DNA of 64,000 bases. It comes from Takakia lepidozioides (lineage: Eukaryota; Plantae; Bryophyta). Each line of letters starts with the position of its first letter. Within the stretch, counting starts at the first letter, position 1. A model generated the notes under the pieces. That model searched no databases, was not told the origin of the DNA, and saw nothing but the letters and a program-made list of their open reading frames with translations. Location: positions 59,148,001 to 59,212,000 of the forward strand of contig CM060733.1 in the NCBI GenBank assembly GCA_030704615.1, in the 5' to 3' direction. A program made the translations under genes and the position numbers. Shown here one piece after another: positions 1-64,000 of the stretch.

Positions 1-627
1 CACTTTTTGTTGGTCAATTTTATGACGTGGTTCATAGCAGCTATTAATTGGGAATCTGGGTGCTTGGTCTAGGCCCACACAATATCAACGGTTGATGCCA
101 TGCCCACCACAGATTCTACCACCTCGCATCGAGCTCATGCTGGTTGAGCAGGATGGGAACGTTGTCGATCTTATTTCCCATGCCCTTGCTCTTCCCCCTC
201 TGTAAGTTCTCCTTCGCCACGACAATGCTTGAAGTGCTAAAGAGAGAGAGACATCCAGCAAGGAAAGAGAGTTTAGAATCCTTGTAAATGGCATTGATTA
301 GCAACCTTCCATGGATCACATTGGCTATATTTGGATTGGAATTAGTAGATGGGATTTGAAGGGAAGGTTGAATATCTACCAGGGAATTGAGGTATCTGGT
401 CTATACACGAAGGAAAAATCTTGAGGGCAGGGTAATCGATTGGTCAAATCAAATGGAATGAAGCTTCATCAGTACTGTGGCATCCTCAAGATTGATGAGC
501 CCCTGCAATAAAATAGTAAACCAAATCCAGCAGTGCAGGGAGAGATGATGGACTCATAAGACTTAGCCTTGTGGCCATAGACCCGCGCCCAGTTTGGGCG
601 GGACAAAAGGACCAGAAACTCCGGTAG

Positions 628-729
628 TATGACTTACCTTTCCTGTTTGGCCATAAGCAAATATGGACACATTATAACCATCTAGACCCGCAGACTGTAC
701 AAGAGGCTGGATGTCTTGGAAAATATCGC
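628..729 (-). pseudogene. Orphan exon of a kinesin-14 motor domain (P-loop region)
   Basis: After acceptor ttacag it reads DIFQDIQPLVQSAGLDGYNVSIFAYGQTG, then a frameshifted GKSYT. This matches the kinesin-14 LVQSALDGYNVxIFAYGQTGxGKTxT motif. No other kinesin exons were found. Confidence 0.7.
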
Positions 730-1229
730 CTGTAACAAAGAATGCAAACTGTTATCCTCAGAATATCACGATATTAATTCTAAGATCAGTCATCCATCTT
801 GGAAATAAAAATAAATTACTAGGTTAGCTTCAAGCCCCCGTCATCAGACATTAGCAGTGATTCCATTCCCCGCACTCCACCCCAATTTACTTCTTTCTCT
901 CCCAAATAGTAGATAATCACTCTACCGGGCCATGTCATTGAGAAGGCGATTGCGGCACTCTCCCCGCCATATAAGAAGATTGCGGCGCCCTCCCTCCAAT
1001 GGATGCAGGCGGCACAAAATGCCGACTCGGTTCATCCTCAATCTCGTACTCCCTGTACGACGGCAGCCCCCAGCCCCAGGAGTTTCGCACTCCTCCTCCT
1101 GTATCCCTCATCTGTCTACAGCTTTGAAATTGATCTAGAAAATGTTGTTCCAAACATGAGGGTGAAGTAGCTACAAAGAAAGGACAAAGTCCGAGTCACC
1201 TTTAAAGCTAGTCAAGGGATGGCAGTAAC

Positions 1230-2460
1230 GATTCTTGAAGGCATTCAAATCCTAGGCAATGATAGCAAACCGCCCTGCTAAAACAAATGAAGGCACAACG
1301 TCATATAATAAGGTCGACAGGAATCTGCAGTGGTGGACCGGCGTACTGTGCATGCTGATTCAACGTGATACTCTCAACCACAGCAAGTGTGGCACCATAG
1401 TTGGCACCAATCCTAGCAGGTTGACCTAGGGAAGCAACCTGCCAACGCTCAATCAAGATTGTCCCTACTAAATTCTTGATGTGCAGGAAAATCTCGACTC
1501 GTATTTTCCCATCACTTTTCGTTAACCAGTATTTCAGATCATCTCGGAGCATTTATAGGGACTCCGAATCTCCAACCTCCACGACGACAAAGGATGGTCA
1601 GTCAGATAGCAAATGACGAGAAGAAGGCTTCCAAGCGACGTCGGGTTCCTTAGATCTCTCTTCCTAATTCCCGAATTTGGTGATCCAAGTGGTTTTATCG
1701 AGCTTCGTGTAGGATCACTCAACTCCTCAAATATATACTTAAACTCCTTTGGCACCAATCCTAGCAGGTTGACCTAGGGAAACAACCTGCCAACGCTCAA
1801 TCAAGATTGTCCCTACTAAATTCTTGATGTGCAGGAAAATCTCGACTCGTATTTTCCCATCACTTTTCGTTAACCAGTATTTCAGATCATCTCGGAGCAT
1901 TTCTAGGGACTCCGAATCTCCAACCTCCACGACAAAGGATGGTCAGTCAGATAGCAAATGACAAGAAGAAGGCTTCCAAGCGACGTCGGGTTCCTTAGAT
2001 CTCTCTTCCTAATTCCCGAATTTGGTGATCCAAGTGGTTTTATCGAGCTTCGTGTAGGATCACTCAACTCCTCAAATATATACTTAAACTCCTTTGCCGC
2101 GCACTCATGCACCACTCCAGGCCTCAACTTGACGATCGGAGTTTCCTCTACCTTGTCATAAAGAAAAGCCATCCGAAGTAGGCTAGATCTCCTCTCGCGG
2201 AGGCCATCAATCTGCTCAAAAACCCCTTGAGAAACACCAATAAATGCCAAGTATGGACATCCTTGGCCCTCAATCAAACGATCCATCAGATTCTTACATT
2301 TCCCTCTAAAAGAAGTCACACTTGAGAAAATCACTGTAGGTATATTGGGGTATCCATCCAGCACTTCTTCGTTCTCAAACTCCAAGGTTGGAGTTGAATC
2401 CCTTGAAATACAACCATAGGACACAAACTCAGCAGGGTGATTGCAGCCTAGAATGTCCAT
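1230..2460 (-). pseudogene. Uma2-like PD-(D/E)XK nuclease pseudogene, fungal-type
   Basis: Joining frames gives IVKLRPGVVHECAA...LGSTKFG*..RSKEPDVAWKP...D*PSFVVEVGDSESLEMLRDDLKYWL...ILIERW...GPPLQIP. The H-E, PD and VEVxxSES motifs are typical of Uma2-type nucleases. Intronless, with a frameshift and stop codons. Confidence 0.65.
1401..2096. repeat. Tandem duplication of ~348 bp inside the nuclease pseudogene
   Basis: 1401-1750 and 1749-2096 are nearly identical (ttggcaccaatcctagcagg...tacttaaactccttt), with a short ttg overlap at the junction. Confidence 0.95.
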
Positions 2461-4535
2461 AATGCGACACGATCACGAGTACATGAGATGTCCTTAAGCT
2501 GGCGCGAGTTTTGAAAAATAAATTTTGTGACCGTCGGATGAAGTCGATCCAGATCGTCAGCCAAAAGTACCGTGTCAAAATAATATGGGCTGGATTTTCA
2601 AAAATAAAAATAAATCAATTCAAATCAAATTAAAAATAACGAAATTCTCTAATCTAATTAATCTGTGCCCTCAACCTATAGGAAATGCGTATTTTTTTTG
2701 TTAAGGAAGTTCTTATAAATCTATGTTTTTCAAGTAGTAAAGCTTAATACAAAAATAACTAATTTCTATGCTCTTCAAAAGTCCCTAACATTTTATGGAC
2801 TACATATTTTAGTGTAAGATAAGCCATTCTAGATTCCTCAAAATGGGGGTGATCATAATGTGAGTCCTTTTTTATAGTGGCATTGAAAATTGACCAAGAA
2901 CAAAGTACATAATCATCAAATTATGGACTATGACATTTTACTAGGGACTTTTTAAAAAGTCCTTAACTTTCAATATACTTAGTATTTTGAAATGAAACTT
3001 GAAAGAGTGGGTGGAGCCTCTAGTGCATATTATCCTTTAGAGACATTTATTCAAATATTCCATTCGATTGAAGAGTGTGAATGTATACCATCAATCTATG
3101 TCCAGGAAAAACTGTGTTGTGACAGCAAAAAATGGACACCAACAACCCAGCATCCCAGTCTCCACCACTATATAACGCCATCTTGAAGAACAACCCGAAT
3201 CCGGCGACCTAATCCACAAATCAAATCAAACTGCCAACTTTCTTACACGAATCTGCCTTCAATCTGCTCAGCTGATTGTGTGAGCTCCAATTTTGATCCA
3301 CATTGTTGAACTAACTCGTCACATCACAAAACTATTTACCGACCGGTATTGCACCCATTCCATACACCCTGAAAAAACAGAAACTGAGACGAATCCAAGT
3401 TCCAAGGCCGGCCAAGTTCTTCACACCCAAATCACATCCACAAGAACCCACAATCTCTGCACACAAATTTCACCCACACCTCCACCCACAATCATAATCG
3501 CAATAAGCTTGCACAATTGTCTCCCTTCGCCTCATCCCAGGCATCAAACAAATTTTGTGAGCAAGCAACACGAATGTCATTCATTTGTTTTCTGAAAACT
3601 TGAATCAAATCCATTGATTTCTCATATTTCCAACTAATTTGTTTTCTGAAAATTTGAAACCATCCATTTGTTTTGTCAGAATTTGAATTGTACTATGTGT
3701 ACATCCGTTTTAAAGTGCAGGTTAGTATGAACTTGATGATACAATATCCTCATGAATGATCAAATAATGTTTATTTGGGCCGGTCTAATTGAAATTAAAG
3801 TTGAATTCATGTCAGTATCTGGTGGTATTGTGCAAATGTTTGAGCCTCGATTATTGTCTTTCATATGCATGACGATGATCAAGTTAATTGAATCATCATT
3901 TAATCAGCCTAGTTCAGGTGTTCAGTGCAAATGTTTTTAAGAACCAAGATTACGTTCAATCTTTGATGTTGCTTAAAACTGATCATAGACTTTTTGTCAA
4001 ATATATTATTTTTTGAAATGCCGCCTTCAATTCAGATTCTGGACGTGAATTTGATCAATATAGCTTCTAAAACTGTACGAAATCCTAAAACCATTCCAAT
4101 GTTTGTTTTTTGAACACTTGAAACTTTGAAGGGAGTAATTGACGAGCGTATCGCGTTTAGACTGTTAAAAGTTTTGAAGAGTATTTTGTTGTGATTGGGG
4201 ACATGGAGAGGCGGTGGATGTGGGGAATGGGATCTTGATTTTGTAGATGGTGAAAAGAAGATTTATCAGCACAGACACATGCTTCGTTTGAATCTTGGAA
4301 TGCAACGAACAATATCTAGCAGAAAATCCTAGTTTCGAAAATTACATAGATTGTCGACCGTGCTTAGTGGAGGTCACCCTTCTCACTTTCTTCTCTTACA
4401 TGGATTTCGTTAAGAGTGAAGAAATCAATTCATTCATTGTAATGTATGCTAACCAATTGCAAATAACATATAACAATAACAAATACCACAATGGGTATCA
4501 TTGGAGACCTACGGTGAAGAAATCAAAATCCGGAG

Positions 4536-5041
4536 CTAAGACTTTTCCATGATCTCAGGATCTACAGTGTCGTCCATGTCGTCGTTGACATCCATAAAGC
4601 CGGTTGGTTCACAACACGCGGAGTCACCACACCTTTTGCAACTCTCACACGCTAGATACTTGCAGACTGTCTCTGTCACGACTAGGCCACAATAGCAATC
4701 TCTCCGTGTATCGAACTGTCGAGCATTCAACCTGAGCACATATATGCGCGGCATATTTCAGCCCATCGCTCCATCAGGACCCCTACGCACTATAGTCAGC
4801 TCTGGAGTACTTTTCCCACTTCAGATGTTTCCAGTGAAGTAGAATGACTACACTAACATAAGAAGGACCTTTCATACTCTGAACACACTATGACTATGTA
4901 GGAAAAGAGATGATAAGCATGCACACTGTAGACAGACTGCAAGGAGAAGTCGAAGGACGATGGTGAAGAGAGACGAGTCCAATAGCAAGGAGTGGAGACA
5001 CCGCCAAAAGAACGTCTAATTCGGACGCTCACGAGCTGCAA
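4536..5041 (-). pseudogene. Possible degenerate F-box-associated C-terminal fragment
   Basis: Weak CYW...VHAYHL-like text and a Cys-rich tail; broken frames. Confidence 0.2.
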
Positions 5042-5444
5042 TGAAGTGTGTCTGGGACATGGTCTGCTGCCATTCGATCATCATCATCTTCATTACCTAG
5101 AGTCGTAGGTTAAAATTCATGTCACCTATAACCACCGGTGGTTGTCATCCCGCGAGCGCTGCGAATGGCATTTTAAGTCTGCTTGACTCACATGGACTTA
5201 AGAAGACAAGGCTGGCATGCGCTCAAAGATTGGAGGGTTCGTTACTGTCGTCTCTCTCACCTTTGTACTCATTTGCATGGAGCTCCACTTTAGCTTCCAT
5301 GGCGGTTGGAGCATGTAATATACCAGCGCTGTGAAAAGGACTTGTGATTTGGAGCCATACTGCACGTTAGATTTCATAAAAAAAATTGTAAGGATTCATT
5401 ATAACGTCCAAGGATGAAATTTGCAAAAGATCATTGGTCATTGC

Positions 5445-5445
<1 letters not shown>

Positions 5446-5475
<30 letters not shown>

Positions 5476-5480
5476 CTCTC
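5446..5480. repeat. (TA)n(TC)n microsatellite
   Basis: tatatatata...tctctctctc read directly. Confidence 0.95.
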
Positions 5481-6015
5481 TTTTTAAATCAAATTTAATT
5501 CAAATGAAATCAACCGGGAAGCACGATGAATATGTGCATGAGGGGAGGCTCAGGTCATGCAATTTAGTACATAGTGCTTTTATATGCTTGGAGCCTTACA
5601 CTTTCTCTTAAGACATTGTGTCATTTTGACAAAGATTTCATGTCCTTTTCGTTGGCAATCCAAAAGGTGTCATTACATGGAACAAATTGGTTAAATTATT
5701 TTCTAGTAGAGGGTCATTGTATCCTCTAAGTCCATCATGAAGTAGTACCCATACATCTAAAGCCTAGATGGAGTTAATGTACATGACAATTAGGCTACAT
5801 CTCCAAGTCCTATCAACATCATCTAGTGTGTTATGTTTAATTGGTGGAATTGTTATATCACACAAAAGGACTTCGCATGACAGCCTAATCTTGGTCAATT
5901 TGCAATCTGTAAAGTGATTTAGAATCTTTGTCATGTATGTAACAGTCTTGTGGTGTTATATTCCTACTTCAGATTCAAAGAAGAAGTATGCATAGTCATT
6001 GATTGCATACATCTG

Positions 6016-6627
6016 TTATTGTAACAGCAAAATGAGACACCTGAACATGCTTTGACCCGCTAACCCTATTTCAGCAAGCTCGATTTTATCCCAGTAAAGG
6101 GAGCCTTGCCACGCTCCAAGGACGTAGTTCACATAGCCATCATCCGGACCTGGTGGCCTAACTGTCCCCCACTCATCTTTCTCGACATCGTAAGTCTCGA
6201 TCAAAACCGTCACGCCACAATCGGCACATGACACGAGGTGCACAACGCCACTGCAACAAACGCAGCTGAATGTTGGCTCTGCATGGTGTGTGCGTTTGGA
6301 CAGCCTCCTCGCCTAAGAGTTGCTCTCAGAGTCATATTTTTGAGTATGCATGTCGTTGCTGCCAAGAATGATCTGGAAGCTGTGGGGGCTCACGAATGAA
6401 TCCACAATCATACCAAGATAGGGCAATTTTGTTGTCAATTCCAGAGCTGGAGGCAATGTGTAATAACACCTTGTGTGAACGTTGAAGACCTCACATGTGT
6501 TGCAGAGCAGAAAACCTGTATTTTCGAAGACACCACTCCAGCAAGAAGGCAGTCGTGTAAAATTCCAGTGACATGAGGAGGCTTCGTATGACAAGAGGCC
6601 ATGCTGCTCTGGGCTAAAGGCTGTCAA
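6016..6627 (-). pseudogene. F-box/kelch-like protein remnant (F-box-associated beta-propeller), 5' end lost at a CACTA junction
   Basis: One frame with one stop: GFLLCNTCEVFNVHTRCYYTLPP...LGMIVD...FQIILG...TQKYDSESNS*...CVCCSGVVHL...TYDVEKDEW. This is typical plant F-box C-terminal text. Confidence 0.6.
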
Positions 6628-7716
6628 GATGATGTTATGAAGCTATGGAGTGCAGGGTTGGACCCTAAAAAAGACTTTGCTGAAGATAACGACGAGTACT
6701 CAACTTACTCCGACTGTGTGAAATTGTGGGGCCCAAAAGATCGGAATGGATTCAAGTACAAGAACAATCGTAGTACAATGTTGAGGAGGGAGGTGGAGGA
6801 ATTGTATACAAGGATCATACCTGCGGACCACCGTCCATAATAGTGTGATGGGTCTCCAATTTGCCAAAGGATTTGTGGCTCAGCGGAACAGTGGAGTGCT
6901 GATTGATTGGGCAAGGTTTAAAGATGTCACCTCTCGTGAGCCTTCCTGTCCAGGGATCATGGAAAGACAAAATGCGTTTTCTTCTGAATTAATGCGAACC
7001 AAGAAGTGGCCCGAGGTGCGGTCTGGCATGACTCGACAACGTCCACCAAAAGTTGCAGTCCGTGTTTCAATGCTACGGTCATGTACACGACTACCTCCCA
7101 TCCACAGAACCTCCACCCCTCGTGTCTGCCCATACTTGTGTCAGGTGCAGTATCCAAAGTGCGCCATGGAAATCATATGTTTCATAATGATCACCCCACC
7201 CCCATCTTGCATAATGTGACTCCATGTGTGGACCTGGGATTAAACGTCCGAAGTCATATATGCCAGTCACGAAAGACCCTCCCTCTCCATATTGTCATGC
7301 CATGTGTATGTCCAGTCTAATCCACGTGTTGTCCTGGGGTTAATCTGCGGAAGTCACCCTGTCATGCCACGTGTCATTCCCGGTATTCTCCACGTGCTGT
7401 CTTGGGGTTAATCCGCGGAAGTCGTATATGCCAGTCGTGAAGACCCTGTCGCCTTCCCTTTGACGTGACACGTGGCATATCCCTTCCGTTCCACTGAAGT
7501 TGACATGGATTTGTAGTCATTTACTACGGTCTTATCAATGGCTATGATTAGGCGTCCCCATTGCCACGTCAACAGTGAGCTCCACGACTGGCAGATACGA
7601 CTCAATAGTGCTTACGACTCATTTGTCACAACTGACTGGGTTTATCTGACTGTGCAATCATGCAGTCAGATACGACTGGAAAATAGCAGACGTAAAAGCT
7701 GAGATCTGTTGTAGTG
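6628..7716 (+). mobile_element. CACTA (En/Spm) element, right-end fragment
   Basis: Terminus ...gagatctgttgtagtg (reverse complement CACTACAACAGATC) at 7716. Subterminal repeats (ccacgtg..ggggttaatc..ggaagtc, atacgact) at 7217-7680. Broken TE-like ORF at 6628-6930 (RREVEELY...FAKGFVAQ...IDWARF). Confidence 0.75.
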
Positions 7717-8511
7717 GTGGTGGATGGGACTTGACAAAAGCACCATTGAAAGCATACGAAAACACTATTGAAACATGAGAGTACATTTGAAATTGGAACA
7801 TCGATTCAAATACAACGTGACTTAATGTTCATAGATCCGTTCCATAATCTAATCCGGTGCTGTTACAAAAATGCACAAAGCTGCAAAGTCTAAGTAAACT
7901 TCCAAACGCCTGAGCAGAAGATGCATACACTGGCTTGGCCGGACTTGGTCACCCACCTTCAACTGCCATCCAGCCCGAAAACGGCGGAAGATGCATGAGC
8001 AAGCTTTCAGGCAATATAGCAACAACAATATTGACATATGTGAAACAAACTAACATCGCTAAGAATATGTCGCACCATTACACAAACTCGATGTGTACAA
8101 AATGGAAAATTGTAGGTAGGGAATAGTAGCATGAAATTCTTCACTGAACTGCAGCTAACACCAGCAAATGCCAGTACTGTTGGATGAGGGCTCACTACAC
8201 TTAATTCATGTTAGCTCTCTCCTGCCCCAAACTGTCTGACTGCCCATTCTTATGGCACTTACACAGATTCTCTCTCAAGTATCACGAAGCTTTTATCAAT
8301 AAGGAAGCCCCGAGTTACCCTGTACATTTGAGAACTTAAGTACTTAGCAGCACAACAAACACAACTGCTGGCTGATCGGAGAAAATGTTCCGTGTAAGGG
8401 ACATTGGCTCCCAATATAACCACCAGGGATTACAAGAACGTTATTTCTAATATCACGCAGCTATGGAGGAGGGATGAGAGAAAGAGGAACAGCGAAGGTC
8501 GTGATGCTTAC

Positions 8512-8609
8512 TGTGCGTCTTCCTTCGAAGCGAAGACTGAATGGTTGTACTTTATGCATGGAAATGACGCCACGACTGATGGCTCCATTCCTCGCAAGCT
8601 TCGATCAAC
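8512..8609 (-). pseudogene. Orphan exon of an ATL-family RING-H2 E3 ligase
   Basis: ttcag|VDRSLRGMEPSVVASFPCIKYNHSVFASKEDAQ|gtaagc corresponds to the GLD-motif exon that precedes the RING-H2 domain. The RING exon was not found. Confidence 0.65.
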
Positions 8610-9029
8610 CTGAAATGAAAACAGGCGTGACAAAGCCCAAGCCTCATGCTGGTGCTTTCCGTGAATTGATCCAGTGACTTGCCTAGACTTTCAAGTGAAC
8701 CAATTTTAGTCCTCCCATCAGACTACATCCAACTTCCCACATTTCAAAACACCATGATATATATATTGATGACGGGATCTAGCACTATGTAGACGCTCAT
8801 TATTGGTTACAATTACTGCGACTCTTTAGGCGCGAGACTGCCCAACTGCATTGTCCCAACCACCCAAGCTGTCGTCCATCCTACTGCCACTTTGACTTGC
8901 TCGTTCTTGTCTATTGCTCATCGTCGAGTTTCACCCTTTCCCCCATCATTTGTTTTTAGGTCTCCAAAGCCCCATCCCGCGCTCCTGCTTTGCACACCCT
9001 GCAAGCATCGCGTTCCACAACACCACTTC

Positions 9030-9245
9030 TCATTCAGCCATTGTGTTGAACACTCCCTTGGCATCCTCAATGCACCCACATTTGGCATACATGTCCACCA
9101 GGGCAGGGTTCAGAATGACATCTGGTACAAATCCAGCTTTGACGCTGTCACCATGGACCTCTTTCCCTTTTTCCAGAGCTCCCAGCCTTGCACACGCATT
9201 GCAAACACAAACAAACGTGATGTGGTTGGGCTTCATCCTTCGCAC
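9030..9245 (-). pseudogene. PLS-class PPR fragment (L-S motifs)
   Basis: MKPNHITFVCVCNACARLGALEKGKEVHGDSVKAGFVPDVILNPALVDMYAKCGCIEDAKGVFNTMAE. Confidence 0.9.
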
Positions 9246-9718
9246 AGCAGTTGCTCACCAGACTGATTTAATGTAAACTCAGGGCAAGGATCCTACCTTT
9301 GAATAACAAACAGAAGTAGAGAGGAAAGGGAGAGTAATGGCCCAACTCAACTAATGACACTAGTTCCTATGGTCAATTGCATCTGCTACGCTCTGTAATC
9401 TGAGAGGCATTCACCTTCTTGTCTCGGTTGTCCCACCATTTACTGGGGTTAGAAGAGTATTCATCCCACAGCTTCTCCTCATCTCTGTTACCTATTTCTG
9501 GATACTTTCCAGTTGTCACATTGGCAGTATCATGTCAAAGTCACTCCAATCTATCAAAGATCCACTCAACCAGCTACTTTGCAAAATTCAACATGAAAAT
9601 TTAGGGCCGAAAAAAGGTGAAATGTGTTGAACAAGGTACCTTGATTAGCAGTGTCTGATTTTATCAATTGTGCCGTTGCTTCTGTAGCTTCCAATTGACC
9701 ATCTACCCATGCAGGACC
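9246..9718 (-). pseudogene. Decayed exons encoding OSB-type PDF motifs
   Basis: 9718-9640 GPAWVDGQL...NQG|gtacc; ~9550-9415 ...EEKLWDEYSSNPSKWWDNRDKK|gtgaat; ~9292-9246 degenerate DPCPEFTLNQSGEQL (compare PDFKHKxTGEAL). Confidence 0.75.
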
Positions 9719-9719
9719 T

Positions 9720-10620
9720 ATGATGGACCTCTATGCCCTTTCCCAGAGCTGCCAGGCTCGCATTGGGCATACATGTCCACCTGGGCATAGTTCAAATGAC
9801 ATCTGGTACAATTCCAGCTTTGACATTGACACCATGGACCTCTGCTCCATTTTCCAGGGCTTCCAGGCTTGCATTTGGCATAGATGTCCACCAGAGCAGA
9901 GTTCAGAATGACATCTGGTACGTTTCAGCTTTGACAATATCACCGTGGACCCGTGCGTCCATTCCACAGCTGTCAGACTCACATTTGGCATACATGTCAC
10001 CAAGGCAGTGTTCAAAATCAGATTTGGTGTACAGTTCCAGCTTTGACAATGTCACCATGGACCTCTACTCCCTTTTCTAGGGCTGCCAGGCTCACCTAAA
10101 CTTGTGTTCAGAATCACATATGGTACATTCCAGCTAATTTGACGATGTCACCATGGCCTCTGCTCTCTTTTCCAGGGCTGATAGGCTCATATTTGGCATA
10201 CATGTCCACGAGGGCAGTGCTCAGAATCACATCTGGTACAATTCCAGCTTTGACGATGTCACCATGGACCTCTTTGCCCAGTTCTAGGGCTGCTAGGCTC
10301 ATAATTGGCATACATGTGCTGCATGGCAGTGCTCAGAATGACATCTAGTACAATTCCAGCTTTGACGATGTCACCATGGAACTTTGCGCCCTTTTTCAGA
10401 GCTAGCATGCTCGCATTTGGCATACATGTCCACACCTTAGCCACAAGTAGTTGGCCAGCAGCTTGAGATATTTCTCTCCGGGCTGTAATTGAATGAACTG
10501 GAGACAATTCCAGCTTTGAAGATGTCACCAAGGAAGTCTTTGCCCTTTTCCAGCCCGCTGCTTGCACATGCTTTGCCCCCACAAACCAACGTGATGTGGT
10601 CAGGTTGAAGTACACCTCTC
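9720..10620 (-). repeat. Tandem array of ~7 PPR-derived ~112-bp units plus an upstream PPR L-motif fragment
   Basis: Unit = SLAALEKGKEVHGDIVKAGIVPDVILSTALVDMYAKC, joined head-to-tail. Junctions near 10413, 10300, 10188, 10093, 9981, 9870 and 9760. The period is not a multiple of 3. Confidence 0.9.
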
Positions 10621-12692
10621 CCCATACCTGATTATAGGGGCACATAGAGGACCTTGAGGATGATCTGAAGGGCCTACCTCTACCCTTGTAATTCCCTCAC
10701 AAAGATAGTGTCTGTTCCATTTGTTCCACCAAAACTGGGCACGGGGCCTATGGCCAAAATGCTACAACAAATATTGTCTTATGAGTACATGTTCAATTTT
10801 TTTTCTCAATCTTCACATGTGCTTTCCATGGCACAAGGCCGTAACAACACATTTGATTAATATATCAACTTCTGAAAACAACCTGATTTGTTTTTCTTGT
10901 GTTACCCTTGTGCAAAAGGCAATGCAAAAAAGGAGGAACTAGAAATTCCTGCAGCCAACCAGCTATCTGACTGGCAACCAATAACACAGGTCATCTTCCA
11001 GAGATAAGCAATCAACTTCTCCAAAGGAACCATCGACAACTTTTCCACTCCATACCATTCTGATTACTGAAATTGTCACAGTTCTCAGCAAGAAACTGTA
11101 CACTATCCTCATTGTCTTGCCCAGCAACCGGGCACATGGATTCCCTTCATCTGGACTGAGTTACAGGTAGAGAGAGAGGGAGATAATGCACTCATTGAGA
11201 CAACATTTTACCCCGTGCCGAGTTTGGGTGAAACAAGAGGGGAGGGAGGGAGAGAGAGAGATATGGGAGGAAGTTTTGAGAAAGGTATGAAAACGCTTCT
11301 CACCTTAGCAGAATTATTTGCAGCATGCACCAATCATATGAAAGTGAGGAGGCAGATCTGGGTACTAGAGACAGTTTGATGGTGCATAAATTAGGCTGTC
11401 TAATGTCGTGAAAAGAGGCAAACACAACACATTGTGCTTAGTGCAACAACTCCCTTCTGTGTTTACACATGCTCTGACATCTTTCCACCATCAATCAAAG
11501 CAATGATTGTGTCCGCATACAAAAACAACGCATACACACTTCAAGATCTTTTAACTGCCATTAGTCTCTTGCCCTTAGCAGAAATCCCAGCAACAAAAGA
11601 AGGTGAAGTGGCCTGACCTGGATCCATCACAGCCAACCAACAAACCGACAGGATAGTGATCTCTGTGGAACCACAGGCTTACACTGCTCCACACTTATTG
11701 TTGTTGTTATCCCTGCAGCATACTTGCAAAGAGAAGAGAGGTCAGGGAGGTCCTTTCAGCCAGCAGTAAGCACTGATTTCAGCCACACTCCAGAGGGAGG
11801 GGGTGGTGGTCTCCTAACAGTAAGCACCCATTTCCAAAAAGAAGGTGTCATGAGAGCTATGTATTCAATAAGGTCACATGTAGAAGCCCTTGGCTTGCAA
11901 TAGTTATCATAGAAGCTAGTCAAGTCCATGCAAACTCTTCACATTGTCCTCTGTATTTTTGTAGCCTTACTGAGGGTGCATCTACACCCACTCACATTCA
12001 ATCCGCGAGATAATAGTTGGTGAGGAGGGTTTCTATCAACACCAACTCACACACTCACCTATTATTATATGGTGGTCAATGGTGGAGGCTCCCCCACCCC
12101 ATGAGAGTGGGCACCCACTATGTCGGCTAAACTCCTATGTGGCAAACAGTCATTCATCATAAGCAAATAGTGGCAAAGATTTTGGTCTGTAAATGGAAAC
12201 TCCCCACCCGCATGGCCACCCTGAATGCTAAGTAGCGGATACAAGGTGAGTGGGTGTAGAGGTGAGGCCATCTTGATTGTTTTCCAGTTTTTGTTTAATC
12301 TTGGGAGAACCGTTGATAAATTTTCAGTGCTATTGTTGGATCAGGCCTTTGTTGATTGACAATGACATTGAAATGCCCCGTTGTCTGAAGCCATGCTTGT
12401 GGAGCTTTAGTGGTTGTAGCCTGGTGTATACGAGGCTGTGGTTAAAGCTATTGCTACTCAGCTACACACTTGGGGCTTTCACAGCGAAGTCCCAGATCGC
12501 CACACTTCAAATATGAGCATACACAGGAGGTTATTTGGTAAAGTAGAGCTAGCTACCAGGATGCAAGGTCGAGCACAATGGAATAGTGAATGGATACTAC
12601 ACTGTGGCTTTGATTCTGCTATGAGCAGCCTAGAAGAGACAAATGCTACATGGACAAACTTCTACATATCGTACATTAAGAAAAAGCCACAC

Positions 12693-13160
12693 CTTGCGAT
12701 TGCGGTTGTCGCACCATCGTGAAGGATCTTTAAAAAACTCATGCCAGCTCTGCTCCATGCTGCGAATTCAGGGCCGAGTCTGATGAAAGGGCAAAACAGG
12801 CTGAAATAGGTCGAAGAAGAAGGTGCCCTCACCACATTGTCCTCGACCTTGTGTCATGACCCATGGAGGATTTGACTGACCATGAACCCAAACGGACCTC
12901 TTGTGTGTGCTGCTTGTGTTTGTAGTCCGGTAATGTCGGATTGGTCCATGAGAACCACCACAGTGCAGCTGAGCGAGCAGAGACGCGACCTGCTAAGACC
13001 AAGCCGAGTCTCCGAAGAACCTTGTAAACAGCAGGAAGAATACCAAATCATGGTACTAACAGTTGCCAAGAGCCCACATTTGCAGGATGGACAAACTTCT
13101 TCACATCGCACATTGAGAAAAAGCCACACCTTGCGATTGCGGTTGTCCATCGTGAAGGTG
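12693..13160 (-). pseudogene. Duplicated OSB-type PDF-motif exons
   Basis: 13160-13130 PSRW-DNRNRK|gtgtgg; 12945-12693 TNPTLPDYKHKQHTQE(fs)WVHGQSNPPWVMTQ...MEQSWHEFFKDPSRWCDNRNRK|gtgtgg. The exon end plus intron start is duplicated (13088-13160 vs 12650-12725). Confidence 0.85.
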
Positions 13161-13240
13161 GCCAGCCGCTTCCCATAGTAGTCGATGGCCACATCGTACA
13201 CCACATCTTCATGCCCCGATTCTAGGGTTTGAGTCCCTGA
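13158..13240 (-). pseudogene. SEC13: SEC13 N-terminal fragment fused to a PDF exon
   Basis: GTQTLESGHEDVVYDVAIDYYGKRLAT matches the SEC13 first WD40 (GHxDxxHDxxxDYYGKRxAT). Confidence 0.8.
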
Positions 13241-13257
13241 CTGCCCCCTATCTCACC

Positions 13258-13420
13258 AGCTCCGCTCGTCGTCTCTCATGATCAGACTCAACACTAAAAC
13301 AAAACAAATATAGCTCCGCCCTGTTCGACGTTTCTCATGATCAGACCCGACACTATAAGAAAACAAACACAGCTCCGTCCAGTTTATCGTCTCTCACGAT
13401 CAAACTCGACACAAAGAAAA
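13258..13420. repeat. Three tandem ~55-59 bp repeats
   Basis: agctccg...tctcatgatcagactc.acact..aa.aaaacaa starts at 13258, 13312 and 13371. Confidence 0.85.
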
Positions 13421-13959
13421 CAAGATGGCAAGGGAGACTAAAAAAACTCCAAGTCCCCTCTAATCATGACTGAATGGATGAATGTAGCGATAGATGGATG
13501 GATTTTGGGTTTTCCATCAATACATCCATCCATTCATTTGTTTTTCCATTTTTTGGGCATTTTAATTTCATCCATTCATCCAAAATGAATCTTTAAATGA
13601 GTTTCATTGTCAGTTCATCCAATAGCTGCCAGCTCAGTGTTTACATTATCATTCGTTCCTACGTTCATCCAATAGTTGCCAGCAAGGCATTTGTGTATTA
13701 TTCGTTGAGATAATACAGTTGTTTTGTTTCACTAACCTTAACCAATAGTCGATTAGTTTACTGTTAATCTGCTGGGTTAGTGAAACAGTAGTTAAATGTT
13801 TTTACTACTTATTATCCTCATACTTAACACTGCGACCTAGCAACCCTAAATTCCAGCACATTCATCCTAGAATTCATCATAATTCATCCTAGTTCACTCA
13901 TCCTAATTCATCATAATCATTCATTCATCCATTCATCCATTCATTCCTTCATTCACAGG

Positions 13960-14358
13960 GTGTGGCTTAGTGCCCGCGAGCAATGATATGTTGACACGTC
14001 ATCATTTGCGATCACATCTTGCATCTGTTTCATCCATTTATGTTTGCATCGTCCACGTAGATACTCCTTGGGCAATTAGCAATCGCCACGTGCAGTCGTG
14101 AATACTGGCAATCATACATTCCCATGCACACGTCATTATATTGCAGTTTTGGCCATGACTCGTAGTCGTATCTACCATCTTCCCCTATCTGGTCAAATAT
14201 GTTTGACCGCAGATCCTGACGTGGCGGAGGCACAAGGTGGTGTATACGAGTTCTGGTGGTCACAATTGGCAACCAAGACTGCCCCCTTGCATTTTGCAGA
14301 CATATATGCTACGACTGGGCAAATGTGACAGACCTTAAAGCCGGGATCTGTTGTAGTG
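13960..14358 (+). mobile_element. Second CACTA right end
   Basis: ...ccgggatctgttgtagtg has the same 14-bp terminal core as the end at 7716. ACGTG-rich subterminal region. Confidence 0.7.
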
Positions 14359-16049
14359 CACCACTCCCGGTTCTCCACACTACTGAACACAGAGATTGAG
14401 GACATACAAGAGTTGGTGGCTGTCGCGCACCTCCCTTCGGTAAGCTCCCCTTCACGTCATAGTTACTCGCTTTGATGCGCGCGCCTGACTCCCAACTTGG
14501 CCGCCGGGCCAACTTGGAGCTTCGGCTGCTCACCGGGACATAACGGTCCCCCTTCGCTTCCCACTAAACCCTCCACCTATTTGGGACTAGTGGAATTCCC
14601 TTTGGTAGATGGCAGTCCGGAATAGCTCCCCACTCTTTGGTCGCTTTCCGGCTCGCTCGCTTACTCACTAGTTTTTGGTCACCAACGGGCTTGCACCGTT
14701 CTCGGGGTTACTACTCCCTTATATATACTTCTGTAGCTGTCCGTGGGGGTTTCACAACCAGCCATGCCATTTTATGGCGAACCACCACGGAGATCCTCGA
14801 TTCCCGGTGGTGAGTCGCGGTGAGTCTTGGCCCACTCACCGCGGCCCCAATAGACCGTGATGAGTCCCAAGACTCACCATGACTCCCACCTCGAGGTCTC
14901 CACCCCATGGTGAGTCCTATGCCACCCCCACTAAGTCCCGCTAAGCTACCCCCACCCCTTGTGGAGCCACCCCCACCGCAACCCGGTGTGCGGGGCTCCA
15001 CCTAGTGAGTGCCTCCGCCTCCTTGAGTGCCTTGGGCACTCAAGGGTGCTTCAGCCCCCCATACCTATCGCTGCCGCTGCCCCCACTACAGGGGCAGCCC
15101 CTCATGTGTCCCGACCCCCTGCCCTCAAGGCAAAGGGCCGCGACACACACCCCTACCAACAGGGAGTCGATGTCCTCATCGACTTGTCGTTTTGTAGAAA
15201 CGAACATCCAAGTTGTGGCGTCCCACATCAAGGAGTTTGTTTCCGTACCATGGCGTCCCATGGCAAATAACCAAACCCCACACTTGACTCTACTCTCCAC
15301 TAGCTAGTTCGGCCGACTTCCTCCAAGTCCCGGCCAAGGGTGGAGCCTCTCCAGCTCCTCCCAGTGCACTCTTCTTGGCCTACTTCAAGGCCAAGGAACG
15401 ATCCTCCCCGAGGATCAAATCGCCTTACTGCAACAACATTGCTTGCGATCGCTCATGATACCGCTTTTGGCATCATCTTGAGCAAGGGTTCACCTGGAAC
15501 CCTCTTTGACTTAGGACGATAACCTTGAACCAACCGTGCGCCCCAATCACTACAATTGGGTCCGCCTTGGAATGCTGGCCTGAGGTACGGGAACACGCCG
15601 AAGCCGCATTACGACTTTGTCCCGAGGCTACACGATTATAGTACGTGAACGGAAGCACGTAGCTTCCGCGTTAGCCCGCACTACAAGACAACCCCCTCGG
15701 TAGCACAGTTATAGTACGCGCACGCGCCAGGTCCGCACTAGCACGTGAACTCCCAAAGAAGGCGCAAGTTTCCTTGCCCCTTGGATGGGAGTCACCCGAT
15801 TTCGGCACTGCGCAAACACACAATTAATCCAATTTACCTCTCCCGCTTATGTAAGCTAGCATGCCTTCTACACACTAGCCAACCATACCATGCATCATCA
15901 TTCCAAACAAAATAGGAAGCACAACATTTTGAAACATTTCATTTAACGCAAATTTTGTACAATACAAGTTTTTGCAATTGGATTCCTGAGCTAGCTAAGC
16001 CGGGCTAAGCATGCATTTCCTCCCCCACGCTCCAAGGTTGATGTCCCCA

Positions 16050-19000
16050 TCAACGCTTCTTCCGCTTTTGAGGTCGCCCTTCGAAAGCTGCAACCGCCTC
16101 GGATGCGTTTCCCATTTCTGAGGCACGCACCCAAGATGCCTCCACATGATGATAGCCCTTCCATTTGACGAGATACTCCGTTTCTCGGTTCTTGAACCTC
16201 CTCGACTTAAGTATTGCCTCCACCTCGTACTCAGGTTCATTTTCATGATCCAACAGCATAGGTGGCGGACGCAACACTTGATGTCGATTCGGACGCGCTT
16301 CATCTTTGAAGTAAGGCTTCAAAAAAAAGACATGGAATACTGGGTGCACCTTGCTGTTTGCCGGCAGCTCCAATTCATACACATCCTCATTCATAACCTT
16401 CCGAATGCGAAAGGGTCCCACATACGGAGGTACGAACTTCGGACTCACTTCCGGAGGTAGTCGGAAATTCTTGATGTTCAACCAGACCTCTGTGCCTGCC
16501 TCAAACTTCACTTCCCTCCGCTTCCGATTCGTCTGCCTTTCATACCGTTTCCTAGCTTTGGCAATGTTGTACTTTGCGAGCTTCAACAAACGCTCGCGTT
16601 CTTCCAGTACCGCCGCTACTGCCGGTTCCTCAACGTCCTGGGCGGCCCAACTTGTCGGCACCAAAGGTGCTTTTCCATAGACCAATACGAAAGGGGAAAC
16701 TCCCGTTGCGGAGTGTTTTGTGTTATTATAACAGAACTCTGCCGCGTCTAAGTGTTCCATCCAGTCTGATTGATCTGCCGACACGTAATTCCGCAAGAAT
16801 TGCTTCACCACGGAATTCACTCTTTCCGTTTGGCCGTCCGTCGTAGGTCGGAAGGCGGTGCTCATCTTCAGCCTCGTCCCCATCTTCTTCCAAAGTGTCC
16901 TCCAAAATTTACTCGTAAACTTTGGGTCGCGATCCGAGACAATATCCTTCGGGACTCCATGATGCTTTAAGACGTGGGCGAAGTAAAGTCGCCCTGTCTC
17001 CTGCGCCGTTGTTGTCTCCTTGGTGGGGATGAAATGGCTTATTTTACTGAACCTATCCACCACCACCATGATTGCATTGAATCCTTTTGACAGCGGCATA
17101 GCAGTCATGAAATCCATCGAGACGCTTTCCCAAGTCCCCTCTGGAATCGGCAAGGGTTGTAACAGCCCCGCTTGCTTTTTGTACTCGCTCCGGTTTTGTT
17201 GGCATGTGGTGTATGTCTTGACATACTCCTCTGCCTCCTCCCTCAGTTTGGGCCAGAAATACTCTTTCTTCAAGAGTGCCGCAGTGCGCTTGGCTCCGCC
17301 GTGGCCCGCAAGCGGGCTATCATGGCATTCTCTCAAGAGGCTATCTCTGATCCCTCCCTTTGGCACGTAGAGACGTTTTTGCTTATACCGGAGCAGTCCA
17401 TTTTGCAAGTGGAACTGCGATTTAACCCCCATCCTCAAGTCCTGCATCACGGACTTCGCCAGCTCATCCTTCCGGTAAGCCTTCCGGATCTTCCTTTGGA
17501 GCGCCGTCTCGCCCTTGTACACCAACAAGAGCTGCTGCTTTCTACTTAAAGCATCGGCCACCACGTTGTCTCGTCCCGGTTTGTACTGGATATCCACGTC
17601 GAACACCACCAAAGTATCTTGCCACCTAAGTTGTTTTGGGGACAACTTGGGCTGCGTGGCAAAATACTTCACCGTGACATTGTCCGTGAACACCTTCACT
17701 GGGTTGGAACCAACATAGTGGCGCCAAAGCTCAAGACACTGCACCACCGCCTTCATCTCTTTTTCGTGCGTCGGCCACCGTCGCTCCACTTCATTCAGTT
17801 TCTTACTTTCGTAAGCCACTGGACGTTCATCTTGCATAAGTACACCCCCAATCGCGAAGTCCGACGCATCTGTATGAATCTCAAATGGACGATCGAACTC
17901 CGGGATTTTCAAGACTGGAGCTTCCGCCATCCGCTGCTTCAATTCAGCAAAAGCTTGGCCACAAAATGTATTCCATACCCAGACTTTGGATTTACACAGA
18001 AGGTCCGACAGCGGCCCCGCGATCTTGGCGAAATTTCTCACATACTTCCGGTAATAGGAGGCGAGTCCTAGGAAGGATCGCACTCCCGGGACCGAAGTCG
18101 GAGGCTCCCAGTCCAAGATCGCCCTCACCTTTCTGTCATCCATTTTGATCCCATCTTGTGTAATCACATGCCCCAAGAACTCCACTTTCGTGACCCCGAA
18201 TTCGCATTTTGAAGCTTTGGCGTACAGCTTCCCTTCCCGCAACTTTTGGAACACCCTTTTGAGGTGCTCCAGGTGTTCCTCCTTTGTTTTCGAGTACACC
18301 AAGATGTCGTCGATGTACACGATCACAAAGTCATCCAACCACTCCTGAAAAAGGCTGTTCATCAGCGTGCTAAAGGTCGCCGGTGCATTAGTGAGCCCAA
18401 AAGGCATCACCAAGAACTTATATGAACCATACCTTGTCCTGCACGCGGTCTTCTCCTCATCTCCTTCCGCCACCCGAATTTGATGATAGCCGGAGCGCAA
18501 GTCGATCCGGCTGAAATACTTCGCTCCTGCCAACCGGTCGAAAAGGTCGTCGATCCTTGGCAAAGGGTACCGGTTTTTAATAGTCACCTTATTCAAAGCC
18601 CTGTAATCGACTCACATCCGCAGCGTCCCATCCTTCTTGTCTGCGAATAGCACCGGGGCTCTGTAAGGTGAGTTACTCGGCCGGATGTACCCCTTTGACA
18701 TTAGATCCTTGAGCTGAGTCTTCAGCTCGACCAACTCTTTGTGGCTCAACCGGTAGGGCGCCTTGGCAGGCGGTTCCGATCCCGGTATCACCTCAATCTT
18801 GTGGTCAACTCCTCTTCGCGATGGCAAGCTGCTTGGTAAATCCTCCGGCATCACATCCTGGTATTTCTCCAAGATCCCCTTGATCCAATCTGGGCTCGGC
18901 TCCCCATCGCCTTCTCCCTTCACTTCTCTAATGTAAAGCAAAAACTGGGGCTCGTGTGCCTCCTCCACGGCCCATTCCCTTGCTGACAGAAGGTTTATTC

Positions 19001-19139
19001 GCCCTCCCACGGATTTGGGCGTTTCCGACACTCGTAAAACCTCGCCATCATTCCCACATGGCAGCGTGACTACTCTCTTGAGGCCATCTATGACCGCTCC
19101 GGATTTGCTCAAAAAGGTCATCCCCAAAATGAGATCCAC
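16050..19139 (-). CDS. Pol (RT, RNase H, integrase, chromodomain); in-frame stop at 18612
   Basis: [46 protein letters not shown], and chromodomain YEVEAIL...YLVKWKGY. Confidence 0.95.
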
Positions 19140-20563
19140 TCCATCGATCTCGCAGATGGTGAAGTTCTCACGTCCCTCTGTGGTTCTCCTTTGGCAGAAC
19201 GCACCTCAATAAAGGCCCCCACGTCACTTGTCGGGAGTCCCAACTTTCGCGCCGCCGCCGGTGTCATGAAGGAGTGCGACGCTCTTGTGTCCACCAACAA
19301 CGACACGTTAGTTCCGGATATTATCCCATCCACGAACAATAACTGACTCCCTTTACGCAGGGCGCCAGTTTCCTGATACAACTCACAAGAATAGTTGCCT
19401 ACCTTGCAAGTCCTGGCGACCACCGCTTCCACCAAGCGCCTGATGGTATCTTCCGACAGCTCCGTGGTTGCCCGAGTCATGTTCAATTGTCGAGGTTTTG
19501 TGTACTTCTTGGCCATGTGCCCGGGCTCCCCGCAATTGAAACACACTCCATCAAAGGTTGCCTTCTGTCCGCCATAAGCCGCTCCACCCGCTTTTCCTTT
19601 CGAAGCACCGGGTGCCGCCTTGACGTGTGAAGGCCCTCCCTTCGATTTCCACGTGCTGTTGTCACCGCGTGGCCTATCCCACTTCTTTTCCGGTCGGAAG
19701 GAGTCACCTTCCCGCTGGGTCTTCTTGTGGTTCAGCTCCGTACGGCCTTGTCTCTCACCCCTAGGGACATCCGAGAAACATTCAGCCCTCTCAATTGCCT
19801 CGTTCAAAGTCTTGGGTGGCTTCTCCTCCAACTTCCGCCTGGCCCGTGGGGCCAGTCCCGCCACAAAGTTGAAGACCATTTCTGGTTCTGCCATGTCCGC
19901 GACTTCGAGCAACAGCACATTGAAAGCCTGGACATACCCCCGAATGTCATCTATTTGCTTCAAATTCCTCATCTTGTCCCGGGCAAGCCAGGATGCGTTG
20001 AGGGGCACAAACTGTCTCTTCATCAATTCCTTGAACTCACTCCAGTTCAAGGTTTCCGGGCTTGGGCCTCGGTCGTGAAGGTGTTTCTGCCACCATTGTT
20101 GAGCATAGCCCCTCAAATAGGTGGGAGCCACTTCTACCCGATCCTCGTCACTCAACTTAGCCGCCCGAAAGTACTGCTCTAGCTCCAGGAGCCAGGTGTT
20201 GAGTGCCTTCCGATTTCGGACGCCCTCGAAGGTGCCGGGTTCCTTAGGCTTCACCTTAAACTTTGCCTTAGTGGAAGTGGCATTAGCCGCCTTCAACACG
20301 TCTTTCAACGTCCCGCCAAACTGCGCCAACAACCCTTCCCAAAAGGCTGCCGGCATGGGAGGCATCTCTTGGTTTGTCGGAGCTCTCAAGGATTCCTCGG
20401 GCTCCGACTCCTCGGATTCCTCCCGCTCTTGAGCGGCCTCGTTTTCGGAAACATGCATCGTTTCCTCAAACGGCTGCCTCGGTGACACGTCGCCCCCATC
20501 GGGCTCACCAGGATCATCATCTTTTGGGCCGTTCCGCTTTCGCTTCGGCTTGCCCGACCCCAT
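19118..20563 (-). CDS. Gag (zinc knuckle) and protease N-terminus of the chromovirus; frameshifting deletion near 19170
   Basis: KPKEPGTFEG capsid text, CFNCGEPGHMAKKY knuckle (last Cys lost), LVDTRASHSF protease site (DTG mutated). The likely start is ATG 20563. Confidence 0.88.
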   Translation of the reverse strand: MGSGKPKRKRNGPKDDDPGEPDGGDVSPRQPFEETMHVSENEAAQEREESEESEPEESLRAPTNQEMPPMPAAFWEGLLAQFGGTLKDVLKAANATSTKAKFKVKPKEPGTFEGVRNRKALNTWLLELEQYFRAAKLSDEDRVEVAPTYLRGYAQQWWQKHLHDRGPSPETLNWSEFKELMKRQFVPLNASWLARDKMRNLKQIDDIRGYVQAFNVLLLEVADMAEPEMVFNFVAGLAPRARRKLEEKPPKTLNEAIERAECFSDVPRGERQGRTELNHKKTQREGDSFRPEKKWDRPRGDNSTWKSKGGPSHVKAAPGASKGKAGGAAYGGQKATFDGVCFNCGEPGHMAKKYTKPRQLNMTRATTELSEDTIRRLVEAVVARTCKVGNYSCELYQETGALRKGSQLLFVDGIISGTNVSLLVDTRASHSFMTPAAARKLGLPTSDVGAFIEVRSAKGEPQRDVRTSPSARSMEWISFWG

Positions 20564-21348
20564 TATGAGGCCAATCCCAAGGACGATCGCGTACTGAACT
20601 CTAAGCTCTGATACCAAATGTCGCGCACCTCCCTTCGGTAAGCTCCCCTTCACGTCATAGTTACTCGCTTTGATGCGCGCGCCTGACTCCCAACCTGGCC
20701 GCCGGGCCAACTTGGAGCTTCGGCTGCTCACCGGGACATAACGGTCCCCCTTCGCTTCCCACTAAACCCTCCACCTATTTGGGACTAGTGGAATTCTCTT
20801 TGGTAGATGGCAGTCCGGAACAGCTCCCCACTCTTTGGTCGCTTTCCGGCTCACTCGCTTACTCATTAGTTTTTGGTTACCAACGGGCTTGCACCGTTCT
20901 CGGGGTTACTACTCCCTTATATATACTTCTGTAGCTGTCCGCGGGGGTTTCACAACTAGCCATGCCATTTTATGGCGAACCACCACGGAGATCCTCGATT
21001 CCCGGTGGTGAGTCGCGGTGAGTCTTGGCCCACTCACCGCGGCCCCAATGGACCGTGATGAGTCCCAAGACTCCCCACGACTCCCACCTCGAGGTCTCCA
21101 CCCCATGGTGAGTCCTATGCCACCCCCACTAAGTCCCGCTAAGCTACCCCCACCCCTTGTGGAGCCACCCCCACCGCAACCCGGTGTGCGGGGCTCCACC
21201 TAGTGAGTGCCTCCGCCTCCTTGAGTGCCTTGGGCACTCAAGGGTGCTTCAGCCCCCCATACCTATCGCTGCCGCTGCCCCCACTACAGGGGCAGCCCCT
21301 CATGTGTCCCGACCCCCTGCCCTCAAGGTAAAGGGCCGCGACAGTGGC

Positions 21349-22983
21349 CATGACAGAGAAGGAAATTGAGGCTGCAAACAAAGAAGATCCGAAACTACAT
21401 TGGTGTACATGATACTGAACTGGAGAAGGTCAAGGTGTTGCGAGCTCAGATGCGGGATAGACAATCGCTGATGGAGCGTGAGAATGTTGCTTTCAACTCC
21501 AAAAAGTCGGAGCTCCATACTCGAGAATCCGCCCAGAGAGACACAGGCATGTGGCTGGAGCAATGCCAAAGTGTTTTGCAGGAGGCGCTAAGGCACCATG
21601 ATTCTAATTTTGGAAAAATTGTGGACTTAAAGGTGCAGGCGGAGACGATTCGGAAAAGCTTGCACTCCCAAACTGAATGTGTTGCCCAACTACAAAGCGA
21701 ATTTGCAGAGGCAATGGTCTTGCAACGTTTTCACCTTAAGCATGTGCAGGAGATCGAGGGAAGTTATAAAGATGCCTCTAGTCTTCTCGAAGACCAACAA
21801 AATCGAATTTCGAAGGCAACACATGTCAAGGAGGTTTGCAAGAAGAAGAAGCAATGTTTGTGTGGTACTTTCCAGGAGAACCTTTCCCTTACGCATTCAT
21901 CATTTTTGTTGATGCCCTCGAATGTCTGTGTATCCGAATTCCATTTAGGCAGTGACAGTAACGCTGACATCATTCTTGCCGTGGAAAGTACAATTTGTTG
22001 CTCTGCCATTGGAATTAATGTTGTATTGTGAAATATACTTCACAAAATTTGTGTGAATGAGGTCATCCCTGCTCAGTGCAATGTGAAAGGGGAAAGAAGT
22101 CTGTGATCCCAAACATGATATGGAAACAAGTTTGTACCAACATTTTTGGGCTCTCACTTGGAACTCATACAACAAACTCTGATTGCTCATACGGTACCAA
22201 TGTGTACGCATACAGGGATTGCCTCTAATTTGTCAGGTAGATTCTCATAAAAGTATGGTCGTAGTTTTGTGTGACTCTGACTTTCATTCTCTGTCCGCAC
22301 TCAAGAACTCCATCTCAAAGCAGCAACCTTTGCCATAGACTGGTGATCCGACACACTTGAAATAGAGAGCATGCCCTTCAGGAAACTGAAGATATACTAT
22401 ATACACTGCAATAAGATCATTTTTCTAGGCAATAGTGAGGTAGTGACATATGGTCTGTACACTTTTGTCAGCTCCTTGTATTCAGGTTGTAACAGTGGAT
22501 GTTTGTGTGAACTGAGACTAAGCATTGTTGGGGTGTGGCTGAGCAAATTCAGAAGATGAAGGATGGGACACATGTAAAGACTGTGCCCATGCCCATCCTT
22601 CATCCACCATGCTAGACAACGCCACAACCCACCATTGCATTGAACGCATGACCTGTTTGCGAAGGATGCTATGGTATCCTTACTGGGATGTGGTGGCCCT
22701 GTCCTGCAGATGCACATATCACCCCTATTGTCTTGGAATGCATCTACAGGGCTCAAACAAGTGTGCCCGTGTTTCATGTGGGCAACTCCTCCATCCTGAA
22801 TGGTGGAAATCGTTTGGGTATGGCCCCATGCATCCTGAAGTGAAGGCCAGCCCTGCTGCTGTTCAAGTGCCTGCAGAACGACGAAGGTGGATGCAAATGA
22901 GGAAGGCCCGACAGGAACTGAAATGTATTTTCCTTCTTGTGTGTTTTAGTGCATGCAAAGGGTTTTCCATTTATTTACCATAA
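21349..22983 (+). pseudogene. Coiled-coil plus RING-like ORF remnant, probably a DNA-transposon accessory gene; also 14359-14420 left of the LTR element
   Basis: The frame continues across the TSD (LLNTEIEDIQELVA|MTEKEIEAA). Coiled coil at 21366-21850. SCRCTYHPYCL...C..VSC...HPEWW RING-like text at 22640-22820. Confidence 0.5.
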
Positions 22984-23639
22984 TGTTGGCAATGAACTTC
23001 AGGTGTTTGCAGGGTCCAGGGATGACTGTTCACTTCAGGTGAGATTTACATATGAGTTATGGCAAGTCATGCTGCTCATTTTCCAGATTGCTAGCAATGA
23101 ACATTAGGCGTATGCAAGGTCAGCTATGACAGTAGTCGATTTTTTTTGACATATGAACTTCAATTGTTTCCAAGGACATCGATGAGAGTAGTCCAGTTCT
23201 TTTCTGCCCTATGAAATATGGCAAGTCATGCTGCTCCCTTTCCATTATCCTTCATTTCCTTTACTGTAGGGTCTTTTCCAGCTGTCATGGTGTCAGTGTG
23301 GAATTCTAACTCCTTTCCAGTTCACGAACTCATTACAGATCCTCAGGTACTACAAGTCTGGCATCTCATTTCTTGTCATGAGTGTTGCTTAGGGTTGTTT
23401 TCCGTCATGCTGTATCATTGTTTGCAATTTCATGTTCCTTCAGGTCATGTAAGGGATTGGGTTCATCGTATCATGGGTGTCATAGAATTTGTCATGGTAT
23501 AATATGTCATTGAATATCATGCTTGATGTAGGGCACTCCTTTCAGGTCATAATGTCATTCCCTTCCATTTCATGATGTCATTTTCATAGATCTTATTTCC
23601 TTCATTTCATTAACATGGCATGGTGTTTAGGCTTCATTA

Positions 23640-26600
23640 TAGGTCAGGAAGGGCACAGCCTTTGACATAGATTGGCATAACTGGAGAGTGGGCATGGTTG
23701 CAAGGAATTGAGAAATGACATAACATAATTAAACCCTGTACTCTCAAGGCAGCCTCTGCCAAACGCGGCCAAAAAGGGGTTGGATTCTTTGTCCACGATT
23801 TCATGTTTGATAATTGTGAAATTATCAACAAGGGTTTGAGGTATGAGCATAGTATCCGGCTAAAACTGAATCTGAAGGGCCTGAATACGAAGGACCTCTT
23901 TCTGGGTTGTGTATACATGCCCATACAGGGGACCTTTAGTGTTGACGCAGACAAAGCCTTCGAAGATGTAAAACTGGACTGTGCTTCGTTCCTTGCCAAA
24001 GGTCAGGTGGTTCTATTGGGTGACTTCAATGCCCGGGTGGGCAAAGGTCTCCATCAGGACGATATCATTGGGCTTTTTGGTGAGGACGAGCTGAACTCTA
24101 ATGGCAGACAGTTAATTAACTGTCTGGAAGAGCTTCAGCTTTTGGCCTTGAATAACAGGACAAGAGGTGACCAAGTGCAGTGGACGTGTGGGAAAACCCA
24201 AACCGGGGAACGTTCCATTGTGGACTATATCATAATGGACATAAATTTGTTTCCCCAGTGTTGGTACCTCTGACCACTTCCTGGTTGGGACTGAGATCAA
24301 AAGGTGTTTTCCCAACACCAAGAGATCTGTGAAATGTTCAATTCGGAAGTGGCGCATAGAAAAATTCCATTATGAGAAGGTCAAGGCTGAGTATGTCCAG
24401 GCCTTGCAAGAGGCTCTCCCTCATTTTGTCCACTCGCTCCAAGAACTTCAGTCTCGCTCTGACAACGCAAGAAATGAAGTCGAAAGAGCAGTGGACTCTT
24501 GGGAGAGTTTCGTTTCCTCTGTGGCTGATAAGATCATTGGGAGGAAACTAATTGTCTACGGTAGAGCTGTTAATTGGTGGACCAATGAGATTAAACTCAA
24601 GATAGCTGAGAGACGAGCCCTCTATAAAGAGTGCTGCAATTTGAAATCCAACAGAGAATTGTGGGCAAGGTACTACCAGCTCCGTAAAGATATCAATCAG
24701 CTAGTTAGGTCTCAGAAGAAATTACACTGGGACAAGTTATACAGTGAAATAAACTCAAACCACCATGGTGGTAATGACAAGAAATTCTGGTTGGTCCTTC
24801 AACGTTTGTACAAGCCAAAAAATGGTCAGCAAGTACAAGCGCTGAAGACTACTAAAGGTGCAGTGGTGACTTCATCGGTCGACATTGTCAAAACCTTTGA
24901 AACTCACTACAGTATCCTTGGCATAACTTCCAGGTCTAACAGTGAGGGGTCTTCTGCTGAATGGAGGGACACAGTTGGAAAAACTATTCCTATGATTCAA
25001 AACAGCCCTGATGAACTGGAGTATATTTCAAGGGCTTATAACGCTCCCATTAGCTCTTCTGAGATTGTGGAAGCAATTGAACATTTAAACGGTTATAAAG
25101 CTGGTGGACCTGATGATATAGTCAACGAGCTTATCAAGCACGGTGGTGATCCCATGATAGAGGCCCTAGTTCTCCTCTTTAACCTTATCTGGAAGACTGA
25201 AATGATTCCCCTTCGCTGGCGACAGGGGGGCATTGTCAATCTATACAAGAAGGGTGACAGAGAAGAACCGGGGAACTACCGTGGTATCACACTCCTCAAT
25301 GCTGTTGGCAAGACATTCTGCAGAGTTATAAGTACCCGTCTCGAGGTTGATCTGGAGTCTAGAGGTTGTTTCCACGGAGGCCAAGCTGGCTTTCGGCGAA
25401 ACAGGGGCTGTGTGGATCATAACTTCACTCTAAGTCAGATTATCCAGGGAAGGAAAAAAGAAGGGAAACCCACTTATGTTGTTTTCCTGGATGTCAAAAA
25501 GGCTTATGACACAGTGTGGAGAGATGGCCTATGGTTCCGCCTCTGGTCTTGTGGGATCAAGGGAAAGATGTGGAGAGTTGTCCACAATTTGTATGCTCAC
25601 ACCAAAAGCTGTGTCACTGTCAACGGACAGAAGTCCAACTTCTTTGACATAGACCAAGGTGTAGCTCAAGGATGTACTCTCTCCCCTCTGCTCTTCAATG
25701 TTTTCATTAATCAACTCCTCGAGGATGTGGAAAGTGAGGGATTTGGGTTAAGGGTGGGTGATACCACCATACCAGCCCTTATGTTTGTGGATGACTTCGC
25801 AGGCATAGGGGAGACTCCAACCAACCAATCTCCAGGAGTTGATTGATTGCGCGACGAGATACTTTGATCTTTGGGGGCTAGAGGCTAATGTCAGCAAAAT
25901 GTGCAGTGGTAGCATTCAACGACAGAGGAGAGGGAGGAAGTGATCTTAAGTGGCAGTGGGGTAGCCAAGAGATCCCGGTCCTCCCTTCCTACACTTACCT
26001 GGGCGTTGAGTTTTCCTCCAATTGTAATTGGGATGCACATATACGGAAAGTTGTTCAAACTGGCAAGGGCAAAGCTCTGGGGCTTACTAAATTTTTCCAC
26101 TGCAGAGGGGTCAACTCTGAGGTTAAGAAAACCATGCTTTGTCGCGTTATTAGACCTGCCTTGGAGTACGGATCTGCAATATGGGTTGACAACTCCAACC
26201 AGGCTAAGTCTCTACAATCCATTCAAGTGGGGGTGCTTAAGGAGTGTATGTCAGCATGCTCCAAAACAGCCAATGTGGCTGTTTGGCATTCCGTCCTTAA
26301 GCTCCCGACGAGATGAATTCAAGGTCAGATGGTGGGGTCAGCTACAACATATGTCCAACACCAGATATCCGAAGTTAATCGACTCTATATCTTGGAAACA
26401 GGACCGCCCTGTCAAACAGGCTAAGTCCTGGCAGAAGAGAGTAGAAGAGATTCTCAAGGACCTGGACCTGGAACCGCAAGTCTTGACCCTGCTGGATAAA
26501 TCTGACTTAGAGGCTGTAGTGTCCAAAGCCATGTCTGTTGCTTGCCATGAGATTTTCTGATGAAAATGAAGTTAGGCAGAAAACTTCCCTGAACTTGTTT

Positions 26601-27125
26601 CCAGTCTGTGACATGGGGGAGGACATCTTGGATGACCTCAAGGGTCTACCCACTCTCGGCACTAGACTGAAATTTAAACTCAGGGCAGGAAGCCTACCGT
26701 TGAACAGCAAACAGAAGCAGAGAGGAAAGGGAGAGTGCAATTGCCCCATGTGTTTGCAACCTGAAGACAGTATTCATTTTCTGATACACTGTCCGGGGTT
26801 CTCTCACCAAAGAGATGCTCTCTCCAAATCTATCAAGGGAATTGTGCCTGTACCTCTGTTTACCAACTTTGAAAGTCTCGAGGCTGAGCCAAAAGCCCAG
26901 GCCCTTCTGAGGCCTAGTTTTTGGGCAAATCACACACAGCAGATTGATGCTTGTGTGAAGGGATTTCTAGAGGATATCTGGAAAACCTGGATTAATTCTA
27001 TATATGAAGGTAAGTCTTACTACCAACGTCAGCCCCTGACAGAGGTAGGTTCTGTCCCTTTTGTTCGCGCTCAAACTGGGCGCGGGGTCAATGGCCACAA
27101 GGCTACGGCAAACAACGTCTTATGA
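23640..27125 (+). mobile_element. 5'-truncated non-LTR retrotransposon (APE endonuclease + RT + C-terminal CCHC), RTEX-like; frameshifted
   Basis: GVGFFV, VYMP, LGDFNARVG, SIVDYI; NYRGITLL, FLDVKKAYDTVWRDGLW, GVAQGCTLSPLLF, MFVDD, YTYLG; CPMC...EDSIHFLIHCP. Confidence 0.9.
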
Positions 27126-27127
27126 GT

Positions 27128-28905
27128 ACATTCTTTCATTTCCTTAAAACGAAAGCAGGCTTCCCTAAAATCTCCCACCTTGCTTAGACTCTGGATGAGA
27201 CTAGCATAGGTGAAAACATCGGGGGTACACATGCCAGCAGCCATGTCTTTGTAAAGTGGGTAAGCGTCTTCCACTCTACCTGCCTTCCCAAGGCCATTGA
27301 TAAGAGAGTTATAGTTGACAACATTTGGCTCACAGCCCTTCTGCTTCAGTTCAATGAATAATTGATAAGCAGCATCCAGAATCCCTGCTTTGCCCAAACC
27401 ATCTATGAGGACACCATAAGCAATGGAGTCGGCATCAGGGCACAATCCATCCTCTCTCATCTCAAGAAAAAGCCAAACTGCCTCGTCCACTTTCTTTACC
27501 TGCCCTAAGCAATACATCAGGCTGTTGTAGGTGAGGACGTCAGGCCGACATCCCTGGACTTTCATTCGCCTGAAAAGCAACATGGCATCATCCACATTGC
27601 CTGCCCGGCCAAGACCATCAATGAATATGTTGAATGTAAGTGTGTTGGGCAGACAGTCTGACTCTTCCATCTTGTTGAAAACTTTACGAGCTCTGTCATG
27701 GTAGCCTCCTCTCACCAGCACTTGTATCAAGCAGTTGTAAGCCTCAACACTCACTGGCAATCCACAGTGCTCCATCTCCTTGAAGGCCTCCAATGCCTCA
27801 CCAATCAAATTGGCCCTGTGAAACAAACAGTGCTTCATGCAAGATACTGGAAAGCACTTAAGGTAAACACAAATTAAGCATACAATACTCCAGACATTTT
27901 CTACAAGTCTCAATAACTTAAGGGACATAAATTAGACAGCCTCAGTTCCTACACTGCTTTCCCAACAGGGCTATCTGGCATGGGGGTTTCTTATCCTCCC
28001 GGATTATTCTCTCAGCTACGTCTGAGGCGTGACAGCCTTTGAAGGGCTTGACCCGGCACAGACTAGAGTGGTCCTTAAGGGGAAAAAACAGCATGTGAGA
28101 ACGTCAACCTTGGGAGATGCAAGAAGGAACTCACAGCTCACAGCAATGCTACAAGTGACAGAGTGTAATGCAGCTCTAACATTAAAAGTACCTGCCATAG
28201 CTCCTCACCAGGGCCAAATAGGTGGCTGTGGACACCGGGCAGGACTCGTTCCGCATCTCCTCCAGCAATTGCTGCATTGCATCAAAGCGTCGTGCAGCCC
28301 CCAGTAGTCCAATCATCACAGAGTGTCACTGCCAGCTGCTCCAGTAGCTCCTTCGTCTCCGGACCCCATTTCTTCTCCCTAGGAAGCTTACTTATACGAG
28401 CAACGACCCCTAGCTCTTGAAACCTTTGCTGAGAGTTTGACCTACTGCCCTCTTCTTCTGCCCTTCTCATTGACGGTTGGAGAGACAATTCAGGAGAGTA
28501 GCATATATTCTCAAAGCTGGCACCTTCTGGTAGCTGGCCCACATCTTCACTAACACTCAAGTTTTCTTTCTGCGGCGAAGTACAAGCCTCCTGAACAAGC
28601 CCTGCTAAAGCAGATGCGGCACCGTGGAATGCCCGACATGAAGAGATACTCAAAGGTGCCTTCACAGATGGAGAATAATGGGATTGAGCACAAATCAATT
28701 TCCCCGAGTTAGAGCTGACAAACCTTCCACGAAACAGAATTGGCCGCAAACTTCCTGCTTGTATATTGGGTGCTCCTCTTGTACAAACACACAACCTGCT
28801 CTCGATTACCTCTACTTTTGACGAGTCCCCAGTACAATAACTATCCAAAATCTTGGCAAACCTTCTCGCTAACCTTCTGGCAAACCTTCCTCTCATACTC
28901 CCCAA
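27128..28905 (-). pseudogene. P-class PPR gene (At3g16010-like N-terminus), disrupted
   Basis: Exon 1 28905-28192: transit-like N-terminus, WGPETKELLE, deletion/frameshift near 28320, then RFDAMQQLLEEM...LVRSYGR. Exon 2 from 27815 has ~6 P motifs and is cut off at the LINE 3' end. Confidence 0.8.
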
Positions 28906-29586
28906 GATTCCTCTCTCCCTCCCGCTTCAGAGCATGTCCTGGTCCAGTGGACCTCAACTCTTTGGTCAGCCGCTCTACACATTCGATGACCCAACCCACC
29001 CGCCAAATGAGATGGGCTCACGATTGCTTCACCTCTCAACCCTCTCTGGGGAAGGATCGACGACCCTAAAAACCCAGAATCCTAAAACCCTCAGTAATAA
29101 GAAGAGCCATGGTTGCAAGACGACAATGGAGGGCTAATGGATGAATGCCACGTTAGTGGAAGTGCGTGAATCAGACTTGGCCGTCGTTGCTACGCACAAA
29201 AGTAACTTAGCAGAGATCCTGACAAGGAGGTCACAAATGGGGCGATGCAGATTGGACGAGAGAGATTTCAATCACAAGTCATGTTGAGATTGACAAGTAG
29301 ATGGGCGTGCAAGGTGTAAGTGTGGGATTGGGTGATCCAAAACATGGAGGGCAAGTATGTGGACAAGGAAGTGGAGCAAGCTAACTTATCTATCCAGCCT
29401 GCTTTCTCCACCACAGGGGCCACGCGCTACGTGGATGAGGTTGCCATAGCTGCACCATCTACTGCGTGCCCTCCGCACTCTTGCTGTCTGCTCGAACAGC
29501 TGCTGCCCTTTCTTCATCTCTGTTGGGTTTGGTGTGCTCTTGGCCCCTCTCAAGCCTAAGCTTTGAGGGTTTTGCAGTGAAGAGAG

Positions 29587-30036
29587 ATGGCAGCAGCTCT
29601 TTCCGCCAGCATTGTGCCCGTGGCCCCAGCAGTCTCGTGCTCGCATACATCGTTGAGGAAGTCTGTGTCCGTGAAGGCAGCGGGCGTGAGGAAAGCTTTT
29701 GGGTTGGAGGCAAGCAGCAGGGGCCGCGTTACATGCATGGCTACCTACAAGATAACTTTGGTGACCCCTGATGGCGAACAGGTGTTGGAGGTTGATGACG
29801 CCGAGTCCAAGTATGTACTAGACTATGCTGAGGACGCTGGCATTGATCTGCCATACTCCTGCCGTGCTGGTGCCTGTTCGTCATGTGCCGGGATTATCGA
29901 GTCGGGGACTGTAGACCAGAGTGACGGCAGCTTCCTGGACGATGACCAGCTTGCGGGAGGCTTTGTGCTCACCTGTGTCGCCAAACCGACCTCTGATCTC
30001 AGGATTGTTACCCATAAGGAAGAAGACTTGAACTAG
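29587..30036 (+). CDS. petF: Plastid [2Fe-2S] ferredoxin with transit peptide
   Basis: ATYKITL...[16 protein letters not shown]...[12 protein letters not shown]...VLTCVA.P.SD..I.THKEE; intronless and intact. Confidence 0.97.
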
Positions 30037-31105
30037 TTAGGAAATAATTCCGCGGAATTCTGATGCCACCATTGGCGCGCACAAGGAAGAAGATTCAAAG
30101 TAGTTAGGACAAGGTCTGGAAGCCTCAAACTTCTGCTTTGAACGTGTACAGCTCTGTGCAAGGGCTTGGACCATGGAAGTCTGAAGTCTTTTGTGGTAAA
30201 CAGTTCACTCGCGCTTTTGGGTGTGAAATCTGGATATTACTTTTTCCCGCTTCGTGTTTTCCTTTTCGTGGTCTTTCCACTCCCTGATGCATCTGGGTTT
30301 CCCCTTACTCCCTTCGTTTTGGAAAGTGTGTGATATGCGTGTGATCTGTGTGGGAGGACAATGCGTGCTCTTTATGTCTGCAGATTGCGGTGGTGGCCGG
30401 TACAGTCGCATTGTTGACCTTGCTCAGTTTTATTCTAGATGTAGAGTCCGGTGGCTCATTGTGTGTGTGCAGGTGTGGAAGTAAGTCTTTCATCGATGAC
30501 ATTGAGGTGTAGAGTGGTGTAAGATGCTTTGTTCAACTCGCTCCTCAGCTGTCTCATCTTTCTTCCACTTTATCTCTTCCTCTCTTTCCCTCACGAGCCA
30601 GGACTACGATGAAATCTCTCCCACCAAAATGACGACACTTACTAGCAAAAGTGAGGTTTCCATAATGTTGATTATTTGGATGCACAGCAGCTGGATCAAA
30701 GTGAGCTGCCTCTCTCCTTCCGATGTACTTGCCAAGGAACACACCACTACGAGCATAGAAGATTGTCTCTTGGAATGACTCTGAATGTAAGATTGTTACT
30801 AGACTCGAAACAGCAATAAAGAATGTTAATGATAAAAGCTGGCAACTAGACTACTCGGTGTCTGAACAAAACAGAACATTCGGGTTCAAATGTCTGTTCG
30901 CTATCCTCCTCTAAGTGGCATTACAACATGATTTCATGCATACTGTTCAAATCTTCATCTTTTCTCAAACTTTCAAGGTAGAGAGGCTGTGGAAGCTGTA
31001 AAATTTCCATGTGTTTCAATTTTTGCTCCTGGCAGCAGTTTGCACAATGTTTATATTTGGTACAACTGTACTGTCTTTTCTTTCAACATAGTATTGTCAT
31101 GGTCT

Positions 31106-31500
31106 TACATTTCAAACTGTTTTGAAAGCATTCTCAACTTCTATTTCAAAAGATGCTTCATTTTCATGTATGAAATCCAGTATCACACCTTCTTAGGGAC
31201 TGTATTTTCATCAGAAGAGATGTGGACTTTGTCATGATCCTACATTTCAAACTGTTTTGAAAGCATTCTCAACTTCTATTTCAAAAGATGCTTCATTTTC
31301 AAGTAGGAAATCCAGTACCACACCTTCTTAGGGACTGTGTTTTCATCAGAAGAGATGTGAACATTGTCATGACCTTACATTTCAAACAGTTTTGGAAGCA
31401 TTCTCAACTTCTATTTCAAAAGATGCTTCATAATACGAAATCCAGTATCACACCTTCTTAGGGACTGTGTTTTCATCAGAAGAGATGTGAACATTACATT
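31106..31500. repeat. Three tandem ~135-bp repeats
   Basis: tacatttcaaac.gtttt.aaagcattctcaacttctatttcaaaagatgcttca...gaagagatgtg occurs three times. Confidence 0.95.
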
Positions 31501-31760
31501 CTTTTGCCGAGGGGTTTAAGCACCATTAAAAACCCTTCATTGCTATTGGTGACTCTGCATTGTACCATACACTTCACTCTCTCATGGCAATCCATGACTG
31601 CTGCTCAGTTTACAGCAATATGTTACAAGCCTTTTTCCCGATGTCCAGGATAAAAATTGAGAAGGTCCCCAGAGGAAATCATTTGAAACTTGTTAAATGT
31701 AGTGGGCATATAGACCTTGTGTGAGACATGGAACCTTCCTGTAGTTTAGTGGGAGGGTGT

Positions 31761-34700
31761 TCATGTGTGCAAGGGTCCAGGGACCTCATAAATCTCCCTT
31801 TCAGCTTTTGTCAGGCATTTTCTTTCACTCTGTTTGGCCCTTGGTCCACTGTTATCATAGCTAACACTATGTCTCTCCCTTCCTTCACTGATGAAACTGT
31901 CTTTAGCTCTCCTTCGTTCACTTGTTCTCGAATTGCGGTTTTCTGCTGCTTTACGGTTTTCTGCTGCTTTAAGCCATGCACTGAATGAAATACTCCCACG
32001 ACGCCTGCTCATCTGGGAGCTACTTCTGGCCTTTGGCTGAGTGGAGCTACTCCTGGCGGGCCGCACAGCTAAATGCAAACACTTCAGCCCTCCAGACGCA
32101 GTCTCTTTTTCCTGCCTTTCACTATCACCCAAAATACCTCCAATTGTTACCTTATCAGGTGGCGTTGCAGTCGAGTATCCAGTATACTGAGTTGTCAAGG
32201 CTGATTGTGCTGGTTTGCTGTGTCGTTTCACTTTCATCCCTTTGTGCATAAGGCAGCGCTTGCTTCCTTTAACAGGAAGAGCACTGCATGGCAGGCCATT
32301 GTCGAGCAAGACGCCACAGCGATCAATTGGTATATCCAGCTTTGTGAACTCGCAGTCTTTACCAGCCTTGCTTCCAACAGTTGGGAGCTGAGGACGAAAT
32401 CTGAATAGTGTACAAACCTTCGAAGCTGTAAAATGTTCACTATCTTCCTTTGGCCTTTTTACAGCCACATTAATACCCACTCTCTTGCTCTCAAAGAGAA
32501 AGCAGTTGTTTCCAAAGGAAACTCCCCAACATGATGTCTTATCAGGAGGATCCCCCGTGACAATCTTGGCAAGTACATCCTGGGACCGCCGGGTACGTCC
32601 ATCCCCACTTGTGTTCCAAGCGTAGTCAAACACTGCCAGCAGCTCTGATTCCACTTGGACTGCTACAGCCTTGCTGTCTGTCTGTAGAACAAGGTAGGGA
32701 CAGAGCGGCTATCAGTGGGCATCAAACCCCGAGGACAGGGCACAGCATGCATGATACATGCCTATACAAAATTCTTATGCATGAAGGTAATAAAATGTAC
32801 AGCTTCCATGAGATCAAGTGAACTGTAGGATACGTCACCATTTGGCAGAAATAAGTTACAGGGTGGAAAGCCATGGTCCAGGAAATTCCAAGGTCCTCCA
32901 CCAACCATATCAGCAAGTACATGTAGGTCCTTTCATCTTACTCTTTCCTTCACCTCAAACATCCACGAAATCTTTTTGCTCTTCAAGAGCGCCATCTACT
33001 ACTACAGGTTAAAGATCCTGCACTACCCACTCTGTCAGCTCAAAAGATTACCCAGGTTGCAGTCTGAAGCTGGTACAATTTATGATTTATACAACTTGAA
33101 GGTCGCCAGAATGACTGAAAAAACATACTGGAGACCACCAAGGTCTGCATGCAGAAGCTGGGCCACAAATAGCTCAAACAAACATCAAACACTCAATCAT
33201 GAGTACTAGACACTCAAACATTCTAGTTTCCCATAACTAGGTGCTTTATAAATTTACTTACAGCTGCCCACCGAAACGCTACAGAACAGCCAAGCGCGAA
33301 CACCTCCGAAAACAAGCCCGGGCCTCGAGGAGATGGAGGAGGAGATGGTTTTCCCCTATGCTCATTGCACGTTCCTGTTCTTCTTTCATTGCCCTGGTTT
33401 TGCAGCTCAGTTTTCCAGCTGCTGCTTACTGCTTCGTTCTTGACCACAAAGAGTCTCGTGGACCTGCAACCAAGAGAACATTATACTTGTCAAAGAAGTC
33501 CCATGGATGTGTCCATATCTGCAAGCAATCTTGAGTGGTGGTACAAGAAAATGTGAAAGGACCCGAAGTGCAGACTCCAGAAGTCAAGTTTATTTGACGA
33601 TATTTAATCTACTGAGAAGCCTGGTATGTTCGAAATCTACCAAGCAGTTCAACACTTCAGCAGTTCAAATGAACACATGAACTACCCATCTTGACATGCC
33701 AAACCCTGAACAAGCCAATGATAGCTGGAAACCAATTTCCTTAAATTTGTCTACCTTTGTTTCTTTCTCAAGAGGCTCAATTGAGAATGACAACCTCCTT
33801 TCACCATCCCATCAAGATCAATCAAAGCTAGCAGCTGGAAGACAATGCCGCAGCTGCCATGGATAGAATGGATTCCAAGTACTGGAGTACATGCCCAATG
33901 TGGTCAGCGGTTGGCTTTCAGCAAGAGTTTTCCCACCTTCCAGTTTAACTAGGAGGGAAGAAGCTTCTCTGTGGTATGCAGATTCGTTGTAACAGGGAAG
34001 TCCAGTTGACAGAACCCCCAGTACAAAGCCTTTTCAAGAGGTCCTACGTAACATGATGAGACAATTCTTTCGCTATCTCGGGATAACCCTTGTTGTACTT
34101 TCATGAGCCTCTCTTCTCTTCATGCTGTGTTGCAACCCTATGTCTCTGTTTCTCAAACGTGACTCATAATTTGTCCACAGATTTCTTTCAATGCATGCAT
34201 TCCAAGTGCATTTGTGCAGACTGAAAGTCGAATTTGCATTCGAACAGCGAGACTAACCTGGAACCTTCGAGATGCGCACCAGCCTGGCCATAGCGCTCAA
34301 GCCTTTCTCGAATGTTATCCGCCTGTCCGACATACACCACCACCACATCCTGCTGCCTGAGGTGGCGAGAGTTTTGACCCTGCTGAGCTGGTAGCCAGGA
34401 TGGCGCTGTCACTCCCAGCTCATACACACCTGCCCCAAAGTCACTGGCCGGGAGTTTGTGGAGGCGGTATCGTTGGGCACCTTCTTTGCCTGAAGCATGC
34501 TCCTTCCAGTCTGAAGGCCCCACGAGTATCTGCGTGCGAAGGGCGAATACCTACTAAGACTAACGGACTTCGAAAACATACTTACAACCCCCTCAGGTCA
34601 ACTTTCAAGATTCCCTGTGCCCAGGCGGTACACACAGTGCGAAGTACCCTCTTGTGGGGAAGTGGGCTCTTTAATTACTCCATGGCCGGACAAGAGACAA

Positions 34701-35351
34701 CACAAGTACAGTGGAGAGAGATAAAGAGAGAGGTCCCCTAGATATATAACCATTGGCCCTCACTTCGTATTCGGACTGGAGATTGCAGTCTCTCCGAACT
34801 ATTGTGAGTCCTTGTCATAGTGTATTGACTGCCTACAAGAGCCCTGGCACACTCTTGCTGTATACTACATGGATTGTACGCCGTCGGCATGCAAGGAAAA
34901 TACTGACATAGGTGAGTACTAGTCACAGTTCATGCTTCAGCGTGACAAATGAGATTCCGTTGCAAGCGTTGCCTGAGTCAACTGTCTGAGTTAGACAAGT
35001 ATAAATTCAGTTGGTGCTGTATGCTGGAGGCCAAGGAGTACACGGCAGGTACACGGCCTACACGCAATGCATTGGCACACCAAACGTTTTGGTGGTTGCA
35101 GCGGAGACCCCATCTAGAGCACTCCGGGATGGAAAAACAACTTCAAACATCGATTTAGTGGGCAAATCTATCGAAAGAGACGTCAGACAGAGACAAGGTA
35201 CTGCAGGTACCTTCCAATTAGAGAACCTTTTGTCATGTTTGACATAATTGCAAGCTTCTCTCCTCCATCGTTCTCGTTCGCCTGGACGCCCACGGGGGCT
35301 GGCCACTGATGTGGCCTGCTCTGGACTGAAGCTCACAGAAACCAATCCCAT
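31761..35351 (-). CDS. ET: EFFECTOR OF TRANSCRIPTION / HRT-like protein (GIY-YIG domain + one ET zinc repeat), 4 exons, ~511 aa
   Basis: Exons 35351-35211, 34529-34258, 33463-33262 and 32681-31761, all GT-AG and in phase. Motifs KHD..FSNWK/ILVGPSDW, GVYELG..VYVGQADNIRERL, FDYAWN, CGV.L..G.PC...PVKG.KRC..HKG. Confidence 0.9.
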
Positions 35352-36329
35352 CCCTGGTGCGAGCCCTAGCTTGCAATATGAGTTGGTCCACCTTCGGTAC
35401 CTCAGGATTTCCAAGTTCACTTTATTCAAAAATAGTGTTCACGGATTCACATAGCTAGATTGATAGTGGCCCAACCAGACCTGGAACTGAAGTAGCCTCA
35501 ACTTTCTGTTCCGAGCTCAGCAAGCTGCTCAACGACGTACACATAGATGCAAAGTAGTGCTCATGAATGCACCAGCTGGAAGGTCGGATCTCAGTTAACC
35601 AGGATTCCTGCTTGGCCGTAAATATTGTCACGAGTTTGAATTAGGCAACTTTCTGAGTCCATCAAATTTGATCCGTGACCTGACGAGACTTAGCCATGTA
35701 ACAGGAGGACTCCGTAAACCGAAACGGCCTCTTTCATTTCATCATGTACTTCAAATCCAGCTCTTACAAAGTCTCACTTGTAAACCTGGACATAAAACCG
35801 AGATAAAAATCCAGGCTCACCATAATCTAGGGGAAGAGAGTGTCTGGTCACCGAGGGCATGTCGCGAGTATGGACCCAAGTAAGCTCAGGCATTGTGCCA
35901 TATCGATGCTTCCTCCATTTCCTCCGTGAATAAAATAGTGATCTCTCTCTCATCTCTCTCTAGCCCTCTCTATCGCAACCTGTATCTCTACATACGTTAC
36001 ATACTCGACAAACTACATAATTTCCTCCGAGCTTCAAAAGACAACTTCGCTTCGCCCTAGTCTCAACAATATCTGCAGTCCCCTCTAGTCTTTCTCTCAC
36101 CTGCAAGTCCTGCTGTAACATCCTCCAGACAAACCGACTATAGAGTCTTTCAGAAACTTTTCAAGACCAGCACAATCACTCTCCCATCATCCTTCATCAT
36201 ACACAGTTCAGCTACCTCCTCCTCCCCATTAGATTACACAGACAATGGAAACAAGATGCCCAACTTAGAGGGGACTTAGAGCCACTTAATGAATGTCCGC
36301 CCAACTTCCCCAGCTGGCTCCATTAAGTC

Positions 36330-37300
36330 TAGCTAGACAGAATTGCAGCAACAAAAGTACTGAAGCGAGGACTTATAAACAAGACAGGCCCAATTGAATC
36401 TCCCTCGCATTCCTCTCTCTCTCTCACAATCGTCGTCGCCTGCAGCGCAAAGGAGATGGCGAGAATCCGACCACGTCACGCCCCGGGTAGACCCGCCCGC
36501 TGCACCCGGACCCTGCCCGGGCCAAAGCCTCGTCCCGAACCCACGAACCAAGCCACGTTCTTCGTTCGTCCATATCTTCGCCTGGTCGACACGGTCTCCG
36601 TCGACGAGCGCCGTCCTTGTCGTGGTTCGTCGCCACCGAGCCTCAGGCTCGGTGCCACGACAGCAACGCGCAGCACTCCGATTGGGCGCGCGTGATTCAT
36701 GTGCCCTCGGCGGCCCGTGCACTGTTTATTTCGCGGCTCCACTTCCCGGGCACTTTTTCCTTTCTCGCAATTATGATTATTATTATCCATTTTGAACTTA
36801 TTGTAAAATACACAGCGCCTACATTATCTTAAGCTCCCGTCAATGAATGAACATTACTGTTCACCACCTGGCCAACGGACGTGGATGATATACTCATCCT
36901 CCCCCGTCCTAACACAGATGAATGAAAGCATCTCCCTGGATGAGGCTAGACATGATCAGGAAGAAACGTCCAAACTTTAAGACGCGCAATTATCCGCAAA
37001 TTAATAATACTAATTAATTAAATGGCCATCCACGGTAGCTGATTTAATGCGCTTGTCCAAAGTTCCGAGTATCGGGGGCATGCAAAATATTTTCTCTGTC
37101 GCCACATCTCTAATTTTACGTAACTTATATTGTGTCAGTATAGCCAAGGTTTAGCCATGCTTAACCATGTTTAGCCAGGCGATTACACTTGGGGCCGAGA
37201 AACTTCGACGCGTGCGCTGAGAGAGAGAATATTCTGTTTGTGGGGAGCTGGACTTAAACCCTAGAGTGAGAGAGAGACAAACCCCATCTCTGTTCTGTCG
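36330..37300. promoter_or_regulatory. Probable bidirectional promoter with GC-rich 5' leaders between ET and the small-protein gene
   Basis: CpG-rich 36390-36750, AT-rich core and GA-repeat leaders, between divergent genes. Confidence 0.4.
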
Positions 37301-37671
37301 TCTCCATCTCTCTTGTGTCGTCGCCATCTCTCGGGGCCTTGCCATGTGATTGCGGAGTGTGCGAGGGTGTGGTTGCTGGAGTGCATTGGTGGGGCTGGGA
37401 GCCAAGGATTTACGCTGAAGCAAGCGCAGAGGGGGGAGAATTGCACGGCAATTCAGACTAGGGGGGCCTGTGTGGAGTCTTGGGCTTCGATTCTAGGGTT
37501 GAGATAGATAGGGTTGGCGGTTGAAGCTTTGGATGTTTGGAAGGAATTTTGGACCTCTGTGAGAGTGGATATCATTTTTTTGGGGGGGTTTGAGATACGG
37601 AAGCGCTTGAGAGGTTGCGATATCAGGGGCTGTGCGACAAGAAAGGAAGAATAAGGGGGGAAGAAAGGGCG

Positions 37672-39275
37672 ATGCAATTGGAGCTACGTCTTCTTCTTGC
37701 ACTGCGCTCCTCTGTCGCTGTGCTGCTGGTGGCCGCCTGCATATCTGTTGGTAAGTCATGGTTGCTAACGGACGAGTTTGGGTGTTCTCCGCACGTGGAT
37801 GGAACAGTGAGGAATTTTTTTGTATGTCCGCACACGGTTCATCATTGCTGTCAAGGAAATATAGAACAAGAGAGGGGCGAGGGCGCTGGCCTGAGTATAA
37901 ATGGTTGCGTCTAATTCAAGGAAGGGGGAGTGGGAGGGAAAGAGGGGAATCTTACTACACTGTTGCGCCGAAACAGGCACGAAGCAAGACTGATAATTAA
38001 CGGATTTGTTGTATGATGTCCGCATGCTTCCATGGGTATTATGATTGTTTTCTAGGCCAATTGTTTTGGATGGGGGAAGGAAGGGAGAGAGGGTAGCTTA
38101 CTTCATTGTAGCTTTGGAACGGAGAGACCTAACATATTGAGAAACACACATGCAGGAATTGCTGACTTTGAGTTTGCGGAAATTGAAATTCGGTTAATTC
38201 ATTGTTTCTTCATACTGACCATTTAAGAGACAATCGACTAACCATTTCAAACCACCAATTTGGCCTTCTCACAGCTCTAGCTTCTGGTGGGAGAATCTAG
38301 GTTTCTATCATACCGAGATTAGTTTCCTGAAGACCCAAAATGTCCCATGCACACTTATGGTCCTTTTACTATTGAACGCCCAAGCTAGTGTTATAGTGAA
38401 TGGATGGATGGATTGGTGTTTGAAATATTCATTCTAGGGGTATCATCAGATGAACAGAGTGTACCGCCGTCTAATTAAGCCAAAATTATAACCCGGAGTG
38501 ATGGAGGATTTAACTTAAGGAATGACACTACCGGTATAACAAGCTCTGTAAGAGAATGACAAGTCTTTTGTCAGCGGCCTTGGTTTTTGATTGGAAACTG
38601 TATACCACCAGGCAGACGCCGGTCTGTGTGTTTGTTTAAGATGTGCTTGTCCTGATGTGGTAAACACGGACCTTTCATTAACCATATGTCTTCCTGTGAC
38701 AGTTGTTTCATCCATACTGTTACCTACCTAATAACCTTTGGATCTTCTGGAAGCTTGTTGTTGGGTGCTCTGTACTGAAACTGATGTGGGAAATTTCTGT
38801 GCACTTCCACCTTTTTACCTTGTTTGTCTTGTGTTGGGAATCTGATTGTATTTTTTTCATGCTTGCATTCCAAGGGACGTGACTGTATATTCGCTTAAAG
38901 GAGTTGTTATGGTGGCAGGATGGTATGCAGTATGGAAGCTAGTGTTGGTGCATATCCCACTGGTGCAAGAGGTGTGTGGGTTGCGTAAGAAGCCGCCACG
39001 GCCCAAGCCTGCTCCCCGCCGCCTTGCTAACCTGTACCCTAGAACACGCTCTCCCCCTTCCTGCAGGTTTTCCCCCCTCCCACTCTTTAAATGGTTCCTG
39101 CATCATGTCTTGTACATTCCCTCAGTATTGTTGTCAACAAGCTTCTTGTCTCTCTCTAGGGATTGTACCCCCTTGGTTTGCTTCTATTTCTTTAGGGTCC
39201 CACAGTGGAGTTTTCCGCTCTCGCTCGTCTCTCTGTCTCTTTTTTGTTGATAGTGCAAATCCTGGAAGTCACTGA
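37672..39275 (+). CDS. Small (88 aa) hydrophobic protein with basic tail, 3 exons, unknown function
   Basis: Exons 37672-37750, 38901-39066 and 39254-39275 splice in frame: MQLELRLLLALRSSVAVLLVAACISVGVVMVAGWYAVWKLVLVHIPLVQEVCGLRKKPPRPKP...GSH*. Confidence 0.7.
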
Positions 39276-40026
39276 CTAACAGGCACCATAAGCACAATGT
39301 TGGCTGTCGGTTGTGCTGGAACCAAGAGTGTCCTGTCCTGGTTCGGGTTCTTTCGTAAAACTTGGCCTGCAACTTGATTGCAAGCACAGGCAGAGAGCAT
39401 TAAGAGGAGGAAGGATGAGTCCTACTATATTAACCCCATAGTCTTAAAATCTTTGTGGGCTTTGGTTTAGTATCTGAGTAGAACCTGCTTTCAATAAATG
39501 CTCCAGCTGGTATTAGTGATGGTGCCCGAACGGAGACAGAGGCCAAGCATTATGTATGGAGGGAACTGAAAAAGCTCCTGGTTTGGATTGGTAGTGGGGT
39601 TTTGGCCAAAGTTCACTTTGTAGTTCTTACCTTCCCATGTGTTTACTTCCCATGTCACTGTAACATCCCTAGCAGACTCTGCCTGCAACAGATGTGCTAA
39701 TAATTCGATTTAGTTAGAAACCTACCGGTTTGGATTGGGACGCAGGTTTGGGCATGTACAGAAATGGGAATGCAAATCTCCCTTTAGTTCTATGTATTTT
39801 CTTGCCTCTTCATTTAGACTTATTCGGCCAGCTTTGATATAGGAAGTAAGCCCCATCTTAGTTGTGGATAGTTGCCAGTATACCTGTGCAAAGTTTCCCT
39901 TAGAAGCTGGATGAATACTCACACCTGTGCAATAGAGGGATAGCTTTGGCAGGCTTGATTGAAAAAAAAAGTCGTTTTCTATAAGGAAAGTTCGATGTGG
40001 TTCCAAGAGTGTTTTTCTGGGCTGGA

Positions 40027-40333
40027 CTAAGACATTATTTTTGGTGGATGCCAGGTTACTGAGCTCAGATTCTTCAACCAGTGATGTTCACAAGAAAGAG
40101 CACGAGCCGTGATACTTGAGTGTCTGGAAACATCGGCGAACATGCCTTGAAGTCCAGTTGGTGCCACACTGGCTTTTCCCTAAGACATTGTATTTGGTGG
40201 ATGCCAGGTTACTGGGCCCAGATTCTTCAACCAGTGAGATTCACAAGAAAGAGCACAAGCTGTGATACCCGAGTGTCTGGAAACATAGGCGAAGATGCCT
40301 TGAAGTTCAGTTGGCGGCACACTGGCTTTTCCC
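40027..40333. repeat. Tandem duplication of ~154 bp
   Basis: ctaagacatt...ggatgccaggttactg...cacactggcttttccc occurs twice. Confidence 0.9.
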
Positions 40334-40580
40334 AGGCCAGTAGTGTCTACATTTTAGTTTCCTCCTGGACATATCCAATTCACATTGTGAAACAATGTAC
40401 ATACCCGCAACCTAACCCCTCCTCCAGTCAAAACACCATGGCTGCAGAGGATCTAACATGACCCCTCCTTCCCTTCTCCTTCAGGGGATTTGTAATAGCT
40501 ATACATATCATGCTCCCTTTGCATGATGAGGGGATGTTATGAAAATCCATCCTCAGGGTTCAGAGATTGTAACATGATTT

Positions 40581-42400
40581 TTAGTTGACATAATGGCATG
40601 TACAAATGTAAAGTATTGTTTGATTTGATTGTTGACAATAAAGATTCACAGGCATATGGCCCTGTTGCAGAGGGAAATGCCCTCTCTGCGGCAGGTGGGA
40701 TGCCAGCAAGTATTCGACAACATCTTGTCTCTGCGTTCTCCCCCATGGCATCATCTTGCACCTATTTTCTGAACACTCCAATGCCCTAACAACCAAGGCG
40801 AGCCCTTCCCTGGTATTTTGGGTTATAAATTGTACACTCCATTGTTTTACTAAGTATGCCTTGCTGCAAAGGAGGGCCAGCTGCTGCAGATTGCATTGAA
40901 GAAGACCAACATGGTCAGGCTTTGAACAAACATACATTGTATCTATATTCTTTCAAGATTCGAAGAGCACAAGTTCTTTGAATGCTGCAACAGCAGCTGC
41001 CTGAGAAAACCAACTCATCTATCATGTTTGTTGTCAAGCATTGTGTTGTTTGTCTCTACACGGATCTGCTCTCGGCCTGCAGTCATCTGTCTTACATGCA
41101 CATACATCTCCTTTCCTAAGTAGCACGGGGTCCTCGAGCCTATCATAACAACATAACAACTCCCCGTTCATATCCACCCCAGGCTGATCGCACATGTACC
41201 AACAGCCCTCCGTGAGATAGATTTCTCTGCACACAAATAAGGTTGTGCTCCCACGGCATAGATTGTGAGAGGGAGAGAGGACCAAGAGCTCGATCTGCTA
41301 CATAAACAAGTCAGGTCGATCGCCTACATTGAAATTAAGAGGGATGAGTGCCCATCAAAATCACACCCAAGTCACAGCCGCTGCACCATGGAACCTTATC
41401 ATGGTTTATATCTGCAGAGATGTTATGCATTGTGTTCGAGGAGAGACAAAGCCATGTGACAACACGCCGATTGAGTCTAGATAAGGCAGGAAGCTCGCAG
41501 GAAGCTGGAACCATAGCTTTTTGTGTTACAACTTCCTGCGAGCTTCCTTCCTTACCTAGACTCATCGGCGTGTTGGACTTTTTCACGTAGGGACCCTTGC
41601 TCTGCCTGGAAATCCGAATCTTAGAAACCTTCAACATCTAAATGTACTCTAGACTAAATATCAAAGCGAGATGATGCTGAGCCTAGGCTGTTTAAGTCCA
41701 GGGAACACAAACTATATGTTCTCGATTTGAGTCTTCTTCGTGATGGATCCTCGAGATATGCTCTCGAGTCTGGACACCCGCTATTCACACCACACTACCA
41801 ACTGTTTCATTTTCGTGCAGGGACGGTACCATGCCCGGCTGCTGCTGTTGTGAGAGAGTGATCACACAGCCCAACTTACAGCTAACCGACGGGATCGAGT
41901 GCTACCTAGCTCCACGACTTTGCAACACTGAATATAGAACAGTGTCTGCAATAACTGTTTGAGCGTTATGGGAGTTGTGGCGCCCCGAAAGTGAAGGCAC
42001 CGTTCTGCCGTAAATGCGTTCGTAACTAACAACTCCTGTTTGCAGCCCATTCATCATCAGTTTGGACACTCATCAACACGATCCTCATAACCCAGTCTGC
42101 GCAGTGGCGCACTATGTGCCTGCATGTGAGCGTTATCAGAAGTTGTGGAGCCTGGAAACAAGTAAAGGCAGCAGGCTGCAGTAAATGCGCACTACGGCCT
42201 GCGTGAGTGCAGACCGAACGTCCAGCGAATCCCTCGCTGCACATGTTGACTTTGGGGCACTGCTCGTCAGAGAGATCTAGATCAATGGATAGAATATTCT
42301 GCTTCTACCTTGAGCTTCCCAGTTGGAAGTCTGATGGCATGTTCCAGTACTGCTGAGAAGATGCCTGTTTGGGGATGGAGTATCCCGTGAGCATTCATTA
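40581..42400 (-). CDS. Candidate multi-exon gene of unknown function
   Basis: A series of short AG/GT-bounded segments: QSKGPYVKKSNTPMSL|DINHDKVPWCSGCDL..|EIYLTEGCWYMCDQPGVDMNGELLCCYDRLEDPVLLRKGD. The full model was not resolved. Confidence 0.4.
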
Positions 42401-42614
42401 ACCCAGCTGGAGTAGATGGAGTAGATCCAGCTTTGCGATCCGGATCGAACATGATGAAAGAAGCAAGAAACCTGCCTATATTTTGTGCCACCCTTCACTC
42501 TTTTCAATCCAATTTTCCCGCCTCTCTATTCACAGTCCTGGCTCGCTCTCCAATCTGAGAGAGGCAGGATAAGTATAGCAGAGGTGAGAGGAAGGGTTTT
42601 TGCAAGCTTGGAAC

Positions 42615-43163
42615 ATGGCGGCGCTAGCTAGCGAGCGCGTCTTGACATGGCTGCTGGTGGGTGTGCTTGGGAGCGTTCTCATTGCTGGTAGCGAAGCTCG
42701 ATTGGACCTGGACACAAGGAAGCTCTGGGGATACTCCAGCAGTCCCCCTCCTCCATCTTCGCCATACTATTACACATCTCCTCCCCCACCTTCTCCTTCC
42801 CCACCACCTCCCTATGTGTACTCCTCTCCCCCGCCGCCTCCCTACGTCTATCCCTCTCCTCCTCCCCCATCTCCTTCCCCGCCTCCTCCCTACGTCTATC
42901 CTTCCCCTCCTCCCCCATCTCCTTCCCCGCCTCCTCCCTACGTCTATCCCTCTCCTCCTCCCCCATCTCCTTCCCCGCCTCCTCCCTACGTCTATCCTTC
43001 CCCTCCTCCCCCCTCTCCTTCACCACCTCCTCCCTACGTTTATCTCTCACCTCCTCCCCCTCTACCCTCCCCACCGCCTCCATACGTCTATCCCTCTCCT
43101 CCTCCCGTGTACTACTCTCCCCCAGTTCCTGTCACTTATCCCCCCCCACCTTCCGGTTACTAG
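42615..43163 (+). CDS. Extensin (HRGP) with signal peptide
   Basis: Hydrophobic N-terminus, then SPPPPSPSPPPPYVYP 48-nt repeats with YVY cross-linking motifs. Confidence 0.93.
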   Translation: MAALASERVLTWLLVGVLGSVLIAGSEARLDLDTRKLWGYSSSPPPPSSPYYYTSPPPPSPSPPPPYVYSSPPPPPYVYPSPPPPSPSPPPPYVYPSPPPPSPSPPPPYVYPSPPPPSPSPPPPYVYPSPPPPSPSPPPPYVYLSPPPPLPSPPPPYVYPSPPPVYYSPPVPVTYPPPPSGY

Positions 43164-44498
43164 GATGTCACCTCGCGGTAAGCTTCCACTTGGATCTCCT
43201 TTAGGATCTGAGTTTCCTTGTAGTGCTTCCTTTTGTTCCTTGGGCGAATCCACGATACTGTAGTATATTTCCGAACAATGCGTACTTCTGCAAGTTTCTC
43301 TTTGTAGATTGCTAGAGTGACCGCATTCAATACTTTGCTGTCTTCCTCTCCGTACATGTCTGAGTTTCCTGTTTTGGATGTCTACAGGCTGGTAACTGGG
43401 CCATTCCTTCCGAGTACGGATTCCGCTTTACTTTCGTATCGAGGCGATTTTCTCATTATCTAGCTTCCTTGTAGAACCTCTGACTCTCACTTATATCATC
43501 GGTTTTGTAAGCATCGAGTGATCGGCGAAGAATGGGGATAGCGAATTGTTGTAATTACCACAGTTTGAGGCGTCGGAAGTAGACGCATCCTTCAAATGTG
43601 GAAGATCAAATTACCAAAGGTAGCAACCATATATATGTGCAGTCCTAGCATCTCAATATATACATTGCCTAGTTACTGCTTGCAGGCCCGGAACTGATTC
43701 TATGAGGTAACTCGACAGTCCGCACTGCAGCTATAGAGGACACTCGCTGTTTCCAATATGAAACGGCCTTGAAGTCGGACAATTTAATAAATACCAGCTG
43801 GCCATGATGCCTGCTTTTGTAGCCAGCTTCTTGTTGCAGTGTTGAATGTATGATCTCATGTATATGATCAATTGTAAGCAAGTACTTCAACCCCTTCAAC
43901 AGATGTTCAGAGATATCTGTGTACGCTCTGTGGTTTCTAAATGTAGCTCGGGGATTTCTAGATTTGTAACATGCATGTGTAATCAGGATGCAGAAATAAG
44001 CTTGCAGTCGAAATAGGTGTTTACACTTTTGGTGTACTACGAGTGTCCCTGCCCACAATTCCCGCGAGTCATTCAGCTTGCATGCCAATTTGCTATTCAC
44101 AATCGTCTGATCTTGCTACAACGCACATGTGAATGTGGGTCTGCCTGCCAGCCTGCGAGTAAGCATACAACGCGTCAATTACCTGACCATCCAGGATTTC
44201 GGTATCAGCAGTGGCAGCAGCCTAATAATCCATACAGAAATTCGAAGACGAGCTGAAATTTTATAGTTTTGCCAGGAGGAATGTATATCCATCAATTCGA
44301 GGGCTCTGAGGTTGGTGTAAATTGTGACATGCTTTTGCATCTGCGCGGCGTGATAATAGTGTGTTACATGTGCGTTGGAGGACAAACTGAGCAGTTTTAG
44401 CAGCTTCTTGTCAACTGGTCAGTTATGCTCTTGCAATCTCACCTCTCACAGTCTCTCACGATCGTTGAGGTCAAGGGTCTTGGCCTTCTTCGAAAGAC

Positions 44499-44889
44499 GT
44501 AACAATGAGATGTCACCAAGGTGGCCACAAGGCAGGCTTTTGAGATGTATCAGCAAATACACTGACAGTCAGTCACCTGATGTTAAGATGCACTTGAAGC
44601 ACTTGATTGCTTAGTGCGAAGCCTCGCTATCTCTGTTTTACGTTGATTCTTTCTACTAAAGTTCCTCCAAAGCATAAAAATTCAGCCTAGTTATACTTCG
44701 TAAGATTTGTAATCATCTCATCAGTATACACTTCCGTGAAATCTCCAGTTTTGGTTCAAGAGAAGTCATGTTGCAAAAGAGCAATAACCCTGTCGCTCTC
44801 ATTACACCTTCCCATCCATGATATCACTAACTGATACATCTCAAAAGCCGCCCTTGTGGCCCCACCTTGGAGCGAAGTCTCCTTGTTAC
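44499..44889. ncRNA. PPR-derived inverted repeat; candidate MIRNA/hairpin RNA
   Basis: Arms 44499-44553 and 44831-44889 with a 19-bp perfect core (ggcttttgagatgtatcag / ctgatacatctcaaaagcc). 44536-44558 is 22/23 identical to PPR CDS 48118-48140. Confidence 0.55.
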
Positions 44890-46291
44890 ATTTCTGTATG
44901 ACCTGATTTCCCCAGCGCAAGATATTGTTACAAACTGGTGCGTTACGGTGTAGCATTGTCCACCCATTAGCTGTTCTATGCAATTGACTTTGTCATTGGC
45001 ATTCGCTTCTGCTGCATTTCGATCAAAGAAGACAGAGGAAGCCAAAAATTGCTAATACGATAACGACAACAAGAGTGCCGACGTATTCCCTATGGTGGTG
45101 GAATGAAAACTTGCCTGTAAATGTGTCCAGAGAGGGCACCCGCAGTTGGGCGACTGCGTTGAACAGTTTTGGGTTGAGAGAATCACATAACGTTTTACCG
45201 ACTTGCCGCCAGTACGATTGTGTTCTACGGAAATGCAAGTAATTAGACAACAGAGCTACACCCATGAATCACTGTTGTGGGGAATGCCTGGATTTTTTCG
45301 CAATCAGTCTGTTGAAGTGTTCAGAAGAATGCTTGCGCAAAGATCAGGAGTGCTGGTTAGTCCAGGACTCATGTTTGCTTCTTGCTTAACCCCTTCGTCT
45401 CCGCAGGTAGAGGTGGCAGCGCCTCTCGGGAGCGCGCAGGGAGAGGGCATATTCAAGTTCCTCGCGTCTTCTTGCGGTGAACGGCGTGAGGCTTCACTTC
45501 ATGTAGCAGATAAACGGGCCGATCTGTGAAGCTGAAATGGGTATCCGGCTTGGGAATGTTGGACCCCAGACCTTTGGGAGTCATGGCTATGACGCCTTCC
45601 CAGTCTCGTGTGAAATGGAAGAGAGGTGTGTTATGTAATTCTTTGCGTATTTCTTGTCCTTGACCCATTCCAGCAGAAAGGACACCCATCCCGACCAGAT
45701 TCCTCTAGGTTATGGTCCCAGAGGACTGTAAGCGTTACCACTTTTTCCTCCATCTTCTGAAATTTCTTGTATGCTAATCTTCCTCTCATCTCATGAGAGA
45801 CATAGGTACCTTTTTACTATGTGGAGTTTGTGGAAGCCATGACACGGTTTGCTCATAGCGCACGCAGTTTAGTTTTCAAGTTGAGCAAATCTGTGGGTGA
45901 AATCCGTTCAGTGGTGGTCAGCCCAGTTACGAACTCCCGCTCCTTAATGTCCAGGCGTACCGTGGATTAGACATCCATTGCTGCAGACCTCTGTATCAGT
46001 GCAGAGCGTAATCGCCAGGGATGGGGAGAGAGCCGAGAGAGATATACAGATTTACCATTCGCTGGGATACGAATGCCATGAGGCATTCTGCTCTGGGAAA
46101 TGAACCCTCCCGGATACATTTGTCGACACACAAACAGGGAGACTAAAAGTGCTTTTCTGCTACAGATGTGATACATGTCTGAGAGAAGAGAGAGAAAAAG
46201 AAAGAAGCTTGGACAGAGAGAAAGATAAGAACCATGCCATTATGAGAAGCTGATAAAGATTTATGGTTAAGCACTGGCATTTTCCATACAG

Positions 46292-46828
46292 ACTTCAGGA
46301 AATTGGAAGCTGGCAAAAGTTCTCATGTTCTAGCAGTCGTTGGACACAGATCAAAAACTCAGCAACAAACAGATCCTTCACAGTGGTGGGACAACAGGTT
46401 TACCAAGGTGAGGCTATCTTCATTTTGGATGTGATAGGGTTTTTCAAGGTGGATTGTCACTGAAGGCAGCACTATGACTGCAATTTGGTGCCTCCAGCCA
46501 GTCACCTAAATTACTGACAAATTGCTGATTTTTTTTTGTTGGGAAAAAGCAACAAAAATTAGATGCTCTCTGTAGGCTGCAGGTTCCCTGTTATTTGAGA
46601 AATGCTTGGGTTTTTGGTGGTCATAGCCTGGTCTTTGTGAGGCTGTTGTTCAAGTTCCAGCCCGCTCAGTTGCCCAGTGGTGTGTTTCGCAGAAAAGACC
46701 AAGATCACCAGACTTCAGGAATAAGCAGACAAGCAAGGGTTTGTCCAACCCTCCTTGGGCGAAACCAAAACTCTCTGCCATCGTACAAGGTCAAGCACAA
46801 TTTGGTGATAGCTGTAATGGAGCTTCAG
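46292..46828 (+). CDS. Two exons encoding an OSB-type PDF motif, upstream of the PLS-PPR exon
   Basis: 46292-46407 (catacag|...QQQTDPSQWWDNRFTK|gtgagg) and 46693-46828 (ttcgcag|KRPRSPDFRNKQTSKGLSNPPWAKPKL...ASG|gtcaag). Both are open and join in phase 0. Confidence 0.75.
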
Positions 46829-47067
46829 GTCAAGAATGCAATGGGTATTGTCTTGATGATAGTTGAAGGATTCAATTCAAAACAGGTCGAGTTGGTCCAG
46901 TGAACCCTGACTGTAGTTGACTACAGTGGTTTTCTGACCCTGTTAATGTGGCGCAAGGACCCGGGCCTCATGAACAGATCCACCTTTGCTGTATCTAGGA
47001 GCTTTGAGATACAGTGTGCGAGTTTGAGTTTTATTGGCTTAAAACTAACAGTTTGAAGTCATGCAGG

Positions 47068-49368
47068 ATGCCAGGGTTGAATCAAGCACAGGTTTTTCAG
47101 TCGGGTAACTTCAGCCTGACCACTGCACTTCACAGAAGACAAGGAGAGGGAGTAAAGATGAACTCCAGCACTTCTGAGGATGTGAAGACACTATGTAAGG
47201 CAGGACGACTGAAAGATGCCCTGCACATTTTGAACCTACGAGGCATGTCAACAGACACCAATACTTATGTGTGTCTCTTGCAAGAGTGCATCAGCATTAA
47301 AGGGCTAGCAGAGGGAAAGCAGGTGCATGCCCACATTCTCCTGAGTGGATTCAAGCCAAGCATCTTCCTACTCAACTCCGTTGTCAACATGTTTGCCAAG
47401 TGTGGGAGCTTAGTCGCTGCACGCCAAGTGTTCGACACAATGTTTGAACGAGATGTGTCTTCCTGGACTACAATGATTGCAGCATACGCGAAGCATGGGC
47501 GCAGTAGGGAGGCTTTCAAGATCTATGACGATATGATACAGGAAGGGGTGACGCCCAACAGGGTCACATTCATTTGTGTTCTTAAGGCGTGTGCCAGCCA
47601 AGGAACCCTGGAAAAGGGAAGGGAGGTCCATGCTGAGATCATCAAAGCTGGACTTGCGCCATACATTAATCTGGATAATACCCTTATTAACATGTATGCC
47701 AAATGTGGGAGCATGGAGGATGCACGTCGAGTGTTTGATAATATGGCTGAGCAAGATATTGTCTCATGGAATGCAATGATTGCAGGATATGCTCAGCATG
47801 GGTGTATGAAGGAGGCTTTCGGCATGCACGAGGAAATGATGCGGGAAGGAGTGGCACCCGACAATGTCACATTCATTTGCATCCTCAATGTGTGCGCCAG
47901 CCTGGCAGCCCTGGAGAAGGGCAAGGCAGTCCATTCTGACATTGTCAAGGCTGGACTTGTGTCTGTTGTCAATTTGAATAACACCCTTGTTCACATGTAT
48001 GGGAAGTGCGGGAGTGTGAAGGATGCACGCCAAGTGTTCAACAACATGGCTCAGCGAAATGTGATCTCATGGAATGCGATGATTGGAGGGTATGCTCAGC
48101 ATGGGTATGGTAGGGATGCTTTTGAGATGTATGAGCAAATGATATGGGAAGGGGTCACCCCGAATAAGGTCACATTCATTTGTGTCCTCAAGGCGTGTGC
48201 CAACCTGGCAGCCCTGGAAAATGGCAAAGCGGTCCATGCTAATATCATTCAAGCTGGACTTGGGCCAGATATCATTCTGGAGACTGCCCTTGTTGACATG
48301 TATGCCAATTGCGGGAGCGTGAAGGATGCACGTCAGGCATTTGAAAACATGGCTCAACGAGATGTGGTTTCGTGGAGTGTGATGATCACAGCATATGCTC
48401 AGCATGGGTTTGGTTGGGAGGCTTTCGAAATATATGAGCAAATGGTAGAAGAAGGAGTGATGCCAAACAAGGTCACTTTCATTTGCATTCTCAATGCGTG
48501 TGCCAGCCTTGCAGCCCTGGATAAGGGCAAAGCAGTCCATGCTGACATTGTCAAAGCTGGAATTGCACTGGATATAATTCTGGGGACTGCCCTTCTTGAC
48601 ATGTATGCTAAATGCGGGAGCATGCAGGATGCACATCATGTGTTTGACAATATGGCTCAACGAGATGTGGTTTCATGGAGTGCAATGATTGCAGGATATG
48701 CTCAGCATGCCTCTGGTAAGGAGGCTCTCGAGATGTATGAGCAAATGAAAAGGGGAGGGGTAACACCTGACAATGTCACGTTCATTTGCATTCTCAATGC
48801 GTGTACCAGCCTTGCAGCCCTAGACAAGGGAAAAGAGGTCCATGCTGATGTTGTCAAAGCTGGCATTGTTTCCTATATTAATTTGGATAATACCCTTATT
48901 GACATGTATGCCAAATGTGGGAGCATGACAGATGCGCAAGAAGTGTTTGACAATATGTTTAAACAAGATGTGGTCTCATGGAGTGCAATGATAGCAGGGT
49001 ATGGTCAACATGGGTTTGGTAGGGAGGCCCTCCAACTATTTGAACATATGAAACAGGAAGGCTTGAAGCCGAATGATATCACCTTTGTATCACTTCTCTC
49101 TGCATGTAGTCATGCGGGCCTAGTGGAGGAGGGCTGTCACTACTTTGATTCCATTAGTGAAGATCATGGCCTCACTCCCACAGAGGAGCATTTTGGCTGT
49201 ATGGTGGATCTACTTGGCCGCGCAGGGCAATTGGAAGAGGCAGAGGACTTCGTTAACCAAATGCCGATCGAACCTGGTGCTTTGGTGTGGGGGGCCTTGC
49301 TTGGTGCATGCAGAATTCATGGTGATGTTGAGCGAGCAGAACGCGTGGCAAAATGTCTTGTGACGTAG
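47068..49368 (+). CDS. PLS-class PPR protein (organellar RNA-editing factor type), ends after E1
   Basis: Five P1-L1-S1 triplets (303-nt period), then P2-L2-S2 (HFGCMVDLLGRAG) and E1 (VWGALLGACRIHG). Premature TAG at 49366-49368. Confidence 0.93.
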   Translation: MPGLNQAQVFQSGNFSLTTALHRRQGEGVKMNSSTSEDVKTLCKAGRLKDALHILNLRGMSTDTNTYVCLLQECISIKGLAEGKQVHAHILLSGFKPSIFLLNSVVNMFAKCGSLVAARQVFDTMFERDVSSWTTMIAAYAKHGRSREAFKIYDDMIQEGVTPNRVTFICVLKACASQGTLEKGREVHAEIIKAGLAPYINLDNTLINMYAKCGSMEDARRVFDNMAEQDIVSWNAMIAGYAQHGCMKEAFGMHEEMMREGVAPDNVTFICILNVCASLAALEKGKAVHSDIVKAGLVSVVNLNNTLVHMYGKCGSVKDARQVFNNMAQRNVISWNAMIGGYAQHGYGRDAFEMYEQMIWEGVTPNKVTFICVLKACANLAALENGKAVHANIIQAGLGPDIILETALVDMYANCGSVKDARQAFENMAQRDVVSWSVMITAYAQHGFGWEAFEIYEQMVEEGVMPNKVTFICILNACASLAALDKGKAVHADIVKAGIALDIILGTALLDMYAKCGSMQDAHHVFDNMAQRDVVSWSAMIAGYAQHASGKEALEMYEQMKRGGVTPDNVTFICILNACTSLAALDKGKEVHADVVKAGIVSYINLDNTLIDMYAKCGSMTDAQEVFDNMFKQDVVSWSAMIAGYGQHGFGREALQLFEHMKQEGLKPNDITFVSLLSACSHAGLVEEGCHYFDSISEDHGLTPTEEHFGCMVDLLGRAGQLEEAEDFVNQMPIEPGALVWGALLGACRIHGDVERAERVAKCLVT

Positions 49369-49640
49369 GCTCCAAAGGACTGCCTATGTACGTTTTGCGC
49401 AATGGTCAATCATGTATTGTGCGGGTATTCAAGCAAAGTTGGCCAAACAATTAGGACATGGGTTTCAGGAAGGAGCCAGGACGGAGCTGCCTCTGGTGTA
49501 GGAGTGAAAGGAATCTTCTTTTTGCAACCACAGTGAAAATTTAGCTGTTGGATTTGGACTCATCACCACATCTGTGTGATGCCTATCCACTTCACCAAAA
49601 GCCTTAGGGTACCTCGTCACTGACACACCACTACCAGCAA
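49369..49640 (+). pseudogene. Degenerate E2/E+/DYW deaminase remnant
   Basis: MGFRKEPGRSC (PG box, 49458-49490), KESSFCNHSENLAVGFGLITT and KSLRVPRH*H (compare HSEKLA and KNLRVCxDCH), with deletions and frameshifts. Confidence 0.8.
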
Positions 49641-51126
49641 AAAATGTTGGGTGGCTTTGGGGTTGTTCGTAAAGATGAGTGGGTACAATCAGCGAGAACG
49701 TCAAATACTGTCTGGTAGAATGGCCAGAACTGAGTGTGCTGTCTCCAGGTTTGATACAGCTATGAATCACCACATTTTTCTGCCCTTTTTGACACTACTA
49801 GGTCAGAAGTCAGAACCACTCTTCAAGCAGGACCCAACTCACATACCCAGCAAATGATGTGTACTGTAAGCAGCTACAGAAGCAGAGGGAAATACAGACA
49901 TGCCTCTCAGCAAAAGATCTGAATATCTCTCTTCAACAAAAGCAATCCTTTTTGGTTGGGTGCATTGGTGGGCTGCTTGAAGCCACTTGGGAATCCCCAG
50001 CTCCTTGCCCGACCCACATCCAAGTTCATCTCCCAGACTGTTGCTTGAAATTGTGTAAGGCCATACCCACAACGACCACCACTTGCTGGATGGGGTTTCT
50101 TGTGTGGTTGAAAAAAGCACATGTATCATTAAAAATTGAATTTCTGTCAGCTGCTTAGAGCAATGAGCAGACAAGTCACGGACAATCTGAGTGATTGCAT
50201 AGGATGTGTGGACAATTTTGCAGATTTTTTGAGGAACGGTACACAGCAAGACTGAGAAGTCATGATTTATAGCTGGCTACTAATCTAAGTTTCAGCAGAC
50301 TTGTTCGGGCTTTCCAGATTTCCGATAGAAAACCCTTTACATATTTGTCAAATCATGCATTTGATTGAGGTGTTCCCAACAAGCAGGAACCACACATTGT
50401 TAGAGTGTGGCAACTTCAAAAACTCCTCCTTTCCTGCATCTATATGGTTCAACCTCGTCACTGCTGTTACATTCCAAGGTCGCCCACCCTGACATACTAC
50501 TTGCCAAGGGCCTCCTTATCTCCTCAAAACCAATACCCAACTTATGGTGTCACTTCTAATGAAGCCACTTTAACCCTTAAATGCCCAGCAATCATTTTTA
50601 GTAATCTTTTTTATTTTTTCCCAAAAACTGAGCACAAAAAGGTGAGTCATTTCTGGAAAAATGACAATTTTAAAATTCTGACCGCACTTTACGTGCATAC
50701 CTACTGACGGTACCTGCTGCATGGAATCAGGTGAAAATCATGAAAATGCCACAGTTGAAACCCATTAGTTTCTATGAAGGCTGGATTCCGACATGCTTGT
50801 TTTTGGGCATGGATGAATGACAACATGGATGAAGCAGGATGGTTATGCTCGTTAAGTGTGACGGATGACGCACGAGTGTAGCAGGATGAACCTCATAGTT
50901 AGTCCTAGATGGATGAAGATAGTGTAGCCGTGACGTACTAAGCGCCGGTACAGCAGCTAGCTGTATTAAGTTAGAATTGTCTTTAGTAAACAGTTAGAAT
51001 ATGATTAGATTAGGTGATGTGGCATGATTGTGTGGCCTAGCTGGGACGGCATCTGGCTGGCCAATGACGGGCCGTTTGCCCAAGATACTTAAGTGCTATA
51101 TAAACCAATATGCTCATGCAAAATGG

Positions 51127-52330
51127 ATGGCCTCTCATGTTGTTCCAAAGGTCACGCCTGAACTGAACTTTGAATTGACGTTTTTACATGAGTTGGGAAC
51201 CCGCTTGAGGGAAGATATTTGTATGTACACTCATTTTCATGCAAGTGCACCTTGGACAATGGAAGAAATAGTGCTTGATACACCCTCTGACCGTTGGGTT
51301 GCTCAATTTGAGGCTGAGGCCGCGGAGGAGGCTACGAATCAGTGCAGGTTCCGTTAAGGGGGAAATTTAAATGTGCCCTGGAGTGTAAGTGAGGAATTGT
51401 AGCGTATAGCGGCTCAGAAACGAGAACAAAAACAGAAGGTAGAGTAGGCTCTTCAAGGGGCCTGGGCTGGGAAGCTTCTGAAGGAATTACATGCGGAGGA
51501 AATTGCCCAAAGAATTCTTTTTTCTGTGCTCAAGGAACGCATGCGTGTTGGTGAGCTGTTTAGCTGGGCTGGGGCTGGCGTGCCAAGTTCACTGTGTCTC
51601 GTGAGATTGGCCGAGACCTGGAAAGTTTTTCATACCCCAACAAGCCCAGTCCTCTAAGGCTGTGGGAATTCATCAAAGGGGGTACTGCAATTGTATTTGT
51701 CAATCTACGCTTGGTTTATATTGCGGCATCCGACCCTACCAGGGAAGAAGTTGTGGTTGGTGTGCTCTCACAGCGTTTCTCCCATTCTGCTATAGACATT
51801 GTCATCTTTCCTGGCAAAAACTTCAAACACGAACGGATAGGGCTCACCCAAGTCGCAAAAGCTGCTGAGTACCCTCCCCACACATTCATTGTCAAAGAGT
51901 TGTCCGTACTGTGATGAAGGTTTTTGTTTGGCTCAAGTCTGACCAGGAAGTTTGGAAGCAGTTGGGGGAAGCAGTCTACCTTCTACCCAAACACAAGTAC
52001 ATCAGCAGCCATTGTGTGACTAACTGGGAAGATTACGTGCAAGCTCATTTTGATAGAAGGTAAGCTTAAACCCCTCCCATGCCAGTCTACACTAGGTCTA
52101 TGTTGGACAAGGAGGCCGAGGAAATGGTAGTTGGTCTGAGTGAATTAGAGGCCCGCCGAGACCGGGAAATGGCTGTTGAACAGCACAAGGACACCCAAGG
52201 TGAGACCTCCACTAGTAATGTTAAGGTTAATACAGAGAAAACATAGTGCCAGATTCTACTTTAGATGTAGAAGAGCTCTGCGAGGCCATGGATGTGGTGT
52301 CCAACTGTCCACCTTTAAATGAAAATGTTG
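51127..52330 (+). pseudogene. Decayed intronless ORF of unknown family, probably TE-borne
   Basis: TATATAAA at ~51097 and ATG 51127. About 400 codons of protein-like text broken by isolated stops and frameshifts. Confidence 0.4.
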
Positions 52331-52360
52331 ATTCAACAAAACACCCGTGTGTCTACTCCC

Positions 52361-55300
52361 TGTCAAGGACGAGAACATGAAATCATGGTAGATCATGGTA
52401 AATCATGGTAAATCATGGTAACTTTCGGTAACTTGATAACTTCTGGTATTTACTCCTGGTAAGTTCCTATGGGCTATGTCCGTGACATCACCCCCTCCTC
52501 TAGCGCCGAGTTCCTCGAGGAACGGTAAAATCTTGGACTTGCTTAGAGTTGGAGAAAATCCAAAATCCGACGAATGGTACTTGCCAAGTATTCGGCTCTT
52601 CGTTCTTGACTCAAATGATTTATAGGTCTCTGCAACCATCGATAGTGTCCAACACCTTGAACTTAGGACCACGTAGTAATTTGAGCATTCTGATTTTCGA
52701 AGCTGCTTTCAAACATGATTTTGTTGCCCTCTGGGTCGGAAGCCTCAACCTCCAACAGAATTATCAGACTTCAAGTAGGCTTCACTTGCCGTCGTACGGG
52801 GTCCAGACGAGGAAGTACGCGTCGCATTGGTGGCCCATCGTCTCGAGAGCGTCGGCGTGATATTGAAGATCGTGAGAGTCGGAACGGCTGATCTGGTAGT
52901 TGGGTAAGCGACAACTCCAATGTATCTGGTTCTTGTGACTCCATGCTGCCAATACAAGATGCAAGAACGCTGGAAGTGTAGCTATATATACTGATGTGTG
53001 GTGTTCTTCTCTCCTTAGCGTGTATCAGGTACATTGAATGTGGAGTCTTCTCCTTGAAGCTAGCTTGGCTGACATCATCGTTGTGACGTCTCATTGACGT
53101 GTAGCTCAGGGCTTAGCTGGATATCGTTGATGAAACTCTTAGACTTTGTCAGATGCATTGACGAGGTTGGATGACGGTTCCCACGTTCGTTCGCTGATGT
53201 CGTAGCATTTCCAATGTACGAAATACTCAAGACGTTTATACTTGATGCGAGAGTCTAGGACTTCGTCGACTTCATACTCAATTTCCTGATTGACTTCGAT
53301 TGGTGGAGGTGGTACGGAAACTCTCCGTGGAATATTCGATGGATAATACAACTCCAATAATGAAACATGAAAAACTGGATGGATGCGCATACTTCGTGGG
53401 AGTTCAAGCCGAAAATTGACCGGATTTATTTGTCGAATAATTTTGAATGGTCCCAGGCGTTTATAATCCAACTTCTTTGATGGTCGCGAGGTTTGTATGT
53501 CCCGTCGAAGAAGCCACACACGATCTCCGACCTTGAACTGGGGTTGGAGTTGACGACGTTGATCTGCATACTCTTTGTATTGTTTTTGAGCTTCTGCGAG
53601 GTGGGATGTAAGCTCCTTGTGAATCGTAGCAAGATGAATAGCAAGGTTTTCTACAGCAGGGCTTCCAACAGTTTTCATGTGGAAAAGGTTTGGTCGAGGA
53701 TGACGACCATAATTGGAAAAAAAATGGAGTTTGTTTGGTCGAAGAATGTATAGTGTTGTTGTAGGCAAACTCAGCCAATGACAGAAGGTCAGTCCAACTA
53801 TCTTGGTGATAATTTATTGTACATCGAAGATACTGCTCCAAAATCTGGTTTGCACGTTCAGTTTGACCATCAGTCTGTGGATAATTAGTTGTAGAGAGAT
53901 TGATCTTAGTATCCAATATGTGAAATAATCCCCTCCAGAAATTTGATATGAACGGTGGTCCTCGATCAGATACGATGTCATTCGGGAGTCCATGAATACG
54001 GTAGATATTATTGAGGAAGAGTCTTGCAGTTTCCTCGTCGGTCGCTCTAGCACACGTGTCGCAAGATTTTATAAATTTTTTGACGAGTTTCCACATCTGC
54101 GGCTACCAATAGTCCCTGGATATCAACTCCAATGTTTTGTTGAAGCCGAAATATCCTGCAGCCGGAAGATCATGACATGTTTGAAAAATTCGAAGTCGTG
54201 TAGGTCCTGGAGGTACATAAAGAAGTCTCTTGAAGTAAACTAAATCATCTTTGAATTCGAAGTCGTTTGTAACATGTGGGTTGTCTCGAGGTTGATTTAG
54301 TTGACTTCATAGTATCGTAGCAAAATGGTCGCTCTTTAGTGCTTCTTGAATCTCTTTTATGATCTCTGCATCGTCATAGGTGGACATGGATAGCATATTC
54401 AATTGAAGATTTGCTGGTTTCAGGATGATAGATTTTTGTTTGTCAAAAGCTGCATCCCCTTCTTTTGGCGCAAGATACGATCGTCAAGAGAGAGCATCTG
54501 GTTTTCCTTGAAGATGTCCGGGATGCTAGGTAATAACAAAATCAAACCTTGCTAGTAACATATTCCATCTCGATTGACGTCGATTCAAAACACGAGCACT
54601 CATAGAATATTTGAGGTTTTTGTAGACAGTGACCTGATGTTCAGCTCCCTCCAATAGATGTCGCCACTCCTCAAAAGCATCGATAATCGCTAGAAGTTCT
54701 TTGTCATGGATTTCATAATTGATCTCCACAGCGGAAAATTTGCGAGAACGAAAACCAACAGGGTGAAGTCGACCATCTATACCGTATTGAGAGAGTACCG
54801 CGTCAAGTGCAAAGTCCGATGCATCTGCTTCTAAGAAGAATGGTTTAGATGGGTCTGCATGTACCAGTATGGGAGCCATTGTAAATGTCTGCTTCAGCCT
54901 TTCAAATGTCTGGTCAGCCTTCTCGTCCCATACAAATTTGTCCTTCTCTGTGAGTCGTGTCAATGGTGCAGCAATTTTGGAGTAGTTATTGATGAAAATT
55001 CTATAGAAATTTGCAAAGCCCAGAAAATATTGTACATCTCGGACCGAAGTTGGTTTAATCCACTCGATGATGGTTTGTATTTTCTTCTGATCCATAAAGA
55101 CGTCTTTGTCGGAAATAATGTAGCCCAGAAATTCGACCTCAGATTGATGGAAAAGACATTTCTCCAACTTGGCATATAGTCTTTTTTCTCTTAATTTATG
55201 AATGACAAGGCGTACATGGCGGCCATGTTCTTCTTCATTCTGTGAAAATATCAAAATGTCGTCCAAATAGATGACTACATTCCGCCCAATCTATAACTTA

Positions 55301-57783
55301 TCACAGACGGAGTTGGCTGCATTACGTGAATACATTGATGAAAATTTGTCGAATCACTTCATCCGACATTCAAAATCACCCGTGGGGGCGCCTATCTTGT
55401 TTGTGAAAAAGAAGGACGGATCATTACGCATGTGTGTTGACTATCGCGGTATCAACAAAATCACAATCATAGAATCGGTTATCCGTTGCCGCTGATTTCT
55501 GGGCTTCTCGACCAGCTGGGACAAGCGAAGATTTTCACCAAAATCGACTTGAGATGAGCTTATAACCTTGTACGGATAAAAGAAGGAGACGAATGGAAAA
55601 CAGCTTTTCGAACAAGGTATGGACATTTTGAATACAATGTTATGCCTTTCGGTCTTACAAATGTTCCAGCAATTTTCCAATATATGATGAATGACATCTT
55701 TCGAGAATTTTTTAAATGACTTGGCTCCTTCTTATAACTCAATTGCACAGTCATAAGGTCGATGTTCTGGGAATATTTCTGCATTTTTCTTTTCGAAGAC
55801 ATCTTTGAAATCTTGATATTGAGCGGGTAATGTTGAAGTACATTTGTCTGTTGTGGTCTTGATCGGAGTCGCATAAAGTGCAAATGCCGCCTCATTTTTT
55901 GTAGCTCTTATGAAAGCTCTAGCTCCAAGGAATAAGGATTGAATACCTTTGATATTTCTACATTTTTGTCTTGGAGAAATTTTTCGCGATCGCCAATCGA
56001 TGTCGGGATTGTGAAGTACGAAGCAGGGAAGTCCAAGGATCACAGGATTCGTTGAAGACTGGATGACATTGAAAACAATATGTGATGCTTGATCTTTAAG
56101 CTTCACTTCAAGTGATCGAGTTTCATGGTACACATTTCTTGATGCTAATGGTCGTCCATCGATGACTTCAACGGGGGCCGAGAGTTTCTTCTTTACGAAC
56201 GTTAAATTGTTTTGTTTCGCAAAGTTTTTGTCCATAAAACAAGCTGAAGCTCCTGAGTCCAAAAATGCTTCTACAGTGATATCTCGATTTTGCACTCTGA
56301 TTTTTATCGGAACTGTGAAGCAAGGTGTAGGGTCTGGACGTAGAAAGAGACCATTTTTCGGTAAGGAATTTGTGGTGTCCAGCCGCATGATCCCTACTGT
56401 GACTGGACATCTTCGTTTTCCAACCTCCTCGTATCGAACACTTGAGTTGAGCCCCGAGTTTTGAATCTTCTCTTGTTGGGGTAGTTTAATGCTATGTGAT
56501 CTTCTTCTCCGCAATAGAGGCATAATCCACTCGAGCGTCATCTTTGTTTATCTTGTGGCGTCAATGGCTTGAATCGAACAACATCAATCTGCATAGGATC
56601 ACTACTGGATGTCTGATGGGTCGTTGTGTTTGGTGTCGTAGTAGTAGTGGCATGATGCGTCGTAGACCATCCAGATCACGGTGCAAACCAAGATAGGGCA
56701 GTGCCTGACAGAATGGTGCCCACGAATCCCACTTGAATACCTTCATCGGGATAGCGTTGTGGATGTAGTCGTAGGAACAGTCGTACTTGTTGAACAAAAC
56801 TGCGAAATCTTGATCTCGTCCCATCAAATTTCTCGGGCATGTTAATCTTTGGTTCTCTCGTAATCTGTTGAAGAAGAACCGTTGCAATAGGAGATGTTGC
56901 AGTAGGGACTTGTATGGTTGAAGATCGATTGTTCAACTCCTTTTAACTCTGAAATTTGTTGTTGCAAATTGTGGAGAGCGTTGCCAAGATCTTGAGACTG
57001 ATCAGCTTGCAATTGGGCGGTAGATGCATGAAGTTCTTGCATCTGGAGTTGAAGACTCTGTAATGTGGTGACCATTTCTACAAATGTGCCTTCCATCTTA
57101 ACTAACTAAGGAACAAACTTTAGTCTCGCCAAACTGTCAAGGACGAGAACATGACAGAACACAAACAAAAGATCAGACTAGAGGTACAAGACTAGACAAG
57201 AAGTCAAGGTCGGCGTGGCCGAATGCATGGTAGGTGAACATGAATCAAGATGATCTTTATAACAATGGACAAGAGTACAAACTACTGGAACTCGACTCGG
57301 ATACTGGAATGCTGGAAACTGGACTGGAATACCAGATACTGGAAACTGGACTGGATACTGGAAGCTGGACTGGAGTACTGGACTTGGAACAAGAGTAGCT
57401 TGAACTTATGTTGGCGAGACTGAAGAGTGTCCAGTCTCGCCTCCTATATATACTGGCTACTAAGAAGCTTCCCCAAGAAGCTTCCCCTATGGAGGTTTCT
57501 TGCTGGAGAAGTTTCCAAGATTAAATAAAGGTTTCTTGATAGAGAAGCTTCCTCAAACAAAAGAGGTATCTTGATGGAGAAGTTTCCTCCAAAGGAAGCT
57601 TCTTGAGTAGTTTCCCAAGTTACTCTTGGTAATTTGGTAAACTCCCGATAACTTGGTAAGTAATGGTAAATCATGATAGATCATGATAAATCACGATAAG
57701 TCATGATAACTTTCGGTAACATGGTAACTTGGTAACTTTTGGTATTTACTCCTGGTAAATTCCTCTGGGCTATGTCTGTGACA
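52361..57783 (-). mobile_element. Tcn1-like Ty3/gypsy chromovirus, degenerate, with internal inversion and deletions
   Basis: 5' LTR 57135-57783; internally deleted 3' LTR 52361-52487; PPT gaggagggggtga. gag (EPKINMPEKFDG), PR (FLDSGAS), RT, RH (EADASDFA..YEIHDKELLAI), IN, chromodomain (YEVDEVLDSR..YFVHWK). The flanks do not form a TSD. Confidence 0.93.
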
Positions 57784-59821
57784 TTACCTCTGGAAGTGAG
57801 TCCGAAGTTCGTATCTCCGTATGCGGGACCTTTTCGCATCCGGAAGGTTATGAATGAGGATGTGTATGAATTGGAGCTGCCGGCAAACAGCAAGGTGCAT
57901 CCGGTATTCCACGTCTCCCTTTTGAAGCCTTACTTCAAAGATGAAGCGCGTCCAAATCGGCATCAAGTATTGCGTCCGCCACCTGTGTTGTTGGACCATG
58001 AAAATGAACCTGAGTACGAGGTGGAGGCAGTGCTTGAGTCGAGGAGGTTCAAGAATCGAGAAATGGAGTATCTCGTGAAATGGAAGGGCTATCATATTGT
58101 AGAGGCATCTTAGGTGTGTGCTTCAGAAATGGGAAACGCATCCGAGGCGATTGCAGCTTTCGAAGGACGACCTCAAAAGCGAAAAAAACGTTGATGGGGA
58201 CATCAACCTCGGAGCGTGGGGGAGGAAATCCATGCTTAGCCCGGCTTAGCTAGCTCAGGAATCCGATTGCAAAAACTTGTATTGTATAAATTTTGTTATA
58301 AATGAAATGGTTCCCAAATGTTGTACTTCCTATTTTGTTTGGAATGGTGATGCATGGTTTGTTTGGCTAGTGTGTAGAATGCATGCTAGCTTACAAAGTG
58401 GGAGAGGTAAATTGGATTAATTGTGTGTTTGCGTAGTGCCGAAATCGGGTGACTCACATCCAAGAGGCAAGGAAACTTGCACCTTCTTTGGGAGTTCACG
58501 TGCTAGTGCGCACCTGGCACGTGCGCGTACTATAACTGCGCAACCAAGGGGGTTGCCTTGTAGTGCGGGCTAACGCGGAAGCTACGTGCTTCCGTTCACG
58601 TACTATAATCGTGTAGCTTCGGGACGAAGTCGTAGTGCGGCTTCGGCGTGTTCCCGTACCTCAAGCCAACATTCCAAGGCGGACCCAATTGTAGTGATTG
58701 GGGCGCACGGTTGGTTCAAGGTTATCTTCCTAGTCAAAAAGGGTTCAAGGTGAACCCTTGCTCAATGTGATGTCAAAAGCGGCATCACGAGCGGTCGCAA
58801 GCAATGTTGTTACAGTAAGGCGATTCGATCCTCGGGGAGGATCGTTCCTTGGCCTTGAAGTGGGCCAAGAAGAGTGCACTGGGAGGAGCTTGAGAGGCTC
58901 CACCCTTGGCCGGGACTTGGAGAAAGTCGGCCGAACTAGCTAGTGGAGAGTAGAGTCAGGTGTGGGGTTTGGTTCTTTGCCATGGGACGTCATGGTGCGG
59001 AAATAAACTCCTTGATGTGGGACGCCACAACTTGGATGTTCGTTTCTACAAAATGGACAAGTCGATGAGGATATCAACTCCCTATTGGTAGGGGTGTGTG
59101 TCGCGGCCCTTTGCCTTGAGGGCAGGGGGTCGGGACACAGAGGGGCTGCCCCTGTAGTGGGGGCGGTGGCAGCAATAGTACGGGGGGCTGAAGCACCCTT
59201 GAGTGCCCAAGGCACTCAAGGAGGCGGAGGCGCTCACTAGGTGGAGCCCGCATACCGGGTTGCGGTGGGGGTGACTCCACAAGGGGTGGAGGTAGCTTAG
59301 TGGGACTTAGTGGGGGTGGCATAGGACTCACCATGGGGCGGAGACCTTGTGGTGGGAGTCGTGGTGAGTCTTGGGACTCACCACGGTCCAATGGGGCCGT
59401 GGTGGGTGGGCCAAGACTCACCGCGACTCATCACTGGGAATCGAGGGTCTTTGTGGTGGTTCGCCATAAAATGGCATGGTTGTTTGTGAAACCCCCGCGG
59501 ACAGTCACAGAAGTATATATAGGGAGTAGTAACCCTGAGAACGGTGCAAGCCCGTTGGTGACTAAAAACTAGTGAGTAAGCGAGCAAGCCGGAAAGCAAC
59601 TAAGAAGTGGGGAGCTATTCCGGACTGCCATCTACCAAAGGGAATTTCCACTAGCGCGAAATTGGTGGTGGGTCTGTTGGGGGAGAAAAAGGAGACCGTT
59701 ATGTCCCGGTGAGCAACCGAAGCTCCGAGTTGGCCCGGCGGCCAGGTTGGGAGTTAAGCGTGTGCATCAAAGTCAGTAACTATGACTTGAAGGGGAACTT
59801 ACCGAAGTGAGGTGCACGACA
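57784..59821 (+). mobile_element. 3' half of a second Galadriel-like copy (IN C-terminus, chromodomain, 3' UTR, LTR 59099-59821)
   Basis: Reverse-complement homologue of 14421-16460; EVSPKFVSPYAGPF...YLVKWKGY. Confidence 0.95.
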
Positions 59822-59838
59822 ACTAGTCTGGTATGTAT

Positions 59839-62800
59839 TGTCACGAACATAGCCCAGAGGAACTTACCAGGAGTAAATACCAGAAGTTACTAAGTTACAA
59901 TGTTACCGGAAGTTACCATGACTTACCGTGATTTATCATGATCTACCATGATCTACCATGATTTACCATTACTTACCAAGTTACCGGGAATTTACCAAAT
60001 TACCAAGAGTAACTTGGGAAACTGCTCAGGAAGCTTCCTTTGGAGGAAACTTCTCCATCAAGATACCTTCTTTGTTTAAGGAAGCTTCTCCATCAAGAAA
60101 CCTTTGTTTAATCTTGGAAACTTCTCCAGCAAGAAATCTCCATAGGGGAAGCTTCTTAGGGAAGCTTCTTAGTAGCCAGTATATATGGTACCCCAGTCCA
60201 GTTTCCAGCATTCCAGTATTCGAGTCGAGTTCCAGTATCTTGTACTCTTGTCCATTGTTATAAATATCATCTTGATTCATGTTTACCCACCATGCATTCG
60301 CCCACACCGACCTTGACTTCTTGTCTATCTAGTTTGATCTCTTGTTTGTGTTCAGTCATGTTCTCGTCCTTGACAGTTTGGCGAGACTAAAGTTTGTTCC
60401 TTAGTTAGTTAAGATGGAAGGCACATTTGCGGAAATAGTCGCCACATTGCAGAGTCTTCAGCTCCAGATGCAAGAACTTCGTACCTCTACCGCCCAATTA
60501 CAAGCTGATCAGTCTCAAGATCTTAGCAAAGTTCTCCACAATTTGCGACAACAAATTTCAGAGTTAAGAGAGTCAAACAATGGATCTTCAACCATACGAA
60601 TCTCTACTGCAACAGCTCCTACTGCAACGGTTCCTCTTCAACAGATTACGAGAGAACCAAAGATCAACATACCGAGAAATTTGATAGGACAAGATCAAGA
60701 TTTCGCGGTTTTGTTCAACAAATATGACTATTCCTACGACTACATCCACAACACTACCCCGATGAAGGTATTCAAGTGGGATTCGTGGGCACCCTTCTAT
60801 CAGGCACTACCCTATCTTGGTTTGCACCGCTATTAGAATTTTTTTTGCATTTACTATACAATTTTGAAGTATTCATGTCCGAGTTCACTGCAACATTTGG
60901 AGAAAATGATAGGGAGAGAGTTGCAGAGACAAAGATGCGAAATCTTCGACAAGGAGCACGTCCTGCTTCCGTTTATGCTGCCTTATTTCGACAACTTGTG
61001 TGCGACCTCGACTGGAATGAGAAGAGCCTCATTAGTCAGTTTCGATGTGGGCTAAAGAAGGATATAAAAGATTTGTTGTTGACAATGCCAAACTTGAGCA
61101 TACTGAGTGAATTCATCACCCAAGTCATTGCATGCGATAATCGTTTGTTAGAAAGACGTCAAGAGAAGCGATCTAGATGATCGACGACGCATCATGCCGC
61201 TGCTACTACGGCACCAAACACAACGATCCATCAGACATCCGGTAGTGATCCTATGCAGATTGATGCTGTCCGATTCAAGCCATTGACGCCACAAGAAAAA
61301 CAAATACGGCGCTCGAATGGATTATGCCTCTATTGCGGAGAAGAAGATCACACAGCATTAAACTGCCCCAACAAGAGAAGATTCAAAACTCGGGGCACAA
61401 CTCAAGTGTTCGATACGAGGAGGTCGGAAAACGAAGCTGTCCAGTCACAGTAGGGACCATGCGGCTGGACACCACAAATTCCTTACAAAAAAAAAATCTC
61501 TTTCTACCTCCAGACCCTACACCTTGCTTCATAGTTCCGGTAAAAATCAGAGTGCAAAATCGAGATATCTATGTAGAAGCACTTTTGGACTCAAGGGCTT
61601 CGGCATGTTTTATTGATAAAACCTTTGCGAAGCAACACAATTTAACGCTCGTAAAGAAGAAACTATCGGCCCCCGTTGAAGTCATCGATGGACGACCGTT
61701 AATATCAGGAAATGTTGACCATGGAACTCGACCACTTGAAGTGAAGCTTGAAGATCAAGCATCACATATTGTTTTCAACATCATCCAGTCTCCAACGAGT
61801 CTTGTGATCCTTGGACTTCCCTGGTTCGTACTTCACAATCCTGACATCGACTGACGATCGCGAAAAATTTCTCCAAGACAAAAATGTAGACATATCAAAG
61901 TATTCAACCCTTGTTCCTTGGAGCTAGAGCTTTCATGAGAGCTACCAAAAAGGATGCGGCATTTGCACTTTATGCGACTCCGATCAAGACCACAGCAGAC
62001 AAAGGTACTTCAACATTACCCACTCAATATCAAGATTTCAAGGATATCTTTGAGAAGAAAAATGCAGACATATTGCCATAACATCGACCTTATGACTGTG
62101 CAATTGAGTTACAAAAAGGAGCCCAACCACCATTCGGCCCAATCTATAACTTATCACAGACGGAGTTGGCTACATTACGTGAATACATTGATGAAAATTT
62201 GTCGAAGAACTTCATCCGACATTCAAAATCGTCTGCGGGGGCGCCTATCTTGTTTGTGAAAAAGAATGAGGTATCATTATGCATGTGTGTGGACTATCGC
62301 GGTCTCAACAAAGTCACAATCAATAATCGTTATTTGTTGCCGCTGATTTCTGGGCTTCTCGACCAACTGGGACGAGCGAAGATTTTCACCAAAATTGACT
62401 TGAGATGAGCTTATAACCTTGTACGGATAAAAGAAGAAGAGGAATGGAAAACAGCTTTTCGAACAAGGTATGGACATTTTGAATACAGTGTTATGTCTTT
62501 CGGTCTTACAAATGCTCCAGCAATTTTCCAACATATGATGAATGACATCTTTCGAGAATTTTTAGATGACTTTGTAGGCATCTATTTGGACGACATTTTG
62601 ATATTTTCTCAGAATGAAGAAGAACATGGCCGCTATGTACGCCTTGTGCTTGATAAATTAAGAGAAAAATGACTATATGCCAAGTTGGAAAAATGTCTTT
62701 TCCATCGATCTAAGGTCGAATTTCTGGGCTACATTATTTCCGACAAAGGCGTCTTTATGGATCAGAAGAAAATACAAACCGTCATCGAGTGGATTAAACC

Positions 62801-64000
62801 AACTTATTTCCGAGATGTACAATGTTTTCTGGGATTTATAAATTTCTGTAGAATCTTCATCAATGACTACTCCAAATTGATGCACCATTGACACGACTCA
62901 CAGGGAAGGACAAATTTGTATGGGACGAGAAGGCTGACCAAGCATTTGAAAGGTTGAAGCAGACATTTACAACGGCTCCAATACTGGTACATGCAAACCC
63001 ATCTAAACCATTCTTTTTGGAAGCAAATGCATCGGACTTTGCACTTGGCGTGGTACTCTCTCAATACGGTACAGATGGCCGACTGCACCCTGTTGGTTTT
63101 CGTTCTCGCAAATTTTCCACTGCGGATATCAATTATGAAATCCATGACAAAGAACTTCTAGCGATTATCGATGTTTTTGAGAAGTGGCGTCATCTATTGA
63201 AGAGAGCTAAACATCATGTCACTGTCTATACCGATCACAAAAACCTCGAGTATTTTATGAGTGCTCGTGTTTTGAATTGACGTCAAACGAGATGGAGTAT
63301 GTCACTAGCAAGGTTTGATTTTGTTATTACCTACCGTCCCGGACATCTTCAAGGAAAACCAGATGCTCTTTCTCGACGATCGTATCTTGCGCCAAAAGAA
63401 GGGGGATGCAGCTTTTGACCAACAAAAATCCATCATCTTGAAACCAGCAAATCTCCAATTGAATATGCTATCCATGTCCACCTATGACGATGCAGAGATC
63501 GTAAAGGAGATTTAGGAAGCACTGAAGAGCGACCAATTTGCTACGACACTACGAAGTCAACTAAATCGACCTCGAGACAACCCACATGTTACAAACGATT
63601 TCGAATTCAAAGATGGTTTACTTTATTTCAAGGGACTTCTCTATGTACCTCCAAGACCTACACGACTGCGAATTCTTCAAACATATCATGATCTTCCGGC
63701 TGCAGGACATTTCGGCTTCAACAAAACAATGGAATTGATATCCAGGGACTATTGGTGGCCGCAGATGTGGAAACTCGTGAAAGAATTTATAAAATCTTGC
63801 GACACGTGTGCTAGAGCGAAGGGACCACGACATCGACCTTATGACATTCTTCAACCATTACCCATTCCCAATGGTTCATGGTCCTCCGTGTCTATGGACT
63901 TTATTACGGACATTCCAATTTCCAAGACCACCGATTCAATCATTGTTATTGTAGATCGTTTTACGAAGATGACATTTCATTCCATGTATTAAGACGGTTA
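59839..64000 (+). mobile_element. Second Tcn1-like chromovirus, degenerate, runs off the window
   Basis: LTR 59839-60375 (TG..CA), PBS-position gtttggcgagact, gag ATG 60414, CLYCGEEDHTALNC knuckle, PR, RT, RH and IN start; many stops. Confidence 0.93.

Follow-up and report, generated by a model that had tools for sequence, protein, structure and literature searches.

A probable PPR-derived fold-back upstream of a PLS-PPR gene in Takakia: relic, or raw material for a small RNA?

About 2.1 kb upstream of a PLS-PPR open reading frame in Takakia, in intergenic DNA, two short stretches resembling part of that reading frame face each other as an inverted repeat. Is this a MIRNA gene directed against the family from which its arms seem to come, as an original prediction made from the DNA had proposed? 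Is it a less regular source of small RNAs, or a leftover of rearrangement among PPR genes? The reading favored here, with a probability of about 0.8, is that the locus is a fold-back derived from PPR sequence that has not (yet) become a canonical miRNA gene; the first part of that statement taken by itself, that the fold-back is real and PPR-derived, is very probably right. All positions refer to the window, that is, the whole 64-kb stretch of DNA that was analysed.

Structure and origin of the inverted repeat

The features on which the argument depends are the following:

44499..44553: left arm of the inverted repeat; PPR-gene sense on the + strand
44535..44553: left half of a perfect 19-bp helix, with its partner at 44831-44849
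44554..44830: spacer (“loop”), 277 nt; folds like its shuffles and, alone, is without significant PPR similarity
44831..44889: right arm of the inverted repeat; PPR-gene sense on the - strand
44510..44558, + strand: left copy of the PPR-like segment; aligns to CDS 48092-48140 and overruns the arm into the spacer by 5 nt
44810..44869, - strand: right copy of the PPR-like segment; 82% over 34 nt to 48112-48145, with 20 aa resembling PPR residues 362-380
47014..49368, + strand: adjacent PLS-PPR ORF, 784 aa, which stops in the E region

A repeat search of the window locates the core of the inverted repeat at 44523-44553 / 44831-44861 (31 nt, 94% complementary, 277 nt between), and blastn against the window extends the arms to 44499-44553 / 44831-44889 in a 59-column alignment at 83%, with two 2-nt indels. 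The total length of the fold-back is 391 nt, including the spacer of 277 nt. The arms of ~55-59 nt around a 277-nt loop described in the original prediction are therefore present where they had been placed. Both strands of 44480-44910 fold far below their shuffles: the + strand reaches a minimum free energy (MFE) of -129.7 kcal/mol (z -6.4), the - strand one of -154.3 kcal/mol (z -7.8), with 0 of 100 dinucleotide shuffles as low in either case. The spacer alone folds no better than its shuffles.

Within the stem, a perfect 19-bp helix is followed by a 2x2 internal loop, 10 further pairs and then a more broken lower stem. When a tetraloop is put in place of the spacer, the stem has a duplex energy of -80.9 on the + strand (50 bp, 1 G:U) and -85.1 on the - strand (6 G:U); the predicted extension of the minus-strand stem through G:U pairs thus exists, and is modest. 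A slightly better minus-strand stem would fit a transcribed minus strand. On this fold, a clean miRNA/miRNA* duplex could sit only in the 44535-44553 / 44831-44849 helix. The best-kept part of the stem is exactly its PPR-complementary part, as expected of a selected miRNA/miRNA* duplex. Selection on the stem was considered and is not put forward: it is not claimable from one locus, and a 19-nt perfect run is not unusual at such divergence, its chance probability in 59 nt at 83% identity being roughly 0.2 by our own estimate.

The derivation of the hairpin from PPR sequence, also part of the original prediction, is upheld by both arms, which match the PPR CDS in the same register, each in sense on its own strand. 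The 23-mer at 44536-44558 has one mismatch to 48118-48140 (the 22/23 match first noticed), three to 48724-48746 and three to the right arm, and no matches to it are expected by chance. By blastn within the window, the left arm matches CDS 48112-48140 at 26/29 (E 8e-5) and the right arm matches 48112-48145 at 82% over 34 nt (E 1e-3). Gapped local alignments score above shuffles for both (z 3.7 for the left arm, 4.3 for the right) and carry the likeness of the left arm to ~49 nt (44510-44558 against 48092-48140). At the protein level, 16-20 aa per arm resemble PPR residues 362-382, the “YAQHG..AFEMYEQM” junction (tblastn, E 3.5-6, alone not significant); a Pfam search of five local ORFs gave no match.

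Which PPR unit was copied? The two arms are 79-83% identical to each other, and an arm is only 57-71% identical to any of the six PLS units of the adjacent ORF over the homologous 60-nt segment. The arms also have states in common that none of the six neighboring units has. Being each other's closest relatives, they represent a true inverted duplication of a PPR fragment, whose direct parent is other than the present neighboring PPR unit. The left half of the spacer has no PPR similarity (z -0.2), and the right half has a weak, out-of-register one (z 2.1, with a flank control at z 2.45). An account of the whole 391 nt as two decayed 195-nt PPR pieces was dropped, since the spacer halves lack convincing PPR likeness.

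Several other true inverted repeats occur in the 64-kb window. One, at 41460-41576, is a compact, near-perfect hairpin of 117 nt with a ~52-bp stem and an 8-13-nt loop, whose MFE over the 117 nt is -82 kcal/mol (+ strand) or -88 kcal/mol (- strand); in shape it is much more like a pre-miRNA, or a palindromic MITE, than the PPR-derived hairpin is. Two more, at 11981-12260 and 12557-12858, lie inside a second, decayed PDF+PPR locus and have 24-26-nt arms with spacers of 228 and 254 nt, a spacing similar to that of the PPR-derived hairpin.

The adjacent gene and predicted target sites

The adjacent PPR ORF contains six PLS units. A weak DYW-like remnant lies 3' of its stop (49368), in another frame, at 49427-49573. 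Judging from the stop in the E region and the DYW-like match in another frame, the gene appears truncated or frameshifted, and the DYW end of the adjacent “target” seems to be missing. In a word search, the PPR protein found 7940 PPRs, the best of them 35-54% identical (lycophyte, fern, moss, gymnosperm); no same-species paralogue was recognisable among these 7940.

For the prediction of target sites, every 21-mer of the 3' arm of each possible transcript was scored against both strands of the window, with 1 for a mismatch and 0.5 for a G:U pair, both doubled at positions 2-13. The upper 3' arm is the reverse complement of 44528-44560 if the minus strand is transcribed, and 44830-44856 if the plus strand is. 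Two sites in the adjacent ORF emerge:

48110..48142, + strand: best predicted target site; motif AFEMYEQM; score 2-4
48722..48748, + strand: second, marginal predicted site; motif ALEMYEQM; score 4-5, minus-strand-derived 21-mers only

Throughout the upper 30 nt of the 3' arm, every 21-mer register, from either strand, scores 2-4 on 48110-48142, so that the predicted antisense competence is robust, holding whatever the strand or register. The 21-mer originally proposed scores 2 on 48119-48139, its sole mismatch being a G-G at position 7. None of the other four units of the adjacent gene has a site scoring 5 or less, and neither do the two decayed PPR loci elsewhere in the window. The related sites that had been listed for the hairpin do exist as homologous motifs, at 47510, 48421 and 48724, but only 48118 and, marginally, 48724 are complementary enough. 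The suggestion that the motif could be targeted in every PLS triplet was overstated: only one or two of the six units of the adjacent gene make plausible sites.

Transcription, miRNA criteria and copy number

What might such a locus be? It is a single-copy inverted duplication of ~50-60 nt of PLS-PPR CDS that straddles two motifs, the first represented by its end and the second by its “AFEMYxQM” start, with the two copies facing each other across 277 nt. Turnover in a PPR-rich region most likely produced it, as a by-product of fold-back or template switching, and the chance that it is still just that, a silent or functionless relic left by PPR cluster turnover, is put at slightly better than even. 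Such a silent by-product is more likely than a proto-MIRNA or hairpin-siRNA locus. The hairpin stands at the “raw material” stage of MIRNA birth by inverted duplication of future targets, a route known in plants. If either strand were transcribed, Dicer-like enzymes would be expected to cut the imperfect ~60-bp stem into two or three 21-24-nt duplexes, and a product of the 3' arm, if taken from its upper 30 nt, would then be antisense to PPR mRNAs with this motif variant.

Much turns on transcription. On one side of the hairpin is an expressed, spliced extensin-like gene (42555-43824, with SPPPP/YVY repeats, exact RNA contigs and an intron at 43177-43386, GT..AG), whose transcript ends ~675 nt before the hairpin. 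On the other, 45251-45519 is transcribed (exact RNA contig) and adjoins a dispersed repeat at 45483-45627, which has several genomic and RNA copies at ~83-85%, on both strands; local ORFs at 45251-45627 have no Pfam match. No sequencing run on record as RNA contains the hairpin stretch; only DNA runs of the likely source sample do. The runs listed for the organism include no small-RNA library. One run, taken as RNA by guess, was confirmed as such by a spliced contig that skips 43177-43386, with its GT..AG ends. This run has exact contigs on 42555-43824 and 45251-45519, and none on 44499-44889; nor does any of its contigs bridge from either neighboring transcript into the hairpin. Its only signal near the hairpin consists of non-identical contigs at the inner end of the left arm, coinciding with an excess in DNA (see below); these are probably transcripts of PPR paralogues. 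The absence of RNA contigs does not show silence, since poly(A) libraries seldom capture pri-miRNAs and since the Logan contigs searched are built on 31-mers, too long for the 21-24-nt reads of small RNAs.

A possible though doubtful alternative to the silent relic is a hairpin-siRNA or proto-MIRNA locus: weak transcription of one strand, perhaps through read-through, would be followed by imprecise dicing of the whole stem into 21-24-nt siRNAs, some of which would act in trans on PPR transcripts. An intermediate stage of this kind has been described (PMC1790633; Fahlgren et al. 2007), and the present stem has room for two or three dicing phases, with an antisense competence that is independent of strand and register. 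Also in favor of this reading, the expressed extensin-like gene ends 675 nt upstream on the + strand and the transcribed segment 45251-45519 lies 360 nt from the hairpin; the lack of any RNA contig on the hairpin, or bridging into it from these neighbors, speaks against it.

The more specific model of the original prediction is a canonical, lineage-specific MIRNA: from a minus-strand transcript, DCL1 would release a 5'-U 21/22-mer (the reverse complement of ~44536-44557) that cleaves PLS-PPR mRNAs at the P-motif. This is improbable. The plant MIRNA criteria tabulated in miRScore (PMC12594335), after Axtell and Meyers 2018, are one miRNA/miRNA* duplex with 2-nt 3' overhangs, at most 5 mismatched nucleotides in the duplex, and at least 10 exact reads and at least 75% precision in one library; a precursor longer than 300 nt incurs a warning, not failure (PMC12594335). 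The perfect 19-bp helix within the imperfect stem, flanked by the 2x2 internal loop and 10 pairs, keeps the duplex within the mismatch limit, but the fold-back of 391 nt, with its 277-nt spacer, exceeds the 300-nt guideline. The proposed 5'-U 21/22-mer is indeed antisense to a PPR P-motif site, with its score of 2 on 48119-48139, but its three initial U residues fall inside a 5-nt asymmetric bulge of the minus-strand MFE structure, which registers 2-3 nt further down the stem escape; its standing under the bulge rule of these criteria thus varies with the register. Precedent is on the side of a MIRNA: arms that resemble a protein-coding family, with a product complementary to that family, are found here as in young, target-derived Arabidopsis MIRNAs (PMC1790633), PPR families are small-RNA targets in eudicots (PMC5902766), and a hairpin in a Marchantia PPR transcript gives a self-targeting miRNA (PMC4788410). 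Several local observations weigh more heavily the other way. No exact RNA contig lies on the hairpin and no RNA run contains the stretch; the arms, being copies of an internal piece of coding sequence, brought no PPR promoter with them; only one or two of the six units of the neighboring gene qualify as sites, in a “target” whose DYW end appears to be gone; and none of the miRNA families of Rfam 15, searched over 43500-46000 at E up to 10, matched the hairpin. The arm core had 0 matches among the metagenome contigs scanned.

The copy number of the locus bears on whether its arms are simply the ends of a mobile element. One 3.4-kb DNA contig, from the DNA run probably behind the assembly, covers 42990-46300 unbroken, and the right arm and spacer have no extra DNA depth at 80% likeness, which together make the locus unique. 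In the bin 44532-44658, where the left arm's PPR-like inner end runs into the spacer, DNA contig depth is 137 against a baseline of 25; by bin ratios, the pieces in excess appear to start near 44526-44529, which would fit PPR paralogues with similar motif sequence. No direct repeat (TSD) was found flanking the arms, and blastn finds no further copies of the inverted repeat in the 64-kb window. The original prediction had named genome-wide recurrence of the arms with TSDs as the mark of a MITE, and this came out negative, the locus being unique in DNA contigs and without a flanking direct repeat. A MITE or other transposon with terminal inverted repeats that resemble PPR by accident is therefore barely credible, despite a MITE-like layout, in which short inverted ends enclose a few hundred nt, and the presence of another dispersed repeat close by (45483-45627): a single unbroken genomic contig spans the locus, extra depth at 80% likeness is confined to the left arm, at its PPR-like inner end, and spares the right arm and spacer, the arms have neither a flanking direct repeat nor a second copy in the window, and both match PPR in register and in sense.

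Comparison with known systems

In its present state, the PPR-derived fold-back cleanly illustrates the opening step of MIRNA birth, the target-derived fold-back. That is an already known kind of structure, to which this locus is an additional example. The more far-reaching idea is that an inverted PPR fragment gave an early-diverging bryophyte with greatly expanded PLS-PPR editing factors a small RNA of its own, either a miRNA or a hairpin siRNA, which damps part of the family through the P-motif. This is unlikely; if true, the control of PPR genes by miR161/TAS1-2/miR7122 in eudicots would have a convergent, independently evolved counterpart, the first to be aimed at the editing-factor (PLS) class. 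To our knowledge, the organellar RNA-editing class of PPRs is not a known miRNA target. Were small RNAs made from the hairpin, it would be shown that large and fast-evolving PPR families, the editing class among them, have come under small-RNA control several times over, and independently, in land plants.

The closest parallels to the Takakia fold-back are among the MIRNAs of Arabidopsis, where 16 non-conserved loci have arm-to-gene similarity, miR161 targets PPR genes, and MIR163 seems to have kept the promoter of the gene it arose from (PMC1790633). As in such inverted-duplication MIRNAs, the resemblance of the Takakia arms to a protein-coding family extends beyond the would-be mature RNA (PMC1790633), the predicted 3'-arm product is antisense to the family, and the family concerned is PPR, as for miR161. 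The Takakia fold-back differs in its greater length (391 nt), in having no copied promoter, in that its small RNA is a predicted one, and in the PPRs concerned, which are of the P class in eudicots and of the PLS type, the editing-factor class, in this bryophyte.

Among bryophytes, the MpPPR_66 transcript of Marchantia polymorpha has a stem-loop that yields the self-targeting Mpo-miR11692.1 (PMC4788410). Both are hairpins of PPR gene sequence, with a product (in Takakia a predicted one) complementary to PPR mRNA; the Marchantia hairpin, however, lies inside a PPR-SMR mRNA and has small-RNA and degradome reads, whereas that of Takakia is intergenic.

In eudicots, PPR families are controlled by TAS1/TAS2, miR7122 and miR1509 cascades (PMC5902766). 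The miR173-TAS1/TAS2 and miR7122/miR1509 cascades would share with the Takakia hairpin the principle that a conserved, repeated motif gives access to many PPR members (PMC5902766). The eudicot phasiRNA cascades depend on 22-nt miRNA triggers and on RDR6/DCL4.

What the first reader, a model, noticed from the sequence alone, without database searches (positions are those of the whole stretch)
46292..49640. OSB-type ssDNA-binding 'PDF' motif exons spliced onto a PLS-PPR(-E-DYW) RNA-editing factor
Seen: two short open exons, too short for the ORF track, encode DPSQWWDNRFTK|KRPRSPDFRNKQT..GL..NPPW..KL. They lie ~250 bp upstream of the PPR exon on the same strand. A phase-1 donor (46828) and a phase-1 acceptor (ccag|GG, 47075) join them in frame; a phase-2 alternative exists (aatgg|gtattg to tgcag|G). 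Known: the PDF motif (W..FF.NP..WWDNR..K.NP..PDFKHK...LW....P.WV) is the ssDNA-binding C-terminal repeat of plant organellar OSB proteins, and PLS-E-DYW PPRs are C-to-U RNA editors. Inference: a family of PDF-PPR-DYW hybrids could tether an editor to nucleoid ssDNA or R-loops for co-transcriptional editing, or even direct a deaminase to DNA. This copy lacks the two conserved LW segments through in-frame deletions, so its PDF motif may itself be decaying. I cannot confirm novelty without a search.
Basis: partly seen in the sequence, partly recalled or inferred. Interest (0 to 1): 0.9.

Follow-up and report, generated by a model that had tools for sequence, protein, structure and literature searches.

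The report
Decayed PDF-motif PPR editing-factor gene

Summary
Two short exons (ending 46407, starting 46693) flank a GT-AG intron. Joined, they match a PDF-motif profile at 51 bits, upstream of a 784-aa PLS-class PPR ORF on the same strand.

The family-level idea is also right. A profile built only from PPR-linked motifs retrieves proteins named OSB3 that carry an SSB fold plus C-terminal PDF motifs. Seventy-two PPR proteins seen here carry 1-3 N-terminal PDF motifs, some with complete E and DYW domains. They come from Diphasiastrum, five Sphagnum species, Ceratodon, Physcomitrium, Calypogeia and Adiantum. None of 33 gymnosperm hits had the motif. The intron inside the motif sits at the same position in two Diphasiastrum genes and three window exons.

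This copy is degenerate. Its PDF lacks helix 1 and the LW strand. No in-frame start codon precedes it. A stop falls inside E1, E2 and the PG box are deleted, and the DYW remnant is frameshifted without its CxxCH motif. RNA-like contigs suggest it is still transcribed and spliced, with the second acceptor nearer 47067 than 47075.

No searchable paper links the PDF motif to PPR or DYW proteins. First-stage readers noted the same architecture about 21 times elsewhere in this genome. ssDNA tethering and DNA deamination remain untested.

The parts
46292..46407 (+). Exon A: first half of the PDF motif (DPSQWWDNRFTK, 46369-46407). Helix 1 of the motif is lost. The exon probably extends 5' to about 46127.
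   Evidence: tblastn hits of Diphasiastrum homologues fall at 46369-46410. Bin depths suggest contig cover from about 46127.
46408..46692 (+). Intron 1: 285 nt, GT-AG, phase 0, at the conserved position inside the PDF motif (...R..K | ..PDFKHK).
   Evidence: One search gives the sequence. Depth is zero in 46455-46585, and paralogue contigs are joined exactly at this junction. The intron sits at the same position in L002 and L003 and at 9409(-) and 12690(-).
46693..46828 (+). Exon B: second half of the PDF motif (KRPRSPDFRNKQTSKGL-----SNPPWAKPKL) with a 5-residue deletion of the LW strand. An alternative donor lies at 46844.
46829..47074 (+). Putative intron 2, or an inserted stretch (alternative bounds 46845-47066). 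It carries 4 in-frame stops. Two mapped Diphasiastrum homologues have no intron here.
   Evidence: One search shows the stops. Depth is about 0 in 46848-46978, and an exact contig starts at 47065. In L002 and L003 the PDF second half runs straight into the PPR array. The stretch is unique within the window.
47075..49368 (+). PLS-class PPR array (ORF 47014-49368, 784 aa) ending with P2-L2-S2 and a truncated E1. The stop is at 49366-49368.
   Evidence: Pfam PPR_2 E 9e-119 and PPR E 7e-103. Best homologues are Diphasiastrum PLS PPRs at 51-54% identity. The E1 alignment is cut by the stop.
47418..49028 (+). Tandem array of 5.3 PLS triplets: period 303 nt, 77% matches, no indels.
49427..49651 (+). 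Frameshifted DYW-deaminase remnant. HSE is kept, stops are present, CxxCH is lost, and about 50 codons of E1/E2/PG box are deleted before it.
   Evidence: tblastn alignments to the C-termini of DYW-bearing homologues. Translation.

Best explanation
The locus is a degenerate, probably still transcribed, member of a large family of nuclear genes for organellar PLS-class PPR-E-DYW RNA-editing factors.

In intact members, the N-terminus between the transit peptide and the first PPR carries one to three copies of the ~55-residue PDF motif, otherwise known from the C-terminus of OSB ssDNA-binding proteins. Each PDF copy is split by a conserved phase-0 intron.

In this copy:
- the PDF motif has lost its first helix and third strand;
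- no in-frame start codon precedes it;
- the reading frame stops inside E1;
- E2 and the DYW deaminase are deleted, frameshifted and have lost the zinc-binding CxxCH.

It therefore cannot edit on its own and is most likely a young pseudogene from birth-and-death turnover of the family.

Inferred, not shown, for intact relatives: PPR arrays bind RNA with the N-terminal repeats on the 5' side. A PDF module abutting the first PPR would therefore sit at the 5' edge of the RNA footprint. It would most simply act as a non-sequence-specific single-strand nucleic-acid clamp or nucleoid anchor that raises local affinity.
For: - Exons and frames.
- PDF profile match of the spliced peptide: 51 bits, HMM positions 13-61, with a 5-residue gap.
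- PPR identity.
- Truncated E1, deletion, frameshift and stops in the DYW remnant.
Several have a full E, E+ and DYW (P0206, P0199; P0023, P0046, P0052, P0063 end in ...GDYW).
- Taxa: Diphasiastrum, Sphagnum, Adiantum; Calypogeia, Ceratodon; Physcomitrium.
- An uninterrupted 1371-aa ORF with 3 PDF motifs plus PPRs on a 4.7-kb Logan contig.
- Homology to OSB: a profile of PPR-linked motifs hits SSB-fold proteins named OSB3 at E 1e-30 to 1e-65.
- Conserved intron position.
- Spliced paralogue contigs, and exact-match contigs on this locus with empty introns.
Against: - The 2.35-kb PPR ORF is still open, and exact-match contigs suggest expression, so decay is recent or the PLS part may still be used.
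- Many annotated Diphasiastrum paralogues also end inside E1, E2 or the early DYW. Truncated forms might work with a DYW supplied in trans.
- An upstream exon supplying a start codon cannot be excluded.
- The runs are only guessed to be RNA, and no contig was shown to bridge this locus's own exon A-B junction.
- The proposed role of the PDF module has no experimental basis here. OSB PDF motifs are reported to prefer ssDNA over RNA (PMC4166229).
Confidence: 0.75

Rival explanations
1. The gene is functional. It encodes a PLS (E1-truncated) PPR protein, with or without the shortened PDF module. It would act as a specificity factor that recruits a DYW deaminase in trans, as E-class PPRs do in seed plants.
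For: The 784-aa ORF is intact. Exact-match contigs lie on 47065-47184, 47312-47572 and 49299-49700, with empty introns. Truncated paralogues are commonly annotated in Diphasiastrum.
Against: No in-frame ATG precedes the PDF exon, and upstream ATGs open short dead-end frames. The stop cuts E1 itself rather than falling after E2. The PDF lacks invariant W8, F12, L42 and nearly invariant W43. The intervening 246 nt carry stops and are absent from the mapped homologues.
Confidence: 0.2
2. The PDF-like exons and the PPR ORF are unrelated neighbours: a remnant of an OSB gene next to a PPR gene, or a chance motif match.
For: This locus's own exon B to PPR junction is not directly documented.
Against: The same order recurs in 72 proteins from six genera and on one uninterrupted contig. 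It recurs again within the window at 9-13 kb. No SSB/OB-fold coding sequence lies nearby. The profile score is far above chance.
Confidence: 0.03
3. For the family as a whole: the PDF module tethers the editing factor to single-stranded organellar DNA (nucleoids, R-loops) for co-transcriptional editing, or directs the DYW deaminase to DNA.
For: The PDF motif of AtOSB1 is reported sufficient for ssDNA binding (PMC6963530), and OSBs prefer ssDNA over dsDNA or RNA (PMC4166229). Motif homology is shown.
Against: No binding, localisation or editing data exist for any PDF-PPR protein. The motif directly abuts the first PPR, which fits an RNA-side role equally well. This copy cannot test the idea.
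Confidence: 0.2

Closest known systems
[quoted passage not shown] 2006 as summarised in PMC4166229, PMC6963530 and PMC13393729)
   Same: They share the ~50-55-residue PDF motif (W..FF.dPsqWWDnR..K....PDFKHK...aLW....nPpWV). A profile made from PPR-linked copies hits proteins named OSB3 at E down to 1e-65. The motif can be repeated 1-3 times in both.
   Different: OSBs have a transit peptide, an SSB-like OB fold and C-terminal PDF motifs. Here there is no OB fold, the motif is N-terminal, and it is followed by a PLS PPR array. The PDF-internal intron of the PPR genes is absent from the Euphorbia OSB3 gene.
PLS-E-DYW PPR RNA-editing factors (e.g. Physcomitrium PPR56 and PPR65, Arabidopsis DYW-class PPRs)
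   Same: PLS triplets, P2-L2-S2, E1/E2 and a DYW cytidine deaminase in intact relatives. Best hits are PLS PPRs.
   Different: The extra N-terminal PDF module is not listed as an auxiliary motif for PLS or DYW proteins (PMC3858427, PMC9459714). This copy has lost E2 and DYW.
PPR proteins with auxiliary nucleic-acid domains (PPR4 with RRM, PPR-SMR, PRORP with NYN)
   Same: The same principle: a PPR tract fused to a second nucleic-acid-binding or catalytic module.
   Different: Those are P-class proteins with Pfam-defined domains. The PDF motif has no Pfam model, so domain surveys miss it.

Membership tests
PDF motif (as in OSB proteins) | Conserved Pro-Asp-Phe triad within a ~50-aa motif | tested here: met
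   The PDF triad is at 46708-46716, within ...SPDFRNK....
PDF motif (as in OSB proteins) | Significant profile similarity to bona fide OSB PDF motifs | tested here: met
   Profile A1 hits SSB-fold proteins named OSB3. The window's spliced peptide scores 51.2 bits against the same profile.
PDF motif (as in OSB proteins) | Complete motif including the N-terminal W..FF helix and the central LW strand | tested here: not met
   HMM positions 1-12 are unmatched and 5 residues are deleted. Invariant W8, F12, L42 and nearly invariant W43 are absent.
PDF motif (as in OSB proteins) | Binds single-stranded DNA | not testable with these tools
   Known only for Arabidopsis OSB1 and OSB2 (PMC6963530, PMC4166229).
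OSB protein family | SSB-like OB fold N-terminal to the PDF motif(s) | tested here: not met
   No SSB match in the exons or the ORF. PDF-PPR homologues show only PPR, E and DYW families.
PLS-class PPR-E-DYW editing factor | Array of P, L and S type PPR motifs | tested here: met
   PPR_2 E 9e-119 with 12 stretches. 303-nt triplet periodicity.
PLS-class PPR-E-DYW editing factor | Complete E1 and E2 motifs | tested here: not met
   A stop at 49366 falls inside E1. About 50 codons covering the rest of E1, E2 and the PG box are missing.
PLS-class PPR-E-DYW editing factor | DYW deaminase with HxE and CxxCH zinc sites and a C-terminal DYW | tested here: not met
   Only a frameshifted remnant at 49427-49651. 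HSE is kept, CxxCH is replaced, stops are present and there is no terminal DYW.
PLS-class PPR-E-DYW editing factor | Start codon and organelle transit peptide | tested here: inconclusive
   There is no in-frame ATG between the stop near 46243 and exon A. Homologue N-termini find nothing upstream. A distant upstream exon is not excluded.

The most novel reading that the evidence does not exclude
PDF-PLS-PPR-E-DYW proteins are an ancient, so far undescribed class of organellar editing factors. They are present in liverworts, mosses, a lycophyte and a fern, and appear absent from seed-plant PPRs. Their OSB-type module would bind single-stranded organellar DNA or nascent RNA and so couple site-specific C-to-U editing to the nucleoid or to transcription. 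In the extreme version, it would give a DYW deaminase access to ssDNA.
Probability: 0.2. Interest if true: 0.85.

Novelty: new variant of a known kind. Interest (0 to 1): 0.6.

Why it matters
Plant organellar RNA editing is usually described as a PPR tract plus E/DYW, with MORF, ORRM and OZ helpers in seed plants.

An extra, well-folded module borrowed from the OSB genome-maintenance proteins sits in front of the PPR tract in many editing factors of bryophytes, a lycophyte and a fern. That would be a new component to test.
- It could explain how early land plants edit without MORF proteins.
- It links RNA editing factors to the nucleoid.
- It matters for engineering PPR-DYW editors, because heterologous assays routinely cut off everything upstream of the first PPR (PMC10482289).

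The motif has no Pfam model, which probably explains why two 2026 surveys of editing factors and of OSB genes do not mention it (PMC13386178, PMC13393729).

The locus itself is only a decaying copy. Its value is as a pointer to the family.

Tried and rejected
- Pfam on the two short exons found no family, because Pfam has no PDF model.
- PDB sequence search with the PDF profile gave 0 hits. Foldseek and VIA-align on the AF2 model (pLDDT 91.6) found nothing above Z 2.8. The fold therefore has no solved relative, and no function could be read from it.
- A region-limited homologue search with the Ceratodon PDF region scored only 5 candidates and was uninformative.
- The look-up of encoding contigs found nothing for P0002, P0023 or P0305.
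- Zaegel et al. 2006 (PMC1785405) is not held, so I could not check whether that paper mentions PDF motifs outside OSBs.
- I tested whether the PDF-internal intron is shared with OSB genes. It is not in Euphorbia OSB3, where both PDFs lie in one exon. No lycophyte OSB gene was examined.
- A tree of 122 PDF motifs places 49 of 52 PPR-linked motifs in one weakly supported group (81/88), together with short fragments. This is suggestive of few fusion events, but 62 columns cannot prove it.
- The species of the window could not be determined. Diphasiastrum loci share only 63-75% DNA identity over PPR repeats.
- Read laying allows a single call, so the unaligned 49 nt of the exact contig at 47065 and this locus's own A-B junction could not be inspected further.
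Full report
**1. What is in the sequence**

In one reading frame (register of 46201) the + strand encodes ...TDPSQWWDNRFTK, ending at 46407 before gtgagg. After a 285-nt intron ending ...tttcgcag, it continues from 46693 with KRPRSPDFRNKQTSKGLSNPPWAKPKLSAIVQGQ....

The same frame holds a 784-aa ORF at 47014-49368. It is a PLS-class PPR array (Pfam PPR_2 E 9e-119, PPR E 7e-103). The array contains 5.3 tandem PLS triplets of 303 nt at 77% identity without indels.

**2. Is the motif really an OSB-type PDF motif?**

The best homologues of the PPR ORF are PLS PPRs of the lycophyte Diphasiastrum complanatum, at 51-54% identity. By a simple pattern, 30 of the top 120 hits carry the N-terminal consensus EQLWQEFFSDPSQWWDNR..KK.PKYPDFKHK.T.EGLW....LNPPWVKAK, in 1-3 copies.

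I aligned 23 of these PPR-linked motifs (A1) and searched 1.84 billion representative proteins with the profile. This gave 1243 hits at E up to 0.001. The strongest non-PPR hits are 350-550-aa proteins with an SSB/OB fold (PF00436) followed by 2-5 C-terminal copies of the motif. Their sources name them 'protein OSB3, chloroplastic/mitochondrial' (Amborella, Anthurium) and 'organellar single-stranded DNA binding protein 3' (Euphorbia). The homology is therefore solid.

The window's spliced A+B peptide scores 51.2 bits against the same profile. Pfam has no model for the motif.

AlphaFold2 on A1 gives a confident small helix-strand-strand-helix module (pLDDT 91.6). It has no match among solved structures.

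**3. Is there a PDF-PPR family?**

Yes. All lie within the first ~340 residues except in one apparently tandem-fused gene model. Their sources:

- Diphasiastrum complanatum: 23 of 38 hits.
- Calypogeia fissa: 4 of 4.
- Ceratodon purpureus: several DYW proteins.
- Five Sphagnum species.
- Physcomitrium patens: UniProt N0DT03, a 740-aa PLS protein.
- Adiantum capillus-veneris.

These assignments rest. None of 12 Cryptomeria or 21 Ginkgo hits has the motif.

Complete PDF-PLS-E-E+-DYW architectures exist: P0206 and P0199, and P0023, P0046, P0052 and P0063, which end in ...GDYW. One 4.7-kb Logan contig carries an uninterrupted 1371-aa ORF with three PDF motifs and a PPR array. This argues against a gene-model artefact.

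In two Diphasiastrum genes the PDF motif is split by an intron exactly after ...R..K. The same donor position occurs three times in this window: 46407, 9409(-) and 12690(-). In those two genes the second half of the motif runs straight into the PPR exon.

An angiosperm OSB3 gene has no intron there. A tree of the motifs groups 49 of 52 PPR-linked copies together, but only with weak support.

**4. State of this copy**

- The PDF match covers only HMM positions 13-61. The first helix (invariant W8, F12) is replaced, and five residues including the conserved L42 and W43 are deleted.
- Upstream in frame there is a stop near 46243 and no ATG. The ATGs present open short dead-end frames.
- Between exon B and the PPR array lie about 246 nt with four in-frame stops. 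These are absent from the mapped homologues.
- At the 3' end the frame stops at 49366, inside E1.
- About 50 codons (rest of E1, E2, PG box) are missing.
- The DYW remnant at 49427-49651 is in another frame, contains stops, keeps HSE and has lost CxxCH and the C-terminus.

The locus cannot encode a PDF-PPR-DYW editor.

**5. Expression**

Two small public runs of one coded organism (kind guessed as RNA) hold contigs with 0-1 mismatch on 47065-47184, 47312-47572 and 49299-49700. Depth is zero in 46455-46585 and about 0.26 or less in 46848-46978, the two putative introns.

Contigs from paralogues are joined at 46401 to 46691 with GATA between. That reconstructs ...WWDNRFDK|KR..., the homologous exon junction, so the runs do contain spliced RNA.

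- This locus's own A-B junction was not shown.
- The exact contig starting at 47065 favours the acceptor 47066|47067 over 47075.
- Bin depths suggest exon A runs from about 46127 without use of the 46291 acceptor.

I read the locus as a transcribed, spliced, recently disabled copy. A functional truncated PLS protein remains possible at about 0.2, because many annotated paralogues are also truncated.

**6. Mechanism**

Shown here: homology, architecture, the conserved intron, and the decay of this copy.

Inferred: in intact members the PDF module lies 10-45 residues before the first PPR. It would therefore sit at the 5' edge of the bound RNA. It could act as a non-specific single-strand clamp, or as an anchor to ssDNA or the nucleoid, as OSB PDF motifs bind ssDNA (PMC6963530, PMC4166229). 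Nothing here discriminates between these roles.

**7. Novelty**

- No paper in the library holds 'PDF motif' together with 'DYW'.
- The only paper holding 'PDF motif' together with 'pentatricopeptide' is a replication review; the passages I read from it concern OSB proteins only.
- The Physcomitrium PPR catalogue lists no auxiliary motif for PLS or DYW proteins (PMC3858427).
- A 2026 kingdom-wide survey of editing-factor domain fusions does not mention SSB or single-stranded DNA (PMC13386178).
- A 2026 survey of OSB genes and PDF domains never mentions PPR (PMC13393729).
- The founding OSB paper could not be read.

The proteins are in public databases as 'hypothetical'. The architecture is therefore unremarked rather than unseen.

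First-stage readers of this scan flagged the same architecture about 21 times elsewhere in this genome, none followed up, and a second decayed locus in this window.

**8. Verdict**

- Observation: confirmed.
- Interpretation: partly supported.
- Locus: a decaying member of the family.
- Family: a new variant of a known kind and worth a dedicated study.

Noticed in passing
window 8976-13050 (-): A second, more decayed PDF plus PLS-PPR locus. First-half PDF exons end at 9409 (EEKLWDEYSSNPSKWWDNRDKK|gt) and 12690 (MEQSWHEFFKDPSRWCDNRNRK|gt). Frameshifted second-half pieces (PDYKHK..., ...NPPWV) lie at about 12830-12990. PLS fragments and a short PPR-derived tandem array lie at about 9700-10700.
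   Followed up: partly
P0163 (Coptis chinensis KAF9616283.1); P0152 (Striga hermonthica CAA0829756.1); P0121 (Kingdonia uniflora KAF6142360.1): PDF motifs also occur in other annotated architectures. One has three PDFs in front of a kinesin motor. One has three PDFs in a 1063-aa protein named 'Interactor of constitutive active ROPs 2'. One 1160-aa protein has 13 PDF copies plus a weak SSB match. These may be gene-model fusions or real proteins.
   Followed up: no
window 47418-49028 (+): The PPR array is built of 5.3 near-regular 303-nt PLS triplets at 77% identity with no indels. This implies recent internal tandem duplication or conversion, unlike the usual divergent triplets.
   Followed up: partly
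window 16050-20731 (-) and 53139-56541 (-), 61324-61854 (+): Ty3/gypsy-type LTR retrotransposon ORFs (gag, protease, RT-RNaseH-integrase-chromodomain; an 848-aa pol ORF) and fragments of a second, related element.
   Followed up: no
window 23803-27125 (+): A run of ORFs that look like a non-LTR (LINE-type) endonuclease and reverse transcriptase. It abuts a P-class-looking PPR ORF at 27071-27928 (-).
   Followed up: no
window 42600-43163 (+): ORF with a signal-peptide-like start and long SPPPP/YVY repeats, resembling an extensin-type cell-wall protein.
   Followed up: no
Diphasiastrum paralogues P0002, P0007, P0015, P0020, P0021, P0025: Many annotated PDF-PPR paralogues end at different points within E1, E2 or the early DYW. 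This suggests widespread ongoing truncation or decay, or trans-acting E-class use, in this family.
   Followed up: no
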